Origin: Escherichia phage PLYYY01
Sequence record: MZ911962.1
Strand: one strand, 5' to 3'
DNA length: 57,025 bases
In this document: one piece after another, positions 1 to 57,025 of the stretch
How the letters are laid out: each line of letters starts with the position of its first letter
Position numbering within the stretch: the stretch's first letter is position 1
Made by a program: the position numbers and the translations under genes
The notes under the pieces: generated by a model
What the model saw: the letters and a program-made list of their open reading frames with translations, nothing else
What the model was told of the DNA's origin: nothing
The model's database searches: none

Positions 1-879
1 GTGAGCAACACAACTCCAGCAAGCGCGAAGTTTACCCCGTTTCGTGTAACGAGTTCCGGTCTGGATATTAACATTGCGACGCTGGAGTCTGAAGAACTGC
101 GTGATGACGCAGAAACCGCAGACTTCCGTCTTGGCGCTCGAAGCGTTGAAGGTACGGTAACAGGTGAAATGTCCTTCGGTACGTTTGACGACCTCATTGC
201 GGCAGCACTGCGCGGTGAATGGCAGGACAACGTCCTTAAAGGTGGTATTGTTCGCCAGTCATTTACTTTTGTAGACTATAACGCAGATCTGCCATCAGGT
301 AAATACACAATCTATCGCGGTTGTGAAGTTAACAGCATGACTTTCTCATTGTCTGCTGAAAACATGACCACAGTAGAGTTCGGCATTGTTGGTCGCTCGA
401 TGGAAATTGCGGAATCGCTCCCATCTGGTGCAACTATCAAAGACCGTACAACTACTTCACCGATGGACGGCTTCTCCGGTCGCTTGCTGGAAGGCGGTCA
501 GGAAATTAGCGTTATCACGGAAATCGGTCTTACCGTTGAAAACGATATCGCTCCGCGCTTCGTTGTCGGCTCGAAGTTCTCCATTGAACCGTCTGCTGGT
601 CGCCGTGCTGTAACTGGTACAGCTAACGTTTACTTCCTGGATAACAAACTGCGTATGAAGTATCTGGATGAAGTGGAAACTTCAATCAAGTTTGATCTGA
701 TCGACCCAAGCAATCCGGAACAAAAATACACTGTGGAAATCCCTCGCGTGAAATTCACTGAAGCTCCGCGTCCTATTGACGGTGAAGGGGATATCATGCT
801 TAATATGGGCTACCGCGGATTGCTGGACCCAACAACCGCAAGTTCCATCAAAATTACCCGCGTTTTAGCGGCAGCATAA
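1..879 (+). CDS. major tail (tube) protein
   Basis: 292-aa ORF starting with GTG at window position 1 (N-terminus could be cut by the window edge). Sits directly upstream of the chaperone and tape-measure genes in the conserved siphovirus order. No motif-level proof. Confidence 0.6.
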   Translation: MSNTTPASAKFTPFRVTSSGLDINIATLESEELRDDAETADFRLGARSVEGTVTGEMSFGTFDDLIAAALRGEWQDNVLKGGIVRQSFTFVDYNADLPSGKYTIYRGCEVNSMTFSLSAENMTTVEFGIVGRSMEIAESLPSGATIKDRTTTSPMDGFSGRLLEGGQEISVITEIGLTVENDIAPRFVVGSKFSIEPSAGRRAVTGTANVYFLDNKLRMKYLDEVETSIKFDLIDPSNPEQKYTVEIPRVKFTEAPRPIDGEGDIMLNMGYRGLLDPTTASSIKITRVLAAA

Positions 880-888
880 GGATAAGAA

Positions 889-1296
889 ATGACCGACACC
901 AAAAAAGCCAAAGTTGCAGTAGCTAAAAGCTTCCGTGATTTTAAAACTGTGAGCCGGGCAAATGATCCGGCAAACACTAAGCCTATGAATGTGGTTATTC
1001 CTGGTGTAGGCGACACTGGCGAAAAACTCTACATTCGTAGCCGCTACTGCACAGAGTATCGTGACGCAGAATTGAAAGCACAACGTCAACTGTTGGCACT
1101 TATGCAGGGTACAGACGGGGAAGTAACGGATGCTATGAAGGAAGATATCCTTACCCGTTCACTGTGTAATCTTGTAGCAGGTTGGACGTTTGACGAGCCT
1201 CCGACTGTTGACAACGTGTTTGAATTCTTAACGGAGAACCCAACTGTTCGAGAAGACCTTAACGTATTTGCCGCTAAAGATAGTAATTTTTTCTAA
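889..1296 (+). CDS. tail assembly chaperone (lambda G-like)
   Basis: 135-aa ORF with ATG at 889 preceded by AAGGA. Lies between the tail tube and tape-measure genes and ends in the slippery run TTTTTTC followed by TAA. Confidence 0.6.
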   Translation: MTDTKKAKVAVAKSFRDFKTVSRANDPANTKPMNVVIPGVGDTGEKLYIRSRYCTEYRDAELKAQRQLLALMQGTDGEVTDAMKEDILTRSLCNLVAGWTFDEPPTVDNVFEFLTENPTVREDLNVFAAKDSNFF

Positions 1297-1694
1297 AAGC
1301 GCGCAGACAGTTAATTGATAAGAAGATCCTCCAATGGGAACTAAATAGTAAAGTCCCCGGCGGGGGATCTTCTTTATTATCGCAACTGCAAAAGGTTGAG
1401 GAACAGTCTGGTAAGACGCCACCTAAGCTTAAAGAATATCGAGAAAAGGAAATACCGATTTGCTTCGAATATCTATCTACTCTATTTGATGATATTTACA
1501 CTGGAGGAGATTTTAGTTATACAGAATTGCACAGCTATCAAGTGACAATGGGCTTACATCTTCAACCGTACGAATGCGAAATACTGCGGCAGCTATGGCT
1601 TGAAAAGCGCGTGTCAGAAGCTGAACAAAATGCTAAACTCATGGAAAGTCAAATGCAAAATCAAAATAAAGGTAGAAGAAAAAGGAGAAGATAA
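889..1694 (+). CDS. tail assembly chaperone frameshift product (lambda GT-like), predicted -1 frameshift at 1287-1293
   Basis: The -1 frame is open for about 135 codons from 1287 to its TAA at 1692-1694 and has no start codon until codon 88. Heptamer T_TTT_TTC at 1287-1293 sits just before the G stop. The extension stop overlaps the tape-measure ATG (TAATG). Inverted repeat 1321-1329/1365-1373 lies downstream. Confidence 0.55.
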
Positions 1695-4600
1695 TGGCCG
1701 AAACCGCTTCGCTAGTAATCAGAGTTGACGCGAGAGGGATTAGTACCGCGGACTCTATGTTGCGGAACTTAGCGCGTACAGGTGACACAGCGGAGCGGTC
1801 TGCTCAACGTGTTACCTCCAGCTATAAAACATTGTCTAACACATCTAACGAACTTGCAACTGTCACAAGTCGTTTAGATGCTGCAATTGTAGGAATGATT
1901 AGCGTTGACACTATTAGCCGTGTTATATCGCTATCAGACTCCTGGACCATCCTTACCAACAAACTTGAACTAGCTCGTATGGGTAATGAAACCGTTGCGG
2001 ATTCCCAGCAACGTGTATTTGATATTGCCCAGCGTTCCCGTACCAGTTTAGAAGCAACTGCAACTCTGTACTCCCGTCTCCAGCGTGCAATGAAGAATAC
2101 TGGTATGACTGGTATGGAGCTTGGACGTATCACTGAAACAATTAACAAAGCGATGATTGTTTCCGGTGCAACGTCACATGAAGCAAGCGCTGCATTGATT
2201 CAGTTTTCGCAAGCGATGGCATCCGGTGTTCTGCGTGGGGATGAATTCCGCTCTGTTGCAGAACAAGCTCCGCGCTTAACTCAAATCATGTCCGATTCTT
2301 TAGGTGTTACCATTGGACAATTGCGTGAACTAGCCTACAGCGGCAAGTTAACCGCCGATGTGGTTATCAAATCGTTGTCTGGTGCTGCGGATACAATTGA
2401 TAAAGAATTTAGCCGCACTATGCCAACGTTCAACCAGCAATGGACAGTTGCAACAAACAACCTGACTAAGTTTATGGGCGAATCCCAAAAGACTCAAGGT
2501 GCTGTTGCTGCATTGGGACAGACGTTTGTTGCATTATCCGAAAACTTAGGAACGGTTGTAACGGTTGGTTCAGCTTTAGCCACAGTAATTACCGCCCGTA
2601 TCATCACGGCAATGCTGGCCAAGACTAAAGCGTCTATAGCTGCTGCAAAAGCATCTCAGATGGAAGCTGCACAGACTGCGGCAACTACTGCGGTTATGCA
2701 AAGTTCTATTGGCGTTACCGCACAGAAAGCGGCTGCGGATCGTGCCGCTTCGCTTGCAGCGTTACAGGTTGCTCGCGGGTCATTAGCGGTTGCTAAGGGC
2801 ACGGCAGCGGAAGCAGGTGCTCGTCTTGCGCTTATTAATGCTACCCGTGCCCATTCTGCGGCAATTATGGCGGACGTACAGGCGCGGCAGGCGCTCAATG
2901 CTGCTCTTAATGCAACTGTACCAGCCGCAAGCCGGGCAGCTACAGCAATGAGCGTGCTGCGCGGTGCTATGGGGTTAATTGGTGGTCCTGTTGGTGTAGC
3001 AATGCTGGCAGCGGGTGCAATTTACTCCTATAAAGCGTCGCTGGAAGCTGGTCGTGCGGAAAACAATCAGTTTGCAGATAGTGTTGATAGTGTACGCGAA
3101 AAACTGATGCAAATGACGGAAGCTCAGCTGGCAGCTAACGCTGTCAAAGCTAGAGCAATCCTTCCGGAACTTGAAGAGCAAATGAAGCGCGAGCAAACCG
3201 CTCTTAAATCTGCAACGGAAACGCAGAAGTTCTATGAAGCACAATTGAAGCGTCGAGCTGAATCCGGTCGAGATACTGCTAGTGCGGAAAAGAACTTACA
3301 GATTGCTACGGATAACGTCAAGCTAGCTGCTGAACGCGCGGAAGACGCACAACGTCGATATAACAATGTGCTTGAAATGACAAGCCCCGCTATCGAGAAG
3401 ATAATCCCGTTAGCTCGTCAGCTTGCTGCTGATATGAAGGCTGTTCTTAACATCAAATCCGGTCCGCTTATTGACGAGAAAGTTCTTGATCGTTTTAAAA
3501 CTCAGCTAGGTGACGTTAACCGTGAGATTGACGTTAACGCTGTTAAGGGTGCTGGTAATGCTCGTCAATCTGCAATCCTTAGAGGTCTGTATCAAACACT
3601 AGGTAAAGATGCAGACACCTACGGAAGTCTGATTCGCAAAGTAGCTATGGGTCAGGACGTTAGCTCAGAGGCAACAAGCGAGTCCGCTAAAGAGCTTGTT
3701 AAATATGCTCAAGATTTAGCCCAAGCTCTTGGCAAAAACTACGATCTTGAAGAAGCAGAGAGAAACCGGACTAAAGCTACAAAAGACGCTATTAAGGCAG
3801 ATCAACAAAACGCTAAGGTTATTGACGATTTACGAAACAAGCTTAACGAAGTAACCACAGGGGTTAAGGAAAACGCCAAAGCGAAAGCGCAAGCGGTAGC
3901 ACTTAATAAGCTCAATGCGTCTGCAACGGCTGCGGAAAAAGCGGAAGTTGTTAGACTTGCTGCTGCAATCTACGATGCAGAAGAAGCTCAAAAGAAACTG
4001 GACGAGCGTAAGAAGAATCGTAAGTTTGCTCAGGGTCTGTTAGATGAAGGTATGACAGACTATGAAAAAATCGCGTACGAGCAAAATACAAAGATTGCAG
4101 AGCTTAATGCAAAACAACGAGCCGATGATCTAGCTTACTATCAGCTTTACGAAGATGCTAAAACACAAGTCCTGAAGAAAGCAAGTATGGAAAGGGAAAA
4201 CCTGGATAAAGTTCTTATGAACAGGATGATATCCTTTTCTCAAGAATCGTTGGGTGTTATATTGTCAGGTCTGGAAGAAGGTGTTAGTAAACAGAACTTT
4301 ATTTATAAAGCAATGTTTGCAGCACAGAAAGCAATGCAAATTCCCTCAATTCTTGCTAACACGGAAACAGCGGCATCTGCGGCGCTTGCGTGGGGTACAC
4401 AGCAAGGCGGTGCTACAATGGGCGCAGCTATGGCTGGTATAGTAAAAGCTATGGGTTATGCGTCGGCTGCTACTGTGGGTGGCTTAGCAATTGCCGGCAT
4501 GGCACACGACGGTATTGATAATGTTCCGCGCGAAGGTACATGGTTATTGGATAAAGGTGAACGTGTACTTAATGCTCCGTCTAATGACAAGTTAAACCGC

Positions 4601-4810
4601 TTCCTGGATAGCCAGGCTTCACAACAAGGTGGCGTGAATATGTCCGGTGGTGTTAGCATTGTTCAGTATATCACGGTGCAAGGAAATGGCGATGCTGCAC
4701 TCACGCAAGCCATGCAGCAAGCGGCTCGTGATGGCGCGGAGCAGGGATATAATAAAGTTCTTACTGACTTTGCATCCCGAGGAACAATTCGTAGAACTGC
4801 AATGGGGTAA
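1694..4810 (+). CDS. tail tape measure protein
   Basis: 1038-aa ORF, Ala-rich with long coiled-coil-like central region and Gly-rich hydrophobic C-terminal segment; position after the G/GT chaperone. Confidence 0.85.
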   Translation: MAETASLVIRVDARGISTADSMLRNLARTGDTAERSAQRVTSSYKTLSNTSNELATVTSRLDAAIVGMISVDTISRVISLSDSWTILTNKLELARMGNETVADSQQRVFDIAQRSRTSLEATATLYSRLQRAMKNTGMTGMELGRITETINKAMIVSGATSHEASAALIQFSQAMASGVLRGDEFRSVAEQAPRLTQIMSDSLGVTIGQLRELAYSGKLTADVVIKSLSGAADTIDKEFSRTMPTFNQQWTVATNNLTKFMGESQKTQGAVAALGQTFVALSENLGTVVTVGSALATVITARIITAMLAKTKASIAAAKASQMEAAQTAATTAVMQSSIGVTAQKAAADRAASLAALQVARGSLAVAKGTAAEAGARLALINATRAHSAAIMADVQARQALNAALNATVPAASRAATAMSVLRGAMGLIGGPVGVAMLAAGAIYSYKASLEAGRAENNQFADSVDSVREKLMQMTEAQLAANAVKARAILPELEEQMKREQTALKSATETQKFYEAQLKRRAESGRDTASAEKNLQIATDNVKLAAERAEDAQRRYNNVLEMTSPAIEKIIPLARQLAADMKAVLNIKSGPLIDEKVLDRFKTQLGDVNREIDVNAVKGAGNARQSAILRGLYQTLGKDADTYGSLIRKVAMGQDVSSEATSESAKELVKYAQDLAQALGKNYDLEEAERNRTKATKDAIKADQQNAKVIDDLRNKLNEVTTGVKENAKAKAQAVALNKLNASATAAEKAEVVRLAAAIYDAEEAQKKLDERKKNRKFAQGLLDEGMTDYEKIAYEQNTKIAELNAKQRADDLAYYQLYEDAKTQVLKKASMERENLDKVLMNRMISFSQESLGVILSGLEEGVSKQNFIYKAMFAAQKAMQIPSILANTETAASAALAWGTQQGGATMGAAMAGIVKAMGYASAATVGGLAIAGMAHDGIDNVPREGTWLLDKGERVLNAPSNDKLNRFLDSQASQQGGVNMSGGVSIVQYITVQGNGDAALTQAMQQAARDGAEQGYNKVLTDFASRGTIRRTAMG

Positions 4811-4813
4811 TAT

Positions 4814-5398
4814 ATGCTCACTTGGCCCGAAGAGCTTAGACCATCTGAAATGGAATGGTATCTAGTTTCAAACGCTGTAGAATTTACAAGCCCCTTCAAT
4901 GGGGCTTCCCAAACTGTGTCCTATCCTGGATCGCGATGGGAAGCTACGCTAACCTTTAGCAATTTAAATGACTGGCAATCCAGAAAGCTTGAATCGACGT
5001 TAGCTAAACTTGATGGTAAAGCTGGTCGAATCATGCTTCAGGATTTTGGTCGATGGGGGCGTGCGCCAATCGGAGCACCTGTGGTTAATGGTGCAAACAA
5101 TACAGGGACAACTTTATCTACCAAAGGGTGGAGTCCAAACCGCAAGGTTTTATGGGAAGGGGATTACATCGCTGTAAACAATGAATTGAAATTAATAACA
5201 GAAGATGCTTGGAGCGATGCTTCCGGTAACGTAATCCTAAATATTGCACCTATGCTGAGGAGTATTCCTCCAAACGGTGCTAAGATTGAAACTCAGAAGC
5301 CACAAGGAGCTTTCCGGTTAGCAGAAAATACTAACGGAGTTAAACGTCAACCTGCTTTTAATAACTCCTTTACTTTAAAATTTTCGGAGGCATTCTAA
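4814..5398 (+). CDS. minor tail protein (lambda M-like / distal tail)
   Basis: 194-aa ORF immediately after the tape measure; call by gene order only. Confidence 0.45.
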   Translation: MLTWPEELRPSEMEWYLVSNAVEFTSPFNGASQTVSYPGSRWEATLTFSNLNDWQSRKLESTLAKLDGKAGRIMLQDFGRWGRAPIGAPVVNGANNTGTTLSTKGWSPNRKVLWEGDYIAVNNELKLITEDAWSDASGNVILNIAPMLRSIPPNGAKIETQKPQGAFRLAENTNGVKRQPAFNNSFTLKFSEAF

Positions 5399-5982
5399 TG
5401 CTATTCAGTCCATTCAGCGATGACCTTCTTAGTGCAATGGAACAACCGAACGTTGCATTGGTGCTGGCTGCGGAAATAGATTTCCCGTCCGGTGTAACAA
5501 GGGTTCATACAGGAACAGGAACTGTTATTATTAACGGTCAGACTTTTCTTGGAGTAGGCACACTTGGGGATGTTGGTTCAGTTACCGAAGAGAACAGCAC
5601 AAGCTCAAGTACAATGTCTATGGTGCTTAGCGGCCTAGATATGAGTCTTGTAGGTGAAACTTTAAACGAAGAAGTTATCGGATGTAATGTTGTCTGCTAT
5701 CTTGCAGTAATGAACGATCAAGGCGTTGTTACTGGCGCCAACGTATTATTTGAAGGGTTTATTACAGATACATCCTTACAAGCAGGTCAACAAAATGCAT
5801 TGAGTTATGTCATTGCCAACGTGTTTGAGCGTTGGTCGCAAGGTTTACCGGATCGCTATACAGATGAAAGTCAACAGCGTTTGTATTCAGGTGATCGCTT
5901 TTTTAGATATGTCGCACAAATGGCCGAACGTTCAATCTTTTGGGGGAGTAAAAAAGATGCGCCAGGATTCACCTATGAGTAA
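5398..5982 (+). CDS. minor tail protein (lambda L-like)
   Basis: 194-aa ORF whose start overlaps the previous stop (ATG at 5398); call by position in tail module. Confidence 0.45.
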   Translation: MLFSPFSDDLLSAMEQPNVALVLAAEIDFPSGVTRVHTGTGTVIINGQTFLGVGTLGDVGSVTEENSTSSSTMSMVLSGLDMSLVGETLNEEVIGCNVVCYLAVMNDQGVVTGANVLFEGFITDTSLQAGQQNALSYVIANVFERWSQGLPDRYTDESQQRLYSGDRFFRYVAQMAERSIFWGSKKDAPGFTYE

Positions 5983-6391
5983 ATTACCAGGCTGGCAGAC
6001 ACGTTTATTAACCACAGTAAAGGAGTTGTCATCGACTCCTTTCTCTTGGGGAGAAAACGATTGTTGTACGTTTGCTGCTAAATGTGTTGATGCGCAATAT
6101 GGTACTAATATCTATGAACAGATAGCTGGTAAATATACCACCGAACTTGGAAGCAGACGGTTTTCAATTGAAAAGGTTGGAACAGCTTACCTTCCAACAT
6201 TGCTGGATGCTTACCTAAGCGAGCGGGTTGATAAAAATTTTGCGCAACGCGGCGATGTGGTTACATTTGAGGGAGCATTGGGCATAACTGCTGGCATATT
6301 ATGGACTGGATATGTATGGGCTATGGGTCCGAACGGTGTGGAAACTTTCCCGCTTAATAAGATCAAAATTACGGATATTTGGAGGGTCTAA
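5957..6391 (+). CDS. tail assembly protein K-like, NlpC/P60-type cysteine peptidase fold
   Basis: ATG at 5957 preceded by GGGGGAG. Product begins MRQDSPMSKLPGW and contains the NDCC Cys motif typical of NlpC/P60-like tail proteins. The ORF-track start at 5807 would overlap the upstream gene. Confidence 0.5.
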   Translation: MRQDSPMSKLPGWQTRLLTTVKELSSTPFSWGENDCCTFAAKCVDAQYGTNIYEQIAGKYTTELGSRRFSIEKVGTAYLPTLLDAYLSERVDKNFAQRGDVVTFEGALGITAGILWTGYVWAMGPNGVETFPLNKIKITDIWRV

Positions 6392-9042
6392 TGCCACCAG
6401 CAATAATTGGAGCAGCAATAGCTTTAGGCGCATCCGCTGCCGCTGCGGCGGGCTGGATTGCTACGGGTGTAGCTTTGGCCATTGGTATGGCTGCGACTGC
6501 GGCAGGTGCTCTTTTAACTAAGACACCCAATATGAACTTTAATGCATATAAAGGCCAGCAAGAACGTAAGCAGGTTCTACGGGCAGCCGCAGCTCCTCGT
6601 ACCGTAGTATATGGGACAACCGTTGCTTCCGGTGTTATGGTGTTTGCGGAGGAACAGCCTGGAGAACAGGACGAAGATGAACTGCTGCATATGGCGTTAG
6701 TTATTGCGGGACATCCTTTGGATGGGATTGGTGATATTTGGCTTGGGGACGATCCTGTTCAAACTTTTGAAGATTATGTCACTTGGGAGTTTCATAACAA
6801 CCGTCAGACAGTAGACCCTTTCATGAAAAAGAATTGTCCTTCGTGGAAGGATGATATGATTGGAAAAGGGATTGCGTGGCTTCGTATTAGTTTTAAATTT
6901 AACGCAGAAAAATTCCCTTCAGGTTTGCCGAACGTCAAAATGCTAAAACGAGGTCGACGTATATATGACCCACGTTCCGGTCAAACTGTATTTAGTGATA
7001 ATGCTGCTTTAGTAATACTCGATTACTTCCGCACTTACCTGAAACGTAAAGACGAAAATATTAACTGGGACCAGTTTAAAGAAGCAGCTAATATCTGCGA
7101 TGAATACGTTGCTAATGCTGATGGTTCTACCGAGAAACGCTATAGGATTAATGGTGAGTTTGAAGTAGACGAAGCCCCTTCTAAGATCCTGGATGCCATG
7201 CTACAAGCTTGCGGTGGCGAACTGACATATGTAGCGGGTAAACATGGTTTGCTTGTGGGCGCATATTACGGTCCGGCTACAATGACGCTTGATGAAAGTT
7301 GCATTGCTGGGGATATTAAAATTGTTCCGGAGACTTCTTACAAGGAACGTACAAACACCATTACAGGGACATTTATCGACCCGAAGCAAAACTATGTTGA
7401 AGCTGACTTCCCTCCAGTTGTGGTTAAGGAATGGGTGGAAAAGGATGGCGGAGAAATAACTCAGGACATGGATTTCCGTTTTGTTGCCAGCGAGTACCAA
7501 GCGCAACGTTTAGCTAATATTATTTTACGTCGTAAACGTGTTGGGCGCACAATTGAAATTCCTTGCAACATGAAGGGTTATAAGTTCCGTCCAGGAATGT
7601 ATGTAAAAGTTACTATTAGTCAGATTGGCATGAAGAATGTCGAAATGCGTGTTACCAAATGGTCCTTTAATCCTAAAGGTGGAGTTACCCTTACTTTACG
7701 TCAAGACTTCCTGGAGATGTGGGACGATGCTATTGGTAAACCTATGGAGCGTCCGGATCTTGTAGATTTGCCAAGTGGTGGTGTTGCTCAACCTCAAAAC
7801 CTTCAGTACCAAATATTACAGATCAGCGATGTTGTGCAGGGGGTTTTATCCTGGACCAATATGGGGCAGGTTGCGTATAACCGCGTAGCCGTGCGACAGG
7901 GGGGTACAACTATTTGGACTGCACAAGTCCCTGGCCAAAGTGTTCGCGTTACTGGGTTGCTGCGGGGCGCGTATACAGCACATGTTCAAGCGGTATCCTA
8001 TAGCGGCGCGGTGTCACCAGAAGCCTATCTGGAATTTAATATCCAGGCGCCACCTCCGCCAACGTCTGTTGAAGTCCAACAGGGTTACTTTGCAATAAGC
8101 TTAATTCCTAAGTCAGCAGACATTTCAAACGTTAGTACACAATATGACTTCTGGACTTCTGGTGAAACAAGACTTTCTTCTGCATCTACGGATGTTGTAG
8201 AACGCGATGCAACTCGTAAAGGTATGGGTACAACATGGACTTCCGAAGGGTTGAAGAATGACCACACTTATTATTGGTACGTCCGCACTATCAACGCATT
8301 TGGATCGTCTGCATTTGTAGAAGTTGCTGCATTATGTTTCACAACAGCTACAGAACTAATGCCACAGATTGATGCAGAACTCAAAAAGACGGAAACATTC
8401 AAAGAGCTTACTGCTGAAATTACAGGCGTTAAAGATGGTGTTACCCAACTCAGTCAAACTGTAGTAGAAACTGAACAACGTTTAAGTCAAAGCATTAGCA
8501 GCGTCCAGGAAAGCCTGAACGATGTTAGCGCGACTGTACAGGAGACAAGTAAAGCAGTTGTTGATCTGGAAGGTAACGTTAACGCTCAATGGGGCGCTAA
8601 GGTACAAGTTGACAGTAAAGGGCAAAAATACGTCGCTGGTATCCAGTTAGGTATGGAGGGCTCCGGTGGTGCTGTTCAATCTTACTTCATGGTAAGCGCA
8701 AACAACTTTGCTGTTTATAACCCAACAAACAGTGTAGCAGAATTAGCCTTTGCCGTTAAGAACGGCCAAGTATTCATGAAAGCTGCATTTATTGAAAACG
8801 GTACTATTGACAGCGCTAAGATATCAAACCAAATCCAATCTACAAACTATGCTAGCGGTAGTGCTGGTTGGATGATCAATAAAAATGGTACTGCGCAGTT
8901 CAATAACGTTACTATCCGCGGGACAGTATACGCTAATGCAGGTCAATTTGGCTTTAATGGTAATGGGGGTATAACAATCAATAGTAACGGGATTACCGTT
9001 CCGCTATCCGGTGGAGGTAAGGTTGTAGTCGGTAGATGGTAA
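6379..9042 (+). CDS. tail tip / host specificity protein (lambda J-like) with N-terminal I-like hydrophobic segment
   Basis: 887-aa ORF. The C-terminal half resembles lambda J as I recall it (fibronectin-III-like repeats, YYWYVRTINAFGSSAFVEV, KYVAGIQLGMEG). The first ~60 residues are Gly/Ala-rich and hydrophobic like the C-terminus of lambda tail protein I. Confidence 0.75.
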   Translation: MEGLMPPAIIGAAIALGASAAAAAGWIATGVALAIGMAATAAGALLTKTPNMNFNAYKGQQERKQVLRAAAAPRTVVYGTTVASGVMVFAEEQPGEQDEDELLHMALVIAGHPLDGIGDIWLGDDPVQTFEDYVTWEFHNNRQTVDPFMKKNCPSWKDDMIGKGIAWLRISFKFNAEKFPSGLPNVKMLKRGRRIYDPRSGQTVFSDNAALVILDYFRTYLKRKDENINWDQFKEAANICDEYVANADGSTEKRYRINGEFEVDEAPSKILDAMLQACGGELTYVAGKHGLLVGAYYGPATMTLDESCIAGDIKIVPETSYKERTNTITGTFIDPKQNYVEADFPPVVVKEWVEKDGGEITQDMDFRFVASEYQAQRLANIILRRKRVGRTIEIPCNMKGYKFRPGMYVKVTISQIGMKNVEMRVTKWSFNPKGGVTLTLRQDFLEMWDDAIGKPMERPDLVDLPSGGVAQPQNLQYQILQISDVVQGVLSWTNMGQVAYNRVAVRQGGTTIWTAQVPGQSVRVTGLLRGAYTAHVQAVSYSGAVSPEAYLEFNIQAPPPPTSVEVQQGYFAISLIPKSADISNVSTQYDFWTSGETRLSSASTDVVERDATRKGMGTTWTSEGLKNDHTYYWYVRTINAFGSSAFVEVAALCFTTATELMPQIDAELKKTETFKELTAEITGVKDGVTQLSQTVVETEQRLSQSISSVQESLNDVSATVQETSKAVVDLEGNVNAQWGAKVQVDSKGQKYVAGIQLGMEGSGGAVQSYFMVSANNFAVYNPTNSVAELAFAVKNGQVFMKAAFIENGTIDSAKISNQIQSTNYASGSAGWMINKNGTAQFNNVTIRGTVYANAGQFGFNGNGGITINSNGITVPLSGGGKVVVGRW

Positions 9043-9045
9043 CAA

Positions 9046-9065
9046 AAAGGGGCGGAAGCCCCTTT
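9046..9065. terminator. bidirectional intrinsic terminator between convergent genes
   Basis: Perfect hairpin AAAGGGGC-GGAA-GCCCCTTT with A-run on one side and T-run on the other, between the J-like stop (9042) and the minus-strand ORF end (9064). Confidence 0.6.
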
Positions 9066-10044
9066 AATACATATTGGGCAATGCAATGATTGGAGTTGGG
9101 GTAACAATGTTTCTTTCTGGCGGTCTTAGGGACGGTGAATAATAGTTTCCTATCACCTTGTTCCTTTCAGCCCTGACCTTATTCCCATACATGCGGATAC
9201 CGTTATATCTTACATGATCGTAACCACCATTGTATACGTTCTTCATTCCATAATATGCAAGTTGAATTAACCTGTTTCCAATATCCTGATCGCTTGTTGT
9301 TAAAGTTAAAGTTTTATCAAATAAGAATGGTTTCTTTACTGTGGAGAATGTAACTTGCCCAGCGGTATTTGTCATCGTAATACCGTCACCTGCTACTGGT
9401 GGCGTATTATTAAATATTACTAGCTCCATCGTAACACTGGCAGCAACATCATCCCTACCAGTGTAGGAGATGTCCCGAACTATAATGTTAGTGCCATCAA
9501 AGCCAACAGAAACGTTAGCAGAGTTCCACCTTGCAAAAGGAATACCGGATACAGGCAATTTTAAGCTACCATTAACCGTAACGCTTTTAGCGTACTGACA
9601 GGTCATTAATTTTGCATTATTTGAAATCGCTGTGAAGTTAGTAGAGTTGGACACAAATAAGCCAGTGTTGTATGTAGCGGCAGGTAATACTTCCATGATA
9701 GACCCCGCCCATTGTGGAAGTTTTCCGGTGTACCCAAAAGGGTTCCCGCCTTTCAGAATAACACCGGAGTTACCATTCCTGGAAATAGAAGAGATATAGA
9801 ATGGTGAAGGAACGACAAGACCCTGATCGTATACTTCAAATATTTCAACGGGCTTTGTAGGTATTACAAAAACTTGGGAACCTGAAGTAAGGGTTGTATT
9901 AATCGTTAACGTTTGATCGGACTGACAACGCTGATTAAAGTTGGCACAAAAAGATAAAGCCCGTAGACCGGACGTTATTTGCATTGCAGGTCTTCCGTCA
10001 TTGTAGTTTATGTAAATACCTTCAGGCATTATAGACTCCAACAA
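9064..10044 (-). CDS. hypothetical Ser/Thr/Asn/Gly-rich protein on the opposite strand inside the tail module (possible fiber or receptor-binding accessory)
   Basis: 326-aa minus-strand ORF bounded by the hairpin at 9046-9065 and a divergent intergenic region at 10045-10154. No signal peptide seen. Function not inferable. Confidence 0.4.
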   Translation of the reverse strand: MLESIMPEGIYINYNDGRPAMQITSGLRALSFCANFNQRCQSDQTLTINTTLTSGSQVFVIPTKPVEIFEVYDQGLVVPSPFYISSISRNGNSGVILKGGNPFGYTGKLPQWAGSIMEVLPAATYNTGLFVSNSTNFTAISNNAKLMTCQYAKSVTVNGSLKLPVSGIPFARWNSANVSVGFDGTNIIVRDISYTGRDDVAASVTMELVIFNNTPPVAGDGITMTNTAGQVTFSTVKKPFLFDKTLTLTTSDQDIGNRLIQLAYYGMKNVYNGGYDHVRYNGIRMYGNKVRAERNKVIGNYYSPSLRPPERNIVTPTPIIALPNMY

Positions 10045-10154
10045 TGTGGTTAAAGATGATAGGTAATATTGTTTTATATTCTAATTTAATTTACCATATT
10101 TGTATGCCATAGTGCATCCATTAATTGATCAACTCTGCGAGACAAGAGGTAAAA

Positions 10155-12707
10155 ATGGCAACTCGTTTATATGGTGTTTTGCTTGACGGATTAAAAAAAC
10201 CAATCGTTAACGCAACGGTTGTCCTCTTAGCAAAAGGGAACACAATAACAGTCCTTAACGGTAGCGAAGCAATCTTTAACACCGATGCTCAAGGCGCTTA
10301 TAATATCACAGTACAGCCTGGTTACTATAAAGTGATCATAGGTCCACAAGGTATTGAACCCTATAAAGCTGGGGAAATTGCAATATATGCTGACAGCCTG
10401 GAAGGCTCGCTTAATAGCTATTTGGTCAACTGGGCAGAAGAAGATTTAACCCCTGAAGTTATTAAACAAGTTAAAGAGCTTGTAGCAATCTCAGAAGAAT
10501 ACTCGCTTCAAGCTGGGCGTTCTGCTGCTGCGGCACAAGCTGATGCTACAGATGCTCGCAATAGCAAGGCTTCCGCTGCCCAATCCGCTTCAGATGCTCT
10601 TGTCTATAAGAATGATTCTAAGACTAATGCTGATGTAGCTAAACAAGCACAAGCTGGAGCTGCTGGGTCTGCTAACACTGCCAGTGCAGCTTTAACCACG
10701 ATTCAAGGTATTCAAAAGGATGTTACCGCATCCAAGGACCGCGCTGTAACGGCAGAAACCAATGCTATGTCCAGCGAGACTGTGGCTACGCAAGCTAAAA
10801 CCGACGCTGTTACTGCTAAAGATCAAGCTATAGCTGCTAAGGATAAAGCTCAACAAATTGCAAATTCAATAGACCCTCAATCAATTAAAAATTCTATAGG
10901 TCTTGGTGTTGAAAGACGCTACCTTTCGGATCTAACAAAGCCTTTCTCAGATGTTGGTTTTTTCATGATCAACTCTAGTACGATTGGGTATCCTTCTATA
11001 GCTGACCAATCAGCTATGTCCGGTTATGTAGCAAGGCAGGATGGTTCACCTTCCTATACGGGACTGTTTGTAGATCCTGGTCATGGTCACGCTTACACCA
11101 TGACGCAATTTAATAATGTTGCAACATTCCGCCAATTAACTTTCTCCGCAGATGTTGATAGAATTAAACAACTATCCTCAGGTACTCGCGTTTACGGCGG
11201 CCCTCAAGATGAACGTTATTTTGAAATTCACACTGGTGCATGGGGTGTTTATAACGTAACACAAAAGAAATGGCTGCCATTAGCCATTCAACAAGGCGGA
11301 ACTGGAGCTGTTAGTGCGGACGATGCATTGAAGAACATTGGTGGGTTCAAAATGCAAAGGGCGTCCCTTTATACAGAAAATTTAAATGATATTACAGGAT
11401 CCAAATGCGGCGTCTATTTTCAAAGTAGCAGTGCTAATGCGTCCAAGGATAGAAACTACCCTGTACAAGTAGCGGGTGTTTTACTCGTATACGCAAGTTT
11501 TGCGAACGGTCCTGAAAGTTGCATACAAGAATATATAGAATATAACACAGGGACAAGATATATAAGAGCTTACAATGTGGGGCCTGGTACTTGGACCCAA
11601 TGGAAGAATGTTGTAGTAGCTGGTCAAAATATAACATTTGCAGGAGTAACCACACGGGGACAGGATACCACATCCAGTTCATTTGTAAGCCAAGTTACAA
11701 ATGCTTCCGGAACTACTATCGGACAGTTTGAAGCAAGAGCAGACACGACTGGAAACGCTTCCCTTATAGTTCGGGATCTTAGCGGTTCCAATTCTAGATT
11801 TTACACATTAAATTTAAACGGGAGTTTTGACGCGCCTGAAGGTTATGCGCTAAAAACAACCTCTGACTGGAATGCATTATTGAATGTGAACGCATCATCC
11901 TTCAAAATGGTTTCCGGTCCAACAAACTCACCAGTTGAAACCGTCAACTATGGTGGGTTCCACCTAAGCTTTAGCGGTAATTACGGCGTCCAGTTTGCTG
12001 GCAGAAATAATGATTACATGCTTCGTGGAATTGAGGCCGGGGAGTATTCCGACTGGAACAGAATTATAGTTGGTACTAAAGCAAAATATATACCTTTCGA
12101 TTCCCGAGATGGTTTTATTAGCGACAATGACGGTAACACCACATGGGCTCCTAGCAATGGGGGCGGTTTCCAAGCCAGTTATGCGGAAAACCGCATTATG
12201 CAAGGATGGATTGATGGAGCTGGTCGTCTTTATGGTCGCTTCTTAACGTCAGATCAGGCAACAACTCCAAAAACCGATGTAGCTTGGAAGAGTTCCGCAA
12301 TGTTGGAGCTGGATAACAGATTCACAGGAACCAATACATTTATCGGGGATGTTGCGTGCAGTGCAGCTAACCCGTTGCGATTAAGATCGGGGAACCCGAC
12401 AATATCATTTGTTGAGTCCGACGCAAGCGAATCTACTTATTTATTTGTAGCAGATGGCGGGGGCTTTAGACTTAACAGGGATACCACAGCTGGAGCAGAA
12501 TTGTTCAGCTACAGCAGATCCCAAAACAATTTAAAGCTGGGAGTAAGCTCGTATTTCACCTTAAACACAAGATTTGATCAAGGCTGGACGTCTAAAGGTT
12601 CCGTAGATGTAACTACTACAGGCTATAGCACAGTCTCGGTTATTACAACGTCTTCTACAGACGCTGTTGGTGCACGAAACCAATTTGAACATCGAGCGTC
12701 AAGCTGA
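10155..12707 (+). CDS. tail fiber protein
   Basis: ATG at 10155 preceded by AGAGG (ORF-track start 10125 is less likely). About 850 aa with an N-terminal Ala/Ser/Thr/Gln-rich repetitive coiled region and a long beta-rich C-terminal part; follows the J-like gene. Confidence 0.65.
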   Translation: MATRLYGVLLDGLKKPIVNATVVLLAKGNTITVLNGSEAIFNTDAQGAYNITVQPGYYKVIIGPQGIEPYKAGEIAIYADSLEGSLNSYLVNWAEEDLTPEVIKQVKELVAISEEYSLQAGRSAAAAQADATDARNSKASAAQSASDALVYKNDSKTNADVAKQAQAGAAGSANTASAALTTIQGIQKDVTASKDRAVTAETNAMSSETVATQAKTDAVTAKDQAIAAKDKAQQIANSIDPQSIKNSIGLGVERRYLSDLTKPFSDVGFFMINSSTIGYPSIADQSAMSGYVARQDGSPSYTGLFVDPGHGHAYTMTQFNNVATFRQLTFSADVDRIKQLSSGTRVYGGPQDERYFEIHTGAWGVYNVTQKKWLPLAIQQGGTGAVSADDALKNIGGFKMQRASLYTENLNDITGSKCGVYFQSSSANASKDRNYPVQVAGVLLVYASFANGPESCIQEYIEYNTGTRYIRAYNVGPGTWTQWKNVVVAGQNITFAGVTTRGQDTTSSSFVSQVTNASGTTIGQFEARADTTGNASLIVRDLSGSNSRFYTLNLNGSFDAPEGYALKTTSDWNALLNVNASSFKMVSGPTNSPVETVNYGGFHLSFSGNYGVQFAGRNNDYMLRGIEAGEYSDWNRIIVGTKAKYIPFDSRDGFISDNDGNTTWAPSNGGGFQASYAENRIMQGWIDGAGRLYGRFLTSDQATTPKTDVAWKSSAMLELDNRFTGTNTFIGDVACSAANPLRLRSGNPTISFVESDASESTYLFVADGGGFRLNRDTTAGAELFSYSRSQNNLKLGVSSYFTLNTRFDQGWTSKGSVDVTTTGYSTVSVITTSSTDAVGARNQFEHRASS

Positions 12708-12912
12708 AGCTACCCGTGCGCTGATCCGTGACCAGCACGCACAGGCGCAAGCAGTTCTGATCTGTGACCTGAAATCTCAGTTGCAGGAAGCTCGCTTTGC
12801 AAACTCTCAGTTGGCACAAACGGCTGGTCTTACTTGTAAGATCAATCAGGTTGAGCAGTTAGTTAACTTTAAACTGCCAACTCCTCCGACTCCTCCGACT
12901 GGCTGCTGCTAA
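12667..12912 (+). CDS. small ORF overlapping the tail fiber 3' end in the +1 frame (possible frameshift extension or overlapping gene)
   Basis: Frame open from 12613. No ATG and no obvious Shine-Dalgarno; only TTG/GTG at 12667/12670. Coiled-coil-like product ending PTPPTPPTGCC. Confidence 0.25.
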   Translation: MVHETNLNIERQAEATRALIRDQHAQAQAVLICDLKSQLQEARFANSQLAQTAGLTCKINQVEQLVNFKLPTPPTPPTGCC

Positions 12913-12936
12913 TCGTTGAAGTGTGGTTAAACTAAA

Positions 12937-12969
12937 GCGCCTTTCGCTCCTCCGCTTGGGGCGCTTTTA
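12937..12969 (+). terminator. intrinsic terminator after tail fiber region
   Basis: Stem AAAGCGCC / GGCGCTTT followed by TTTT. Confidence 0.5.
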
Positions 12970-12983
12970 ACAGAGGTACTATC

Positions 12984-13352
12984 ATGAGCCACATTAAAAT
13001 CGCAACGATGGGAATGCCACGGGTCAAATTGCCTAAGGTTGCTTTACCTCGCATTAGCGTAGGCGAGCACCACCATGAACATGAGAAAGAGGGATATAAA
13101 CATGCTCACTCTTATGCTCGAGATCATGAACATATGGCAGCTATGTCAAATGTTCTTGACCGGATGGAAGAACCTCCGCATACGTGGGCGGCGTACCACG
13201 ACAAGCCCGGCGGTATGATGTCCATTGTTGAAATGGAATACCGCGAATTAATGGAGTGTAAGAAAGAAGGCGACCGCGCAGGGATCATGAAAGAGTTGAC
13301 CGATCTTGCCGCAGCTTGTACTTGCGCTCTTCAAAAAATGAAAGATATGTAA
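12984..13352 (+). CDS. hypothetical His-rich protein
   Basis: 122-aa ORF with ATG preceded by AGAGG. His-rich segment GEHHHEHEKEGYKHAHSYARDHEH. Weak resemblance of the C-terminal part to all-alpha NTP-pyrophosphatase (MazG-like) motifs; not confident. Confidence 0.4.
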   Translation: MSHIKIATMGMPRVKLPKVALPRISVGEHHHEHEKEGYKHAHSYARDHEHMAAMSNVLDRMEEPPHTWAAYHDKPGGMMSIVEMEYRELMECKKEGDRAGIMKELTDLAAACTCALQKMKDM

Positions 13353-13367
13353 GAATAGGAAGCCGAC

Positions 13368-13898
13368 ATGCAAAACGTAAACGCAGGAATGGGCGTAACC
13401 CAGTTCAACGGGATGAAACCGAAAAACTCCATCAACATGGGCGGTGTTGATTGGACGTTACGTCGGGACGCTACCGATTCAACTACCATGTTCCCACACC
13501 AGAAGGTCAGCTGGCTTAATGCTGGCTGTGAACCTATGGGTGATGGAAGGGTTCATTACTGTTGGATTATGGGAGTGATACCGCCTACGCCGGGCACTAT
13601 CGAACGACCCGTGAATGTGATGTATGTCGGCTTCCACCAGTTTAAAATCACGATCGCTCCAAACTCCATTAGTCAGTCTGATCTTGATCGTATGCACGTT
13701 TACGTCAGCGATGGTACAGACTTTGCAGGTGATTTTATTAATAAGTTTCTTGGTATGCAACCTGAGCAACCTGTAGAAGCTCGCGAGCACATTAGCCCGT
13801 GGCCACCAATGATTGATCAGGAAGTGTTGCAGCCAAAGACCGCTCAAACGGTCCCTCAGAAACCGGAGCAGAAGGTAAAACCAAATGACGAAGAATGA
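13368..13898 (+). CDS. hypothetical protein
   Basis: 176-aa ORF in the plus-strand operon after the tail fiber. Confidence 0.45.
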   Translation: MQNVNAGMGVTQFNGMKPKNSINMGGVDWTLRRDATDSTTMFPHQKVSWLNAGCEPMGDGRVHYCWIMGVIPPTPGTIERPVNVMYVGFHQFKITIAPNSISQSDLDRMHVYVSDGTDFAGDFINKFLGMQPEQPVEAREHISPWPPMIDQEVLQPKTAQTVPQKPEQKVKPNDEE

Positions 13899-14169
13899 AG
13901 GTATTGATAAAGTTGTTGAAGGGCTTTCTATTCGCGCTCATGTTATAGCAGATGAAGGTCATGACCAACTTACTATTATGAAATCCGCATTCAGCGATTT
14001 CAAGTCGCTTGGAAACTTAAGCGGGTTAATGACGGTGGTGTCGACCGGAAAATTAACCCAGCAGCAAATCAGTCTAGCTCAACGTATTGCTGTTAAAGTT
14101 ATTGCGGTACTTGGAATGATTGAAGCCGAAAAGCCCAGTTCCAAGCAGGATAACGAAAGCGACCTTTAA
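13885..14169 (+). CDS. hypothetical protein
   Basis: 94-aa ORF overlapping the upstream stop. Confidence 0.4.
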   Translation: MTKNEGIDKVVEGLSIRAHVIADEGHDQLTIMKSAFSDFKSLGNLSGLMTVVSTGKLTQQQISLAQRIAVKVIAVLGMIEAEKPSSKQDNESDL

Positions 14170-14180
14170 GGAGGTCTACT

Positions 14181-14384
14181 ATGTGTGGTAATACTAACCG
14201 TTGCTGTTTAGGCAGTCCTGCAACACAAGCAGGTATACTCCAGGGGCAATTGGCTCAAGCAGCGTGTAATTGCAAGACGTTTCAACCAGTAGCGCCAACT
14301 CCTGTGTTTGTAAATGCTTTTGCACCGCCTGTTTTCAATACTTTTGGCGTATACCCATACGGTGCTTTCTTTCGTATATTCTAA
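14181..14384 (+). CDS. hypothetical small Cys-rich protein
   Basis: 67-aa ORF preceded by AAGGAGG. N-terminal Cys cluster (MCGNTNRCC, CNC). Confidence 0.4.
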   Translation: MCGNTNRCCLGSPATQAGILQGQLAQAACNCKTFQPVAPTPVFVNAFAPPVFNTFGVYPYGAFFRIF

Positions 14385-14391
14385 GAAGAGA

Positions 14392-14411
14392 AAAGGGGCA
14401 AACGCCCCTTT
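14392..14411. terminator. bidirectional intrinsic terminator at convergence of plus and minus blocks
   Basis: Hairpin AAAGGGG-CAAACG-CCCCTTT flanked by A-rich and T-rich runs, between the plus ORF stop (14384) and the minus ORF end (14414). Confidence 0.6.
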
Positions 14412-14413
14412 CT

Positions 14414-14695
14414 TTAACGCTTATGAAAAGCTGACAGGATTGCAAGTGTTACAGCACCCAATCCGACGACGGTAGCATAAGTGAGTTGGTGTTGAACTTT
14501 AACAAAACCGTAATAGGTGCTAGGGATCTCCACAATCCCAAACGCCATAGCAAAGCTGGTTCCAAGCAGTGCGACAGCAAGGGCGCGTAATAACGCCCTG
14601 CTCATTGCTGTGAAACCTTTCTCGTTACTGTCTCCAGTCATTATAACCACAATAATAAGAAACAGCGCAACAATTACTAGCAGGTATTCCATCAA
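14414..14695 (-). CDS. hypothetical membrane protein
   Basis: 93-aa ORF with two or three hydrophobic transmembrane-like segments. Confidence 0.45.
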   Translation of the reverse strand: MMEYLLVIVALFLIIVVIMTGDSNEKGFTAMSRALLRALAVALLGTSFAMAFGIVEIPSTYYGFVKVQHQLTYATVVGLGAVTLAILSAFHKR

Positions 14696-14898
14696 CGTCT
14701 TCTCCTGTACATGTATTGATCATAAGTAGTCGCAATAATAGTGACTGGCCAGCAAACAAGTATGCATAGAAGACTTACAATTTTCTCCCAACGTTTCTTA
14801 TGAGCTAGCGCATAATCATAATTATTCCAACAAAAGAAATAAGTCATTGCTGCAATCACAGCACCAATAATGAAATAAATAACTACATATTCATTCAT
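14692..14898 (-). CDS. hypothetical membrane protein
   Basis: 68-aa ORF with hydrophobic segments and a C-terminal RRRR. Confidence 0.4.
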   Translation of the reverse strand: MNEYVVIYFIIGAVIAAMTYFFCWNNYDYALAHKKRWEKIVSLLCILVCWPVTIIATTYDQYMYRRRR

Positions 14899-15086
14899 TT
14901 AGTAAACTCCCATTCTAAAGTATTACGATAGCTTGATGGTACATAACGCCCAGGGCGTGGATCAAAACTTTTAACTGAAAATTCCAGCGTTCCAGCGCTA
15001 TATAGTTGTACTTTTTGCCCGTCCCACGGTCCACCAATTAGCTTAAAAGTCTGTCTGTAACCTTTTGCTGCTCTAGCCATATTCAC
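14895..15086 (-). CDS. hypothetical protein
   Basis: 63-aa ORF in the minus operon. Confidence 0.35.
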   Translation of the reverse strand: MNMARAAKGYRQTFKLIGGPWDGQKVQLYSAGTLEFSVKSFDPRPGRYVPSSYRNTLEWEFTK

Positions 15087-15123
15087 TCCTTAAAATACCC
15101 GCGCGAACGCGGGTATTATTTTA

Positions 15124-15330
15124 TTACGCTTCCGGTGTTTCCGGAGTTGGCTCATCTGGAACAACAATAACGTCGGCTAAAACTTTCAACGCTTCTTGTT
15201 GCTCAGCGGTCATATTATTCCAGTAATAGACGTGAATGTAAACTACTGGTTTATCCCCATGTTGCCACGGTTCGCGACTTACTACATCCACACCTAAATC
15301 GCTTGCTACGCTCTTTTCTTTACCAGCCAT
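15124..15330 (-). CDS. hypothetical protein
   Basis: 68-aa ORF in the minus operon. Confidence 0.35.
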   Translation of the reverse strand: MAGKEKSVASDLGVDVVSREPWQHGDKPVVYIHVYYWNNMTAEQQEALKVLADVIVVPDEPTPETPEA

Positions 15331-15362
15331 GCTAATGTACCCCTTTAAGGTTTTACACGCAG

Positions 15363-15656
15363 CTAGCCCCCAAAAGTACCCCTATGATCAAGGGTTCTAA
15401 TGCGCTGCTCCAGCCAACGTGCGTTCTTTTCAAAATGTTTATTGGTACGCGCTGCTTTGCACGCATCAATAATACCTAACTCACATCCAAGCTGCGTTTG
15501 TCCCATCACGTAAGAATGGGTTAACATGCTGGATACAAGATCTTCACATTGTAACTTAATAGGATGGTCTTGGCATAATTTCTTTGCCGCATCCTTTAAA
15601 TCCACAGCTTGGACACCAGGCGCCATCAGCAAAGCTACAAGTAATAAACGTTTCAT
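15363..15656 (-). CDS. hypothetical secreted protein
   Basis: 97-aa ORF with a signal-peptide-like N-terminus MKRLLLVALLMAPGVQA and several Cys. Confidence 0.45.
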   Translation of the reverse strand: MKRLLLVALLMAPGVQAVDLKDAAKKLCQDHPIKLQCEDLVSSMLTHSYVMGQTQLGCELGIIDACKAARTNKHFEKNARWLEQRIRTLDHRGTFGG

Positions 15657-15940
15657 TATGCTTTCCCTTTACGACATAAGGCTTGAAGTTCCAGAAGCGC
15701 ATCAATGTCTTCCTGTGGAGTTACACCAACGTGAATTGGATATTTAGCGCGACATTCGTAGCCAACTTCAACAGTGTGGTTAATGTAGCCGTAAACACAT
15801 CCACCAATAACAGTGAAGATAAGCGCAACAATCATTGTAAGGTATTTACCTTGTTTGCGTTCTTCATTTTGTTTATTAAGCTGACGGTTAAGTTCCACCG
15901 CGTCGATTTTACCTTTGTTGTAATCGTCTACTAAGCTCAT
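15656..15940 (-). CDS. hypothetical membrane protein
   Basis: Likely start at internal Met (MSLVDDYNK); one transmembrane segment LTMIVALIFTVIGGCVYGYI. Confidence 0.4.
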   Translation of the reverse strand: MSLVDDYNKGKIDAVELNRQLNKQNEERKQGKYLTMIVALIFTVIGGCVYGYINHTVEVGYECRAKYPIHVGVTPQEDIDALLELQALCRKGKA

Positions 15941-16004
15941 TTTGCATCTCCTCTTGTTGTATGCATATATTAAAACAGACCCGCGAAGGGCCTGCAAGTA
16001 GAAT

Positions 16005-18044
16005 TTAGGCATATCCCATGTCTTCGAGATACTTCTCTGCTTTAGCTATATAAGCATCATAATCTATGTCGTCCGGTATTTTATCCGGTAGCGTCATGAT
16101 TGGGACACCTCCCGCGCTACCAGCTACACGGTTGCCCGAGTTAGCATAGATTATTTCGGGAGTTTCTTCATTGGTGCTTAAATACCAGCGTACAACCTTA
16201 CCCAAAAATTCGCCATTCCATACCGCGCCGCCTTTCACCGCACGTAGGATAATGAATTTTCTAATATCGTTGCAATTGCGTATAGTACGAGAAACAGGCG
16301 TACCGTGGGCCAAACATTCACATACAGCTTCCATGATAATTTCACCAGTACAGTTCTTTTGAAGCCCTGTTTTCGCGAACCAGCCTTTACGTTTGATTTC
16401 AACATTTCCTTCCTCATCAGGTTCTTTTACTGCAACATAGTTATTGACGTTAGCACTGTACAGCTTGTCATAGTAGTTGGATTCCATTTCAAAGCCTGTC
16501 ACAGACTCCCACCACTTGATCATGTTATCAACGAAGTCCTGCATGTGGTCAGGATACTTAACCACAATACCATCCGTGTTAGCTGAAATTACTTTAACAC
16601 CGTTCAGCTCAAACGCTTCAATGAGCATTAACAGCGATAGCTGTCCGGTGATAGTTACCTGTATCAATAATTGCGGCGCGTACAATACAGACCACATTGA
16701 ACCCAATTTACCGAACGATCCGTTGATTACGATCTTCAGCGTGTTGGCTGTGTTCTTGTCCCCTGAGTGCTTAGCCGCAATACGACGGTCTACAATGCTT
16801 TTATAAACACGAAGGAACGCTGGTCCCAACTGTTCGGGGTATAAGCCCTGATTAAGAATAATTGAAGGGTAATAGGACGTTACGTCAATGTCCCGCTTCT
16901 TAATACCGGGCTCTTTACCGTGACCAGCACACTCTTCGGAGCTATGCAAACCGCCAATACCCATACGGTACACACCGTCCGCAATCTTGATTTCAAGGCC
17001 TGTTAACGCTGGGGGCAAGCTAACGCCACCGTTATCGCTAACAACAAAGCGGCAGTCCCGAACAATATCCAAAACACTATTCATCAGAGGTGTTTGAAAA
17101 CGAATAAAGTCCGGTATGTTATACGCATACTTTGTTCCAGGATAAACTTGTGGACGCTGCGGACGCACACCAGTTAACGCTTGAATCTCATGCTTAATTA
17201 CATCTTCCGCAATCTGTGCATCTGAACGTGAACGCAGATCCACACCGTATTCTTGCGACATAATTTCACGAAGGTGCAAAGGTTCTTGTAATGCAATAAA
17301 ACATTCTTCCGTCTGTACAAGGTCGTTAATACAGTACCAGCGTACAATTAGCATCTGGTCCTGCGTTAACATGGTATTGGGTTTGAACGGTAAATCCTGC
17401 ATACGGCGAGTATGTACACGTCCGCCATATTGTTTCAAACCACCAGACCCAGGCAGAACTTCCATAATATCAATGTGGTTAACGTTCTGCATACGCTTAA
17501 GACGGTAACTCTTTAACACGTCAGAAGGACGCCAGTCTTCCACGATTATCTTATCGGTTGCATCTTTAAGCTGAGCATTAGAGCAGCCGTTAAGCGCAAG
17601 CGTAGCAATGGGCATATCGTACCCGTTACCGTTAAAGCTTACGATAAGGAAGTTTGTCATTACCCAGTTAAGTAACAAGCAATTCAAACTACAACCGTGA
17701 TACATTTCAAAGTAAACAACTTTCTTAGTTCGTACTCCGCGAAATGCAATTAAGAAATAGTTTGGATAACATTCAATATCGTACACAAGCGGTTCGCGGT
17801 TAATCCATGCTTGAATAAGTTCGTCCTGCGTATACAGGTTGTATTGGAAGTTCCGCGCTTCTTCAAGGTTAGGCAGATAATCCGGGCGCTCCCAAGTGCG
17901 CTCCGGCGGTAAACGTTTAACCTTTTCTTTCTTTGCTTTTGGCTCAGGCGGTAAGTCCTGCCAAAAGAAACCAATAGCATCTGTCCGCATTAGACACGTT
18001 CTCCAATTAATACACCGCGAAGATTTTCCCCAAAGAATGCGCAA
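16005..18044 (-). CDS. DNA polymerase, family B
   Basis: Motifs YDIECYP (Exo I), DVTSYYPS (motif A), KIVINGSFGKLG (motif B) and NTDGIVV (motif C). An internal ATG at 17988-17990 overlaps the upstream TAA (TAATG), suggesting the real start is 17990. Confidence 0.75.
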   Translation of the reverse strand: MRILWGKSSRCINWRTCLMRTDAIGFFWQDLPPEPKAKKEKVKRLPPERTWERPDYLPNLEEARNFQYNLYTQDELIQAWINREPLVYDIECYPNYFLIAFRGVRTKKVVYFEMYHGCSLNCLLLNWVMTNFLIVSFNGNGYDMPIATLALNGCSNAQLKDATDKIIVEDWRPSDVLKSYRLKRMQNVNHIDIMEVLPGSGGLKQYGGRVHTRRMQDLPFKPNTMLTQDQMLIVRWYCINDLVQTEECFIALQEPLHLREIMSQEYGVDLRSRSDAQIAEDVIKHEIQALTGVRPQRPQVYPGTKYAYNIPDFIRFQTPLMNSVLDIVRDCRFVVSDNGGVSLPPALTGLEIKIADGVYRMGIGGLHSSEECAGHGKEPGIKKRDIDVTSYYPSIILNQGLYPEQLGPAFLRVYKSIVDRRIAAKHSGDKNTANTLKIVINGSFGKLGSMWSVLYAPQLLIQVTITGQLSLLMLIEAFELNGVKVISANTDGIVVKYPDHMQDFVDNMIKWWESVTGFEMESNYYDKLYSANVNNYVAVKEPDEEGNVEIKRKGWFAKTGLQKNCTGEIIMEAVCECLAHGTPVSRTIRNCNDIRKFIILRAVKGGAVWNGEFLGKVVRWYLSTNEETPEIIYANSGNRVAGSAGGVPIMTLPDKIPDDIDYDAYIAKAEKYLEDMGYA

Positions 18045-18943
18045 GGTTGCGGATACAAACTAAAGTCCGCAGTCTTAACCACATTTTCAAGCAATAGCAG
18101 GATATCAATATTGTACACTCCCGTTATTGTTCGGTCCTGTAATACGAAGCTTGCACCTTCTGCATCGTCATAATGAGTACGCGCCAGACCGTTTTCGATA
18201 TATACACGCGGTCGGTCTTCTGCGAAAGGTTTGATTTTATGCAAGCCTTCAAAAAGACCTGGATCAACAGGATGTGCATTGCATGGAACATTTAAAATAC
18301 GACGTATATCTGGCCACTCCGCATCAATAAGCTGTGTCCGCAACCAGCGACCTTCCGGATAATGGAACGTGACATTGTTCTTGCTGACCTGAATATGCGT
18401 CGGGTTAGCTTTAATGCGAAGTATTTCTTTGATTGCAACGGAAGGTATTATGCAGTCAATAGGAAACTGATTACCAAACCAGTATTCCGCAATGGTGACG
18501 TTATTTGTAGCAAATAGACTACCGTTATTAATCAGGATACCGCAAGCCCACGGACGGGAAGCATCGGAGCCTACAAACGGAGCAACGGACTTCACACCAT
18601 GAACGAAGCGAGCACCATCTATTTCGTACAAATCACCTTCAGGGAATACGTGCGGCGTTTCTTTGTCAATGCAGCGTATAGCAACACGAAACGGACCGGA
18701 CTTGATATTTAACTTACCGTTAGCCATCATTGTTAACTGTACGGTTTCATCGCAGTTCGAAATAGCTTTAATCATAGGCCCAGCTTCAGGCTTGCAATCA
18801 ATATTCAGCTCAATAGGGCTACCCAGTGCAATAACACCGTTAAAACCTTGCACTTGCCCGTCACGAATAAGAAAGCTGGTAAGCCCTTCTACCAGTTCTT
18901 TCTTTGCTACGGAGCCTTGAACAAATTTAAGAGCGTCTAACAT
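17990..18943 (-). CDS. hypothetical protein translationally coupled to the DNA polymerase (possible processivity factor)
   Basis: 317-aa ORF whose stop overlaps the polymerase start. Function is a guess from position only. Confidence 0.45.
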   Translation of the reverse strand: MLDALKFVQGSVAKKELVEGLTSFLIRDGQVQGFNGVIALGSPIELNIDCKPEAGPMIKAISNCDETVQLTMMANGKLNIKSGPFRVAIRCIDKETPHVFPEGDLYEIDGARFVHGVKSVAPFVGSDASRPWACGILINNGSLFATNNVTIAEYWFGNQFPIDCIIPSVAIKEILRIKANPTHIQVSKNNVTFHYPEGRWLRTQLIDAEWPDIRRILNVPCNAHPVDPGLFEGLHKIKPFAEDRPRVYIENGLARTHYDDAEGASFVLQDRTITGVYNIDILLLLENVVKTADFSLYPQPCAFFGENLRGVLIGERV

Positions 18944-19170
18944 TAGCGATCCTCGATTGCTCTAATTGTGGTTAAATCTAATTCACAGGTTGGAGGGTAT
19001 CCATAAAGTCCCATTTGTTTTCCTTGTGCATTAAACCATGTACCTGACGGATCCTGCCACTGCTTAGGTGTCTTGTGGAGGAATACTACTCTGTTTTCAC
19101 CGTAATAATTAATTCTTACGCCTGTGTGAGTATATTTACGTTTACCTTTTGGTCTTCTTAAGTTAGCCAT
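18943..19170 (-). CDS. hypothetical protein
   Basis: 75-aa basic ORF between the DpdA-like and polymerase-accessory genes. Confidence 0.35.
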   Translation of the reverse strand: MANLRRPKGKRKYTHTGVRINYYGENRVVFLHKTPKQWQDPSGTWFNAQGKQMGLYGYPPTCELDLTTIRAIEDR

Positions 19171-20090
19171 CAGAACAACTCCATTACACGATCACGGAAT
19201 GTGCCGTCATGGGTAGCGTTAATGTTTGCAGCAATTACACCATACGCCCATAAGTTGAAGGCGGCACGTGATTCATAGATTGTTGATAAACGTTCGTAAG
19301 TGAAACCGTTTTGCTCAAGGTATTTAAGGACAGCGTCCTGTTCAATTTCAGTTAATGTTGAAACATGCTTACCAAAATGGTGGCGGTCCGGTGACTTATC
19401 AGATACGCGCATTGGTCCCCACGGAGGAGTAACCACACTTCCAAACGCTGCCGCTTGAATCCAGGAGGATGAGTCACAGCTATACCACGGGTAACGCTCC
19501 ATAATGGTTGTGGACGTGATACCAAATGCATGAAGCTTAATCTTAGGACGACCGCTACCGTCGCAAATGTATTTGTCCCACATGCGGTCCAGCCAAGTTT
19601 TAAGCGTGTCCGTTGAACGTCCTACCATGCCCCCGATGGTGATATATTCGTAGTTCTTCATGTAATATTCAAGATAGCGGAAGTCCTCACCAAAGTGAAA
19701 GCACGGTAACGGTTTAGCACCTCGTGCTTCCATTTCAAGCTGGTTACGGTATGTCTGCAACGGATCACCGATACCATCGAGCACCGACGCCATTACTGCA
19801 CCATCTTCTACGCGAAGGATGTCTTTGTTGCGCTTAATGTATTCGCAGTATTCGACAATATCAATGTGAGCACCTAACGAGTGCGCGGAGAATGCACCAG
19901 AGTCGAGAAACACTTTAGCCCCATCCGCACGCATTTGATCAACATACTTCTGACGCCCAACGTAGTGGTAGGATTCCAAAATATGGGGCAGATTGCGCGT
20001 GATATTTTTCTCATGCTCAGACAGTTTTTCATAACGCTGCTGTCCAGGCATATATCCGTTCGTGTAAACTGCTGCCATAAAAACGTTCAT
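19170..20090 (-). CDS. dpdA: DpdA-like DNA 7-deazaguanine transglycosylase (tRNA-guanine transglycosylase family)
   Basis: 306-aa ORF next to folE/queD/queC/queE. The FLDSGAFS segment and length fit the TGT-like fold. Assignment rests mainly on operon context. Confidence 0.55.
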   Translation of the reverse strand: MNVFMAAVYTNGYMPGQQRYEKLSEHEKNITRNLPHILESYHYVGRQKYVDQMRADGAKVFLDSGAFSAHSLGAHIDIVEYCEYIKRNKDILRVEDGAVMASVLDGIGDPLQTYRNQLEMEARGAKPLPCFHFGEDFRYLEYYMKNYEYITIGGMVGRSTDTLKTWLDRMWDKYICDGSGRPKIKLHAFGITSTTIMERYPWYSCDSSSWIQAAAFGSVVTPPWGPMRVSDKSPDRHHFGKHVSTLTEIEQDAVLKYLEQNGFTYERLSTIYESRAAFNLWAYGVIAANINATHDGTFRDRVMELF

Positions 20091-20320
20091 TTTTGGAATG
20101 GTCCTCCAAACTGATCAATTAATTCTAAAGTACGCCAAGCTTCATTAAATGCTTCGTCCGCTCGATGTTTAGCGTCAATAAGCTGCTGCTTTAAAACATC
20201 TGTAGGCGCATCATTCTGTATTGCAGAGCAAGCATCCGCAGTACCTGCTTTAAGCTGGTAGAATGCTGTCTCTAAGATTAGTTGTCTTGACATATTTCCT
20301 CCAATGACTAAAAAGCCCAT
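20087..20320 (-). CDS. hypothetical protein
   Basis: 77-aa ORF between the dpdA-like gene and folE. Confidence 0.35.
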   Translation of the reverse strand: MGFLVIGGNMSRQLILETAFYQLKAGTADACSAIQNDAPTDVLKQQLIDAKHRADEAFNEAWRTLELIDQFGGPFQK

Positions 20321-20364
20321 ACCAGTATTATGACCGATATGGGCTTGATCTGTAAAGCTATCTA

Positions 20365-21006
20365 TTATTTACAAGCTTCAAGGAACTCCCGGCGCCATTC
20401 TTTACCAATATTGCTACCATGCTCCAGTTCTGTAGCGCCCCGGAAAGCTTTAGTAATGGTAGAGCTTCCGCATACCTGCTTAACCCCGCGCGATTCCATG
20501 CACATATGTTTAGCATCAATATAGACACAAACAGCTTTCGGGTCTAAATGCTCCTGGATAGCATCTGCAATCTGGTTAGTAAGACGTTCCTGAACTTGCA
20601 GTCGACGACTAAAAGCATCCACAACGCGAGACAGCTTACTAAGCCCAACGATCTTCCCATTGGGGACATAACCCACAACAGCACGCCCGATAATAGGAGC
20701 CATGTGATGCTCACAATGACTGTATACAGGAATATCACGGACAATGACCATTTCATCCGTACCTTCCGCACCATCTTCAAAGGTTTTAAACAATCCAGCG
20801 ATATCTACATCGTAACCGCTAAACCACGTTGCATAAGCTTTCGCTACACGCTCCGGAGTTTCCTCCAGCCCTGGTCGCAGAACCGCGCTAACTTCAATTT
20901 GGGATAGTAAAGCACGCACAGCGTTAGCAATACGGAATTGAACACCTTCACTATTAATACTATATTTAGACATGGTTTGCAGTTTCCTTGTTGTTAATGT
21001 GGTCAT
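20365..21006 (-). CDS. folE: GTP cyclohydrolase I
   Basis: 213-aa ORF with the FolE signature region SHCEHHMAPIIG and downstream GKIVGLSKLSRVVD. Confidence 0.8.
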   Translation of the reverse strand: MTTLTTRKLQTMSKYSINSEGVQFRIANAVRALLSQIEVSAVLRPGLEETPERVAKAYATWFSGYDVDIAGLFKTFEDGAEGTDEMVIVRDIPVYSHCEHHMAPIIGRAVVGYVPNGKIVGLSKLSRVVDAFSRRLQVQERLTNQIADAIQEHLDPKAVCVYIDAKHMCMESRGVKQVCGSSTITKAFRGATELEHGSNIGKEWRREFLEACK

Positions 21007-21007
21007 A

Positions 21008-21544
21008 TTACAGGCTATAGTTTACGTGACATTTCGAAGTTTCTTCGATGGTGCATTCTACAAGTTGAACGCCATGTTCGTCAAGCAGTAGCGGACCAAT
21101 TACTTCAACCATATAGGCAGCTAGGTTTTCCGCAGTTGGGTTGAACGGCAAAGATACCAGTGAATCGTTAAAAGCTTTAAGATCTTCATCCCCTTCACCG
21201 AAAGTAGGCCAACCGCGTTCAGATTGAGTATCCGTTTCAATACAACATTGCAGTCCGTTGATCAACATATCCTTTTCCCAATGCAGAAACTTATGATCCC
21301 AGTTATCTTCCAGCCACTGGCAGAGCGTAGTTTTAACCACACTAAAGTCAATCACGCGCCCAACGCTGTCCAGACCGTCCTCAATCAGCTTTCCTCGTGT
21401 CACTACTTTTCCGCATCCATGCTTCGGAGCAACCTTAAAGTGAAACTTATAGTTGTGACCGTGGAGGTGGCGACATTTGCTTTCGTGACCTACAACACGA
21501 TGTCCGGCGCAAATTTCATGTGAACGAATTACTGTATAGCTCAT
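21008..21544 (-). CDS. queD: 6-carboxy-5,6,7,8-tetrahydropterin synthase
   Basis: 178-aa ORF with CxxxHGH motif (CRHLHGHNY) and catalytic-region similarity to the QueD/PTPS family. Confidence 0.75.
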   Translation of the reverse strand: MSYTVIRSHEICAGHRVVGHESKCRHLHGHNYKFHFKVAPKHGCGKVVTRGKLIEDGLDSVGRVIDFSVVKTTLCQWLEDNWDHKFLHWEKDMLINGLQCCIETDTQSERGWPTFGEGDEDLKAFNDSLVSLPFNPTAENLAAYMVEVIGPLLLDEHGVQLVECTIEETSKCHVNYSL

Positions 21545-22137
21545 TTTAATACCTCTTTAGACTGTTCAATTTCTAATGCACGCTGTGCGGATGCAATAAT
21601 GTCTTTCAAGTCTTCTACCAGACTTTTATGACCGCGTTCGCCTGGCTGCAACGCCTTTTTAATCAAATGTTGTAAAGCTGGGTTAGTTGTTTTCCAAGCT
21701 TCTAAGACATCATACACGTCCACGATGCATTTTACAACATTGCCGTTTTGATCTTTACCATAAATAATTTTCTGATATTTATTCATGGGAATTTTAGATG
21801 GTTCATATTTCGTAAAAACTGCGGTTTTATCAATTCTCCAGTCGGGCAAATTTGCTTCAATAGATTGTTTGACGTAATCATCTGCAACGATATATCGCCA
21901 GGCTATAATATCTTGAACTTTATAAGGGCTATTTTCATCCATAGCTGAACGCCCTTCTATAGCCCAATCCCATCCATGTAATAGATTCTTAACGTGTGTG
22001 CCGTTGCGCAAACGAACTTCAAACTTCTCATTACGAAGAAAAATAGGCATTCCTTTACCGTCGTGCTGGTGCCAAATTTTATTAAGATTATCTTTCATTT
22101 TACGCTCTCGCTGTACGTGAATGAACTTCGTAAACAA
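21541..22137 (-). CDS. hypothetical protein embedded in the deazaguanine cluster
   Basis: 198-aa ORF (alternative start at Met14, 22098) between queD and the transporter gene. No recognisable motif. Confidence 0.45.
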   Translation of the reverse strand: MFTKFIHVQRERKMKDNLNKIWHQHDGKGMPIFLRNEKFEVRLRNGTHVKNLLHGWDWAIEGRSAMDENSPYKVQDIIAWRYIVADDYVKQSIEANLPDWRIDKTAVFTKYEPSKIPMNKYQKIIYGKDQNGNVVKCIVDVYDVLEAWKTTNPALQHLIKKALQPGERGHKSLVEDLKDIIASAQRALEIEQSKEVLK

Positions 22138-22579
22138 CCCAAAGGATGGCAGATGCTGTGAACTTACTTAAGCTCATTGCTACCATTGATCCCGGATTAA
22201 CAATGCCTATAATACTTAAGAACACAATGGAATCAATTGGTACAGCTACCAAAGAGCTGATAAATACACGTTGATGAAACGGCTTCTTAGTAATCGTGTA
22301 TACCGCATAGTCCGCAAACTCGCTAAGAGCAAAGGATGCAACGGATGCAACTACAACAGCAGGATCCCCAAATACCCAGCTAAGGATGCAACCGACAATC
22401 ATTGCAGGGATGACGCCTTTGCCAGCGTTACGCTGTGCGTAATCACGCAGCACAAAGATAATACCTACAAAGAAAGCCATCATTGGGACTACACCGAGTG
22501 GTGTATTAAGCATCGGAAGGTAGGAAAAGCCCAGGTTTACGAATGTAATTGCAGCCAGATAAGCAACGATAAATTTCAT
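22100..22579 (-). CDS. YhhQ-like queuosine-precursor transporter (membrane protein)
   Basis: Start at the internal ATG 22579 preceded by GGAGA. Multi-pass hydrophobic protein in the que cluster. Confidence 0.55.
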   Translation of the reverse strand: MKFIVAYLAAITFVNLGFSYLPMLNTPLGVVPMMAFFVGIIFVLRDYAQRNAGKGVIPAMIVGCILSWVFGDPAVVVASVASFALSEFADYAVYTITKKPFHQRVFISSLVAVPIDSIVFLSIIGIVNPGSMVAMSLSKFTASAILWVVYEVHSRTARA

Positions 22580-22699
22580 ACTTTTGTTCTCCAGTTTTAA
22601 CAGCGTTATTCGCTGGTTGTTGGGTTTAAAAGCTTTAGTAGTATAGTTGGGTTCCCGCACCCTAAACAATGCGCTAGCGGTGCGGTTTTCGCGGTAAGA

Positions 22700-23407
22700 T
22701 CAAGCTTTGCTAATAAATTCGCTGTACCCTTTAGCACGCAGTTTGCACGCAGGACATTCACCGCAACCATATCCCCAGTCATGCAGAGTGCGGCGGACGC
22801 CATTATAGCAAGTATGGGACTGTTCAATTACTGTGGTTAAGAAGCCAACCTTATCAGCGAGTTCAAACGTTTCCGCTTTGTTTAAACGCATAAGCGGTGT
22901 AACAAAATGGATATCTGTTTCATATCCAACGTTTAATGTAGCTTCAAGCAGGTCTACAAACTGCTGGCGGCAATCCGGATAACCGCTATAGTCTGTTTCA
23001 CAAACGCCTGTAACCACATATCTGGCGCCAACTTTCTGCGCGTAGGCGTGCGCGGTAGTCAGGAAAAGCGCATTACGGTTTGGCACAAAGCTTGCCGGAA
23101 GGTTGTTGTGCTGTTCGTGATGTTCGTTAACATCACCTTCGTTCCCGATTAAAGCGCTATTGCCAATCTGTTTCAAAGCAGGTAATTCAAAGACAACAAA
23201 TGGGACATCGTGCTCTTTACAAATTTGATCAGCACAAGCCAGCTCAATGTTATGACGTTGACCGTATGCAAAACCAATAGCGTAGACCTTATCATAGTTA
23301 TTAAGTGCAAGACCTAAACAGGTCACGCTGTCCTGGCCGCCAGACAGGACCACAACGGCGGAGTTATGATTTTTTACAGGGAATACCAGTTTATCTAATT
23401 TATTCAT
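22700..23407 (-). CDS. queC: 7-cyano-7-deazaguanine synthase
   Basis: Start at internal ATG 23407. PP-loop motif VLSGGQDS and C-terminal Cys cluster CYNG...CGECPAC. No amidotransferase extension. Confidence 0.85.
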   Translation of the reverse strand: MNKLDKLVFPVKNHNSAVVVLSGGQDSVTCLGLALNNYDKVYAIGFAYGQRHNIELACADQICKEHDVPFVVFELPALKQIGNSALIGNEGDVNEHHEQHNNLPASFVPNRNALFLTTAHAYAQKVGARYVVTGVCETDYSGYPDCRQQFVDLLEATLNVGYETDIHFVTPLMRLNKAETFELADKVGFLTTVIEQSHTCYNGVRRTLHDWGYGCGECPACKLRAKGYSEFISKA

Positions 23408-23408
23408 T

Positions 23409-23597
23409 TTAGAAACCTTTAAGGCTAATATTAAGATTAACGACCACTTGTTCAACTACATCATCAGATGTCATCTGACGTTTATGAATTTCAAGCTCCG
23501 AATGTATGTTCTTGGATGCAGCACGACAGATGGCGTCATTCAGCTCGTCTTGTAAACGTTGCATCTTCTGCATAAGAATCACAGTCTCTTCATTCAT
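23409..23597 (-). CDS. hypothetical small protein (tandem paralog 1)
   Basis: 62-aa ORF; similar in pattern to the adjacent 23590-23802 product (LNDAICRAASKNIHSELEIH vs LNSAIAHATMQGVHVELDIN). Confidence 0.4.
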   Translation of the reverse strand: MNEETVILMQKMQRLQDELNDAICRAASKNIHSELEIHKRQMTSDDVVEQVVVNLNISLKGF

Positions 23598-23802
23598 CTT
23601 CTACACCTTTAATATCACAAGGATTGATTGTTACATTTGACATCACAATCGGATGATTGCGTGCTCCGATTGTACTAACGTGGTTAATATCTAATTCAAC
23701 ATGCACACCCTGCATAGTAGCGTGGGCAATTGCAGAATTAAGTTTTTCTACCAGCTCAGTGATCATTTCCTGATGCTGTTTCGCTTCTTCCAAAGTGATC
23801 AT
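23590..23802 (-). CDS. hypothetical small protein (tandem paralog 2)
   Basis: 70-aa ORF; see paralog relation to 23409-23597. Confidence 0.4.
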   Translation of the reverse strand: MITLEEAKQHQEMITELVEKLNSAIAHATMQGVHVELDINHVSTIGARNHPIVMSNVTINPCDIKGVEDE

Positions 23803-24057
23803 TTAAACCTCCGTTAATGTTTGAGTCCAGTCTAAGCCTTCAAGGTCTACATCAGCTATTTCATCGTACTCGTAAGCTCCCGGATCTGCTGGCAGCCATC
23901 TATCAAATCGATGGCTGAGTTCTGGAGGAATTGCTTCATACCCCCAAACCTTCCCATCCTTGTCGGCTGCCAGATAATCAACTCGACTTGGAACGGTTAA
24001 AGTGACACCACAAAAATTAACATCTTTAGTATGCACAACCTGACTTAATACACGCAT
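23803..24057 (-). CDS. hypothetical small protein (paralog of 45074-45376 product)
   Basis: 84-aa ORF sharing AADKDGKVWGYEA...VDLEGLDWTQTLTEV with AVDADGKVHCYDA...VDLEGMDWRDTLMEI. Confidence 0.45.
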   Translation of the reverse strand: MRVLSQVVHTKDVNFCGVTLTVPSRVDYLAADKDGKVWGYEAIPPELSHRFDRWLPADPGAYEYDEIADVDLEGLDWTQTLTEV

Positions 24058-24764
24058 TATTCCACCCCGATATATTTGTGAACCTGAAGCTGCAACGTGT
24101 ACCCGTGTTTCATACAGCTTTTGACAACCGCTTGGATGTTACTGTGGTTAAGATCTTCATCCTGCTCGTCCATTGGCTGCAAATATATCTTACCCTTGAA
24201 CCCCTTCGGAGGTCTAGCGATAAATGGCGTAGCTTGATGATCTAATGCTTGAAGCGGTAAACCGTCTTCCACGTTTACACAGCACGCTTTAAGCACATAT
24301 TTAAATGCATTTGCACGGTACAGCACAGAAGGATGAATTTTTGAAGTCTTAGGACTGCATACAATTACAGGTAACTGGGAAAAGTTCTTAGGTAAAGGCA
24401 TAGACCCGTTAGTTTCAATCTGTACAAGATACCCGCGCGATAACAGTTGTTCAATAAACGGGTTAATTTGCTGACGGAACGGTTCACCCCCAGTAATAAC
24501 CACAAGTGATGTGCTATTGCCTGATTCCAGCTTACGGCTTTCGATTAAACGCATGATATCAACAATGTGGTAAAGAGAACGACCAACAGTATAATCAGTA
24601 TCACAGCCCGGACATTGCAGGTTACACCCGGCAAGACGCACAAATACAGCAGGTTGACCGCAGAATGGACCTTCACCCTGAATGGTAGAGAATACCGAAT
24701 GCACGTCTAAATACATATCGTTTTCTTTAGAACGAGACTCGGGAGCTTGTTGATTAATATTCAT
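24057..24764 (-). CDS. queE: 7-carboxy-7-deazaguanine synthase (radical SAM)
   Basis: 235-aa ORF with radical-SAM Cys motif CNLQCPGC near the N-terminus, adjacent to queC. Confidence 0.8.
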   Translation of the reverse strand: MNINQQAPESRSKENDMYLDVHSVFSTIQGEGPFCGQPAVFVRLAGCNLQCPGCDTDYTVGRSLYHIVDIMRLIESRKLESGNSTSLVVITGGEPFRQQINPFIEQLLSRGYLVQIETNGSMPLPKNFSQLPVIVCSPKTSKIHPSVLYRANAFKYVLKACCVNVEDGLPLQALDHQATPFIARPPKGFKGKIYLQPMDEQDEDLNHSNIQAVVKSCMKHGYTLQLQVHKYIGVE

Positions 24765-24833
24765 CTTAAATCCTCTCGTGAAAAAGAAAGCGCCTCATTG
24801 GGCGCCTTCATTATAACGTGATATGTTTTGATA

Positions 24834-25646
24834 TTACAAGCCGTTCAGGGCTTCCGGTACTGGTACAGGTACGCGACCAGTCACACCATTAAATTTCTTC
24901 CAGCGTGCATACTGGGTTTTAACGGTATCTTCGTTCAGACCATGTCGACCAGCCAGGTTCAGAACATAAGAGATCGGAGCAGGCTGACCCAGCGTAGCGC
25001 TAATCTGGTCCATCAGAGCCCAGGCACGACCGCAGGAAGTTTCCGGTTGCGGACGGCGAACACCGTTCTGTTCAGGCATACGATTAGCTTCTTTTTCTTT
25101 CTCGCGGAGCTCTTTAGCGCGTGCTTTTTCCGCTTCTTTTTCTGCCTGTTTTGCAGCACGGATCTTGTCTTTGAAGCCTTTAATAGTAGCTTCCAGACCA
25201 TCCACCAGACCCTGGGCAGAAGTTACAGCACCGGACAGGTCTTCACCTTTAGACTTCTTAACGACAGCTTTCAGCTCTTTCAGAGCTTCTTTAATGGTCT
25301 TCAGGTTTGCAGATCCCTGAGTTTCTGCTTCCGTGATCTGTTCAACAGTGCTTTCGTCGGTGACGGTAGCCAAAGAGTTTTTCAGGATTTCAGCAGCGTT
25401 AGCAATCGCATTGAATTTGTTTTCCGCTTCAGTGCGGATTTCAGCTTGTTTCTTTTCAGCGGCAGCTTTTTTCTCTGCTTCTTTTTTCTCTTTTGCTACG
25501 CGTGCAGCTTCAGCGGCTGCGGCTTTCTTAGCTTCTGCATCATTCACAGTAGCTTCTTTCTTTGCAGGTTTAGCAGATTTTGCAGCGGCGGCAGCAGCGG
25601 CTGCGGCAGCAGCTTTTTTGTCTTCAATGTTGCTCATTCTCTTCAC
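24834..25646 (-). CDS. hypothetical Lys/Ala/Glu-rich protein with a C-terminal domain shared with the 41235-41909 product
   Basis: 270-aa ORF with a poly-Ala run and histone-H1-like AKK/EKK repeats. C-terminal segment ends YARWKKFNG. Confidence 0.5.
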   Translation of the reverse strand: MKRMSNIEDKKAAAAAAAAAAAKSAKPAKKEATVNDAEAKKAAAAEAARVAKEKKEAEKKAAAEKKQAEIRTEAENKFNAIANAAEILKNSLATVTDESTVEQITEAETQGSANLKTIKEALKELKAVVKKSKGEDLSGAVTSAQGLVDGLEATIKGFKDKIRAAKQAEKEAEKARAKELREKEKEANRMPEQNGVRRPQPETSCGRAWALMDQISATLGQPAPISYVLNLAGRHGLNEDTVKTQYARWKKFNGVTGRVPVPVPEALNGL

Positions 25647-25764
25647 TCCGAATTGTTATGGGTTCGTTTGTTACCAACGGGGTTAAATGTACCAAAGGAT
25701 TTTGTGACACGCAACCCCTTATCTGAATATTTTTAAAAATATTTTTGATCAAGCTTAGAACTTA

Positions 25765-26259
25765 CTAACTCTTCGCCCCTCGGCCGGGTGTCCATGCGGC
25801 TTGCAATGGGGGTTGCTCACAAACGACCCTGGCACCGGAAATAATACCACCCTCCCGTTCAGCATCGTATTTGACACGGGCAGGTTTCCAAAGTCCTTCA
25901 TCCATTGACGGAACGTATTGCCCAATTTGAGGTGAGCAAAAGCCTTGGATATCGTATTCCACACAGAATTCGGCTTGTGCGCTGATTTGGGCGTGATCCA
26001 GGATTGTTTCTGGAAGTTGTGTAAAGTAATCAAACAAAATGCGCTCAACGGTTTCCCGTTCATAAGGTGCAGCTCCTAAGTTTTCTGTCAAGTTAATATA
26101 AAGCATTTGAAGATCAACATCTTCAAGATCATGTAAATCGTCTACTGGTGCCACCAGTGTTGACTCAGGGCAACAAATAATTCCAAGTTGGTGTAGTGTC
26201 AGCCAATTGGGATGCTTTGCCAAGAGTTCAAATTTATCTGTATCAATCAGGACGTACAT
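25765..26259 (-). CDS. hypothetical protein
   Basis: 164-aa acidic ORF in the minus operon. Confidence 0.4.
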   Translation of the reverse strand: MYVLIDTDKFELLAKHPNWLTLHQLGIICCPESTLVAPVDDLHDLEDVDLQMLYINLTENLGAAPYERETVERILFDYFTQLPETILDHAQISAQAEFCVEYDIQGFCSPQIGQYVPSMDEGLWKPARVKYDAEREGGIISGARVVCEQPPLQAAWTPGRGAKS

Positions 26260-26280
26260 TGCAATCCCCTATAAATAAGT

Positions 26281-26304
26281 AATGCCCCAATAGTAGGGGC
26301 ATTA
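26281..26304 (-). terminator. intrinsic terminator (minus strand) after helicase gene
   Basis: Hairpin AATGCCCC-N7-GGGGCATT followed on the minus strand by a T-rich run. Confidence 0.5.
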
Positions 26305-26318
26305 GATGTTGAAGTCAA

Positions 26319-28301
26319 TTAGAACGGAACGTAATCTGGATCATCTGCTTGTACAGGATTAACCACATTGTTCACTGTTATACCTTGCGTATTCTGCGAA
26401 ACAATATCATCCCAGCTCACATCATCGTTATAGCTTGGACCTTCGGTTGTTCCATCTTGCCCGTATACTTTAACTTGAATAGCTTCGTCGTCCTGTGGGG
26501 CTTCAAACTTACCGAAACATGTACCATCATAATCATAGTTCAATATCTCAGGCCATTTCTTATTTGTATGAACTTTGATGTATTTCGGTGTTTTAAGCAT
26601 TGCAGCAACATCAAGAGCTTCTTCAATAGTTTGTGGTAAAGGAAGATGAGTCCTTTTCTTCCACCATGCGACCGCTTTACGACCCGCCCAGTCACCATGA
26701 AGTAGAGCTACCCATTCGCTGAATATTTTACTACCGCAATAATAAGTCACCTTCATTGTTGGAGGTTTGGAGCTGTCATTGCGTTTAGTGTGCTTCGCAT
26801 AAGTCACATGCGTAACTTTGAAGTCTTCAACTACCGGAATGTCCTGTTTGATCAGTGCTTCGGTACTTGCTGCCTTTTTAAGTTTCGTCTGGAACTTAAA
26901 CTCATGACCGCAAAATCCTTCTTTAACATAATCCGTTCCACGTAGTCTAAATCCCTTCAAATATAATTGTTGAACTTGTTCCTGTGTAACGCTGTCCATA
27001 GGAATTGGTGCAAAGCCACCACAATAGCGAGCAGATGCATGATTATACGACCCGCACACATCGCATTCTTTAACCGGAGCAGTACCAGCACCTTTTTCGC
27101 CCGGGCGCTGGGGTTTAACAGGGTCGTTAATAGGGCCCAAACGACGCGTATTACCGCTGAAATCCAGTACAAGGCAGTTCTGCTTAGGGCTTGCTGCAAT
27201 AGCTTGCAAGCGACCTTCCTGCGTGGAAAGATCAAAGCCCTCCGCATATACCGGACGCGTACCGCGACCCAACATCTGAACCCATAGCACCGCCGAGGCA
27301 GTTGGGCGAAGCATGATAATCAGATCAAGCATTGGATGGTCGAAACCTGTGGTTAAGACGTTGTTATTTGTCAGCGCTCGAAACTCTCCACGCTTGAACT
27401 TTTCAATAATCTCGTCACGCTCTTTTGCATCGAGCTTTGAGTGAATACATCCGCAACTAATACCCATATCGTTCAGCATATCACACGCATCTTTAGCGTG
27501 TTCAATACCAGAACAAAATATAAGCCAACTTTGACGGTCTTCACCACATTCAATGGCTTCCTCAAGCGCGCGGAGTGTTGCATCGTCGCGGTTCACCGCG
27601 CTTTGCAGCTCACTCTGGATAAACTCACCGCCGCGTTTACCTACCCCGTTGAGGTCCAGCTCCATCTTAGTACGCTTTGGCACAACCGGAAGCAAATAGC
27701 CTTGCTCCAGGAACCAGTTAAAGGCTTCAGGGGTAGTTGCATCAAACGTTACTTTATCAAATAAAGCATCATCGTCTTCGTTTTCCTTAACAATTGAGCC
27801 GTAACCCAGTCTGTAAGGTGTAGCGGTAAGACCGATGATTTTTAAATACGGGTTAACTTCACGCAATGCTGCAAAGAACTTCTTATACATTGTTGCATCA
27901 CGCGGACTAATAAGGTGCGCTTCATCCACAAAGATTAGATCAACCTTGCCGAACTTTTTAGGATGCTTAGCAACAGATGCAATCCCCGCAAATGTGATAA
28001 GATTATAAACTTCTTTACGCTTCAAACCTGCGCTGTAAATACCTGCTGGCGCTTCAGGCCAGACTTTCATTAATTTATCATAGTTTTGTGCAATTAACTC
28101 TTTGACGTGAGTTAACATCATTACGCGCTGGTTTGGATACCATTTATAAAGCAGATCGAGGAACCCCGCGATAACGAGCGATTTTCCTGTCCCTGTTGGT
28201 AACAGGATCAAAGGGTTCCCCGCGTTACCCTTTTCAGCATCAAAATAGCGGAATACGCTATAAACTGCTTCCTGTTGATAATCGCGGAGCTGCATAATCA
28301 A
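26319..28301 (-). CDS. DEAD/DEAH-box (SF2) DNA helicase
   Basis: 660-aa ORF with Walker A LPTGTGKS, DEAH box FVDEAHL and motif III GLTATP; C-terminal extension with a Cys pair. Confidence 0.8.
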   Translation of the reverse strand: MIMQLRDYQQEAVYSVFRYFDAEKGNAGNPLILLPTGTGKSLVIAGFLDLLYKWYPNQRVMMLTHVKELIAQNYDKLMKVWPEAPAGIYSAGLKRKEVYNLITFAGIASVAKHPKKFGKVDLIFVDEAHLISPRDATMYKKFFAALREVNPYLKIIGLTATPYRLGYGSIVKENEDDDALFDKVTFDATTPEAFNWFLEQGYLLPVVPKRTKMELDLNGVGKRGGEFIQSELQSAVNRDDATLRALEEAIECGEDRQSWLIFCSGIEHAKDACDMLNDMGISCGCIHSKLDAKERDEIIEKFKRGEFRALTNNNVLTTGFDHPMLDLIIMLRPTASAVLWVQMLGRGTRPVYAEGFDLSTQEGRLQAIAASPKQNCLVLDFSGNTRRLGPINDPVKPQRPGEKGAGTAPVKECDVCGSYNHASARYCGGFAPIPMDSVTQEQVQQLYLKGFRLRGTDYVKEGFCGHEFKFQTKLKKAASTEALIKQDIPVVEDFKVTHVTYAKHTKRNDSSKPPTMKVTYYCGSKIFSEWVALLHGDWAGRKAVAWWKKRTHLPLPQTIEEALDVAAMLKTPKYIKVHTNKKWPEILNYDYDGTCFGKFEAPQDDEAIQVKVYGQDGTTEGPSYNDDVSWDDIVSQNTQGITVNNVVNPVQADDPDYVPF

Positions 28302-29206
28302 TCTTTCCCGTAATAGTTAGCTACTTGATAGTTTTGACAACCAACTTTTTGACCCTGAGTATCTACTGCAACGGAATGGAAATTGCAATACCATGTTCCA
28401 TCATCTTTTGGCTCAAGAAATTGACATGTGCGACAGTTTACCTCCGGCATAGTTTTACGCCAGCACAATGAGGAATGGTCGCACCATTTGCATTCGAAGA
28501 AGGTAGAGTCTTTGAATGCACGGTCAGGAATATCCGTAGCAATAGCAATCTGCACACCACGATCAATATACATGTCCGCAGTGACCGGATCAAATGGAAT
28601 AATTTCTGCGTAAACTTCATCATCGTTCTTGTTTACAGCAAGATATAACGCTGCGCCAAGTCCAAGCTTTCGCATGTACACGTTCATCTGTACATAGTGC
28701 TCAGGTTTAGCTTCTTTGACACCTTTAGCTTTCAGTTTCTTGAAAGACTTATCGTTGTGGGTCTTCATTTCAGTAAGCACAGGCATCCCAGGCTGAACGT
28801 CCGGGCAACCTATAACCACACCATCGCAGGAACCGCCAAAGTGTCCGCCAGCTTCGCTAATACGGAACTGGTGTCCGTTTTCATCCTGCTGGTAGACCTG
28901 CATACCTGCCGCAAGAAGCATAGCAATGAAACGCGCTTCTTCCAGATGTCCGCGGTTAAATAGGCGGAGCTGGCGTCCATCGAACTCTTTACGCGTAGCC
29001 CAGCGATATCCGTAGAACAGCTTGCGAGCACATTGCTGTCCAATAAGGGAAGCGCCTAAGTGGCTGCGGTTTCCGCTTTCAGGGCGATATGCGTCTTCAA
29101 TTGTGGGAATGACTACGCCAAGATACTTACGGTAAGTCCCACCCTGATCTTTTTGCACACCGTCATTGATCGCTTGAAGTGTTTTCTCTGCAATATAAAT
29201 AGCCAT
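28298..29206 (-). CDS. PD-(D/E)xK nuclease, Cas4/RecB-like exonuclease
   Basis: 302-aa ORF with QxxxY-like motif (YVQMNVY) and C-terminal Cys cluster CKWC...C...CRTC typical of Cas4/RecB-family iron-sulfur nucleases. Confidence 0.5.
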   Translation of the reverse strand: MAIYIAEKTLQAINDGVQKDQGGTYRKYLGVVIPTIEDAYRPESGNRSHLGASLIGQQCARKLFYGYRWATRKEFDGRQLRLFNRGHLEEARFIAMLLAAGMQVYQQDENGHQFRISEAGGHFGGSCDGVVIGCPDVQPGMPVLTEMKTHNDKSFKKLKAKGVKEAKPEHYVQMNVYMRKLGLGAALYLAVNKNDDEVYAEIIPFDPVTADMYIDRGVQIAIATDIPDRAFKDSTFFECKWCDHSSLCWRKTMPEVNCRTCQFLEPKDDGTWYCNFHSVAVDTQGQKVGCQNYQVANYYGKD

Positions 29207-29227
29207 TGGAATACCTTAGAAAAATAA

Positions 29228-29247
29228 GCCGTCTTTCGACGGCTTAG
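29228..29247 (-). terminator. intrinsic terminator (minus strand)
   Basis: Perfect hairpin AAGCCGTC-TTTC-GACGGCTT followed on the minus strand by ATTTTTCT. Confidence 0.55.
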
Positions 29248-29271
29248 GGACACTACAGAGGGAGGGTTAAC

Positions 29272-30153
29272 TTACTGCTGCCACGGCGGGACTGCTGCTT
29301 GTGCCGGATGCGGTTCAGCTTGCTGCTGTGGCTGCGCTTGCTGCTGCGGTGCTGCTGCCTGACCCGGCTGTGCTACCTGCTGCGCCCACGGTTGCTGAGC
29401 TGCTTCCGGTGCTACTGGCTGTTGTACCGGAGCTTGCTGAACTGGCTGCTGTGGCGCTGCGTTTTGAGCAGGGTTATCCCACGGCTGCGGTGCGGCATTC
29501 TGCCACGGTTGAGCTGCTGCGCCCTGCTGCGGTGCTGGTTGCTGAACAGGCTGCTGAACTGGCTGCTGTTGTTGTACCGGAACTTGCTGTTGCACAGGCG
29601 CTTGCTGTTGCTGAGCAAACGGGTTAGCTGCTGGCTGCTGCGGTGCTGCGCCCGGGAAAGTCGGCTGCTGTGCTGGAGCACCTGCACCGAACGGGTTAGC
29701 TACTGCTGAAGCACCCATTGATGGAGCCTCTGCTGCTTTTTCTGCATACTTAACCGGATCGTTGATGTTAGCGTAACCGTTGGGCTCGTTGCTGTCTTCA
29801 TAACCTTCCTGAGAACGAACTTTCAGACGCAGGTTCAGCGGAATGTTATGCAGTTGAGCAGGAGTATCCCAGCGAATTACGCCTACTGCGTGGGAAAGTG
29901 CGCCCAGTTGCTCGTATGCGATGCGTACAGTATCTTCGTTGTCGTTAATGACGTTGTAACGAGCGAAAATCTTACGACCTTTAGCAAAACCGTCGATGAT
30001 GCTAAACGTTACCTGGATCGCCATACCGCCGTTTTTCGTCGCTTTAAACTCAGACGCTTCAATTACTGCTTTATACCAACCTTTTGGCAATGCGCCGTAA
30101 GAAGGTGCTTGATATTGGCTCGCGTCAAAGGTGAATTTAGTTGGCATAGTCAT
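29272..30153 (-). CDS. putative ssDNA-binding protein with Gln/Pro/Ala-rich C-terminal tail
   Basis: 293-aa ORF. N-terminal ~130 aa globular domain followed by ~150 aa of low-complexity QQP/APQ repeats. Position between the Sak4-like ATPase and the nuclease. Confidence 0.4.
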   Translation of the reverse strand: MTMPTKFTFDASQYQAPSYGALPKGWYKAVIEASEFKATKNGGMAIQVTFSIIDGFAKGRKIFARYNVINDNEDTVRIAYEQLGALSHAVGVIRWDTPAQLHNIPLNLRLKVRSQEGYEDSNEPNGYANINDPVKYAEKAAEAPSMGASAVANPFGAGAPAQQPTFPGAAPQQPAANPFAQQQQAPVQQQVPVQQQQPVQQPVQQPAPQQGAAAQPWQNAAPQPWDNPAQNAAPQQPVQQAPVQQPVAPEAAQQPWAQQVAQPGQAAAPQQQAQPQQQAEPHPAQAAVPPWQQ

Positions 30154-30881
30154 TAGTTGATACCTTTCATTTTGTTGATAACAGAACCTAAGTGTGGGAC
30201 TTCAACCGCATCTAAACGTCCCGAACGATCCTTAGCGATTGTATTAAAGTCCGGTTGAGTTTGCAAGTAACGATACGAGTTACCTTGCTGATCCTTATTT
30301 ACATTCAGACGAAACACTTCGTCGAAGAAATAAGGGAGCATTTGTCCCAATTTGGACCCAGGCATAGATGGAGCATACGCGGTAACACCGGAGACTTCAT
30401 CTTTGTCTTTGCCCATTTTAGCAGACATATAAACATGTTTGCCAGGAATATCGCGAAATTTACGGATCAGATCTTGCATCTTTTCAAGCAAAGTACCATA
30501 AGCTTGACGAGGATCTTTTGTTCCTTTTTTCGCATTGTTTAAACATTGTTCAGCAATTTCGCTCAAGCTGTCAAGCGCAATAGAATTGAAATACTGCTGG
30601 TTAGCTGGAGTTACACACCACTGATAAGCAGCTTCAACGTCCTCCAGACATTTAACTTCGATAACAGGAATGTCATAAACGATCGGCAATCCCATGTTAC
30701 CATAAACGCGATTAAGGTTTTCCGCTGCAATAGATAACAGACCGGACTCTGCGCTGATCAAAATTGGTTTAGGTAGTGTGGCTACAAGGCTGGTTTTACC
30801 CATACCCGCTTCACCGTAAACCAGAATTTTAACGCCTGTGTCTTGCACTACTTGTGAAGACATTTTAATTTCAATGGCCAT
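30153..30881 (-). CDS. Sak4-like RecA-fold recombination ATPase (AAA_24 type)
   Basis: 242-aa ORF with Walker A GEAGMGKTS near the N-terminus and Walker-B-like hydrophobic-D segment; size and context typical of phage Sak4. Confidence 0.65.
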   Translation of the reverse strand: MAIEIKMSSQVVQDTGVKILVYGEAGMGKTSLVATLPKPILISAESGLLSIAAENLNRVYGNMGLPIVYDIPVIEVKCLEDVEAAYQWCVTPANQQYFNSIALDSLSEIAEQCLNNAKKGTKDPRQAYGTLLEKMQDLIRKFRDIPGKHVYMSAKMGKDKDEVSGVTAYAPSMPGSKLGQMLPYFFDEVFRLNVNKDQQGNSYRYLQTQPDFNTIAKDRSGRLDAVEVPHLGSVINKMKGIN

Positions 30882-30946
30882 TTAACGCCTCTCTTTTAAG
30901 TTCGTGCTCATTGTAACGTAATATACTTTGAACCCTCAATTACTTT

Positions 30947-31867
30947 TTAATCTAAAGCCTGATCAGTTTCGTCGCGGAAATGCATAAAGTTAGCAAAACG
31001 CGGTTTATCTTTAACGCCATGAGGGAAGTGTTTATATGAAATAGTCCGACCTTTAATCTTGTCAGGGTTATTCCAATAATAAATCTTATCCTCTTGCGTT
31101 AATTTACCAGGACTAACGTTGATTGTATTGCCCGTCTTAACGTCTTTACAAACAAGCGTCCCGATCATACCGTTAGGAACTTTATTTTCCTGATGTGAAG
31201 ATCGTGTAGTCCTTCCCAGCTCGTTAACGGTAGCTTCATTAAGATTAGTTTCACCCTCAATAATATCGAGGACAATAGCATCTTCCTGAATAAAGCGTTT
31301 AATACGAAGGTATCCGCCTTCTCGAACTGTACCGCGCCCATGTTTGTAAGGCTTGTTTGGATCACGGATAATAATACCTTCATAACCCATATCAAGCCAG
31401 ATGTTTTCCCAGTAAAGCAGCTCTTGCAAAGACTTAACCACGTACATCGGCACAACTTGCAGATCGAGCAGTTCGCCTTTCGCGTGCTGTGTGGTTATAA
31501 AATCTTTCATCATGTTGTAGCGTGCTTCATAGCCCAGGTCTGCAACACTTTCAGCGCACAGATCAAAGATGTGCCATTTCAGGAACGGTTCGCCTTCAAT
31601 TGTGTTTACCGCACTGGTTGTTTTACGGCACAGGTCGGGATCTGTTTCAACTCCGGCCGCAAGCTCACCGTCATAGCCCATGTACTGGGGACCACTGAAA
31701 ATCGCGCTTGTATGGCGGTTTTTAAACAGCTTTAAACTGCGCCCTACTATTTGCCCATCCGGATTTAAACCGCGTACACCGTCGATTTTAGGCCGTATAC
31801 AGCATGGAAACTTAATCTTTTCTTCAACCGCGTCAGTTGCTAAATGTGGTTTAAATGCCATTTGCAC
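30947..31867 (-). CDS. ATP-dependent DNA ligase
   Basis: 306-aa ORF with adenylation motif I KIDGVR and downstream nucleotidyltransferase motifs. Confidence 0.85.
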   Translation of the reverse strand: MQMAFKPHLATDAVEEKIKFPCCIRPKIDGVRGLNPDGQIVGRSLKLFKNRHTSAIFSGPQYMGYDGELAAGVETDPDLCRKTTSAVNTIEGEPFLKWHIFDLCAESVADLGYEARYNMMKDFITTQHAKGELLDLQVVPMYVVKSLQELLYWENIWLDMGYEGIIIRDPNKPYKHGRGTVREGGYLRIKRFIQEDAIVLDIIEGETNLNEATVNELGRTTRSSHQENKVPNGMIGTLVCKDVKTGNTINVSPGKLTQEDKIYYWNNPDKIKGRTISYKHFPHGVKDKPRFANFMHFRDETDQALD

Positions 31868-32513
31868 CTCTATTCATGAAAGAATGTACGAATTTTAATT
31901 TACGAATACGCTCATTACGTTCTGCAACGGCTTTATCGTCTTCTGAACGAGCAGCCAAACAAGCTTTCTCTTTCATACGGGTATTACGACGTAAATGCCC
32001 GCTACCCTTTTTAGGTCTGTTTTCCTTTTTCTTTGCTTCGGAAATAAGCTCTTTGCATTCCTGCAAACGGATCTTGCTTCTTTCCAATCGCATAGCAGAA
32101 CGCGCACGTTCATCACAAAATCTTTGAGCTTTGCTACGCTGGTCCTGATTACTTGTATGACCTTTAACGTGGCGAAACTCAATAGTAAGGTTATATTTAC
32201 GAAGTTGATCGTTCAACCATTTGAAAGCTGTACCTTCCTGTTCGCTTTTCCAGCTTGCCTCTTTATACACTTTAATAGCTGTTGAACAATCTGTTTGCAC
32301 AATTAAATGATCACCCGATTGAATTAAATTAGCTTTCAATCCTTCCCAAATGACATTACAAATTGCCATTGTTTCAGCTGCATTGTTATCCGGAGCACCG
32401 CGTAATGGACCACCGTTAGCATTATTTCCACGGTTACAAACTACCCATCCACCATATCCCGCGGCTTTTGTATTTGGGCAAAAACTTGCATCAGAAATAA
32501 TTGTTACTCTCAT
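31851..32513 (-). CDS. ribonuclease H
   Basis: 220-aa ORF with RNase H-like N-terminal domain (ISDASF, GYGGW, VQTDCSTA) and a basic C-terminal tail. Confidence 0.65.
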   Translation of the reverse strand: MRVTIISDASFCPNTKAAGYGGWVVCNRGNNANGGPLRGAPDNNAAETMAICNVIWEGLKANLIQSGDHLIVQTDCSTAIKVYKEASWKSEQEGTAFKWLNDQLRKYNLTIEFRHVKGHTSNQDQRSKAQRFCDERARSAMRLERSKIRLQECKELISEAKKKENRPKKGSGHLRRNTRMKEKACLAARSEDDKAVAERNERIRKLKFVHSFMNRGANGI

Positions 32514-32557
32514 TGTTTTTCCTTAATAAAAAGGGGATCGAAAGACCCCCTTGTAAG

Positions 32558-32746
32558 TTATGCAGGAATAGATTCTTCCGGTTCTTCAGGGATCACGATT
32601 TCAATCTCTTCTTCATTTTGGAAGGTTAGACGGAAACCATCTCCTGGGCGCCCGAAAGCAAAGGTAAGGGTTATCGTATTATCCTGCTCGTAATGACAGA
32701 TACTTTCTACTTTCATTTCGTTACCGTAAAAGTCACGGTAAATCAT
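32558..32746 (-). CDS. hypothetical protein
   Basis: 62-aa acidic ORF. Confidence 0.3.
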   Translation of the reverse strand: MIYRDFYGNEMKVESICHYEQDNTITLTFAFGRPGDGFRLTFQNEEEIEIVIPEEPEESIPA

Positions 32747-32799
32747 TCCAGGAAGCGCATCGGTCGCTTTGATCTTTCTTACAGCCCTTATTCCCCCGT

Positions 32800-33591
32800 T
32801 TACAGTTTGTCTTTGAACTCTTCGATATATTGCTCGATCGGATACTGCTTACGCTTGAAACGATCAAACAAGATTTTAGCAGATTCTACGTCTTCGTCGC
32901 TCTCTTTACTTGCGCCCGGTGCCATAAAATCACGCCATGTAAAACCGTTCAGATTATGCATCTTAGCGATGTGTTTATTGTAACGACTTTCCCAGTCCAC
33001 ACGCGGACCTTCCATCTTGCGTAAACCGCGCCCAAGCACCTGTACATATAAATCTTTCTGACGTTGTACAGCTTCGCCATTATAAGGTCCGGTTTTAAAC
33101 TCAACAACACTACCGTTAAGATCTGCACCATCCGCAAAGTTGTGTAGCATAGTTTCAATAACGTCATTCAATGTTGGAACCGTCACTTTGCCCTGGGCAA
33201 TACCTGCCAAATAACCGACATTTTCTTCACCGTACAACTCGATCAGTTCTTTCTTGGTCGCTTCTGCTTCTTTGTTTGCGGACAAAGCCAACATCTGTTG
33301 TTCGAACATGTGTTCCTGTTCCAGGAAGTGAGCATAGCGCTCTTCATCCACTTTGCACACAATCCATTTATATTCAACATCCTTGCTGAAGTCCGGATAC
33401 TGATCCACTTCTACTACTTCCGTAGTAAAGAACTTGCCGTTATATTGAATAACAACAGTATCGCCCGGTTGTAGTTCGTCGCTTTCCAGGGCACGGTAGG
33501 TATAAAGACGACCACCTGCTTCAAACTTAACTTTGACAGTTACAACACCTTTTAACAGGGCATGATAAGCTTTCTGAAATTCTTTACGCAT
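32800..33591 (-). CDS. hypothetical protein
   Basis: 263-aa ORF in the replication operon; no motif recognised. Confidence 0.45.
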   Translation of the reverse strand: MRKEFQKAYHALLKGVVTVKVKFEAGGRLYTYRALESDELQPGDTVVIQYNGKFFTTEVVEVDQYPDFSKDVEYKWIVCKVDEERYAHFLEQEHMFEQQMLALSANKEAEATKKELIELYGEENVGYLAGIAQGKVTVPTLNDVIETMLHNFADGADLNGSVVEFKTGPYNGEAVQRQKDLYVQVLGRGLRKMEGPRVDWESRYNKHIAKMHNLNGFTWRDFMAPGASKESDEDVESAKILFDRFKRKQYPIEQYIEEFKDKL

Positions 33592-33632
33592 TTTTAGTTT
33601 CCTCTTGGGCGGATTGACCGCCGTTAATGTGG

Positions 33633-34103
33633 TTAAGCTTTATTTGGAACGATTTCCAGTGACGCAGATCCAACTTTAGATTCAACGCACTGGTTGAAGA
33701 CTGCGGCTTGCTCCGCTGTAAGTTTACGCCAAGCCGCAACTTTCAATACAGGTTTATTTTCCACAAGCTGATCAACGTTAACACCAACTTTAATCAGATC
33801 GCCCAGGATTCCGTTAAGACTTGGAAGATCAATCTTACGATCAATCTTGTGGGTCATTTTCATAACCCCGCCAGTAATTTCAACTTTATTAGTCCCCTCA
33901 GACGGCGCTGGGAAATAGGACTTAATAATCTTATCACGGAGTGCTCGCTCGCGAGCTTGCAGCTTCTGCAATTCCGCTTTAGTTTTATACCACTCAATTA
34001 CATCTGCTTCTGTTGCTTGTACTGCTTTATCTGCGTCGAACATTTTTCTGTCCTCTGTTGTGTTTCGATGTATGTATAGTAGCACATCCATGTGCTTAGG
34101 CAA
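33633..34103 (-). CDS. hypothetical protein
   Basis: 156-aa ORF; real start may be an internal Met. Confidence 0.4.
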   Translation of the reverse strand: MPKHMDVLLYIHRNTTEDRKMFDADKAVQATEADVIEWYKTKAELQKLQARERALRDKIIKSYFPAPSEGTNKVEITGGVMKMTHKIDRKIDLPSLNGILGDLIKVGVNVDQLVENKPVLKVAAWRKLTAEQAAVFNQCVESKVGSASLEIVPNKA

Positions 34104-34106
34104 GAC

Positions 34107-34697
34107 TTATTTTTTATCTAAATGACGTGAAGTCATGATCGGATGCGTAGCAGCTTCTTCCTCTGCTGTAACCACATTGGCAGATGTACCAGTGGACCCA
34201 AAGCCATTAGCACCGCGCTCAGTAGTTTTGAGCTCGTCTACTTCTACCAGTTGCACGCAAGGCACCTTAATAAGCATAGCTTGCGCAACACGGCTACCGT
34301 GCTCAACAATGAAGCCTTCTTCATTATCAATGGTAAGCTTAATCTTAACTTCCCCAGTGTAATCGCTGTCAATAACGCCCACGCAGTTAGCTAGTCGCAC
34401 GTCATTTTTAAATCCGTGCCCGCTGCGGGAATAGATCATAAGCGCGTAGCCTTCAGGGATATCAAATGCTAATCCTGTGCGAATAACTTCACTTTCTCTG
34501 AAGTACACCTGATTATACCCATCCGCACGTAGATCCGCGTGCAGGTCAAAACAAGCTGCCCCGGCAGTGGCGAACGCTGGTAGAATTGCGGTGTCTGTTA
34601 AGCGCTTCACACCGACAGGAATTGTGCTTAATGATGCGGCAAATTTTTCAACATCAATTGCAAAAGAATTTTTTGTGATATTTAATACGTCAGTCAT
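34107..34697 (-). CDS. dut: dUTP diphosphatase (dUTPase)
   Basis: 196-aa ORF with dUTPase motifs AGAACFDL, RSGHG, GVIDSDYTGE and C-terminal RGANGFGSTG. Confidence 0.85.
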   Translation of the reverse strand: MTDVLNITKNSFAIDVEKFAASLSTIPVGVKRLTDTAILPAFATAGAACFDLHADLRADGYNQVYFRESEVIRTGLAFDIPEGYALMIYSRSGHGFKNDVRLANCVGVIDSDYTGEVKIKLTIDNEEGFIVEHGSRVAQAMLIKVPCVQLVEVDELKTTERGANGFGSTGTSANVVTAEEEAATHPIMTSRHLDKK

Positions 34698-34706
34698 AAT
34701 TTCACC

Positions 34707-35174
34707 TTATTGAATTGAACCGCGATCAATTAACCATTGTTTCGCGTGCGCTTTAAAAATAATGCGATAGTCATCAAGACTAATCTCCGCGCGGATGGAA
34801 TCTTTAACTTCGTACCACTGCCACTCACCATTGCTAAAGACAACTGGATTGAGTGGTAGAACAACCTTCCATCCTTTACGTTCTATTTTATACATCAGAA
34901 CTGGATATCTGCCAAGCTCTTTAGCGGATTGAACAGTCTGCTTCCACCATGTGTTCACCTGTGGTGTAGCATGGTTTTTTACTTCAACCGCATGGTGGCA
35001 CGTATTGCTAATGTCGCAACCACCAACCGCACTTTGATTCTGGTTACGCTGAGCAATAGGTTTTTCCGGTAACTGCATCCCCAGCTCTGCGTAGATTTCG
35101 GCATAAATTGCATTAAAGAAATCGCATACTTCCCGCTCACCGCGTTGACCTTTAGCGCGAATATTTACTGCCAT
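34707..35174 (-). CDS. putative PD-(D/E)xK nuclease (Holliday-junction-resolvase-like)
   Basis: Start at internal Met (MAVNIRAKGQRGEREV). E...D...EVK arrangement (GEREV, GGCDIS, VEVKN) resembles Hjc/VRR-NUC-type nucleases. Tentative. Confidence 0.35.
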   Translation of the reverse strand: MAVNIRAKGQRGEREVCDFFNAIYAEIYAELGMQLPEKPIAQRNQNQSAVGGCDISNTCHHAVEVKNHATPQVNTWWKQTVQSAKELGRYPVLMYKIERKGWKVVLPLNPVVFSNGEWQWYEVKDSIRAEISLDDYRIIFKAHAKQWLIDRGSIQ

Positions 35175-35253
35175 GTTTGTCTCCATAACTTTAATGTAAA
35201 ACACTTCATAAAGAATTTTATATTGAAGTTCTGTTGATCTCAAGGAACAAAAA

Positions 35254-35278
35254 AGCCCAGGCATAAGGATTCCTGGGC
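35254..35278 (-). terminator. intrinsic terminator (minus strand)
   Basis: Hairpin GCCCAGG-N11-CCTGGGC followed on the minus strand by TTTTTTG. Confidence 0.5.
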
Positions 35279-35591
35279 TCTCTTGATTGTCGGATAGCTT
35301 ACTTTGTCCGCCGACTTCGTCTATCCTGGCCTACTTGTACAGCCTCGCCAAAGGCTGGTGACGGTTTGGTACATCTGGCGCCGTCGAGTTAAACATTGTT
35401 CACATCGTTCAGTAAGTTGCGGGTTTACCCTGTCCGCTCCAGGAAGCCCAGCGAAAGTAGTTGCTGTAAGGAGGTACAGCTACCGCTTTCAAGGGCTTGA
35501 GTTAAGCATCGTTCACTAAGTTAATGTTGTTAAATTGTTAAACCTCGTTAACTGTGGTTATCTTAAAGGATGCAGTCTTGAATGGCAAGCT
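35265..35591. promoter_or_regulatory. structured non-coding region with GTTAA-containing direct repeats
   Basis: About 330 bp without convincing ORF. Repeated CATCGTTCA(G/C)TAAGTT at 35403-35420 and 35509-35526. Several short hairpins (CAGCCT/AGGCTG, GCTGTA/TACAGC). Clustered GTTAA and one TGTGGTTA. Confidence 0.4.
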
Positions 35592-35906
35592 TCAATTTTG
35601 CGCGGTTCCCTTTGCCGCTTTTGGTGCTAAAGTACCATCATTTAACATCAACTCAAAACCTGTTACTTGATCGGTTGGAACAATAGGGTAATTCATGATA
35701 GCCATGTGGATACGACACCCTCCATCACATTCGTCGATGTATTCACTACCCCAATAGTATAAATGACCATCTCTTCGAATATCCATTGCTGTAGGGAAAT
35801 CTACAAGAATTCTTTTGATTTCTTTTCGTCCTTCTTTATGCAGATTAGTTTCAATACGGATAAGCTCCGCATAAATTGCTTCACAGATAGTATTTACAAT
35901 ACTCAT
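35592..35906 (-). CDS. hypothetical protein
   Basis: 104-aa ORF. Confidence 0.4.
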   Translation of the reverse strand: MSIVNTICEAIYAELIRIETNLHKEGRKEIKRILVDFPTAMDIRRDGHLYYWGSEYIDECDGGCRIHMAIMNYPIVPTDQVTGFELMLNDGTLAPKAAKGTAQN

Positions 35907-36316
35907 TTTTCGTTCCTCACAATCTCATTAGCTTCTTTCCACATAGCTTCACCGTACTTGTCAATGCAAGAGCGAGCAAAGTACCCGTCACCATAGCAGA
36001 AATTCATCATACTGCGATACTTACCCTTACCCTGAATGCGACGAGCGTCGTCCAGACATTTAGCGGACGGTATTCTTTTACCTGAGGCAGCTTTTTGGAC
36101 TTTTTCTTCCGTGGCATCTTTTTGGTCTTTTACTTTACCGTTCATAAAGCGATAGCCGTTTTTTCTAGCAACGGAACGGGCTTCATCTTCGGTAATCATA
36201 AATACTGTATGATACCCTGGCTCCAGAATTTCCGTCTCGGTTACGCAACCATAACCGACTTTCATATGAAGATGACCAATATTCACTTCAAAGTAATGTA
36301 AGTATTTCATTATCAA
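35903..36316 (-). CDS. hypothetical protein
   Basis: 137-aa ORF overlapping the upstream stop. Confidence 0.4.
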   Translation of the reverse strand: MIMKYLHYFEVNIGHLHMKVGYGCVTETEILEPGYHTVFMITEDEARSVARKNGYRFMNGKVKDQKDATEEKVQKAASGKRIPSAKCLDDARRIQGKGKYRSMMNFCYGDGYFARSCIDKYGEAMWKEANEIVRNEK

Positions 36317-36681
36317 CTCCTTAAATTCTGAATCATTCTATCACAGGCAGCTTTTACGGATGAGTTCTGCCAGTCTTCTTCAATTTGTGAAGGTTCTTCA
36401 GGCGAATAAGCAGCACTAATTAGACACTGATTATAACCTTCAATATAAGCTTGCTTTGCGGTATCTATTATTGCTTGTAAAGCAATATTAAATAATTGTT
36501 GATCCATCTCACACCTCACAGAATATACATAAACCAGAAATAACCAGCTACGAAAATAGCACCCGCAAATAATTTTAAAAGCTCGAACATTGTTCCCTCC
36601 GTTAACTTTATGCTGTAAGTATAGCAGGACTTGCGATGTATGCAACAACTTTAGACTTGAAATGCATCTATAAAATAGCAC
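36313..36681 (-). CDS. hypothetical protein (start uncertain)
   Basis: 122-aa ORF; an internal Met (MDQQLFN) may be the real start. Confidence 0.3.
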   Translation of the reverse strand: MLFYRCISSLKLLHTSQVLLYLQHKVNGGNNVRAFKIICGCYFRSWLFLVYVYSVRCEMDQQLFNIALQAIIDTAKQAYIEGYNQCLISAAYSPEEPSQIEEDWQNSSVKAACDRMIQNLRS

Positions 36682-36748
36682 GATTTGCCTTTACATCTGA
36701 TCAGTCTAACTGTACCATTAACCCATAAACAGAGCGGAGGATTACAAA

Positions 36749-36973
36749 ATGGTCATGCTGAATAAAGTATATAGCACAATGGGCGCGGATTATAAAGTTG
36801 TACGTCACCCGCGTACTGGCAAATTTGAAGCATATATCCGTCCAATGGGTGAAGGTTGGATGTATTACGGTACTTATGACGACGCTGAGCAAGCTTATGA
36901 AGAAGCGGAAAGTGCGGCGGAAGCATCCGAAATTATGGCAAGGTACGACGTCGATGATTACTATCTCAACTAA
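36749..36973 (+). CDS. hypothetical small acidic protein, lone plus-strand gene in the minus block
   Basis: 74-aa ORF with GGAGG 8 nt before the ATG, followed immediately by hairpin AAAGGGCC-TTTC-GGCCCTTT plus a T-rich run. The antisense ORF 36701-36976 looks non-coding. Confidence 0.5.
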   Translation: MVMLNKVYSTMGADYKVVRHPRTGKFEAYIRPMGEGWMYYGTYDDAEQAYEEAESAAEASEIMARYDVDDYYLN

Positions 36974-36975
36974 CA

Positions 36976-36996
36976 ATAAAGGGCCTTTCGGCCCTT
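36976..36996. terminator. intrinsic terminator, probably bidirectional
   Basis: Perfect 8-bp GC-rich stem AAAGGGCC/GGCCCTTT with tetraloop. T-run on the plus side and A/T-rich on the minus side. Sits at the convergence of the 36749 gene and the primase-helicase stop (37000). Confidence 0.6.
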
Positions 36997-36999
36997 TAT

Positions 37000-39336
37000 T
37001 TATTTGCTTAAGTCTTTGAAAACACTCTCAATTGACTCGTCTATATACCATCCCAACCCCCTGAAATTACGCTTCAATGCATCCTCACGCGTAACCGGAA
37101 CAAGCGCGCCCATGTCTACAAGTTGTTTGATAGTGAGGTCTGTTGCAGTACCTGCTCCCATCCTGTGATTCTTGAATGCTGCTAACCCGTAGGTTCTGCG
37201 TGTGATAGTTGCCTTCGGAATAATACCGTCAACTCGCAGCTCCTTACGATCACATGCAATTTTACCGCCAAGATAATCTTTGCAGACCTGACAGATAGCC
37301 TTCACACGCGTTTCATCATCACCGCCAATAGTACCTTTTTCCCATGCATTGATCATGATGTCCTGCCCATGCGTAACAAAATCTACCGCCCATTGCATGT
37401 GATTTGGCTGAACGACAGGGTTGATCCAGTTTTCCCCTACCGCTAGCAGGGAGGCAAGACGCAGAGCTTTAAGGTGCGCACGGTTCCACGGCTGACGGAT
37501 AGCTTCGTCTTTAGTTGCGTTAATGTGTTCATCACATAACAAGTTAAACTCCCGCTCAATCCTTTCCGCTTCAGGGCTTAACTGGACGGTAACGGTCTGG
37601 AACTTTGCCATTGTCACTAACGTGTGGTTAACGAGATGGCAGACCATGTCCTTTAATTGTTGTGGCATTGTGATTTCAGGATTTTCGTTTGCAGGAACAC
37701 GATCCCCTTCATATTGCACAATGTGGAAACGGGACAAGAAACCGTCTTCCATCATTTCACGTGTTAACGCTTCAAAGAAGGTGTCCGGTGTTGTTTCGCC
37801 CAGTACGCTGAACGCTACCCCTTCCATCGTTTTGGTATTATTAGCCTTATCAGAATATCCAATACCACCAACAACATCCATCGCACCAGATTTTTGATAC
37901 ACATCTGTAATAGTTTGCTTCAAGGTGTAGTTCGCAGTGCCTGGCTGAGCTGTCGCCATACCTTTAATGGTTTTACCAAACTCACCGTTAATATTCACAA
38001 ACGAAGTATGATCCGCAAAACTTTTACGCAAGGCAGGACCGGAAGCATAGTTAGTCATGTCTACAAATTCATGCACTTGCGGTAATTGCTCGCCTACTTG
38101 CTTGCAGATATAGCTGGGCCCGGCGTGAAGCATTTCTTTGCCCACACCTGATCGGGCGATAAGCACAAAGTAACCGTTCAGTCCAGTGTTGGTGATAGTA
38201 TTCCATACCTTACCGCATACACCTGACAAGAATGCTAACGATGCAGTGATTGCAATTTCTTTCACCGGACGCTGCGATGCCTTGTAGATATACTTCGCAA
38301 GCTCACCAGCAAGACCCGGCGGCCATTCAATAGCGGTTGCATCAATGGACGTGCTTTCTGCAACTACTATTTCACCGGACGGGCTGACTGTGGTTACAGG
38401 CATTTCCGTTACCTGCTGCATTGCACTGTGTGCGGCTTGCATACGGGCAGCGTAATCCCGCGCCAGCGCCGCTACGTTTTCCTGGGCAATGCGTTCACGC
38501 TCCATGCGACCGCGACACATACGCAGGCAACGGTCAATATGAACATTGTTCTTATTAGCCTTCTCACGTTTGCCCAGTGCGCTGTAACGGAACAGACGAC
38601 GACATTGCTCATTACTTTCTGTGTAGAATGCATACATAGAAATAAGAGCAAGATCTGCTTCAGACTGGGAAGGGAATCCCATTTCAACCCATTCGCCATT
38701 GAATAGGCGTGCATACTTATCCCCGTTGTCCGCTTCAAGTGCGCGCTGGTGAATAGTTGCATCGTCTTCTACCGGATCTTTTTCTACCAGTTCGATTTCA
38801 TATGTCTTGCGCTGAAGATCAATTTCATTCACAAGCATAGTAAGATAATGATCACGTTCTGCAACTGGTTTGTTATAGACAGGATTGCCCGTGCAGATAA
38901 TAAAACGCTCCTGACTATAAACCTCGACACCATCACGTCGACGACCTTTACCGATATTTCCTCTTAACCACAGGTGAACACCCAAGCCTGAGCGACTTAC
39001 TTCGGTGTAAGTATCGAACGCGGTCATGATCTGTTCGAAGCGGCGCAACTGTTCCGGCGTCGTGTGCTTCTTGGGATCCGGTTCATTGGTTGCGTTCTTC
39101 ACATCCAGGTCGATGCAGGTGAACGGGTCTTGCGCAGTAAGCACGAAGCCAATATAAGGTTTGTTGAAATGAGCGGCGCAACCTTTAGCAGCTTCAAACG
39201 TCATAAGCATATCCGGATCGGTAACGTCCGCCGCCATCAGGCGCCCGATATCGTTATCCCATACAAGAGGCTTTTTATCCGCATCGGCGACCGCCCATTG
39301 TGGGAAAGCTTTAATTTCAGCGGGAAACAATTCCAT
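37000..39336 (-). CDS. DNA primase-helicase (primase-polymerase-like N-terminal domain plus P-loop helicase)
   Basis: 778-aa ORF. N-terminal region with acidic CIDLDVKN motif typical of prim-pol folds. Central/C-terminal P-loop LIARSGVGKE and helicase-like region. Confidence 0.6.
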   Translation of the reverse strand: MELFPAEIKAFPQWAVADADKKPLVWDNDIGRLMAADVTDPDMLMTFEAAKGCAAHFNKPYIGFVLTAQDPFTCIDLDVKNATNEPDPKKHTTPEQLRRFEQIMTAFDTYTEVSRSGLGVHLWLRGNIGKGRRRDGVEVYSQERFIICTGNPVYNKPVAERDHYLTMLVNEIDLQRKTYEIELVEKDPVEDDATIHQRALEADNGDKYARLFNGEWVEMGFPSQSEADLALISMYAFYTESNEQCRRLFRYSALGKREKANKNNVHIDRCLRMCRGRMERERIAQENVAALARDYAARMQAAHSAMQQVTEMPVTTVSPSGEIVVAESTSIDATAIEWPPGLAGELAKYIYKASQRPVKEIAITASLAFLSGVCGKVWNTITNTGLNGYFVLIARSGVGKEMLHAGPSYICKQVGEQLPQVHEFVDMTNYASGPALRKSFADHTSFVNINGEFGKTIKGMATAQPGTANYTLKQTITDVYQKSGAMDVVGGIGYSDKANNTKTMEGVAFSVLGETTPDTFFEALTREMMEDGFLSRFHIVQYEGDRVPANENPEITMPQQLKDMVCHLVNHTLVTMAKFQTVTVQLSPEAERIEREFNLLCDEHINATKDEAIRQPWNRAHLKALRLASLLAVGENWINPVVQPNHMQWAVDFVTHGQDIMINAWEKGTIGGDDETRVKAICQVCKDYLGGKIACDRKELRVDGIIPKATITRRTYGLAAFKNHRMGAGTATDLTIKQLVDMGALVPVTREDALKRNFRGLGWYIDESIESVFKDLSK

Positions 39337-39357
39337 TATTTATCACCTCCAATCACT

Positions 39358-39657
39358 TTAGCCATAAATCTGTTTCCTCCGCCATTCTTCATATGCTGAA
39401 TTATTTGCATCATATACTTCGCAAGCGTCTTTCATGCTGTCGTATAGTCCAAGGAAAGTTCGCCTTGTTTCCCCGCCTGCATCCACCCATGTTAATCGGG
39501 CAAGCCATTTACCCGTTTTATAATCGAAAGTGACACCCTCACGCCCGCTCACATTCTCCCGAGGCACTCGCGGTTTCCGGCGTGCGAGCCCGCGACCTTT
39601 GAAATTACTGCCCGGGACAGTCCTGCACTTACGACCCACGACCAACCTCCGACACAA
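39358..39657 (-). CDS. AP2-domain-like DNA-binding protein
   Basis: 99-aa basic ORF with GVTFDYKTGKWLARLTW...LGLYD pattern resembling AP2/HNH-associated DNA-binding domains. Confidence 0.4.
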   Translation of the reverse strand: MCRRLVVGRKCRTVPGSNFKGRGLARRKPRVPRENVSGREGVTFDYKTGKWLARLTWVDAGGETRRTFLGLYDSMKDACEVYDANNSAYEEWRRKQIYG

Positions 39658-39844
39658 TCCGACCAGCGTGCAACATTAAGACAGGCTCTGCAACTTCGCG
39701 CACGTAAACGTACACATTAGCAATTTTAACTTCGCCCGGCAGTTTACCGCGTAGCGAACACAACTTGCGACGGCTAAGGCCGAAGCGCTTCTCGATTTCT
39801 GATGTGGTTATGTATTTAAGATCAAATTCTTTTTGACAGTCCAT
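39629..39844 (-). CDS. putative helix-turn-helix DNA-binding protein
   Basis: 71-aa ORF, first gene downstream of the large intergenic region. Segment TSEIEKRFGLSRRKLCSL looks HTH-like. Confidence 0.4.
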   Translation of the reverse strand: MDCQKEFDLKYITTSEIEKRFGLSRRKLCSLRGKLPGEVKIANVYVYVREVAEPVLMLHAGRIVSEVGRGS

Positions 39845-40673
39845 ACCTACCTCCTAACAGCACTATACACAATCCATAGTAATGCAGCCACAATTATTCC
39901 ACCTGAAGTTATGATGTGAGCGGATTGTTAATATATAACCACATGTGATGGAAAGTTTTGGGTAGGAATAGTTGGTGCTCCACAGTTTGCGCAATGTGAC
40001 CGAAAGTTTTGTGAGTTTTGCGAAGTTTTGCGAAGTTTTGTGGTGCCACTGTTGCTAAAAACTTTAATAAAAACAATAAGTTGGTGCAGTAAGTTTTTGC
40101 GTTTTGGGGTAAAACGCATTTTTACCCTAACACCCCAAATCCCGACTATTAGTAAAAAACGTATATAAATCAATAGCATAGATACTAAATGAATAGTGAT
40201 TGGAATGGGTAGAAATCCAAATGATGGAAGTGGAATAAATTATTCCTACTTGATAGAATAATGGAATCGGTACTCCAGAGCGCAAAAACCTAAAACTTTC
40301 AGTCAACAGACTAAAAACGGATAGAAACTAAAAGTTAATAAGTAATACCATAAATATATATAAAATAAGGATTTATTAGTAATGTATATAGTACATATTG
40401 GTATTATTTGAATGTTTTTGGGTCATTGTTAAAAAGTCCCAAAACTCACAAAAAGTGAAAGAATACAATTCGTGACAGGATTGTTAATGGAATATGGTGT
40501 ATGGATATACAGTATTATTCCAGATTCCGGAATAATTGGAATAATGGAATAAATTATTGAACTATTGTGATCGGAAGGTATATCAAGCTATAATGCGCTT
40601 AATCGCGGGATATTGGAGGAGGACTTTATTGCGCGGTTAACCGGACCAGTAGGAGGGCTGGCCCGGAAGTAGT
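39845..40673. promoter_or_regulatory. AT-rich intergenic region with iterons (candidate replication origin and/or early promoter cluster)
   Basis: About 830 bp without ORFs >60 aa. Tandem 10-bp units at 40001-40040. Multiple GGAAT(A) repeats, the palindrome GGAATAAATTATTCC (40232-40246) and a second copy of GGAATAAATTATT at 40546-40558. 14-bp inverted repeat TTTTGTGAGTTTTG (about 40007-40020) versus CAAAACTCACAAAA (about 40440-40453). Confidence 0.5.
40001..40040. repeat. tandem array of four ~10-bp direct repeats (consensus CGAAGTTTTG)
   Basis: cgaaagtttt-gtgagttttg-cgaagttttg-cgaagttttg read directly; a fifth copy gaaagttttg at 39951-39960. Confidence 0.8.
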
Positions 40674-41000
40674 TTAGAGCTGTACAGGTGTGAAGTGGGC
40701 TAGCGTATCGTCGGACATAATACCCGACAGTTTTTCGCTTACCCAGTCGGACCAAATGCTATCCGGTTCCTGGCGATGCACAAACCAGATTTCGGATGTG
40801 CCTTCTTTGCGCATCGGTTGCACTTCTGCAAGGAACTTGTCCTGCATAAGGCGGGTGAAGCAGACGCTGGTCATTGGAACCGGCTTTTCGTCTTTATTGT
40901 AATAAGGGACCAATATTTTATTCCCGAAGTCGGCAACTTCATAAACCGTTCCTTTTCGCAAGCCTCGGATGTCAGTGTAAGAGCGGATGAACTTTTTCAT
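40674..41000 (-). CDS. hypothetical protein
   Basis: 108-aa ORF with ATG at 41000 preceded by AAGGA. Confidence 0.45.
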   Translation of the reverse strand: MKKFIRSYTDIRGLRKGTVYEVADFGNKILVPYYNKDEKPVPMTSVCFTRLMQDKFLAEVQPMRKEGTSEIWFVHRQEPDSIWSDWVSEKLSGIMSDDTLAHFTPVQL

Positions 41001-41002
41001 AT

Positions 41003-41179
41003 TTATTTCCTTACGAACACAGAGCCTACGAATAATGTTGACTGAGTGGCAGCTTGCTCGATTAATTCGCCAACAAGCTGGGACTGGTTTAGAGGTTTAA
41101 GGCCTTCTTTGGCGCGTGCTTCATTTACACGACGTTGAAGGTCTTTTAAGTATTGAGTTGCGAAGCTATCTAATTGCAT
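41003..41179 (-). CDS. hypothetical small protein (58 aa, below ORF-track cutoff)
   Basis: ATG at 41179 preceded by AAGGA. Stop at 41003-41005 directly abuts the start of the downstream gene. Confidence 0.35.
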   Translation of the reverse strand: MQLDSFATQYLKDLQRRVNEARAKEGLKPLNQSQLVGELIEQAATQSTLFVGSVFVRK

Positions 41180-41234
41180 CTTCTTATCCTTAGGGCTCCC
41201 GCAGAAGCCCGTCAGTGAACAGTGTGGTTATAGA

Positions 41235-41909
41235 TTATGCGTCCAGGCCGTTGTATTTGCGCCAGGCGTAGAACTGAATGGCTACCGTTGTTCCGTTGTA
41301 AGAAGGCATTGCAGCTTTCATCTCTTTCAGCTCCGGCGTGCGGCCCAGCTCCTTCAGAAGCTTGTCACCCATTGCCCACACTTCGGCAGTTTTTCCTTTC
41401 AGCGGCTTGCGAGCGCCATTTTTGAAATCACAGCGAGCAGCTTTTGCATCCTGTTTTGGTGCGGCAGCTTTTGGCTCTTCAATTTTGATTTCAGAAACCT
41501 GCGTGGCAGCTTTTGCGTGTTTCATATCTTTCTCTTCCTCCTGCTCCAGAGCTTCGAGGCAGCTTTTGACAATTTCCGGATTTACCATCGGACGCAGTAC
41601 CGAGACGCTAGCAGCTGGCGCGGCGGTCGGTGCTGGGACTTTCTGCTCGGGCTTTTGCGCTTTTTCGTGATCGCGCAGAACCTGAAGGACTTCCTTTTCG
41701 ATGATGTAAAAACCGATATCGTCCTGATGGATTAACTGTTCGTGTGCGTCGCGTGCAACCTGGCCCCAGCGGGTCTTAAGAGCGCGGCGTGCATTCGTTT
41801 TCATGGTGTAGCGCATTTTGTCCTGTTCGCGGTGAGTTACTTTAGACATGGTATAGCTCCTTTCGTTAAAGTTAGTTTGCTTATTATTGCCTACCGTGAT
41901 AGTAGGCAA
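41235..41909 (-). CDS. hypothetical charged protein sharing a C-terminal domain with the 24834-25646 product
   Basis: Likely start at internal ATG 41849 (AAGGAG 7 nt upstream). Lys/Ala/Glu/Pro-rich middle. C-terminus ends FYAWRKYNGLDA, like YARWKKFNG in the other protein. Confidence 0.5.
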   Translation of the reverse strand: MPTITVGNNKQTNFNERSYTMSKVTHREQDKMRYTMKTNARRALKTRWGQVARDAHEQLIHQDDIGFYIIEKEVLQVLRDHEKAQKPEQKVPAPTAAPAASVSVLRPMVNPEIVKSCLEALEQEEEKDMKHAKAATQVSEIKIEEPKAAAPKQDAKAARCDFKNGARKPLKGKTAEVWAMGDKLLKELGRTPELKEMKAAMPSYNGTTVAIQFYAWRKYNGLDA

Positions 41910-41917
41910 GGTATAAG
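41881..41917 (-). promoter_or_regulatory. promoter-like element with dyad symmetry (minus strand)
   Basis: Minus-strand reading gives TTGCCT, a 16-17 nt spacer and A/T-rich -10-like AATAAT. The -35 is embedded in the inverted repeat TTGCCTAC-N7-GTAGGCAA. About 30 nt upstream of the 41849 start. Confidence 0.4.
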
Positions 41918-41922
41918 AAAAC

Positions 41923-42171
41923 TTATTGCACGATTGCTACGAAATCGACGGTTGCGATGTCCATGCTAGCGAAAGCAACGATGCCATAGTCGGTGTCGTG
42001 TTCGGCGGTAAACGCTTTGAGGAACTGCTGTACTGCTGCTTTATGGTTAAGCGTTACGTCGATAGTATAGTCCCAGCTATAGACTTTGCGCTTGCCAAAA
42101 CCTTTAACTGCAATGCGTGCGCCTTTGGTGTTAGTTGGTGCCAAAAATTTGGTGACGATAGAAGTAGCCAT
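41923..42171 (-). CDS. hypothetical protein
   Basis: 82-aa ORF with ATG at 42171 preceded by GAGGA. Confidence 0.45.
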   Translation of the reverse strand: MATSIVTKFLAPTNTKGARIAVKGFGKRKVYSWDYTIDVTLNHKAAVQQFLKAFTAEHDTDYGIVAFASMDIATVDFVAIVQ

Positions 42172-42200
42172 GATGTATATCCTCGTTTTGTTTAAGTTGA

Positions 42201-42239
42201 CTTATTATTGCCCAGTCGGATCAACTAGGCAAGATATAA
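42201..42239 (-). promoter_or_regulatory. second copy of the promoter-like element (minus strand)
   Basis: Shares CTTATTATTGCC...AGGCAAG(A/G)TATAA with the 41881-41917 element; same position relative to the downstream start codon. Confidence 0.4.
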
Positions 42240-42240
42240 A

Positions 42241-42453
42241 TCACTTAATTTGTACCAAATCGTATTCTTTGTAAATTTCGCTAATGTACATATCGAACTG
42301 GCCCATTAAGAAGATTTCGGCCTCCTCCCAGCTTGGGGCAGATACATAACCAGCTATTTTACCGGACGCGAGTTCCACTAATTTGAATTCCATGATGCAA
42401 CCCTTAATGTGGTTAAGCAGTATTGCTTTGTTGAAGTAATAATAGCCTTGCAT
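42241..42453 (-). CDS. hypothetical protein
   Basis: 70-aa ORF; real start may be the internal Met (MEFKLVEL) at 42393. Confidence 0.35.
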   Translation of the reverse strand: MQGYYYFNKAILLNHIKGCIMEFKLVELASGKIAGYVSAPSWEEAEIFLMGQFDMYISEIYKEYDLVQIK

Positions 42454-42714
42454 CGTGATATTGAATAGGCCAAAAGTGCTATTTTGATATTGTTTTGCAT
42501 CTAGTGAAAATTATGCTTGCCTTGCATGTTTAGCACTAATGGCCTAACTAACATCACACCATCTGGAGTATTCGCGCGGGCACACACACATACATATAAA
42601 GCTGCCAAATATTTTTATAAAAAGATGCAAAAAGGTGTAGACACATGATCGGTCTAGCACTACTATATACACATACCGCAAGGGTACTACAAATTAACTT
42701 AAAGGGTTCACATC

Positions 42715-42999
42715 ATGTCCATCGTTACTATGTCGTTCTTCGACTATTGCAATAACGAAAAACAAATTATCGTTAACCTGCAAAAAGGATCTGTTGTCGC
42801 ACGCAATGCTAACCGCCAATGCATCGCGCTAACCGATTTTGCTTTCCGGCTTAACGTGGACAACACCACCGCCAAAAATATCGTTCACGATACGGCGATG
42901 GAAGCCGCTCATGCTGCGAAGGATAAAGGTATCCGCGCAGCACGCGAAATCATGCACAAAGCGCTCGGCATCACGTTCTTCGTTGGCATTAAGGGGTAA
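42715..42999 (+). CDS. hypothetical protein
   Basis: 94-aa ORF, first plus-strand gene after the divergent AT-rich region 42454-42714. Confidence 0.4.
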   Translation: MSIVTMSFFDYCNNEKQIIVNLQKGSVVARNANRQCIALTDFAFRLNVDNTTAKNIVHDTAMEAAHAAKDKGIRAAREIMHKALGITFFVGIKG

Positions 43000-43447
43000 C
43001 TACTATGGCACGCAAATACTCGCTTACACGCGCGCAGCACGCGCTATTATTGCAGGTTATGCGCATGGAGTACGAGGAGACTACATGGGCGCAGGCTATG
43101 CAAACTGGGCGCGAGTTCTACGCGCAATTAATAGCACAAAATGCCTAGACAACATGATCGGTCTGGTGGATACTACACACATCAACCAAACAACGGGGGT
43201 AAACAAAATGCGTAGTTTCAAATGTGTAAGCGTAAACGATAATGCTAAGGCTAGTGCTAAGGGTCTGTTCACAGTAGGTAATGTGTATGACTTCAACATG
43301 GAAAGTTATATACACATGACCCTCACGGGCGTAATGTTCGGCGACGTTGGTGCGGTGCGCTGCGAATTAAACAAGTACACGGAAAAGGAATATGCTCTTA
43401 TCAGCCGCTACACGGGCGAGCCGTTAGCTGTGTTCCATGCAGCTTAA

Positions 43448-43881
43448 GCTATAACGCACACAGCGCCACGCTAGCGAGCTAATGCACAAAGGTAATGGTA
43501 ATGCATTAGCTCGGGCGAAACAGGCGCACAGCGTCGCGCACAGCTCGCACAGCGCACACCGACCCACGCAGGCCCAGCCTCGCGACCCCACCCATCCTTT
43601 TCCAGGTACTTGGATCGCTGGGGCGTGCCCTATCCATCCTGATAGTAAGTCCACGCCTAAATCTCACCCATCACATAGCCTATCCACCTACATCCATGAC
43701 CCCACCTACCTTCTTTTTGAATATATTGCGCTCATCCTTTCTAAATATATGGATTTTGGTAGTAAATTCTAAGTCGTCAACGTATAATTCGTCTTGTAGC
43801 TACTCCATAGCTACCATCTTTAAGCGGATGCGACCAATTTCTATCAATTCTTACCAGTTTTAGAGCATCAAGGAGGTATTT
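43448..43881. promoter_or_regulatory. non-coding region with a long palindrome and GC-rich short repeats
   Basis: 11-bp perfect inverted repeat GAGCTAATGCA / TGCATTAGCTC at 43476-43512. Repeated CGCACAG units around 43520-43560. C-rich repeats (TATCCATCC, TATCCACCTACATCCATGACCCCACCTACC). Palindrome GTAGCTA-N5-TAGCTAC about 43797-43815. Confidence 0.4.
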
Positions 43882-44139
43882 ATGTGCGACTCCAGTGCAA
43901 GCACCACGACAAACTCCTCCAGCAATGTGGTTACAGAGGTAAATGCAATGCGATTAGGTCCATATCGCGGCTATTATGGTCGTGCTGCATGGAATGACGC
44001 TACTCAACGTTTTGAAGGCTGGATTATCTGCCCGGAACGTGTTAAATTTCACTCCGTAAAAGAGAAAAATATCGTTCTTAATTTTCAAAAATGTGTCACT
44101 AAATATGTAGAGGAGCAAGAAGAATGTCTTATCAATTAG
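43882..44139 (+). CDS. hypothetical early protein
   Basis: 85-aa ORF with AAGGAGG before the ATG. Confidence 0.45.
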   Translation: MCDSSASTTTNSSSNVVTEVNAMRLGPYRGYYGRAAWNDATQRFEGWIICPERVKFHSVKEKNIVLNFQKCVTKYVEEQEECLIN

Positions 44140-44480
44140 CATTAGAAGCTGCTGGATGCGAAGTATTAGATTTTGTTGAGTTTGGTTGTTATCAGGGTGA
44201 ATGGCTTGCCCTGATAAGAAAAGATGGTGTATTGGGGGTTTGTGAAGGTTCTTATGGATCGTGCTCGGGTTGTGATTCATTTGAAGCTGAATTTGGCTGG
44301 CATAATGAGGAAAGTCCCGATTATCAGAAACGTCTTGCTGAATTTGGTGAAAGTTACTTACCAGCTAACAGCTTTGAAGAAATGATCGCCAAACTTCAAA
44401 AGGATGTTGAGAATTATGATTGGGATGACGATTATAAATCTATGTTAGAAACTGTTCGTCAATGGCAGAAAAATATATAA
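44124..44480 (+). CDS. hypothetical protein with Cys cluster
   Basis: 118-aa ORF; CxxC-like pairs (GCYQ, CSGCDS). Confidence 0.4.
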   Translation: MSYQLALEAAGCEVLDFVEFGCYQGEWLALIRKDGVLGVCEGSYGSCSGCDSFEAEFGWHNEESPDYQKRLAEFGESYLPANSFEEMIAKLQKDVENYDWDDDYKSMLETVRQWQKNI

Positions 44481-44743
44481 AGGAAAGAAGAATGCGTGTA
44501 GGGGATGGTGAAAAGGTTGTTAACTATTTCGGGACTCAGGTTATAGTACCTGCTTGGGTAAATTGGCTCGCGGTTGATAAATGTGAAGAGCTCTATGCTT
44601 ACGAAAACGAGCCTTATGTAGATAAATCTGATGATTGCGACCGTTGGTATGAGGATACGGGTGAATCCATCTTTATTGGCGAGTTTCCTTTCGAAGAAGG
44701 TCGTTGGGTAAATTCTTTAGTTAATGTTAGTTCGGAGGCTTAA
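44462..44743 (+). CDS. hypothetical protein (member of small paralog family)
   Basis: 93-aa ORF; PAWVNWLAVDKCEELYAYENEP resembles the PWANFIAVDADGKVHCYDAKP motif of the 45074 product. Confidence 0.4.
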   Translation: MAEKYIKERRMRVGDGEKVVNYFGTQVIVPAWVNWLAVDKCEELYAYENEPYVDKSDDCDRWYEDTGESIFIGEFPFEEGRWVNSLVNVSSEA

Positions 44744-45022
44744 ATGCGTGTAGAAGAGATTGTTGAAGGTAAAGAGTATCGTTTACTGACCGATATTGGC
44801 GGTGTTGGGTATACTCCGGGCGATGGTGTTGAGTTCCGGGAACTGAAAGCTGGTTCTATTGTCACTGTTAATAAGGTGGTGTTTGATCTGCATAGCCTTT
44901 TCGGGCAGTGGAACCATACTGTAATTGTTAGCCAGGGTAGCGATGAATACGATGAAGAAGAGGATGCTTACGAAATTAGTTATACTGGTCTTGTAGGCGC
45001 CAATTTCCTGGAAGAAGTATAA
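44744..45022 (+). CDS. hypothetical protein
   Basis: 92-aa acidic ORF. Confidence 0.4.
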   Translation: MRVEEIVEGKEYRLLTDIGGVGYTPGDGVEFRELKAGSIVTVNKVVFDLHSLFGQWNHTVIVSQGSDEYDEEEDAYEISYTGLVGANFLEEV

Positions 45023-45073
45023 TTATCAATCTATAATGGGCTCTACGGAGCCCTTAATTATCTGGAGGTTGTT

Positions 45074-45376
45074 ATGCTTTATTTAGGAATGGATGAAACT
45101 GGACACGAAATTCCTTCTGTTAACAAGGAGACGCAAGTATTTACCGACTATTATGGGTTTGCTGTCCCTGTTGAGCCCTGGGCTAACTTTATCGCTGTAG
45201 ACGCAGACGGTAAAGTACATTGTTATGACGCTAAACCTTCTTGCTATGAATCTGGTAAGCAATGGATGCTTAGCGTATACGGTTTGCATGTGCGCTACTG
45301 CGGTGAAGTTGACCTTGAAGGTATGGACTGGCGCGATACTCTAATGGAAATTAAAGAATATAGGCTTAACCCATGA
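45074..45376 (+). CDS. hypothetical protein (paralog of 23803-24057 product)
   Basis: 100-aa ORF; shared C-terminal motif VDLEGMDWRDTLMEI. Confidence 0.45.
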   Translation: MLYLGMDETGHEIPSVNKETQVFTDYYGFAVPVEPWANFIAVDADGKVHCYDAKPSCYESGKQWMLSVYGLHVRYCGEVDLEGMDWRDTLMEIKEYRLNP

Positions 45377-45597
45377 AAATATTCATGATATTAGGTGCTA
45401 TAATTGCCGCTTTCGTTGTATTTGCAATTGTAGACTCTAAAGAAATGGAGCGGCAAAACTGCCAACGTACTGGTAACAGCCGGGAGGATATTATTTGGCA
45501 ATATATTTACGATGCAAAAGGTAATGTTGTGTCGACATATCCTCAGGTTATTACCGAGTATGAATATAAATGCAATGACCGTAACAGGTGGAGATAA
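45373..45597 (+). CDS. hypothetical membrane-anchored protein
   Basis: 74-aa ORF with N-terminal hydrophobic segment IFMILGAIIAAFVVFAIV. Confidence 0.4.
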   Translation: MKIFMILGAIIAAFVVFAIVDSKEMERQNCQRTGNSREDIIWQYIYDAKGNVVSTYPQVITEYEYKCNDRNRWR

Positions 45598-45869
45598 TAA
45601 TGGAAGTTACTGAAGCTGCTAAACGCATGGTGAAATTCTATGTTGGTTCTGATTCACCTTTAATTCGCGCTTTTGGTCAGGAGCTTTATGTTTTCCAGGG
45701 TGATCGAGAGGAGGCTGAAGAGGTCGCTCAGAAGATTCTTGATTTACAAGAAAAAGCTAAACGGGCGGATGCCCTGGAAGCTGTAGCAAAGGACTTCCTG
45801 CGTCGTAATAAATATGGTCCTTTGTTCTATCGTGATTTGTATAACCGTTTTAAGGAGATTGTGAAATGA
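45588..45869 (+). CDS. hypothetical protein
   Basis: 93-aa ORF. Confidence 0.4.
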   Translation: MEIIMEVTEAAKRMVKFYVGSDSPLIRAFGQELYVFQGDREEAEEVAQKILDLQEKAKRADALEAVAKDFLRRNKYGPLFYRDLYNRFKEIVK

Positions 45870-46135
45870 TTACTGCTCAAGAAGCTCGTGAATTAAGTGA
45901 TAAGCTGGATATTAGTGAAGATATTGCAGTCATTAGTGATAGTATTCGCGCAGCTGCTACAAAGGGATACAATAAAGTATTACTGGTAACTAAATACGGA
46001 GCTGTTGGTAATCCTGACACTCAAGACCCGACCACTATGAAGATTGCTAAATGGTTAGCTGATTCTGGTTTTACTGTCCTATACTATCCTTCAATGGACC
46101 AACGGGATAACGAGCGTACTGAGGTGGCCTGGTGA
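45866..46135 (+). CDS. hypothetical protein
   Basis: 89-aa ORF overlapping the upstream stop. Confidence 0.4.
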   Translation: MITAQEARELSDKLDISEDIAVISDSIRAAATKGYNKVLLVTKYGAVGNPDTQDPTTMKIAKWLADSGFTVLYYPSMDQRDNERTEVAW

Positions 46136-46202
46136 TTGAAGAAAATATCAAATATTGGAAAGGTTTTATTGACGAAATGCTGAAACCATTGGAGAAGAAA
46201 TA

Positions 46203-46595
46203 ATGCTATTAGTTGTCACCGGAGGGCGTAATTTTAAACATGTAGAGTATATTTATGCTCAACTGGATAAGTTGCATATGCAAAGAAGGATAACCACACT
46301 TCGCCACGGTGACGCTGACGGTGTTGACCGCATTTGCGCACATTGGGCGGAGCGGAACGGTATTAAGACGGAGGCGTTTCCTGCGCCGTGGGACAATCTT
46401 TCACTGCCAAATACCAAGATACGATATAACGCCAAAGGAGCTTATAATGCGCAAGCAGGCGCTTACCGTAATCAATTAATGCTGGATACTGATCCTAAAC
46501 CAGATCACGCTATTGTGTTTCCGGGCGGAGCTGGTACTATGGACATGTACAGACGGATTAAAGCATCCGGTATTCCTTACACATTAGCGGAGTAA
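46203..46595 (+). CDS. hypothetical Rossmann-like protein (SLOG/DprA-like fold suspected)
   Basis: 130-aa ORF with LLVVTGGRNF...HGDADGVD...IVFPGGAGT pattern reminiscent of nucleotide-binding SLOG-type domains. Tentative. Confidence 0.3.
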   Translation: MLLVVTGGRNFKHVEYIYAQLDKLHMQRRITTLRHGDADGVDRICAHWAERNGIKTEAFPAPWDNLSLPNTKIRYNAKGAYNAQAGAYRNQLMLDTDPKPDHAIVFPGGAGTMDMYRRIKASGIPYTLAE

Positions 46596-46598
46596 ATA

Positions 46599-47069
46599 AT
46601 GGCTGACGTTAAAACTATTGTTGATGCAATGGACGAATCCAAAGACTGCCAACTGAAGAAGTCGTTTGAAGTAAAACAGGTTACAGAGACTCAGTTGATA
46701 AGCAACTTTGCGCGTTATTGCGGATTGGGTCGCGGGAAGGACTGGAATGGGCTCATTGTAATGCCTACATCGCAGATCCTGCTATATATCCGCAACGTTG
46801 TAGAAGATGTTCTGCGTCTTCAGGTTGAAATCGGTGATGTAGAAATTAACATGACCGCGAGCTCTACCATTGTGGTTAAATGGCAGTCGGGCGAGACACT
46901 TCGTTTAGAAGCGTGCCATTGCGCTAAGAGCTTGCATCACCTACGCGGTTGTCACTACCAGTTTGTTGGGTTTGTGCATCTACAAGGGTTAAGCGGGCGT
47001 ACGGCGATGGTAGCGCGTTTGCTGCTGCGTCCTTATAATAACGAGCCGGAAGTCATATACGAGGCATAA
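46599..47069 (+). CDS. hypothetical protein
   Basis: 156-aa ORF. Confidence 0.4.
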   Translation: MADVKTIVDAMDESKDCQLKKSFEVKQVTETQLISNFARYCGLGRGKDWNGLIVMPTSQILLYIRNVVEDVLRLQVEIGDVEINMTASSTIVVKWQSGETLRLEACHCAKSLHHLRGCHYQFVGFVHLQGLSGRTAMVARLLLRPYNNEPEVIYEA

Positions 47070-47070
47070 G

Positions 47071-47277
47071 ATGGAAACTCCATTGGCTAAACAAATGATA
47101 GAGCGTGCTGATCGGGACGGTTTGTCCGAAGACCATGCTATGCGTCGAACTGCACAAGCGTTTGACGAAATTAGCGTTAATTACGCTATGGGAAAGAGCA
47201 CGCCTAAAGGCTTACTGGGCGCATGGGCTCGCGCTCGTCGCTGCTGGTGCAACTACACCGGAGAACCGCTTGTATGA
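47071..47277 (+). CDS. hypothetical protein
   Basis: 68-aa ORF; stop overlaps the next start (ATGA). Confidence 0.35.
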   Translation: METPLAKQMIERADRDGLSEDHAMRRTAQAFDEISVNYAMGKSTPKGLLGAWARARRCWCNYTGEPLV

Positions 47278-47696
47278 TTAAACATGTCAAACAGCCAACT
47301 TTAAATACATGCGTTTCTGCGTGTTTGGCAATGATCCTTAATAAACCTGTTGAGAAGGTGATTGAGGAATTTCATAGTCGTGATTATAACAACTGGGAAA
47401 TCACTATCAGCGAATATTTGACTAAAAACGGCGTCCAGCATCATTGTTCAGAAGGTGGTGGGCGCGAAACTTTGCATATGGGAGGTTTGTTCCTGTGCAC
47501 GGTGCCAAGTCTTAATATTCCGGGCGCATTGCACCAGATTGTGATTGATATGACAGATCACAAGTTTATTGTGCATGATCCAATTAAAGGATGGGAAGGT
47601 AAAAAGTTCTATGTTGGTCCGGATCAAGATCCTGAAGAGCCTGGAGCTTTTATCATTCATACTTGGGTCAAAGACGTTGAAATCCTACCTTATTAA
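47274..47696 (+). CDS. C39-like (papain-fold) cysteine peptidase
   Basis: Start at ATG 47274. Motif QPTLNTCVSACLAMIL matches the C39 catalytic Cys region. Downstream HQIVIDMTDHKFIVHDP matches the His/Asp region. Confidence 0.5.
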   Translation: MIKHVKQPTLNTCVSACLAMILNKPVEKVIEEFHSRDYNNWEITISEYLTKNGVQHHCSEGGGRETLHMGGLFLCTVPSLNIPGALHQIVIDMTDHKFIVHDPIKGWEGKKFYVGPDQDPEEPGAFIIHTWVKDVEILPY

Positions 47697-47758
47697 TTTT
47701 CTTGCTATCACATAACCCTTCATTGTATTGTGTACCCATCGAATAAGAGGGGTACACA

Positions 47759-47944
47759 ATGACCAAACTATACGCCGGATTGTTTTTATTTGCGACGTTA
47801 ATGTTCGCTGGGCTTTATACCTATACAGTAGTCGAACAACCTTCCACGGTTATCCGAATCTTTGCAAGTACAGGACTGTGCATCTGCCTTATTCTGTTTG
47901 TTTTATGTATTGTTATTATCCAAGACCAAAGGAAAATTAAATGA
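47759..47944 (+). CDS. hypothetical small membrane protein
   Basis: 61-aa ORF with two hydrophobic transmembrane-like segments. Confidence 0.4.
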   Translation: MTKLYAGLFLFATLMFAGLYTYTVVEQPSTVIRIFASTGLCICLILFVLCIVIIQDQRKIK

Positions 47945-48405
47945 CCACAATTGCGTTTGATGGAAAAGTATTAGCTGCGGACCGTGGAGTTATGCGCGGG
48001 GAAGCTGTGACTGCTTATAAGAAAGTTCATAGCGTAAATGGACATCGTGGACGGTTTTTACTGGGCTTGTGCGGCCTTACAGCATTTACCGATCAGGTGT
48101 TGCGTTATTTTAATAGCGCGGAACCTGTTAAGTTCCCTGATATTAAACTTTACAGCAAAGATGATGATTACGGGCAAACTTGCGGTCTTGCGGTTACTCC
48201 GGAAGGTACTTGCCATTTTATTTATAATGATGGTACTTTGAGCGAACCCATGCTGGATGGATGGGGATCTGAGGGTAGCGGTTGTGTGTTTGCTGCTGGC
48301 GCGTTAGCTGCTGGTGCAAGTGCGAGCGAAGCTATTGAGTTAGCAATTAAACACACCACATGCGCATTCCTGGGAGTTGATACAATATCATTTGAGGGTT
48401 TTTAA
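47941..48405 (+). CDS. HslV-like N-terminal-nucleophile hydrolase (proteasome beta-subunit fold)
   Basis: ATG 47941 preceded by AAGGA. N-terminus MTTIAFDGKVLAADRG (Thr right after Met, as in HslV). C-terminal GSEGSGCVFAAGALAAG...AIELAIKH resembles the HslV GSGG region. Confidence 0.45.
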   Translation: MTTIAFDGKVLAADRGVMRGEAVTAYKKVHSVNGHRGRFLLGLCGLTAFTDQVLRYFNSAEPVKFPDIKLYSKDDDYGQTCGLAVTPEGTCHFIYNDGTLSEPMLDGWGSEGSGCVFAAGALAAGASASEAIELAIKHTTCAFLGVDTISFEGF

Positions 48406-48666
48406 ATGACTACATTCAGTCACCTGATCCCACCTGCTTATCATAGTAAGGTAGTTGACCACGGGACGCATGTTGTAATTGGTGGCGAAATCTTTATCAC
48501 AGATAACGAGGAAATCGCCATTGCAATTATTGACAGCACTCAGCATGACTTTATGGTTATCCTGCAACACGAACCAGATAACTTCACTTTTTACTCCAGC
48601 TACGGGGTCGATAAAGGTGGAAAAAGCCTTGTCAGCTGGTACATTAGCGAGTGGTTTGACGGGTAA
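48406..48666 (+). CDS. hypothetical protein
   Basis: 86-aa ORF. Confidence 0.35.
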   Translation: MTTFSHLIPPAYHSKVVDHGTHVVIGGEIFITDNEEIAIAIIDSTQHDFMVILQHEPDNFTFYSSYGVDKGGKSLVSWYISEWFDG

Positions 48667-48748
48667 TCTCCTTAGATCAATTCTCCTTGCGCCGTATCAA
48701 GTTTCTCTGTTACCCTTGAGTGGTTCATGTCAAGCGGAGGAACTCGAT

Positions 48749-49186
48749 ATGGCACTTCAACCTCGTGGTATTCGTAATAACAATCCAGGTAATATTCGCT
48801 GGGGTGACAATTGGCAGGGATTGGTCCCTGTTGATAAGCGGACCGACAAATCTTTTGCACAATTTACGCAACCGATCTACGGCATCCGCGCTCTGGCGAA
48901 AGTCCTGACCAACTACACCAAACGTGAAGGCGTGCCCAATGTGGGTAAGAAAAACATCGACACTGTACGTGAAATTATCGCTCGCTGGGCCCCGCCTAAC
49001 GAAAACGATACGGAAGCGTATATTCGTTCTGTTGCCAAAGCAATTGGTGTTGAACCTAACGATCCAATCAATGTCTTCGACAAGACGATAATGTCAGGTT
49101 TGGTGAAAGCAATCATTCGTCATGAAGATGGCATGATGCCTTATACTGATGACGTAATCGACCGCGCTATTGCAATGGTAATTTAA
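48749..49186 (+). CDS. putative endolysin (call by position in lysis cassette)
   Basis: ATG 48749 preceded by GCGGAGG. 146-aa product begins MALQPRGIRNNNPGNIRWGDNWQG. Immediately upstream of a holin-like gene and the spanins. Confidence 0.4.
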   Translation: MALQPRGIRNNNPGNIRWGDNWQGLVPVDKRTDKSFAQFTQPIYGIRALAKVLTNYTKREGVPNVGKKNIDTVREIIARWAPPNENDTEAYIRSVAKAIGVEPNDPINVFDKTIMSGLVKAIIRHEDGMMPYTDDVIDRAIAMVI

Positions 49187-49189
49187 CTG

Positions 49190-49567
49190 ATGGGGCGTCA
49201 GCCCCTTTTTATTGGAGGGAACATGTTCAACTCATCAAACGAACATTGGGCAGTTCTAGCGGGGTTTGCTCTGATTTCCCTCATTGGGGGAGCTCTCGGT
49301 TACGTCATGCGCACAATTGACGCTGGTAAGAAAGTACGGTTAAGCATTGCATGTCTTGAAGGCTTATCCGCCGCGTTCTTCGGCGTTATAATGTACGCGA
49401 TCTACAGGGAGTTTAATATCAGCCTTTGGTTCGCTTTTGGCCTCGCTGGCCTATTCGCTTGGGCGGGTTCACGTGCTACGTTAAAAGCTCTAAAGTCGCT
49501 TCTAGCATCGCGGACAGGGATCAAACTCGACTCAGAGGACTGCAAACATGAAAATGATTCTAAATAA
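49190..49567 (+). CDS. holin-like membrane protein
   Basis: 125-aa ORF with three hydrophobic transmembrane-like segments and a charged C-terminus; lies between the endolysin-like and spanin genes. Confidence 0.45.
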   Translation: MGRQPLFIGGNMFNSSNEHWAVLAGFALISLIGGALGYVMRTIDAGKKVRLSIACLEGLSAAFFGVIMYAIYREFNISLWFAFGLAGLFAWAGSRATLKALKSLLASRTGIKLDSEDCKHENDSK

Positions 49568-50024
49568 CTTCTTCGGCTTCATAAAAGCTAAGCCCCGTCT
49601 GTTTATCGAGTACCTGATGATCGGCGCGGTTGTGTTTTTATGCGGAGTGGCCGCCTACCTGTGGTCACAGAACGAGCTTAACAAATCAAATTTAAGTTTG
49701 GCTGAAGAACGTTTAACCGTTGTGGAGAAAGACAATGCAAATCTGGGCGAGGCTGTTGTATTTCTTGCTGCACAAAGGGAGAAGGACACGGACTCTTTCA
49801 AGAAACTAACTTCTGCAATTCAAGATGAACAACATAACCACAAGTTGCTTCAGGACAAGTTGCAGACACTGGAGAAAAGCAATGCCGACGTCAAAGCTTA
49901 TCTTAACGAGCGTATTCCTGATGATTTGCGCAGGTTGCTCGACGCAGACTCAACCTCCCCCAGCTCCACAGATAGTGAAGGTAAGACTACCAGCGCATCT
50001 ACTGGTGGAATGTCGGGAAGTTGA
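49548..50024 (+). CDS. i-spanin (Rz-like)
   Basis: 158-aa ORF with N-terminal transmembrane segment, coiled-coil periplasmic region and a Ser/Thr-rich C-terminus. Confidence 0.6.
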   Translation: MKMILNNFFGFIKAKPRLFIEYLMIGAVVFLCGVAAYLWSQNELNKSNLSLAEERLTVVEKDNANLGEAVVFLAAQREKDTDSFKKLTSAIQDEQHNHKLLQDKLQTLEKSNADVKAYLNERIPDDLRRLLDADSTSPSSTDSEGKTTSASTGGMSGS

Positions 50025-50187
50025 GAAAATTCCTTTGGTTTACACAAGAGATATTATCCGACGTTTACAGGATACAGAAACTGCTCTGACTGAATGTAAG
50101 CTAAGGGTTAAGGAAATCATACGCTATGAAGCTGAAAATGTTTCGCTTGATTTTGTAGGATCAAGCAATTATATTCAGCCTAAATAG
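49882..50187 (+). CDS. o-spanin (Rz1-like lipoprotein), overlapped with i-spanin in the +1 frame
   Basis: ATG 49882 preceded by GGAGAAAAG. Product MPTSKLILTSVFLMICAGCSTQTQPPPAPQ has a signal-like segment with Cys (non-canonical lipobox) followed by a Pro-rich stretch. Confidence 0.55.
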   Translation: MPTSKLILTSVFLMICAGCSTQTQPPPAPQIVKVRLPAHLLVECREVEKIPLVYTRDIIRRLQDTETALTECKLRVKEIIRYEAENVSLDFVGSSNYIQPK

Positions 50188-50207
50188 CAATAAGAAGGGG
50201 AGCTTCC

Positions 50208-50765
50208 ATGAACGGGGCAAGTCAAGAGCAATATGATCGTGACTGGACGAACTATATCCAGTATGCAAATAGCTTGTCCGCTGACGAGATGGCAATACGT
50301 GACAAAGTTGTTGCTGAGTATATGTTCGACTACAATTGGACTAACGCTTGCATGAGATGCGGGTTCAATGCTATGTTTGCACAGGAGCTTGGCCAACGCT
50401 TTGCCACGGACTGTTACGTTCGATGGAAGCTCAAGGAGATTGAAAGATCCCGTGTTCAACGTACTTCTGAGCAAGCTAACATTGAAGCAGACCTTGAGCG
50501 TCAGCATATCATTGAAGCATTAAAACGTGAAGCTCATTATACAGGACCGGGATCTTCTCAAGCTGCTAGAGTAGCTGCATTGGGCAAGCTTGCACAAATT
50601 TATGATTTGGATGCGCCCAAGAAGGCTAAAATTGATGTTACTAACAGAGGCGGCGTAATGATAGTCCCTGCTGTAGCAAATATTGACGAATGGGAAAAAA
50701 CTGCATCCGAGTCTCAACAACGACTAGTTAAAGAGACTGAAGATGGAGCTAAACCGACAACCTGA
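50208..50765 (+). CDS. terminase small subunit
   Basis: 185-aa ORF directly upstream of and overlapping the large terminase gene; assignment by position. Confidence 0.5.
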   Translation: MNGASQEQYDRDWTNYIQYANSLSADEMAIRDKVVAEYMFDYNWTNACMRCGFNAMFAQELGQRFATDCYVRWKLKEIERSRVQRTSEQANIEADLERQHIIEALKREAHYTGPGSSQAARVAALGKLAQIYDLDAPKKAKIDVTNRGGVMIVPAVANIDEWEKTASESQQRLVKETEDGAKPTT

Positions 50766-52302
50766 TAACATGCCGCGAGTAGTCTGGAAGCCACATCCAG
50801 GTTCACAGACGCTCGCTTTATCCTGTCCTGCTGATATCATTTTATACCACGGTACTCGCGGTCCTGGAAAGACGGACTGTCAGCTTATGCGTTTCCGTAA
50901 GAATGTTGGCGTAGGGTACGGTAAATTCTGGAAGGGTATTATATTCGACCGTGAATATAAAAACCTTGATGACCTTGTAACTAAGTCACAGCGTTGGTTT
51001 CCTGAATTTAAAGACGGTGCTAAATTCCTTAGTTCCAAGTCTGATTATAAATGGGTTTGGCCTACTGGGGAAGAATTGCTGTTCCGTGTTGCTTGCAAAG
51101 AAAAGGATTATTGGTCTTATCATGGTCACGAATACCCGTTTATCGGATGGAACGAATTAACAAAGTATCCGGACGGGCGTTTGTTTGAAGCAATGATGTC
51201 CTGTAACCGTTCATCCTTCCTACCCGAAGATAATCCAATTATCAATCCGGACGGTACTGTTACATATTTACCAGACATTCCTCTGGAAGTGTTTGCTACC
51301 AGTAACCCGTTTGGTGCGGGGCATAACTGGGTTAAGAAACGCTTCATTGACGCTGCACCGATGGGTAAGATACTCAGGAAAACTACGCGAGTGTTTAACC
51401 CGCGGACGCAGAAAGAGGAAGATGTGGTTACGACGCAATGTCATATCTTCGGATCTTACCGTGAGAACAAAAACCTAAGTCCGAAATATATTGCAGAGCT
51501 TATGTCTATCACAGACCCGAACAAACGCGCTGCATGGTTGGGCGGTAGCTGGGATATCACCTCCGGTGGTATGTTCGATGATCTGTGGCGTAGCACTGTT
51601 CATAAAATACGTCCATTTCCAATTCCTTCAAGCTGGAAGATTACACGTTCTTTCGACTGGGGTTCTTCAAAACCATTCTCTGTTGGCTGGTGGGCTATTA
51701 GTGATGGTTCGGATGTTGTACGTGAAGATGGTACTACATTCTCTACTGTTCGCGGTGACTTATTCCGTATTAACGAGTGGTACGGCACTAACGGTAAAAC
51801 AAACGAAGGTCTACATTTGCTGGACTCAGAGATTGCAAGCGGTATACTGGAGCGGGAATTGGCCTGGGGTATACACGATCGTGTAGTTCCTGGACCTGCG
51901 GATAACTCTATTTGGGATCTGGAGAACAATAACTCTACCGCCGCAACAATGGCGAAGAAAATCCGTCTTAACGGCAAGCTGTATAACGGCATCCATTGGA
52001 AGAGAAGTGATAAATCTGCTGGGTCGCGTAAACGCGGATGGCAGAAAATGCGTGAGTTTCTTAAAGCTGCATTGCGGGAAGATGCAAACGGTAAGCCTTT
52101 GCCGGGACCACGTGAAAATCCAGCAATGTATGTTTTCGATAACTGCAATTATTTCTTTGAACTTGTTCCAAGTCTTCCGCGCGATGAAGTAGATCAGGAC
52201 GACGTTGATACGGAATGTGAAGACCATATGGGCGATGAAGTACGTTATATGGTTCTGGATCAAGCTGTTTATACAGGTGTCGGTAAAACTATCGGTATTT
52301 AA
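50743..52302 (+). CDS. terminase large subunit
   Basis: 519-aa ORF with Walker A GTRGPGKTD and C-terminal nuclease-like acidic motifs. Confidence 0.85.
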   Translation: MELNRQPDNMPRVVWKPHPGSQTLALSCPADIILYHGTRGPGKTDCQLMRFRKNVGVGYGKFWKGIIFDREYKNLDDLVTKSQRWFPEFKDGAKFLSSKSDYKWVWPTGEELLFRVACKEKDYWSYHGHEYPFIGWNELTKYPDGRLFEAMMSCNRSSFLPEDNPIINPDGTVTYLPDIPLEVFATSNPFGAGHNWVKKRFIDAAPMGKILRKTTRVFNPRTQKEEDVVTTQCHIFGSYRENKNLSPKYIAELMSITDPNKRAAWLGGSWDITSGGMFDDLWRSTVHKIRPFPIPSSWKITRSFDWGSSKPFSVGWWAISDGSDVVREDGTTFSTVRGDLFRINEWYGTNGKTNEGLHLLDSEIASGILERELAWGIHDRVVPGPADNSIWDLENNNSTAATMAKKIRLNGKLYNGIHWKRSDKSAGSRKRGWQKMREFLKAALREDANGKPLPGPRENPAMYVFDNCNYFFELVPSLPRDEVDQDDVDTECEDHMGDEVRYMVLDQAVYTGVGKTIGI

Positions 52303-52313
52303 CTGGAGGGTAT

Positions 52314-53810
52314 ATGGGTATTGATGCAACTCACCCGCTATATGACAAGTGGAAGGATGCATGGGTTAAGTGCAACGACTGCTATGAGGGTGAAGATAAA
52401 ATTAAGGAAGAAGGTGTTAAATATCTACCACCTTTAGCTTCCATGATTATTGATGGGATGAATAATCCTAATGATTTGGGCTTTCAACGTTGGCTTGCTT
52501 ATCGTCTGCGTGCTAACTTCCCTGACGATTATTCAAGTGCTGTTACAAACAATTTAGGTCTGCTGCACCAGAAGCCGCCTACAATCCAGCTTCCTCCTGA
52601 AATGGAGTACATGCGGGAGCTGTGTACTGCGGACGGTGAAGACATTATTGCTCTGCTACGTCGCATCAACGAAATGCAGTTAAAAAATGGACGTTTGGGC
52701 CTGCTGCTGGACTTGCCAAAAGGTGAGGATGTAAATAACAGACCGTATATTAGCGTTTATGATGCTTTATCCATTATCAACTGGGATGATGGTAAAGATG
52801 AATTAGGCAATATCAACTTGAACATGGTTGTTCTGGATGAAAGCGGGCCTGTACGTGTCAATCAGTTTGACTGGAAAGAAGAGAAGCGTTATCGCGTCCT
52901 GCAATTAGGCCCGATGGACACAGATGAAGTTGCAGGTGGAGCGGTCTACTCCCAGCATTTATTTATCAACAATACCAATTATGATGAAGGGCAAATGATT
53001 GCTCCTTATTATAAAGGTAATACGCTGGACGAAATACCTTTCCAGTTTGTTAATACAACAGATATTACACCAGCACCGGAAGCGCCTCCATTGTTGGGGC
53101 TAGCTAACATCTGCCTAAGCATGTACCGAAGCGACGCTGATTACCGTCAAAGTCTGCATATGCAGGGTCAGGACACGTTAGTTGTTGTTGGTGGCTCGGG
53201 TGAGAATGGAGATAAAGCCCCTCAGCGCATCGGTCCCGGAGCGGTCATTAACGTTGCTCTTGGGGGTGACGCTAAATATGTAGGCGTTAGCGGTGACGGT
53301 TTGTCCGAGCAACGCCTTGCCCTAGCAGCGGATAAGCAGGAAGCTCAGATTAAAGCTGGGCAGATGGTAAACAACACCAAGAGCACGCAGGAATCAGGCG
53401 AAGCTATGAAAACGCGTATTGCTGCGCGTACCGCTAGCCTGATTCGAATTGCGTATACTGGCGCGGCAGGTTTGGAAAACTTGCTGAAGGTCTGCGCTAA
53501 ATGGATGGGTGCTGATCCAGAGAAAGTTGTGGTTAAGCCTAATCTTGAATTTACCAAGAGTATGTTCAATGGTCAGGACTTTGTTCAAATTATTACTGCA
53601 CGCAACCTTAAGGCTCCGATCAGCTTGCAGTCTATTCATGGCTGGCTTGTTGATCAGGGCTTAACCACACTAAGCTTTGAAGAAGAAATGGCAATTCTTG
53701 AAGAAGAGCTTAAGAAGTGGCCTCTGCCCGATGATGCTAAAGCTGATTTAAACGCAGAGCAGCAAGTAAACAAAGATCCTAAGGAAGACGACGCTTCCGA
53801 TAAAGAATAG
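52314..53810 (+). CDS. portal protein
   Basis: 498-aa ORF immediately after the large terminase with an acidic C-terminal tail; assignment by order and size. Confidence 0.65.
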   Translation: MGIDATHPLYDKWKDAWVKCNDCYEGEDKIKEEGVKYLPPLASMIIDGMNNPNDLGFQRWLAYRLRANFPDDYSSAVTNNLGLLHQKPPTIQLPPEMEYMRELCTADGEDIIALLRRINEMQLKNGRLGLLLDLPKGEDVNNRPYISVYDALSIINWDDGKDELGNINLNMVVLDESGPVRVNQFDWKEEKRYRVLQLGPMDTDEVAGGAVYSQHLFINNTNYDEGQMIAPYYKGNTLDEIPFQFVNTTDITPAPEAPPLLGLANICLSMYRSDADYRQSLHMQGQDTLVVVGGSGENGDKAPQRIGPGAVINVALGGDAKYVGVSGDGLSEQRLALAADKQEAQIKAGQMVNNTKSTQESGEAMKTRIAARTASLIRIAYTGAAGLENLLKVCAKWMGADPEKVVVKPNLEFTKSMFNGQDFVQIITARNLKAPISLQSIHGWLVDQGLTTLSFEEEMAILEEELKKWPLPDDAKADLNAEQQVNKDPKEDDASDKE

Positions 53811-53905
53811 TTGCAACTTGCAAGTTGATCGGTTTATATTAACGAACACGGGGCTGGGACGGCTCAGCTCCAAAAACGTCACACGGGTGACAACGGAGAT
53901 AAGAA

Positions 53906-54778
53906 ATGAAAAAGAGTTCTGTAGCTATTAGTGTTGGTTTTGCTCTAATTAATCCACGCGCTCGCGGTGAAGGTGATGTGGAACTGGAATACGAATATGC
54001 ATCTGCGGAAGAGATCCCGGCAGAGTTTGCTGCTCTTTACGCAGAGCAGGGTGGTAAATACGTTCTTGCAAAAGTTAAAGGTGTAGCCCCTGCTGATAGC
54101 GTTCGTCGTCTGGAAAGTGCATTAGCAAAAGAACGTAACGATCATCGTCAGGTGAAGCAACAGATTAGCGCACTTGGGCGTCCGGTTGAAGAAGTTCTTG
54201 CGGACCTTGATCGTATCCCTCAACTGGAAGCTGCCGCTAACGGTAAAGGTACTCCGGAAGACATCGAAAAGATGGTTAAAGCCCGTCTTGCGCCGCTTGA
54301 GCGCCAATTGCAAACTGTTATCACCGAGCGTGACACGGTTAAGCAGGAAATTGAAGGATACCGCACTCGCGAAACTAAAGCGAAGATTAAAGATGCAGTT
54401 ATTGCCGCTGCTTCTGGTGCTAAATTGCGTCCATCTGCTATCGAAGACGCTGTAACTTATGCACAGTTGCAGATGACCGTCGACGAGAACGGCAATGTGG
54501 TTACGAAAGATGGGGCTGGTGTAACTCCTTACCTGACTCCGGCGGACTGGCTGAACGAAATCCTTCCGAAGCGTCCGCACTGGGTTGAAGGATCTGCTGG
54601 TGGCGGTGCATCTGGTCCGGGTGCTGGCGGCCATCACGGTGAAGACCCATACAGTCACGACGGCTGGAACATCTCTAAGCAGATGAACCTCTGGAAAACT
54701 AACCAATCTTTAGCTAAACGTTTAGCTGAAAAGAATGGCGTAGACCCGCTGAAGCCTGTACGTCCTGCTAAGAAATAA
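53906..54778 (+). CDS. scaffolding protein (putative)
   Basis: 290-aa ORF, Ala/Glu/Lys-rich helical-looking, between portal and major capsid genes. Confidence 0.45.
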   Translation: MKKSSVAISVGFALINPRARGEGDVELEYEYASAEEIPAEFAALYAEQGGKYVLAKVKGVAPADSVRRLESALAKERNDHRQVKQQISALGRPVEEVLADLDRIPQLEAAANGKGTPEDIEKMVKARLAPLERQLQTVITERDTVKQEIEGYRTRETKAKIKDAVIAAASGAKLRPSAIEDAVTYAQLQMTVDENGNVVTKDGAGVTPYLTPADWLNEILPKRPHWVEGSAGGGASGPGAGGHHGEDPYSHDGWNISKQMNLWKTNQSLAKRLAEKNGVDPLKPVRPAKK

Positions 54779-54792
54779 GTTGACATCCCGAC

Positions 54793-54825
54793 GTCCCTGA
54801 TGTTAAGTTTCAACACATCAGGGAC
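54793..54825 (+). promoter_or_regulatory. long perfect hairpin upstream of major capsid gene
   Basis: 11-bp perfect stem GTCCCTGATGT / ACATCAGGGAC with 11-nt loop, no following T-run. TTGACA hexamer at 54780-54785 just upstream. Confidence 0.4.
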
Positions 54826-54900
54826 ACGGGTTCCTAAACAGCCTTCCACGGGGAAAGGCTACCAACAGTAAACAAATCAATCCTTTTCCTGGAGACAAGT

Positions 54901-55962
54901 ATGTCTAAATCTAAAATTATTCTACCATTTGGTCGTGGTGAAACTGACCTGACTCGTTTGAAGGATGTCATTGTCCCTGAAATCTTCACTGGTTATGTGC
55001 AGACGCAGACCGCTGAACTTTCTGCTCTGATTCAATCCGGTGCAGTTGTAATGGACGAGCGTTTATCTGCTAACCTTGCTGGTGCAGGTTTGACTTTTAA
55101 CGAGCCGTTCTATAACGACCTGAAAGATGAAGACGAAGATATCGCGGTTGATAAAGGTAATCCGTCCAAACCGTCAAACATCACTACCGGATCTGAAGTT
55201 CAGGTTCGTATGAGTCGTTCAAAATCCTGGGGTTCTGCGGATCTGGTATCTGCTTTGATTGGTAACGACCCAATGACCGCTATCGGCAACCGCGTGTCTG
55301 CGTGGTGGGTTCGCCGTCTGCAAGCTGCATACATCGCAACCTGGAAAGGTGTATTTGCTAATGCGAAGAAATCCCATAACGACGATTTGACTTTCGATAT
55401 TTCCGGTTCTTCGTTTGTAAACAACCAGACCAACTTTACCGCGTCTAACTTCATCAACGCAACGGCAACGATGGGTGATGCTGCTCGTGGTCTGACCATG
55501 ATTATGGTACACTCTACCGTTCGTAACCGTATGCGTCAGTTGAACCTGATCGACTTCATTCCAGATGCTCGCGGTGAAACTCAGTTTGAGTATTATCAGG
55601 GTCTGCGTATTATTGAAGACGACTCCATGCCGCACGATCCGTCTACTGGTGTCTTCGAAAGCTGGCTGTTCGGTCCGGGCGCCACTGCAATGGGTGCTGG
55701 TTCACCAAAAGTTCCGACCGCTGTGGTTCGTGACGAAGCTGCTAACAATGGCGCTGGTGAAGAAGTTCTTCACAACCGTGTTGAATGGATTCTGCATCCG
55801 GTCGGTCATGCTTGGGCTGCTGCTCAAACTGCTAAAGGTGGTCCGTCTAACGCTGCAACCACTAACAACCTGGCCCATGAAGATTCCTGGCGTCGTGCGT
55901 TCCCTGAGCGCAAGCAGCTTAAAGTTGCTCGCCTGATCACTCGTGAGTATCAGGGTTCCTAA
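54901..55962 (+). CDS. major capsid protein
   Basis: 353-aa ORF after the scaffold-like gene with AGGAG-type RBS context; size and position typical of HK97-fold capsid proteins. Confidence 0.65.
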   Translation: MSKSKIILPFGRGETDLTRLKDVIVPEIFTGYVQTQTAELSALIQSGAVVMDERLSANLAGAGLTFNEPFYNDLKDEDEDIAVDKGNPSKPSNITTGSEVQVRMSRSKSWGSADLVSALIGNDPMTAIGNRVSAWWVRRLQAAYIATWKGVFANAKKSHNDDLTFDISGSSFVNNQTNFTASNFINATATMGDAARGLTMIMVHSTVRNRMRQLNLIDFIPDARGETQFEYYQGLRIIEDDSMPHDPSTGVFESWLFGPGATAMGAGSPKVPTAVVRDEAANNGAGEEVLHNRVEWILHPVGHAWAAAQTAKGGPSNAATTNNLAHEDSWRRAFPERKQLKVARLITREYQGS

Positions 55963-56031
55963 GGCTTCACTCAACGCCGCGCTGTAGTATTTTGGGGACA
56001 TTTATGTCCCCTCTTTTTTAGGAGAACAACC

Positions 56032-56355
56032 ATGCGTTATCAACGTTATGAACGACATGACTTGATGGAAAAATCGTTGCAGGTGGAGCCAATTTCGATT
56101 ACTCTCGATCCTGCTAAGATTGACACCACAACTTCAGAAGTAAAAACGGTTACTGTTAAAATAAACTTTGTCCCAGGCGGAACTACAAACAAAGCGTATA
56201 GCGCGTCAGTTGACGGTTCCTCTGCTACAATTAAAGACAACGGGGACGGTACAATTACTGTGACCACAACCGCAAGCAGTGGTACTTCAAACTTGACAGT
56301 AACGTCCAAGGCAAAGGATAGTGTTACTGGTACATGTGTTATTAATGTGACCTAA
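56032..56355 (+). CDS. Ig-like (Big_2-type) domain protein, possible head decoration
   Basis: 107-aa ORF (start may be internal Met); Thr/Ser/Val-rich beta pattern ending GTCVINVT typical of bacterial Ig-like domains. Confidence 0.45.
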   Translation: MRYQRYERHDLMEKSLQVEPISITLDPAKIDTTTSEVKTVTVKINFVPGGTTNKAYSASVDGSSATIKDNGDGTITVTTTASSGTSNLTVTSKAKDSVTGTCVINVT

Positions 56356-56371
56356 AAATAAGGATTAAACA

Positions 56372-57025
56372 ATGAAGACATTAATTGAAGCATTGTTAGA
56401 ACTTGATCCGGATAACCCGAATCATTGGACTAGCGACGGTCTACCTAAAGTTGACGCTCTGCGTTTCGCTACTGCTAACCCGTCTTTAACCCGCGACGAT
56501 ATTACAACTGCTGCTCCGCTGTTTACCCGCGATAACCGCGTGCTGGAAGAGCCAGAGCCAGTGGAACCTGTTAAATCTGCTGATCCAGTTTTACATGAAG
56601 CTGTCAAACAGGAGAAAGCTCATGAAGAACAAAAGAAAGTCGCGGTTGCAACGATGCAAATCGAAGTTAAGATTAGCGAAGCACTGCGTGCTCTTCTGGA
56701 GCCGGAAAAAATCGGTGACACTTCCAGCCTAAGCGATGAAGAGCTAAAAGCGAAGCGTGAAAAGCTTAGCGATGTGGTTAAAGAGATTGCCCACACTAAG
56801 CACGCGCTGGAGCTTGCTATTGCCGACGTTCAAGCAGATCTGGATAAGATTATCGTTGAGCAGGAAAGTCGTCGTCCTAAGTCCGGTCTTACTGCAACTC
56901 AGATGTATCTCGAGGCGCAGAAAAAACGTAAACCTGAAGACATGCTTTCTGACCATCGCTTCCAGAACCCTATTGATGATCCGGTTGCCCGTATGGTTGC
57001 ACGTAATATGATGCGTCGAGGTTAA
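56372..57025 (+). CDS. hypothetical virion-associated protein
   Basis: 217-aa ORF ending exactly at the window end with TAA; between capsid genes and (if circular) the tail tube gene. Confidence 0.4.
   Translation: MKTLIEALLELDPDNPNHWTSDGLPKVDALRFATANPSLTRDDITTAAPLFTRDNRVLEEPEPVEPVKSADPVLHEAVKQEKAHEEQKKVAVATMQIEVKISEALRALLEPEKIGDTSSLSDEELKAKREKLSDVVKEIAHTKHALELAIADVQADLDKIIVEQESRRPKSGLTATQMYLEAQKKRKPEDMLSDHRFQNPIDDPVARMVARNMMRRG

Follow-up and report, generated by a model that had tools for sequence, protein, structure and literature searches.

Where does a phage of the Queuovirinae start to replicate its DNA, and how does it pass from its early genes to its replication genes? The Queuovirinae are widespread E. 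coli phages that carry 7-deazaguanine DNA and are well represented in the BASEL collection. A literature search returned no origin, transcription map or termini for Seuratvirus and no origin or transcript mapping in the subfamily. The DNA analyzed here (57 kb, hereafter the window) belongs to an E. coli phage of the genus Seuratvirus, Queuovirinae, and contains an untranslated gap at the head of its replication genes. No other part of the genome is as good a candidate for its origin of replication and control region. The gap region is approximately 98% identical to phages ECP2304 (98.5% here) and GottfriedDienst.

A non-coding gap upstream of the replication genes

The gap and its neighbors are as follows.

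39845-40673 (829 bp), no strand: whole non-coding gap, between the 108-aa gene and the 71-aa wHTH gene
40674-41000, minus strand: 108-aa gene, right neighbor of the gap
39629-39844, minus strand: 71-aa winged helix-turn-helix (wHTH) protein, PHROG 11967, Seurat gp61 family
39358-39657, minus strand: 99-aa (or 93-aa) protein, with a predicted DNA-binding domain of AP2/ERF fold behind a basic tail
37000-39336, minus strand: primase-polymerase/helicase, 778 aa, NrS-1-type helix-bundle domain and DUF3987

The initial annotation described an AT-rich region, the largest ORF-free stretch of the window, directly upstream of HTH-like, AP2-like and primase-helicase genes, and this description is borne out. 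All three genes are on the minus strand and lie downstream of the gap, and the GC content of the gap is 0.35, compared with approximately 0.44 for the window. The ORF-free claim holds in substance, as 40180-40673 (494 bp) and 40307-40587 (281 bp) are the window maxima for ORFs of at least 60 aa and at least 40 aa, respectively. The length of the gap is constant (828-829 bp) in 8 close relatives, and the span carries no annotation in GottfriedDienst and Skure either.

A genus-wide core and a lineage-specific cassette

The 830 bp had been treated as one element. A comparison of related gaps retains this unity only for the right 390 bp, which are genus-wide, whereas the left 440 bp are a lineage-specific cassette. 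Judged by sequence comparison, the gap is thus composed of two modules, a genus-wide core and an exchangeable lineage cassette.

40283-40673 (approximately 390 bp): genus-conserved core, present in 34/34 Seuratvirus records
40283-40335, no strand: left end of the core, with phased A-tracts, the invariant AAACTTTCAGTCAAC at 40293-40307 and a predicted curvature peak
40350-40411, no strand: AT-rich block, nearly invariant across 10 diverse Seuratvirus gaps
39845-40282 and 40455-40558: lineage-specific cassette, with GGAATAAT repeats and a phased T-tract array

Even where the lineage flanks diverge, the AT-rich block hardly varies. Across the 57 kb, duplex stability is lowest in the segment 40320-40420 (z=4.56), which ranks first at scales of 40, 60, 100 and 200 bp, with z values of approximately 4.4-4.6. 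Adjacent AT-rich DNA of the kind that serves as the unwinding element of an iteron-type origin is therefore present, and the block 40350-40411 is a candidate DNA-unwinding element. The predicted curvature, for which the wedge parameters are reportedly those of Bolshoy et al. 1991, peaks at 40308 (rank 2 in the window, z=4.39) and at 40026 in the T-tract array (rank 9, z=3.75); phased A/T tracts with predicted curvature above background are the properties of intrinsically bent DNA.

The cumulative GC skew (G-C), proposed as a check in the initial annotation, reaches its global minimum at 39,903, inside the gap. To the left of the gap the minus-strand genes have a negative skew, which is not seen in the minus-strand genes to its right; the skew thus switches at the gap and not where transcription diverges, at 42.5 kb. 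GC skew in phages largely tracks transcription, and the G-rich repeats of the gap itself contribute to the local minimum. Neither a DnaA box (TTATCCACA, at most one mismatch) nor an IHF consensus is found inside 39845-40673, although both would be expected of a host-type, DnaA-dependent origin.

Repeats of the gap

39911-39945, no strand: 33-bp block TGATGTGAGCGGATTGTTAATATATAACCACAT, conserved in STP-SP5
40001-40043, plus strand: phased T-tract array GAAAGTTTTGTG AGTTTTGCG AAGTTTTGCG AAGTTTTGTG, period 10, with an extra unit at 39951-39964
40201-40267, no strand: left GGAAT cluster, with TGGAATGGG, the palindrome GGAATAAATTATTCC and GAATAATGGAAT
40431-40453, no strand: T-tract units in inverted orientation (AAAAAGTCCCAAAACTCACAAAA), pairing with 40007-40029
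40489-40558, no strand: right GGAATAAT cluster, with copies at 40489 (plus), 40514-40521 (minus) and 40529, 40538 and 40546 (plus)

Every repeat previously reported for the gap is present in its place and far above chance. The four 10-bp units correspond to a tandem array detected by TRF at 40004-40040 (period 10, 3.8 copies, consensus AAGTTTTGCG), the score of which (60) is the window maximum, and the fifth copy to a further unit at 39943-39960 that is 89% identical to 39994-40011. The many GGAAT(A) repeats reflect a strong local enrichment: GGAATAA has 18 copies in the window, of which 7 fall inside the 829-bp gap, where its frequency elsewhere in the window would predict 0.16 (Poisson P=5e-10), and the gap also contains 8/42 copies of TGGAAT (P=6e-8) and 7/21 copies of AAGTTTT (P=3e-9). 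The palindrome GGAATAAATTATTCC at 40232-40246 is partly repeated, with TGGAATAAATTATT recurring exactly at 40545-40558. The inverted repeat, reported as a 14-bp pair about 430 bp apart, is real and longer than described, pairing 40007-40029 with 40431-40453 (23 nt, 87% complementary).

Exact GGAATAAT occurs 10 times in the window (2.4 expected), and half of these copies are in the gap. The copies beyond the gap are in ribosome-binding-site or coding contexts, which indicates that the motif acts at one locus; a genome-wide promoter or regulon motif was rejected on the same ground. Clustering of short repeats at one locus is a property of iteron-type origins. The cassette holds approximately ten GGAATAAT-type sites, arranged as two clusters that flank the AT-rich block and as copies beside the proximal promoter. 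In the right cluster, which is common to the window group, STP-SP5 and Dru_SM1 and is replaced by unrelated sequence in other lineages, the copies at 40529, 40538 and 40546 run head to tail with 8-9 bp spacing, and the cluster stops 6 bp short of the -35 of the rightward promoter. The segment 40235-40264 of the left cluster has just 3 differences from STP-SP5. The block TGATGTGAGCGGATTGTTAATATATAACCACAT contains one TGTGGTTA site on the minus strand (39936-39943) and one arm of a perfect 10-bp inverted repeat, ATGTGGTTAT/ATAACCACAT, the other arm of which is inside the wHTH gene (39802-39811).

The 10-bp array had been read as iterons. The array itself is confirmed; because STP-SP5 keeps only TTTTG and the approximately 10-bp phase, and because the array is a predicted curvature peak, an intrinsic bend would read at least as well as a classical iteron.

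Candidate binding proteins and their co-inheritance with the repeats

The structural model of the 71-aa protein (pLDDT 83.5) matches BldC, RdfS, SoxR, NmlR and RacA with Foldseek probabilities of 0.8-0.9 and TM values of approximately 0.5-0.6, and it also matches excisionases and MerR-family DNA complexes. The protein is predicted to be a MerR/excisionase-type winged HTH, a membership given by the topology of the modeled fold only. No Pfam match and no significant PDB sequence match is found for it, PDB sequence searches with the wHTH and gp62 profiles give nothing significant, and a homologue search returns only 5 close relatives, none of which has a Pfam domain. BldC, excisionase, RacA and MerR-family proteins bind arrays of direct repeats. 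The 99-aa protein matches Pfam AP2 below the cut-off (E=2.5e-4, 21.7 bits against 33.3); residues 40-99 of its model (pLDDT approximately 80) match a WRI1-DNA complex and AtERF1 with Foldseek probabilities of 1.00 and 0.99, but with E values of 0.05-0.09.

Three repeat types, GGAATAA, TATAGTG and TATAGGG, are present at the homologous position, and each travels with its own variants of the wHTH protein and, where present, gp62. The wHTH protein is itself found as lineage-specific variants that track the repeat type. In phage Seurat, 7/10 TATAGGG copies are in its gap (P of approximately 1e-14); in the lineages with gp62, the repeats are on one side only of the AT-rich block. A scan of IMG/VR with the wHTH alignment returns 3 loci only, each fitting one of the three known cassette types.

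The cassette is thus co-inherited with the adjacent small DNA-binding genes and not with the primase-helicase or the small terminase. WildeMaa and SA126VB have TATAGTG repeats where GGAATAAT is found here, yet their primase-helicase is 99.9-100% identical to that of the window phage. This protein therefore cannot be the specific reader of the repeats, and the earlier reasoning, that iterons beside an initiator/primase module suggest an origin, fails at this point: the repeats co-vary only with the small wHTH and gp62 genes and not with an initiator or helicase-primase. The adjacency on which that reasoning relied is also not general. Although the wHTH gene immediately precedes the primase gene in Seuratvirus, Nonagvirus, Vidquintavirus and Nipunavirus, the analogous gap of Nonagvirus JenP1 is 2.7 kb away from the HTH-primase pair. 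Between the window phage and Seurat, which differ in their repeats, the small terminase is identical at 184/185 positions and the large terminase at 515/519, which indicates that the lineage-specific repeats are not terminase sites. The small terminase was accordingly rejected as the repeat reader, as the co-variation expected of a packaging site is not seen.

A separate observation concerns the 8-mer TGTGGTTA, which occurs 45 times in the window, evenly spaced at approximately every 1.3 kb, is conserved across genera and matches recognition sequences of the related NrS-1 primase. Its strand bias (27 vs 18) is not significant and was rejected as an origin or terminus marker. A literature search on the TAACCACA motif found nothing.

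Promoter elements of the gap

39893-39920, minus strand: putative proximal promoter of the wHTH-AP2-primase operon, with -35 CTCACA (39920-39915), a 16-nt spacer, TGG and -10 AATAAT (39898-39893)
40403-40432, minus strand: leftward promoter-like site TTAACA-N18-AATAAT, with the -10 in the invariant block and a lineage-variable -35 region
40565-40594, plus strand: rightward sigma-70-type promoter TTGTGA-N18-TATAAT, invariant in 10/10 aligned lineages

In the alignment with STP-SP5, the hexamers, the TG and the 16-nt spacing of the proximal element are kept and approximately half of the spacer bases differ, so that 39893-39920 is a putative proximal promoter of the operon; its -10 falls within a GGAATAAT copy (39893-39900). 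The conservation of the rightward promoter ends just past the -10, where the downstream sequence differs: a plus-strand gene follows in STP-SP5, Dru_SM1 and SLUR76, and in the window phage the promoter faces the 3' end of a genuine minus-strand gene. Hexamers kept at 16-18 bp with diverged spacers or flanks are what is expected of a sigma-70 control region. The site at 40403-40432 is a weak promoter candidate, from which a transcript would run straight into the AT-rich block. For an origin composed of a promoter and an unwinding element, the leftward -10 is in the invariant block but its -35 is variable, and the invariant promoter points away.

Replication origin or transcriptional switch

The leftward replication operon may have its origin and control region in the gap, with protein-binding arrays beside a meltable core, a tentative reading with slightly less than an even chance. 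It is supported by the strong local enrichment of the repeats and their three types with matching wHTH/gp62 variants, by the DNA-binding folds of the wHTH and AP2 models (BldC-like, and WRI1 and ERF1 DNA complexes), by the meltability, the conservation of the AT-rich block, the curvature peaks and the GC-skew minimum, and by the invariant rightward and conserved proximal leftward promoters together with the wHTH-primase gene pairing in four genera. What stands of the origin proposed in the initial annotation is therefore a non-coding region with non-random repeats at the head of the replication genes, with the least stable duplex and the GC-skew minimum. Counted against an origin are the primase-helicase that does not co-vary, the lack of a DnaA box and an IHF consensus in the gap, the one-sided repeats of the gp62 lineages and the separation of the JenP1 gap from the HTH-primase pair. 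Additionally, phage skew follows transcription, strong promoters, too, typically show curved, AT-rich sequence ahead of genes, and in PICI/P4-type elements the wHTH-primase pairing can be purely transcriptional, with AlpA-type activators.

A purely transcriptional switch, with the origin elsewhere or replication driven by recombination, is a serious alternative, if a somewhat doubtful one. The gap would then combine a terminator of the upstream early leftward genes with an autoregulated promoter of the replication (middle) operon; GGAATAAT would provide operators for the cassette wHTH or AP2 protein, the T-/A-tract bends and the AT-rich block would be upstream promoter elements, and the convergent promoter would yield a short antisense or terminated RNA. 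The early promoters named in the initial annotation remain equally alive as an explanation, now with one invariant sigma-70-type promoter and a second with conserved hexamers and a diverged spacer. The position of the gap between small early genes and replication genes fits a switch, as do the conserved promoter elements and the placement of GGAATAAT, with one copy on top of the -10 (39893-39900) and the right cluster next to the -35 at 40565. AlpA-type wHTH activators precede primase genes in PICIs, which offers a precedent. In SA126VB, the homologous gap is annotated with a near-consensus promoter as well as a terminator, and the TATAGGG sites of Seurat overlap a TTGCAA-N17-TACCAT element beside gp62. 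In the view of its authors, the intergenic region of phage 9g comprises regulated promoters in divergent orientation together with regulators of the phage (PMC4276943). However, approximately ten sites, scattered across 700 bp to the left and right of the most meltable DNA, exceed the needs of autoregulation, and a 60-bp block is nearly invariant although the lineages appear to have their own proximal promoters in the variable part. The GC-skew minimum is at the gap and not at the 42.5-kb divergence, and a generic sigma-70 scan shows no enrichment in the gap (4 matches vs 4.9 expected), with few strong matches genome-wide.

It is unlikely that the gap contains a physical end of the genome, where a long direct terminal repeat would have its left edge at the palindrome (40232|40233) and concatemer processing and packaging would use some of the conserved sequences, a role that would be compatible with the other readings. 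Repeats and bent DNA are typical of packaging sites and agree with such an end. An exact direct terminal repeat of 3,695 bp is present in the ECP2304 record; it begins at base 1 of the record, which corresponds to window 40233, within the left GGAAT cluster and palindrome, and ends at the equivalent of approximately 43632, both boundaries being in non-coding DNA. Phage 9g has a terminal repeat with a mapped end in an untranslated promoter region (PMC4276943), and PhageTerm assigned the type "T5-like" to a related queuosine-cluster phage (PMC6893657). The ECP2304 repeat is nevertheless found in a single database record, possibly as an assembly overlap, and its two boundaries have no common motif. 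The near-identical terminases of the window phage and Seurat despite different repeats also speak against an end here, and PhageTerm failed on other Seuratvirus assemblies, which closed as circles. The mapped end of 9g was rejected as a direct analogue, as it is in the early/late divergent region, which is not the homologous counterpart of the gap.

Small RNAs, the other alternative named in the initial annotation, are a rather improbable content of the gap; they would comprise an RNA of approximately 75 nt with two hairpins from the rightward promoter and perhaps others from the AT-rich core.

40600-40680, plus strand: two-hairpin element (hairpins 40600-40639 and 40641-40666), with a GGAGG-type sequence in both loops
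40098-40127, plus strand: hairpin TGCGTTTT-GGGGT-AAAACGCA followed by TTTTT, terminator-like (z=-2.4), not conserved in STP-SP5

The rightward promoter is invariant and has no protein gene downstream in this phage, and the plus-strand RNA 40600-40685 folds at -30.8 kcal/mol (z=-3.07; minus strand z=-2.5). No Rfam family matches the region at the gathering score (best sub-threshold E=1.7, 18.5 bits vs 51.1 required), no covariation is seen since the copies are identical, and a scan of the region for tRNA and tmRNA returns none. A structured RNA in the AT-rich core was rejected, as its fold is not significant (z=-0.5 and -1.65). The hairpins, the counterpart of which is annotated as a terminator in SA126VB, could be either a short RNA from the rightward promoter or merely a bidirectional terminator between convergent units, and an RNA would account for only approximately 10% of the gap.

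Genuine small protein genes in the left part are very improbable and were rejected: minus-strand ORFs of 43-83 aa do occur there and are annotated in OddieOddie and KS_W4, and STP-SP5 has an 87-aa ORF at the same place, but the 83-aa and 87-aa products are unrelated (BLASTP E=13, though the DNA is approximately 74% identical), the indels between the two ORF regions are not multiples of three, the left-part ORF has no PHROG match and no Shine-Dalgarno sequence before its ATG, and the T-poor strand gives long ORFs from composition alone. The left half was also rejected as a decayed gp62 gene, for which tblastn gives no signal.

Discussion

The anatomy of the gap, its pattern of conservation, its co-inheritance with small DNA-binding genes and its duplex-stability and GC-skew minima are the observations on which a model of an origin and control region can be built; we infer protein binding, promoter use and replication initiation from them. 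The core module would comprise curved A-tracts, a meltable block of approximately 60-100 bp with a leftward -10-like element at its right edge, the rightward promoter and a two-hairpin stop. The cassette-encoded MerR/Xis/BldC-type wHTH protein, possibly with the AP2-fold protein, would bind the repeat arrays cooperatively, and the intrinsic bends would help to form a nucleoprotein complex. This complex would set the promoter activity of the wHTH-AP2-primase operon and would open the AT-rich block, or transcription would expose the block, so that the primase-helicase may load and prime.

Several known systems resemble the gap in part. As in the phage lambda origin with its O protein and the SaPI origin, in which two iteron sets flank an AT-rich stretch, the repeats flank or adjoin a meltable AT-rich segment near replication genes, and repeats and a linked DNA-binding protein are exchanged jointly between related phages. 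Unlike in these origins, the helicase-primase of the window carries no specificity, as an identical protein occurs with other repeats; in place of an initiator of the lambda O/Rep type there are two candidate binders, the 71-aa wHTH protein and the AP2-fold protein; and the sister Seuratvirus lineages have repeats on one side only. The T4 origins oriF and oriG and the T7 primary origin (phi1.1A/B and an AT-rich region) share with the gap a promoter-like element at the edge of meltable DNA and proximity to the replication genes, in lytic phages whose genomes code for the replisome. The leftward promoter of the gap is, in contrast to theirs, weakly defined, with a -35 that is not conserved, and the best-conserved promoter points away. 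The 71-aa protein resembles in its predicted fold BldC, lambda Xis and recombination directionality factors, which form head-to-tail polymers on direct repeats, and the DNA beside its gene has head-to-tail repeats at 8-10 bp spacing and bends. Unlike Xis/RDF systems, the window phage is lytic and has neither integrase nor recombination sites, and the sequence similarity is not significant.

Within the subfamily, Nonagvirus 9g has a 603-bp intergenic control region in which a genome end has been mapped (Kulikov et al. 2014, PMC4276943). Like the gap, it is long, untranslated and repeat-containing, with predicted promoters and with regulator genes close by, but it is an early/late divergent region that matches window 42454-42714 and is not homologous to the gap. 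The Nonagvirus counterpart of the gap is a 940-bp region of JenP1.

A more specific version of the origin model is improbable and is offered as speculation. In this cassette-type origin, the wHTH protein would recognize the origin, polymerize on the repeats and open the core, and the NrS-1-type primase-helicase would prime at sites that it recognizes itself. These would be the 8-mer TGTGGTTA, as a priming code built into the whole genome, and also TTTTGTGA/G, which is found in the arms of the T-tract inverted repeat at 40007 and 40446 and points outward from the core.

For the Queuovirinae, the analysis yields an 830-bp target with coordinates for each element, in which universal parts are now told apart from exchangeable specificity cassettes and the primase and the terminase are excluded as readers of the repeats. 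Through the observation on TGTGGTTA, the choice of priming sites in a PrimPol-helicase phage would become open to direct tests with oligonucleotides. If the gap is indeed the origin, it would provide a handle for the engineering or plasmid-based propagation of Queuovirinae phages.

Genomic setting of the gap

The gap (39845-40673) is an 829-bp non-coding region flanked on either side by genes of the minus strand:

40674-41000, minus strand, gene for a 108-aa protein, upstream of the gap
39629-39844, minus strand, gene for a 71-aa winged helix-turn-helix (wHTH) protein, downstream of the gap
39358-39657, minus strand, gene for a 99-aa AP2-like protein, downstream of the gap
37000-39336, minus strand, gene for the 778-aa primase-helicase, downstream of the gap

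The segment 39600-40900 is 94-98.5% identical to nine Seuratvirus (Queuovirinae) E. coli phages, including ECP2304, RCIP0359, OddieOddie, GottfriedDienst/Bas21 and Skure, and approximately 74% identical to Salmonella phage STP-SP5; the gap length is constant (828-829 bp) in eight close relatives. The description of the gap in the initial annotation as the largest ORF-free stretch of the window holds for ORFs of at least 40 aa and also for those of at least 60 aa. Short ORFs annotated in its left part in some GenBank records are not kept as proteins between relatives. Most differences between relatives in the 108-aa gene affect the third position of codons, which indicates that this gene is real.

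A genus-wide core and an exchangeable cassette

The right part of the gap (~40283 to ~40670), referred to as the core, is present in 34 of 34 Seuratvirus records, and the left part in only approximately ten. The conserved elements were defined by aligning ten diverse Seuratvirus gaps, which reveals four invariant or nearly invariant elements:

40293-40307, invariant element AAACTTTCAGTCAAC
40350-40411, nearly invariant AT-rich block
40565-40594, plus strand, conserved promoter TTGTGA-N18-TATAAT
40600-40666, two hairpins, conserved where the 108-aa gene follows

Two segments vary by lineage, namely everything left of 40283 and 40455-40558. All of the repeats listed in the initial annotation are present in the gap: the tandem array of period 10 (40004-40040) is the top tandem repeat of the window and has an additional unit at 39951, the palindrome GGAATAAATTATTCC (40232-40246) has a partial copy at 40545-40558, and the long-range inverted repeat extends to 23 nt. 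The 829 bp of the gap hold 7 of the 18 window copies of GGAATAA (P=5e-10) and 7 of the 21 copies of AAGTTTT (P=3e-9). GGAATAA repeats and GTTTTG T-tracts occur in the window group (this phage and its close relatives) and, at the homologous place, in STP-SP5; this place carries TATAGTG in CSP1, WildeMaa, phiG7, SA126VB and Dru_SM1, and TATAGGG in Seurat, CAjan and SLUR76. In the complete Seurat genome, 7/10 TATAGGG copies lie in its gap.

The wHTH protein (PHROG 11967) is common to all lineages, and its variants sort by repeat type and diverge in the predicted recognition helix. In the lineages with TATAG[T/G]G, the gap is separated from the wHTH gene by a gene of 247-271 aa (Seurat gp62, PHROG 27223), the variants of which also sort by repeat type; the window group is without this gene, and no remnant of it is detected there. 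Additionally, three IMG/VR contigs match the same three repeat/protein classes. The primase-helicase is 99.9-100% identical to those of the TATAGTG phages WildeMaa and SA126VB, and the small terminase is identical at 184 of 185 residues to that of Seurat, which carries TATAGGG; therefore, the repeats are not read by either protein. This rules out the small terminase and does not support the reasoning of the initial annotation, in which iterons beside an initiator/primase module suggested a replication origin.

One recombination breakpoint lies between 39336 and 39629, since phages that carry a different cassette have a primase with 100% identity, and another lies at 40283, the point from which the core is conserved again. 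Breakpoints on both sides indicate that the repeats move as a single module with the genes for the wHTH protein and for AP2 or gp62. Judged from sequence comparison, the repeats form one cassette with the small DNA-binding genes.

Predicted DNA-binding proteins of the cassette

The wHTH protein is predicted to form a beta-alpha-alpha-beta-beta winged helix (pLDDT 83.5), and the folds nearest to the model are BldC, excisionases, RacA and MerR-family DNA-binding domains. Proteins of these types bind cooperatively to direct-repeat arrays and bend DNA. The 99-aa protein combines a disordered basic tail with a predicted AP2/ERF fold. The slot between the wHTH and primase genes has occupants that differ by lineage, either small stand-alone AP2-like proteins or a full HNH-AP2 endonuclease, at these positions:

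39358-39657, minus strand, in the window
3497-3766 in locus L001
1021-1266 in locus L004
949-1161 in locus L011
609-1133 in locus L009

The endonuclease occupies this slot in Dru_SM1 and ECP2304. The AP2-like proteins may be either domesticated or decayed DNA-binding modules of homing endonucleases or phage transcription factors.

Duplex stability, curvature and GC skew

Nearest-neighbour energies show that no duplex in the window is less stable than 40320-40420 at scales of 40, 60, 100 and 200 bp (z ~4.4-4.6). The next least stable duplex, at 10051-10111 (z=3.4), falls within an ORF-free spot of 76 bp (10045-10120) between divergent genes, which adjoins a site of the 8-mer TGTGGTTA; a promoter-like match, TTAACA-N17-TATAAT, is found nearby at 10276. 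In the wedge model, the parameters of which are reportedly those of Bolshoy et al. (1991), the gap holds two of the twelve top curvature peaks of the window, at 40308 in the A-tract segment (rank 2) and at 40026 in the T-tract array (rank 9). A structural bending role for the T-tract array is at least as well favoured as that of a sequence-specific iteron because the STP-SP5 array keeps only TTTTG and the ~10-bp phase, with the remaining positions varying.

In line with the origin proposed in the initial annotation, cumulative G-C reaches its global minimum at 39,903, within the gap, to which the G-rich repeats of the gap itself contribute; the maximum, at 14,525, coincides with a convergence of transcription units. 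To the right of the gap, minus-strand genes (40674-42453) have a skew of ~0 to +0.1, compared with -0.09 to -0.22 for those to its left, which places the switch at the gap and not at the transcription divergence (42454-42714). GC skew modestly supports an origin close to 40 kb.

Related regions

The wHTH gene directly precedes the primase gene in Vid5, JenP1 and PaMx25, and a large gap beside this pair is not present in every relative. In Nonagvirus JenP1, an unannotated 940-bp gap (KP719132.1, 51800-52739; L018:701-1640) lies 2.7 kb upstream of the pair and resembles the gap studied here in its GCAAAGTTTTTGC-type T-tracts, its AT-rich centre with long inverted repeats and its rightward promoter (TTGCTA-N17-TATAAT). 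The architecture thus occurs outside Seuratvirus as well. The 603-bp control region of phage 9g, which holds the mapped genome end (PMC4276943), is not a homologue of the gap but the early/late divergent region; its positional counterpart here is the 261-bp intergenic region 42454-42714, where minus- and plus-strand gene blocks diverge. A second non-coding stretch, 43448-43880, is strongly C-rich (GC skew -0.24) and contains tandem copies of GCGCACA (43524-43558) along with recurring CCCACC(T/C)A motifs.

A candidate primase recognition sequence

A search for DnaA boxes brought to light the abundance of TGTGGTTA (reverse complement TAACCACA), with 45 copies in the window versus 1.8 expected. 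No other 8-mer is as common in the window, and the same holds for Seurat (42 copies) and for the Pantoea phage Vid5 (42 copies in 51.5 kb of unrelated sequence); in JenP1 and PaMx25, TGTGGT[TC]A is a frequent sequence. The sites are spaced more evenly than random (CV 0.51-0.65 versus 0.97; mean ~1.25 kb) and are restricted to coding-permitted frames (Val-Val, x-Thr-Thr, Asn-His); between the window and Seurat, 36/40 sites are kept, with a mismatch rate four-fold below that of the flanks. The primase has an NrS-1-type helix-bundle domain (PF22763). In the NrS-1 polymerase, the helix-bundle domain is considered to bind the recognition site, and the experimental recognition sequences of that enzyme are 5'-TTTGGTTA-3' and 5'-GTG(G/A)-3' (PMC8718748). 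TGTGGTTA includes both (TTTGGTTA and GTGG). Based on its abundance, spacing and conservation, the NrS-1-type domain and the presence of both NrS-1 sequences, TGTGGTTA is probably the sequence that the primase of these phages recognizes; a literature search found no report of the motif. Opposed copies at 39803-39810 (plus) and 39936-39943 (minus) bracket the wHTH gene start at the left gap edge, a pairing not beyond chance expectation.

Putative promoters and a possible two-hairpin RNA

Two further putative promoters are present in the gap:

39920-39893, minus strand, putative promoter CTCACA-N16-TGG-AATAAT; STP-SP5 keeps the hexamers, TG and spacing, and the spacer differs
40432-40403, minus strand, promoter-like site TTAACA-N18-AATAAT, with its -10 in the invariant block and a -35 that is not conserved

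The -10 of the former coincides with a copy of GGAATAAT, the GGAAT-type repeat of the window group, and a transcript from the latter would run directly into AT-rich DNA. Generic promoter scans reveal no enrichment in the gap.

The invariant rightward sigma-70-type promoter (40565-40594) here points at the 3' end of the convergent 108-aa gene. In three other lineages, STP-SP5, Dru_SM1 and SLUR76, it precedes an inserted plus-strand gene (HNH endonuclease or 158-aa protein), and conservation ends a few bases past the -10, the pattern expected of a working promoter. The RNA predicted from this promoter (40565-40680 region) comprises two hairpins in ~75 nt (-30.8 kcal/mol, z=-3.07), both loops of which contain GGAGG-type sequences.

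Function of the gap

We tentatively regard the gap as the origin and control region of the replication operon, a reading that falls somewhat short of probable. Several features favour a role in local DNA architecture, for example opening of the origin, over that of a regulon-type regulator: the repeat sites are confined to one locus and, in this lineage, lie on both sides of the DNA that melts most easily, the core does not vary, the minimum of GC skew is within the gap and the pairing of the wHTH and primase genes is conserved. A purely transcriptional switch is possible and nearly as likely as an origin, given the promoter evidence in the gap and the known cases of AlpA-type activators encoded ahead of primase genes.

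The gap may also contain the boundary of a terminal repeat, which is unlikely and would be compatible with either an origin or a transcription-only role. The ECP2304 record (OR880647.1, 98.5% identical) carries at its two ends an exact direct repeat of 3,695 bp (1-3695 = 59896-63590), the first base of which corresponds to 40233, the second base of GGAATAAATTATTCC, and the last to ~43632, within the C-rich region. Both boundaries fall in non-coding DNA, which argues against a random assembly overlap in this single record. Additionally, 9g carries a terminal repeat (PMC4276943) and a related phage has been typed as "T5-like" (PMC6893657). If the repeat is real, the small early genes (40674-43632) would be duplicated at both genome ends. 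The two-hairpin element may be a terminator acting in both directions, or else a small or antisense RNA; a small RNA as the product of the gap, which would account for only part of the region, is likewise an unlikely reading.

The data fit a composite in which a genus-wide meltable core with promoters is joined to an exchangeable array of protein sites matched to the proteins that the cassette encodes.

Follow-up and report, generated by a model that had tools for sequence, protein, structure and literature searches.

The genome of Escherichia phage PLYYY01 contains a 434-nt gap between two plus-strand genes, occupied by repeats and palindromes, and we sought to understand what such a stretch does. 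The window analysed (the whole stretch of 57,025 nt, MZ911962.1) belongs to a Seuratvirus coliphage (subfamily Queuovirinae), with CSP1, KS_A8, KS_W4, Seurat and CAjan as its closest relatives and a gene map the same as theirs. The plus strand encodes the terminase and structural proteins, next to which comes a long block of genes on the minus strand for replication and deazaguanine modification; downstream of a divergent early promoter region (42454-42714) a run of small plus-strand genes leads back to terS. The gap (43448..43881, hereafter the block) separates a plus-strand gene ending at 43447 from one starting at 43882, and the genes for the terminase small (terS, 50208-50765, plus strand) and large subunits (50743-52302, plus strand), presumed to encode the enzyme acting at the site described below, lie 6.6 kb downstream. 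A first-pass annotation of the sequence had placed the block at the head of the plus-strand early operon, which is incorrect (plus-strand genes start at 42715, and three small ones precede the block), and had offered a regulatory region, a small RNA or a packaging/recombination site as its function. We argue here, from sequence comparison, that the block is probably the genome-terminus and terminase-recognition (packaging) region of Seuratvirus, a reading to which we give a probability of about 80%.

A conserved block of deviant composition

Analysis of relatives, proposed at first pass as a check, reveals that the block is kept as a unit in ~35 phage records at 86-97% identity, and it is still recognisable in Salmonella phage STP-SP5 (68%) and Hafnia phage yong3 (~75% over the core). 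Its conservation starts directly past the stop codon of whichever gene lies upstream; these upstream genes differ in CAjan, KS_A3, SA126VB, SHIN8, STP-SP5 and yong3 and the block is still kept, while in STP-SP5 conservation stops before a different downstream N-terminus. Nothing similar to the block was found in 5,426 complete E. coli genomes, hence it is not host-derived. A scan of GTDB genomes for distant homologues of the block returned chance matches only, and two scans of IMG/VR using the conserved motifs gave mostly chance matches, with only three contigs of known Seuratvirus type.

The strong departure in composition noted at first pass is borne out: residues 43539-43738 hold 80 C vs 31 G and residues 43634-43713 hold 34 C vs 6 G, the C-over-G excess of the block is the largest in the 57-kb window at 80, 100, 150 and 200 nt, and the 100-nt stretch starting at 43531 is the genome maximum for GC (0.70).

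The left boundary of the block (GCTATAACGCACACAGCGCC..., 43448..43474, plus strand), where conservation begins right past the upstream gene's stop, forms a small hairpin in STP-SP5 and yong3 (GCGCTGT..ACAGYGC). It is followed by a plus-strand hairpin (43475..43513) built on an inverted repeat that had been described as 11 bp; the repeat is real but spans 12 bp (CGAGCTAATGCA and TGCATTAGCTCG, 43475-43486 / 43502-43513), with 100% complementarity and a 15-nt spacer whose loop contains GGTAATGGTAAT. This is far above chance, since we estimate that ~8e-4 such 12-bp inverted repeats would be expected in 434 nt, and the fold has z = -4.1 vs shuffles. STP-SP5 retains a 10-bp hairpin at the equivalent position, with a similar loop and an inner stem of GCCC/GGGC replacing ATGCA/TGCAT, yong3 substitutes an unrelated hairpin, and most relatives place a G.U pair in the plus sense. 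The 43475-43513 hairpin looks, from these comparisons, to be the sole part of the block selected as a structure; it is not an intrinsic terminator, because no U-tract follows it.

To the right of the hairpin lie GC-rich direct repeats of the GCGCACAGC type (43523..43569, plus strand), which confirm the CGCACAG-type repeats of the first-pass annotation: GCGCACAGC occurs at 43524 and 43536, TCGCACAGC at 43545 and, back in the left boundary, GCACACAGC at 43456. CGCACAG itself has 10 copies in the whole window (both strands), three of these ten within 30 nt in the block. The C-rich repeats are likewise present, as two related plus-strand boxes, box 1 (GACCCCACCCATCCTTTT, 43584..43601), whose core GACCCSACCYA is found in 25/25 aligned sequences, and box 2 (GACCCCACCTACCTTCTT, 43698..43715), together with CACCCATC, CCTATCCA and CCACCTAC, each of which occurs twice; ACCCNACC has three occurrences in the window, two of them being the C-rich boxes. 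Between the boxes, the alignment identifies three further plus-strand elements. Within CCAGGTACTTGG (43602..43613) GGTACT is nearly invariant (G166, G167, T168, A169, C170 and T171 are unchanged in the 17-phage alignment A1, and one sequence of 25, SA80RD, has AGTACT). The most conserved stretch of the block is TCCATCCTGATAGTA (43633..43647), with 13 of its 15 positions invariant in 25/25 sequences, Salmonella STP-SP5 and Hafnia yong3 included, and only a single occurrence in the window when up to 2 mismatches are allowed. A conserved AAATCTCACC block (43659..43668) completes the set. The C-rich motifs were also inspected by eye as possible DnaA boxes, IHF sites or G-quadruplexes, and these readings were rejected because the matching bases are not the conserved ones.

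The AT-rich right part of the block (43716..43881, plus strand) carries a promoter-like TATAAT on the plus strand (43783-43788), a promoter-like TTGACG-16-CAAAAT on the minus strand (43780-43753), an invariant plus-strand CATCTTTAAGCGGATG (43815-43830) and AGGAGG, the plus-strand ribosome-binding site of the gene that begins at 43882; a scan for promoters and terminators gave counts within shuffle expectation. The 7-bp palindrome reported here (GTAGCTA/TAGCTAC, 43796-43802 / 43808-43814) exists but is by itself at about chance level; it is imperfect in most relatives and missing from five genomes.

The block is non-coding and its core lacks a conserved RNA fold

The 96-aa plus-strand ORF predicted within the block (43482-43772) had been judged probably not coding at first pass, a judgement with which our comparison agrees: the frame is shifted in relatives, there is no synonymous excess, no family could be assigned, and conservation at the protein level, named in advance as the sign of a coding sequence, was not observed. 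That the block encodes any small protein is exceedingly improbable. Besides the 96-aa ORF, the candidates are a 55-aa plus-strand ORF (43696-43863) and a minus-strand ORF of ~42-55 aa annotated in CSP1C, Greed and OddieOddie; such ORFs are open in many close relatives and are annotated in several GenBank records, but the annotations conflict (none, plus-strand 59-208 aa, or minus-strand 42 aa), and 1- and 2-nt indels shift each candidate frame in some relatives (17 inventoried). In the window the minus-strand ORF runs for five codons (M-V-A-M-E) before a stop, and CAjan has it frameshifted. Between the most divergent pairs, the great majority of codon changes are non-synonymous in each of the six frames (e.g., 21 vs 3 synonymous), and the ORFs of the block match no Pfam or PHROG family, the gene downstream being phrog_24875. 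The block is not coding.

The small-RNA option fares little better. A structured RNA, whether a plus-strand transcript or one started at the minus-strand promoter-like site (43780-43753), could draw on the compensatory stem changes of the STP-SP5 hairpin and the plus-sense G.U pairs, on a whole-block plus-strand fold of z = -2.2, and on conservation of the minus-strand -35/-10-like pair in E. coli, Salmonella and Hafnia phages. We regard it as very improbable: Rfam, searched at E up to 10 over 42400-44400, gave only chance matches outside the block; RNAalifold of the 25-sequence core yields just -3.4 kcal/mol (plus) and -5.7 kcal/mol (minus) with essentially no covariation, the core having 0-1 compensatory pairs on either strand; the minus-strand fold reaches z = -1.1; the five genomes bearing a cassette in the right part (see below) are without the minus-strand promoter; and neither strand has a terminator following. 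A tRNA/tmRNA search found none. Being non-coding, and having no conserved RNA fold in its core, the block fits a site that acts at the DNA level.

Two independent record ends meet at one nucleotide

Evidence on the nature of this site comes from the way in which two relatives were deposited in GenBank, together with a control from the sister genus Nonagvirus. The ECP2304 record (OR880647, 63,590 bp) carries a terminal direct repeat of 3,695 bp (record 1-3695 = 59,896-63,590), and that of Hafnia phage yong3 (OM868075, 62,823 bp) a terminal duplication of 3,424 bp (record 1-3424 = 59,400-62,823), with 100% identity between copies over the compared parts (2,591 nt and 2,524 nt, respectively). The ECP2304 record ends in ...GAGGGCCCTT, its internal copy running on as ATCCATCCTGATAGTA; the yong3 record ends in ...GGGTTGGGAT, its internal copy running on as GTCCATCCTGATAGTA. 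In the alignment the two right ends coincide to the nucleotide, 1 nt ahead of TCCATCCTGATAGTA, equivalent to 43631|43632 in the window, such that the right terminal repeat would finish with base 43631 and unique DNA begin at 43632. The submissions are independent and unrelated, and we estimate the chance of this coincidence at ~1 in 60,000. We take 43631..43632 as the putative virion DNA terminus, i.e., the terminase cut. In addition, a metagenome contig of about repeat length (MAVE01000110.1, 3,442 nt) stops 7 nt before reaching this position.

The control is provided by phage 9g (Nonagvirus), whose terminase cut has been mapped at nt 28243 using read-start counts and run-off sequencing (PMC4276943, PMC5567051). 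In the records of the Nonagviruses HdK1 and HdSG1 the sequence to the left of the 9g cut is present in two copies, and the HdK1 record ends in ...GCCGCGGGGCGGCTC, exactly the mapped 9g cut; a deposited record thus recovers an experimentally mapped terminus, which supports the reading of record ends as termini.

The opposing view, that the coincident ends are artefacts of assembly or deposition and that the block has some other function, is improbable in our estimation. It can point to the SLUR75 record, which starts near the block purely through a 127-nt assembler overlap (and which we have on that ground rejected as a terminus), to the circular label on the yong3 record, and to our finding no description of methods for ECP2304 or yong3. 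Against this, overlaps of 3.4-3.7 kb far exceed k-mer artefacts, two unrelated submissions end at one nucleotide of a 60-kb genome, the HdK1 record read likewise gives the mapped 9g cut, and the metagenome contig, an independent sequence about as long as the repeat, terminates 7 nt from the site. Our literature search found no paper on how the ECP2304 or yong3 ends were set, and none giving Seuratvirus termini or describing such a site in the genus; exact-protein look-ups for the flanking genes returned one internal Logan contig and nothing on ends. PhageTerm is described in the literature as having failed for Seuratvirus phiHS1.

Of the functions offered at first pass, it is therefore packaging that gains support, through virion-end evidence from the records of two relatives and the sister-genus control.

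A conserved core with replaceable flanks

The putative cut sits centrally in a universally conserved core, between the two C-rich boxes, which lie 114 nt apart; the bases immediately to its left are themselves poorly conserved. Common to every genome are ATAACGCACACAGC, a hairpin, GACCCSACCYA, GGTACT (AGTACT in SA80RD), TCCATCCTGATAGTA, AAATCT.AC and CCCCACCYACC, and all of these universally kept motifs are single-copy in the window. That the core motifs are conserved in phages of E. coli, Salmonella and Hafnia, whatever the flanking genes, is further evidence for a terminus.

The remainder of the block is more readily exchanged. In at least eight Seuratvirus records the GCGCACAGC repeats are swapped for ~225 nt of other sequence, and the retrieved records of E. 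coli Seuratviruses encode TerS proteins with 99.5-100% identity (for Greed, 98.9% over the part that aligns). We had considered the GCGCACAGC repeats as the specificity element of the terminase, and rejected this because TerS is the same in phages with and without them; replaceable without a change in TerS, the GC-rich repeats appear to be accessory rather than a recognition element. On the other side, WildeMaa, phiG7, Dru_SM1, Skure and SA80RD have window positions 43694-43923 replaced by a promoter and an HNH homing-endonuclease gene, and C-rich box 2 is retained even in these five cassette-bearing genomes. Since such cassettes replace it, the AT-rich right third is dispensable in cis; its only role is probably to supply the gene at 43882 with a promoter, a leader and a ribosome-binding site. 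With respect to the putative cut, the predicted terminal repeat takes in the left half of the block, with its two hairpins and the GCGCACAGC repeats, and the right third belongs to unique DNA.

Comparison with known packaging sites

The 9g cut was mapped to an untranslated region of ~600 bp that holds divergent promoters, with the terminase genes several kb downstream, and 9g packages leftward with a terminal redundancy of ~3 kb (PMC4276943, PMC5567051). Both 9g and the window phage are Queuovirinae, and each site occupies an untranslated region between a minus-strand gp37-like and a plus-strand gp42-like gene (the two intervals are syntenic, the counterpart of 9g gp37 being at window 41241-41513 on the minus strand and that of gp42 at 47277-47687 on the plus strand). 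The 9g site is 4.7 kb upstream of terS, and that of the window 6.6 kb; the cut makes the right chromosome end in both, and the repeat is ~3.4 kb in both. An ATAGTAA motif occurs near the cut in each phage, and a C-rich 10-mer flanks it (TCACCTCACC twice, 111 nt apart, in 9g; GACCCCACC twice, 114 nt apart, in the window), a likeness that is suggestive only, the right-hand spacing varying among Seuratviruses. The sites also differ: 9g places its own within the divergent promoter region, whereas three small genes intervene between promoters and site in the window, and the 21-bp repeats of 9g (core SRYCRCGGGRCG) are absent from the block. Comparison of the 9g pac region with the block gave nothing significant, using nhmmer with all filters off and blastn-short. 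In view of this absence of detectable sequence homology, the link to 9g is positional and architectural only.

More distant systems share individual properties with the site. T5-like phages ("DTR long" in PhageTerm) have an exact kilobase-scale repeat at both ends, as found here, and the genes in the T5 repeat are the first to enter and to be expressed. It is, however, ~10 kb in length vs 3.4-3.7 kb here, the lineage and terminase are unrelated, and the T5 end recognition sequences are too poorly defined to compare. The lambda cos site (cosQ-cosN-cosB) is likewise a composite, single-copy site of ~130-200 bp, with conserved sub-sites on both sides of the cut, but adjoins the terminase genes (6.6 kb to terS here) and generates 12-nt cohesive ends with no redundancy; a lambda-type cos does not fit the 3.4-3.7 kb terminal duplications of the records. 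The pac sites of headful phages (P22, SPP1, P1) similarly have short repeated motifs around a defined initiation cut and yield terminally redundant DNA; they usually lie in or next to terS, and their termination cuts are imprecise.

Extent of the putative terminal repeat

Position 1 of the ECP2304 record corresponds to window 40233, from which we place the putative direct terminal repeat at 40233..43631 (~3.4 kb, the left end being tentative). It would hold the 42454-42714 promoters and the first early genes of both strands, and would reach 184 nt into the block from the left. A motif situated ~20 nt inside the left end, GATAGAA-N10-GGTAC, is common to ECP2304, the window and yong3 only; other Seuratvirus subgroups have a different sequence there. 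The shared motif speaks for a left end defined by sequence, and the differing subgroups speak against it.

Headful packaging was the interpretation that the 9g authors gave to their data (Kulikov 2014, PMC4276943; Tsai 2017, PMC5567051). Unlike headful pac systems, repeat length in two Nonagviruses follows sequence and not capsid capacity: the repeat measures 3367 bp in HdK1 and 3363 bp in HdSG1, and near-equality in the face of a 460-bp difference between unit genomes favours sequence-defined ends over headful filling. The two Seuratviruses point the same way, the longer genome (ECP2304) having a longer repeat than yong3. In 9g virion DNA the cut fraction of the site copies has been estimated at 33-50% (PMC5567051), which is the prediction of a repeat model, given one cut and one uncut copy per chromosome, and direct terminal repeats have been determined experimentally for iggy, a Pseudomonas phage of the Queuovirinae (PMC10484667). 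Together these observations fit fixed repeats better than headful filling, and the left end of the repeat may be sequence-defined as well.

Discussion

Our analysis suggests a mode of action for the block in which the terminase would recognise a single-copy conserved core (43584-43715) on replicated (concatemeric) DNA, this core comprising two C-rich boxes (GACCCSACCYAYC) that flank GGTACT and the invariant TCCATCCTGATAGTA. Cleavage between 43631 and 43632 would create the right end of the virion chromosome, from which packaging would proceed leftward by analogy with phage 9g; both terminase binding to the core motifs and the direction of packaging are what we infer rather than observe. The product would be a chromosome with a direct terminal repeat of ~3.4 kb (window ~40233-43631), bringing with it the divergent early promoters and first early genes. 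Points against a terminus here are the unusual distance of the site from the terminase genes and the poor conservation just left of the cut.

Among functions that make no appeal to packaging, the most substantial is that of a Rho-dependent terminator, whereby Rho would load on C-rich plus-strand RNA past the stop at 43447 and bring early transcription to a halt; hairpins upstream would stabilise the 3' end left after trimming, and transcription would start anew from a promoter within the AT-rich part. The 43634-43713 stretch has the composition and character of a rut site (untranslated over at least ~80 nt, C-rich, G-poor and weakly structured); its 34 C vs 6 G is the strongest skew in the genome, opposite in sign to that of the neighbouring plus-strand genes, and the core is without conserved secondary structure. 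Stable hairpins lie directly upstream without a U-tract, hence are not intrinsic terminators, and promoter-like sequences lie downstream, the cassettes that replace the right part including a strong extended -10 (TGCTAAAAT). Rho-loading sites need composition, not a specific sequence, and termination of this kind leaves unexplained a 15-mer with 13 invariant positions, single-copy motifs shared across phages of three host genera, and the coincidence of two virion ends; as the function of the block we hold it rather unlikely. It could coexist with a terminus, for example by insulating the early transcription unit of the terminal repeat, and a regulatory role (Rho loading, promoters in the right third) is possible only as an extra, judging from composition and motifs.

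A DNA replication origin, with GC-rich iteron-like repeats beside an AT-rich unwinding region, would also be a single-copy conserved non-coding block, and the GCGCACAGC repeats are indeed followed by an AT-rich segment with a 14-mer repeat (CTTTTTGAATATAT / CTTTCTAAATATAT), the cumulative GC skew having its minimum near 40-44 kb. Yet both parts are dispensable (repeats replaced in at least eight records, AT-rich part in five genomes), the repeat spacing of 9-12 nt is unlike that of iterons, the skew minimum falls where the orientation of the genes changes, DnaA-box-like matches lack conservation, and the record ends are left unexplained; we find an origin quite improbable. The block is most likely an example of a type of terminus site known in the sister genus and apparently undescribed for Seuratvirus.

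We hold only tentatively a wider reading, in which Seuratvirus and Nonagvirus alike would have sequence-defined repeats of 3.4-3.7 kb in place of pac/headful packaging, the repeat, with its divergent early promoters, acting as a T5-like first-entry module with a Rho-loading insulator at its boundary. The right boundary would here be a conserved bipartite site, with C-rich boxes ~110 nt apart on either side of the cut and kilobases from the terminase genes, and the C-rich insulator would stop early transcription from entering late genes or leaving the chromosome end. The "pac/headful" model of 9g may merit re-examination as a fixed-repeat mechanism.

If true, our reading would supply the physical ends for a whole genus of therapeutic-candidate coliphages, of which more than 30 deposited genomes are arbitrarily permuted, most without the 3.4-kb repeat and with spurious gene calls across the block. 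A terminus and a minimal recognition core (~130 nt) would be useful for rebooting synthetic genomes and for assessing transduction risk, and would also help in the reading of sequencing coverage and in correct annotation of Seuratvirus genomes.

Sequence replacement at the probable genome end

The untranslated block at window 43448-43881, which we read as the genome-terminus and terminase-recognition region, has been exchanged in part among relatives. In SA126VB, SHIN8, Skure, Dru_SM1, ECP2304, SLUR25/63 and GottfriedDienst, the GCGCACAGC repeats are swapped for an alternative block of ~225 nt, at the equivalent of window 43515-43626 (retrieved loci L004 1560-1800, L016, L036, L038 and L119). 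Beyond this alternative block, homology to the window restarts at 43627, ~5 nt from the inferred terminase cut (43631|43632), which places a mosaic breakpoint at the presumed end of the genome.

The right third of the block is likewise replaced in five Seuratviruses (WildeMaa, phiG7, Dru_SM1, Skure and SA80RD), here together with the opening 14 codons of the gene that follows (equivalent of window 43694-43923; loci L034 2228-2830, L035, L036, L038 and L039). The substituting cassette carries a 474-bp HNH homing-endonuclease gene, accompanied by its own predicted extended -10 promoter, TGCTAAAAT, and the insertion starts directly 3' of the second C-rich box (window 43698-43715).

GenBank relatives disagree on gene calls over the block: Seurat has gp70 (126 aa), KS_W4 a 208-aa product fused into the next gene, KurtStettler a 171-aa product overlapping the next gene, and CSP1C a minus-strand call of 42 aa (CSP1C_074), while slur01, SLUR75, RCIP0359 and STP-SP5 have none. 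All of these calls are probably spurious. The gene directly downstream (window 43882-44139) belongs to phrog_24875, a family of unknown function; it is annotated in CSP1C as "RNA-binding protein Hfq", despite which Pfam gave no match for the window gene. Elsewhere, the genome's second most GC-rich stretch (window 29278-29700; 0.66-0.68 in 100-nt windows) falls within the minus-strand replication/modification block.

Proposed left end of the terminal repeat

The left end of the terminal repeat, placed tentatively at ~40233, lies within a second AT-rich untranslated gap (window 40180-40590), where the end seen in ECP2304 carries a palindrome, GGAATAAATTATTCC. The gap also holds a GATAGAA-N10-GGTAC motif that is found in yong3 as well. 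Left of window 40283, Seuratvirus subgroups diverge in sequence. In MAVE01000110.1, a metagenome contig of repeat length, the final 140 nt (3303-3442, corresponding to window 40283-40422) are inverted relative to the remainder; this may be a genuine inversion, or the contig may have folded back artefactually at a physical end.

Comparison with Nonagvirus

The sister-genus phage 9g carries three 21-bp direct repeats, GTGCCGGAAATACCAGGTAAC, spaced by 26-27 nt between its two predicted divergent promoters (positions 1151-1224 of NC_024146 26800-30200); these look like operator sites. Nothing equivalent is present in the divergent region of Seuratvirus (window 42454-42714). In the Nonagvirus records HdK1 and HdSG1, the terminal repeats measure 3367 and 3363 bp and end at the mapped 9g cut, despite unit genomes that differ by 460 bp. 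Packaging in 9g, published as headful, may really generate fixed long terminal repeats.

What the first reader, a model, noticed from the sequence alone, without database searches (positions are those of the whole stretch)
47274..48405. HslV-like Ntn-hydrolase and C39-like cysteine peptidase encoded next to the lysis cassette
Seen directly: the 47941-48405 product begins MTTIAFDGK (Thr right after the initiator Met, as in HslV and proteasome beta subunits) and carries a GSEGSG...AGALAAG region aligned to the HslV GSGG segment. The 47274-47696 product has NTCVSACLAMIL and H-x-I-V...HDP resembling the catalytic Cys and His regions of C39 peptidases. A 61-aa two-transmembrane protein lies between them. 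Inference: a phage-encoded proteolytic module, possibly host takeover, anti-defence or processing of a phage or host peptide. Such a pairing is not a standard phage module as far as I know.
Basis: partly seen in the sequence, partly recalled or inferred. Interest (0 to 1): 0.6.

Follow-up and report, generated by a model that had tools for sequence, protein, structure and literature searches.

The report
Two small phage-encoded peptidases, often linked
This E. coli phage of the Seurat/CAjan group really does encode a miniature HslV/proteasome-type threonine peptidase and a stand-alone C39-type cysteine peptidase. Both look catalytically intact and both belong to widespread phage families, but their targets are unknown and their position next to the lysis genes appears incidental.

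Summary

Neither gene is tied to lysis. Mini-HslV genes in other phages mostly sit beside terminase, portal or connector genes. The C39-like gene often sits in the lambdoid nin region, and also occurs in Ackermannviridae and Vibrio phages. The pairing recurs: 13 of 68 C39-like viral loci carry a mini-HslV downstream, and one locus has the reverse order. It is not obligate: 0 of 78 distant mini-HslV loci carry the C39-like gene.

The HslV-like gene is already annotated in databases (PHROG 1040, "putative protease"). The C39-like family (about 1,070 clusters) is essentially unannotated. The best mechanistic lead is the free C39 toxins Cpe1 and StbD-CT, which cut GyrB/ParE at Gly-Gly. Function remains inferred. 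Interest is moderate.

The parts
47274..47696 (+). Stand-alone C39-type (clan CA) cysteine peptidase, 140 aa. Proposed oxyanion Gln7 and catalytic Cys13, His87 and Asp102-Pro103, plus a second Cys17 (CxxxC).
47726..47761 (+). Conserved RNA hairpin (12-bp stem) that buries the Shine-Dalgarno sequence and AUG of the 61-aa gene. A possible translational control point for the 61-aa and HslV-like genes.
   Evidence: MFE -20.1 kcal/mol, z -3.0, 1 of 200 shuffles as stable. The spacer is 100% identical in CAjan, SA80RD and slur01, although flanking genes differ by 3-11%. There is no covariation to test.
47759..47944 (+). 61-aa protein with two predicted transmembrane segments. Its stop codon overlaps the HslV-like start (ATGA), so the two are probably translationally coupled.
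   Evidence: ORF and sequence. Hydropathy. phrog_22841, unknown function. Found only in Seuratvirus-level relatives. In PSTCR7 the two peptidase genes overlap directly, and in JenP1 two different genes intervene.
47941..48405 (+). Mini-HslV: a 154-aa family T1 (proteasome-beta/HslV) N-terminal-threonine peptidase homologue. Thr2 becomes the N-terminus once Met1 is removed. Asp14, Lys28, Gly42/Gly45 and Gly112-Ser113-Gly114 are retained. Helix H2 is absent.
48406..48666 (+). 86-aa protein of unknown function. Its start codon directly follows the HslV-like stop codon (TAA ATG).
   Evidence: ORF. phrog_23528, unknown function, 6.5e-51. No Pfam, NCBIfam or PADLOC match.
47071..47277 (+). Variable 68-aa ORF whose stop codon overlaps the C39-like start (ATGA). 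It is present in some Seuratviruses and absent from CAjan, so it is not an obligate partner or substrate.
   Evidence: ORF. phrog_27185. Absent from the CAjan annotation, present in SA80RD.
48749..50187 (+). Context only: the lysis cassette. Endolysin 48749-49186, holin 49190-49567, Rz-like i-spanin 49548-50024, and an overlapping candidate o-spanin frame ending at 50187. It is followed by terS (50208), terL (50743) and portal (52314).
   Evidence: Pfam and PHROG matches. Annotations of relatives.

Best explanation
These are two separate, catalytically competent, soluble cytoplasmic peptidases. Each belongs to a widespread family of phage accessory proteins. They are transcribed in the rightward operon that runs on into the lysis and packaging genes.

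(1) The 140-aa protein is a free-standing C39-type cysteine peptidase with a Gln/Cys/His/Asp active site. By analogy with all characterised C39 enzymes, it most likely makes a single specific cut at a Gly-Gly-type site in a cytoplasmic protein. The closest functional analogues are Cpe1 and StbD-CT, free C39 toxins that inactivate GyrB and ParE at HAG|GK. The most likely role is therefore inactivation or processing of a host protein, whether a housekeeping or a defence protein, during infection.

(2) The 154-aa protein is a miniature HslV. Host methionine aminopeptidase exposes Thr1, which acts with Lys and Asp and the Gly-Ser-Gly loop as in HslV and proteasome beta subunits. It lacks helix H2, which in HslV lies on the HslU-docking face. 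It probably acts without canonical HslU docking, as a self-assembling peptidase.

The two genes are linked in Queuovirinae-like phages and sporadically elsewhere. They may therefore act on the same pathway, for example clipping followed by degradation, but each clearly also works alone.

Shown: folds, conservation of catalytic residues, purifying selection, distribution and linkage. Inferred: activity, substrates, oligomeric state, timing of expression and any cooperation.
For: Folds and profiles.

Catalytic residues:
- HslV-like: M1, T2, D14, G45, G112 and G114 are invariant and K28 is at least 90% conserved in 22 sequences down to 30% identity. They align with E. coli HslV Thr1, Asp17, Lys33, Gly45/48 and Ser124.
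- C39-like: Q7 99%, C13 98%, and H87, D102 and P103 100% in 156 representatives that share no more than 50% identity. The spacings are Gln-6-Cys, Cys-74-His and His-15-Asp. StbD-CT has Cys183, His258 and Asp275.
- The second Cys, at +4 from the catalytic Cys, is 93% conserved. StbD-CT also has it, as Cys183/Cys187.

Selection: the HslV-like gene has 6-16 nucleotide differences from relatives and no amino-acid change. The peptidase block is the best-conserved part of the region.

Stand-alone architecture: almost all of the 150 listed relatives, out of 1,074 hits, are 135-160 aa. No signal peptide is evident in either sequence.

Precedent for free cytoplasmic C39 peptidases with one specific Gly-Gly target: PMC12136450 and bioRxiv 10.64898/2026.05.07.723447.

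Linkage:
- The two genes overlap in Providencia phage PSTCR7.
- They are two genes apart in Nonagvirus JenP1.
- The order is reversed in metagenomic locus L012.
- 13 of 68 C39-like viral loci carry a mini-HslV downstream, spread over about 8 branches of the C39-like tree.
Against: - No biochemical or genetic data exist for either family. Literature searches found only annotations.
- The C39-like family is undetectable against C39 PDB sequences at the sequence level and falls below the Pfam threshold. Substrate specificity therefore cannot be transferred from C39 enzymes.
- One C39-fold protein has been reported with glycosidase rather than peptidase activity (PMC13642728, title and abstract only).
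- HslV, BPH and Anbu have little or no activity without a partner, so a lone mini-HslV might be inactive or need an unknown activator.
- Most members of each family occur without the other, which argues against an obligate two-enzyme pathway.
- The phage encodes its own replisome, and no topoisomerase was seen among the ten large early-region proteins scanned. Destroying host gyrase could therefore harm the phage.
Confidence: 0.6

Rival explanations
1. Capsid or virion maturation. The mini-HslV, possibly with the C39-like enzyme, processes scaffold, major capsid or other virion proteins, standing in for a conventional prohead protease.
For: - The window's head module has portal, scaffold and major head protein but no recognisable prohead protease.
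- In distant phages the mini-HslV lies directly upstream of terS/terL/portal. About 40 of 84 loci have a terL about 1 kb downstream.
- In other loci it lies after scaffold and capsid genes, or between head-tail adaptor Ad1 and head-closure Hc1.
Against: - Scaffold-using phages commonly need no protease.
- The C39-like gene in lambdoid phages lies in the early nin region, not in the head module.
- In the window both genes are separated from the head genes by the lysis cassette and terminase.
- Neither protein is reported as a virion component in the literature reached.
- Known prohead proteases have other folds (established knowledge).
Confidence: 0.12
2. Manipulation of host HslUV. The mini-HslV either captures the host HslU unfoldase to redirect ATP-dependent degradation, or poisons HslVU by forming mixed or decoy rings. 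This would stabilise phage proteins or block protease-triggered defences such as toxin-antitoxin systems.
For: - HslV is its closest structural and sequence relative.
- Several relatives are annotated 'ATP-dependent protease'.
- No HslU gene is reported in phages that carry HslV-like genes.
- Phage inhibitors of host proteases (T4 PinA, T7 gp4.5 against Lon) are a known strategy (own knowledge).
Against: - The region equivalent to HslV helix H2, on the HslU-facing side, is deleted or remodelled.
- The positions aligned with HslV Lys28 and Arg35 are not conserved. Their role in binding the HslU tail is recalled from memory, and the alignment near the gaps is uncertain.
- A pure decoy would not need an invariant Thr1/Asp/Lys/Gly-Ser-Gly set.
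Confidence: 0.15
3. Lysis accessory. The C39-like enzyme is a cell-wall peptidase, like pseudomurein endoisopeptidase PeiR or NlpC/P60-type enzymes. With the 61-aa membrane protein it assists the neighbouring lysis cassette.
For: - The genes sit immediately upstream of endolysin, holin and spanin.
- A small two-transmembrane protein lies between the two peptidase genes.
Against: - The sequence shows no signal peptide or cell-wall-binding domain.
- In most other phages the gene is nowhere near lysis genes: the nin region, Ackermannviridae, Vibrio podophages.
- The 61-aa gene is confined to Seuratviruses.
- The cassette already has a complete endolysin, holin and spanin set.
- The top structural matches are cytoplasmic C39 domains.
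Confidence: 0.05
4. Deconjugase. The C39-like peptidase removes ubiquitin-like or Gly-terminal conjugates made by bacterial defence systems (Bil-type, or CBASS Cap2-type). The mini-HslV degrades the released or marked proteins.
For: - C39 enzymes cut after Gly-Gly, which is also the hallmark of Ub and Ubl C-termini.
- In one metagenomic locus a mini-HslV lies close to an Acb2/Tad1-like anti-CBASS gene.
Against: - The DUB-like hits score clearly lower than the C39 hits.
- There is no PADLOC or anti-defence family match.
- No experimental precedent was found.
- The link to defence systems rests on my own knowledge only.
Confidence: 0.08

Closest known systems
HslV (ClpQ), MEROPS family T1B, the peptidase of bacterial HslVU
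   Different: - 154 aa against about 176 aa.
- Helix H2 (about HslV residues 64-90) is replaced by a loop, and the loop after H3 is shortened.
- There is no hslU partner gene.
- It is below the Pfam PF00227 threshold (15.4 against 22.4 bits) and has no NCBIfam HslV match.
- It is encoded by phages, mostly beside packaging genes.
BPH and Anbu (bacterial proteasome homologues with no known ATPase partner)
   Different: BPH and Anbu are about 185-230 aa cellular proteins with full helices. The phage protein is smaller and forms its own sequence family, PHROG 1040.
C39 peptidase domains of PCAT/AMS ABC transporters (PCAT1, ComA, LahT)
   Different: The phage protein is not fused to, or encoded next to, an ABC transporter. 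No adjacent double-glycine leader peptide is conserved. Sequence similarity is below detection.
Cpe1 and StbD-CT: free C39/papain-like interbacterial toxins that cleave GyrB and ParE at HAG|GK
   Same: - Small soluble C39 domains acting in the bacterial cytoplasm on a specific protein target.
- A second Cys sits four residues after the catalytic Cys.
   Different: The toxins are C-terminal domains of T6SS or CDI effectors and have cognate immunity proteins. The phage protein has neither a delivery domain nor an identified immunity gene. Its substrate is unknown and there is no significant sequence similarity.
Other phage HslV/proteasome-like genes (jumbo phages, Caulobacter phages; PHROG 1040)
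   Same: The fold is the same, and all are functionally uncharacterised 'HslV without HslU' phage genes.
   Different: Many of these are longer (170-280 aa) and only 12-27% identical. The mini-HslV subgroup has a characteristic MT[TC]IA[WF]DG N-terminus.

Membership tests
HslV / proteasome beta (MEROPS T1, Pfam PF00227) | Ntn-hydrolase (alpha-beta-beta-alpha) proteasome-type fold | tested here: met
HslV / proteasome beta (MEROPS T1, Pfam PF00227) | N-terminal nucleophile Thr1, exposed after removal of Met or a propeptide | tested here: met
   The sequence starts M-T-T. M1 and T2 are invariant in 22 homologues. Removal of Met by methionine aminopeptidase is inferred from established specificity, not shown here.
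HslV / proteasome beta (MEROPS T1, Pfam PF00227) | Catalytic helper residues Asp17, Lys33 and Gly-Ser(124/129)-Gly | tested here: met
   hhalign to E. coli HslV aligns D14, K28 and G112-S113-G114. D14, G112 and G114 are invariant, K28 is at least 90% conserved, and S113 is sometimes Gly or Ala. 3D geometry was not measured.
HslV / proteasome beta (MEROPS T1, Pfam PF00227) | Curated sequence-model membership (Pfam gathering score; NCBIfam HslV) | tested here: not met
   PF00227 scores 15.4 bits against a cut-off of 22.4. No NCBIfam hit. However, 14 of 22 family members hit PF00227, with a best E of 4.1e-7, and the family profile hits PDB HslV at 2.5e-9.
HslV / proteasome beta (MEROPS T1, Pfam PF00227) | Works with the HslU AAA+ partner (hslVU operon, HslU C-tail pocket) | tested here: inconclusive
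   No hslU gene was seen in the parts of the window that were examined. The helix-H2 region is deleted. Use of host HslU cannot be excluded by computation.
HslV / proteasome beta (MEROPS T1, Pfam PF00227) | Self-compartmentalising double-ring oligomer | not testable with these tools
   No multimer prediction was available. SEC-MALS or cryo-EM is needed.
Peptidase C39 (MEROPS C39, Pfam PF03412) | Papain-like fold in the reduced C39 topology | tested here: met
Peptidase C39 (MEROPS C39, Pfam PF03412) | Oxyanion Gln and a Cys/His/Asp catalytic triad | tested here: met
   Q7, C13, H87 and D102 are 98-100% conserved in 156 representatives. The spacing is like StbD-CT Cys183/His258/Asp275. The assignment rests on motif and fold, not on a residue-level structural superposition.
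Peptidase C39 (MEROPS C39, Pfam PF03412) | Curated sequence-model membership | tested here: not met
   PF03412 scores 13.9 bits against a cut-off of 22, over residues 3-24 only. The best family member reaches E 0.005. No PDB sequence hits, even with a 110-sequence profile.
Peptidase C39 (MEROPS C39, Pfam PF03412) | N-terminal domain of, or partner to, a bacteriocin/peptide ABC exporter with a double-glycine leader substrate | tested here: not met
   It is a stand-alone 140-aa protein. Relatives are almost all 135-160 aa. Its neighbours are phage genes, with no ABC transporter.
Peptidase C39 (MEROPS C39, Pfam PF03412) | Cleavage after Gly-Gly/Ala/Ser | not testable with these tools
   This requires a protease assay or N-terminomics.
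Cpe1 / StbD-CT topoisomerase-cleaving C39 toxins | Delivery domain (PAAR or CdiA) and a cognate immunity protein | tested here: not met
   It is a single-domain protein. No immunity-like partner is conserved next to it across lineages.
Cpe1 / StbD-CT topoisomerase-cleaving C39 toxins | Cleaves GyrB and ParE at HAG|GK | not testable with these tools

The most novel reading that the evidence does not exclude
The C39-like peptidase and the mini-HslV form a phage-encoded two-step proteolytic system that works without HslU. The C39 enzyme makes a specific Gly-Gly cut in a key host protein, such as GyrB or ParE as the Cpe1/StbD toxins do, or in a defence or ubiquitin-like conjugate. The miniature proteasome-like ring then destroys the products. 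This would be a compact host-takeover or anti-defence module, shared by Queuovirinae-like phages and assembled independently in others.
Probability: 0.12. Interest if true: 0.7.

Novelty: new variant of a known kind. Interest (0 to 1): 0.42.

Why it matters
Phage-encoded 'HslV without HslU' genes are annotated in many genomes, but none has a known substrate or role.

The stand-alone C39-like family is large: about 1,070 clusters at 50% identity, and 195 sequenced phages. These include Ackermannviridae, lambdoid phages, and phages of Vibrio, Pseudomonas and Erwinia. Its catalytic tetrad is essentially invariant, yet PHROGs lists it as 'unknown function' and Pfam does not capture it.

If these enzymes cleave defined host proteins, they would be a new class of phage host-takeover or anti-defence effectors. 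The free C39 toxins do exactly this with GyrB and ParE. They could also be useful sequence-specific proteases.

The E. coli K-12 phages that carry both genes (CAjan, Seurat and the BASEL isolates) make the question directly testable.

Tried and rejected
- Sequence-only links for the C39-like protein led nowhere. phmmer, a 16-sequence profile and a 110-sequence profile against PDB sequences gave no significant hit.
I do not rely on it.
- NCBIfam and PADLOC gave nothing for any gene of the block.
- I considered the adjacent 68-aa ORF (47071-47277), which ends ...GLLGAWARARRCWCNYTGEPLV, as a double-glycine-type substrate. I rejected it as an obligate partner because the gene is absent from CAjan and other relatives that keep the peptidase.
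- I considered a lysis role because of position, and rejected it on the family's contexts elsewhere.
- I considered a prohead-protease role. It is not excluded and is kept as a rival.
- I looked for a phage topoisomerase that would make host-gyrase destruction harmless. None was found among the ten large early-region proteins scanned, so the GyrB/ParE idea stays an analogy only.
- Literature searches for functional work on phage HslV-like or phage C39-like proteins found only genome-annotation statements.
- The promoter and terminator scan of 41500-50800 was not above shuffled expectation, so it gives no information on timing.
Full report
**What the window is.** The 46.0-50.1 kb stretch is 93-97.5% identical in nucleotides to Escherichia phages OddieOddie, RCIP0359, CAjan, Seurat and about 30 others of the genus Seuratvirus, subfamily Queuovirinae. 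The leftward half encodes DNA polymerase, a processivity factor, helicase, primase, ligase and a DpdA-like transglycosylase. The rightward unit starts near 42.8 kb with about 20 small genes. It then carries the genes of interest, followed by the lysis cassette, terS, terL, portal, scaffold, major head protein and tail genes.

**Checking the observation.** The three ORFs are exactly as described. The 61-aa ORF overlaps the HslV-like start by ATGA. The 86-aa ORF starts immediately after the HslV-like stop codon. In this phage a 68-aa ORF overlaps the C39-like start by ATGA, but that ORF is missing from CAjan.

**The HslV-like protein (47941-48405).**
- Sequence evidence. PHROGs places it in phrog_1040 'peptidase HslV family' at 5.4e-32. 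Pfam Proteasome is sub-threshold for this sequence (15.4 against 22.4 bits) but hits 14 of 22 family members. A profile of 22 homologues, down to 30% identity, finds HslV chains in the PDB at 2.5e-9, followed by BPH and archaeal and eukaryotic beta subunits.
- Catalytic residues. hhalign against E. coli HslV aligns Thr1 with Thr2, Asp17 with Asp14, Lys33 with Lys28, Gly45/Gly48 with Gly42/Gly45, and Gly-Ser124-Gly with Gly112-Ser113-Gly114. In the family alignment M1, T2, D14, G45, G112 and G114 are invariant, and K28 is at least 90% conserved.
- Difference from HslV. The segment corresponding to helix H2 and the loop after H3 are shortened. The model has no helix between residues 59 and 79.
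- Selection. Against CAjan, SA80RD, slur01 and another relative the gene has 6-16 nucleotide differences and no amino-acid change. The block running from the C39-like gene to the 86-aa gene is 1.3-3.8% diverged, against 7-11% for flanking genes.

**The C39-like protein (47274-47696).**
- Sequence evidence alone is weak. Pfam C39 gives E 0.047 over residues 3-24. phrog_4049 is 'unknown function'. There is no PDB sequence hit, even with a 110-sequence profile.
- An exhaustive profile search found 1,074 cluster representatives, 670 of them at 1e-10 or better. Nearly all of the 150 listed are stand-alone proteins of 135-160 aa.
- In 156 of these, Gln7 is 99% conserved, Cys13 98%, His87, Asp102 and Pro103 100%, and a second Cys17 93%.
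- The Gln-6-Cys, Cys-74-His and His-15-Asp spacings resemble StbD-CT (Cys183, His258, Asp275). StbD-CT also has a Cys four residues after the nucleophile.

**Distribution and linkage.**
- tblastn finds the mini-HslV in 59 sequenced phages: Seuratvirus, Nonagvirus, Craquatrovirus, two Ralstonia phages and Klebsiella phages. It finds the C39-like protein in 195, including Ackermannviridae and phages of Vibrio, Pseudomonas and Erwinia.
- The gene arrangement varies. In Providencia phage PSTCR7 the two genes overlap by 4 bp. In Nonagvirus JenP1 two unrelated genes intervene. In metagenomic locus L012 the order is reversed.
- Of 68 C39-like loci from IMG/VR, 13 carry a mini-HslV within 5 kb downstream. 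Three are Seuratviruses. Four or five others are adjacent or overlapping, and the rest lie 0.4-4.4 kb away.
- On a C39-like tree the linked loci fall on about eight separate branches. They are concentrated among Queuovirinae-like siphophages and sporadic among lambdoid phages.
- Conversely, none of 78 distant mini-HslV loci has a C39-like gene within 5 kb. The pairing is recurrent but not obligate, and shared ancestry explains part of it.

**Genomic context elsewhere.**
- About half of the mini-HslV loci have a large terminase about 1 kb downstream. Others sit after scaffold and capsid genes, or between head-tail adaptor and head-closure genes.
- The C39-like gene is frequently in the lambdoid nin region, in the order CI, Ant, O-like, P/DnaC-like, C39-like, NinB, NinG, or among methylase and helicase genes.
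- Proximity to lysis genes in Seuratvirus is therefore incidental.
- BFVD contains 43 viral proteins with this proteasome-like fold at E of 1e-3 or better. These include jumbo phages and Caulobacter phages already labelled 'proteasome subunit beta' or 'ATP-dependent protease subunit'. One jumbo-phage paper notes HslV genes without HslU.

**How it most likely works.**
- Shown: both proteins have the folds and the conserved catalytic residues of active peptidases, are under purifying selection, and are single-domain. Neither shows a signal peptide in its sequence.
- Inferred for the C39-like enzyme: it acts in the cytoplasm and makes a specific Gly-Gly-type cut. This is what all characterised C39 enzymes do. 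It includes the free toxins Cpe1 and StbD-CT, which inactivate GyrB and ParE at HAG|GK (PMC12136450; bioRxiv 10.64898/2026.05.07.723447).
- Inferred for the mini-HslV: it uses Thr1 after Met removal. Loss of H2 makes canonical HslU docking doubtful.
- Whether the two cooperate is unknown.
- Rivals kept: a capsid-maturation protease, since no prohead protease is recognisable; hijacking or poisoning of host HslU; a deconjugase for Ubl-type defence systems; and a lysis accessory, which is unlikely.

**Novelty.** The HslV-like annotation already exists in public records. The C39 assignment appears only sporadically, as 'papain-like cysteine protease', 'peptidase C39 family protein' or 'cysteine protease' in three records. 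Three things are new here:
- the demonstration that the C39-like family is large, stand-alone and catalytically conserved;
- the recurrent but non-obligate linkage to a truncated HslV;
- the functional lead from the Cpe1/StbD toxins.

No experimental work on either phage family was found.

**Limits.**
- Model coordinates could not be inspected, so active-site geometry was not measured.
- No multimer modelling was possible.
- The co-occurrence counts are not corrected for phylogeny and depend on the seed patterns used.
- Gene calls in metagenomic loci were crude ORF picks.
- Statements about HslU-tail contact residues and about phage protease inhibitors rest on my own knowledge.

Noticed in passing
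window 47697-47761 (hairpin 47726-47761): The 62-nt spacer between the C39-like gene and the 61-aa gene folds into a 12-bp-stem hairpin (-20.1 kcal/mol, z -3.0) that buries the Shine-Dalgarno sequence and AUG of the 61-aa gene. The spacer is 100% identical in CAjan, SA80RD and slur01, although neighbouring genes differ by 3-11%. It may be a translational control element for the 61-aa, mini-HslV and 86-aa genes.
   Followed up: partly
window 47071-47277: A 68-aa ORF (phrog_27185) is translationally coupled to the C39-like gene. It is an indel among Seuratviruses: present in OddieOddie, SA80RD and KS_A3, absent from CAjan, Seurat and others, where the match breaks into two pieces at 95% coverage.
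   Followed up: partly
window 47274-48666 versus 46203-47069 and 48749-50024: The block running from the C39-like gene through the 61-aa and mini-HslV genes to the 86-aa gene is much better conserved at the nucleotide level (1.3-3.8% divergence) than the genes on either side (7-16%). This points to strong constraint or recent recombinational spread of the block.
   Followed up: partly
window 46203-46595: A 130-aa SLOG-family protein (Pfam YAcAr/YspA-related, 8e-18). Relatives variously annotate it as 'GTP-binding domain', 'putative DNA binding protein' or 'DprA'. It is possibly a nucleotide-binding or nucleotide-processing accessory protein.
   Followed up: no
window 52314-55962: The head module has portal, scaffolding protein and major head protein with no recognisable prohead protease between them. 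This keeps a maturation role for one of the two peptidases formally open.
   Followed up: partly
L024 2183-4012; L010 2304-3351; L009 2163-5456: In unrelated viral contigs the mini-HslV gene is inserted inside structural operons. In L024 it lies between head-tail adaptor Ad1 and head-closure Hc1. In L009 it lies after scaffold and capsid genes. In L010 it lies two genes downstream of an Acb2/Tad1-hairpin (anti-CBASS-like) gene.
   Followed up: partly
L110, L119-L125 and similar loci (about 29 loci): In lambdoid prophage-like contigs the C39-like gene occupies a fixed slot in the nin region, after the O-like initiator and P/DnaC-like loader and before NinB and NinG. This implies delayed-early expression there.
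   Followed up: partly
window 48749-49186: The endolysin has no Pfam match. It matches phrog_873 and tail or tape-measure lytic transglycosylase-like PHROGs, and some relatives annotate it as 'structural protein P5'. It appears to be an unusual endolysin type.
   Followed up: no
window 49825-50187: A candidate o-spanin frame overlaps the 3' end of the Rz-like gene and extends beyond it. It has a signal-peptide-like stretch, MPTSKLILTSVFLMICAGCS. CAjan annotates only a shorter 61-aa 'hypothetical protein' here.
   Followed up: no
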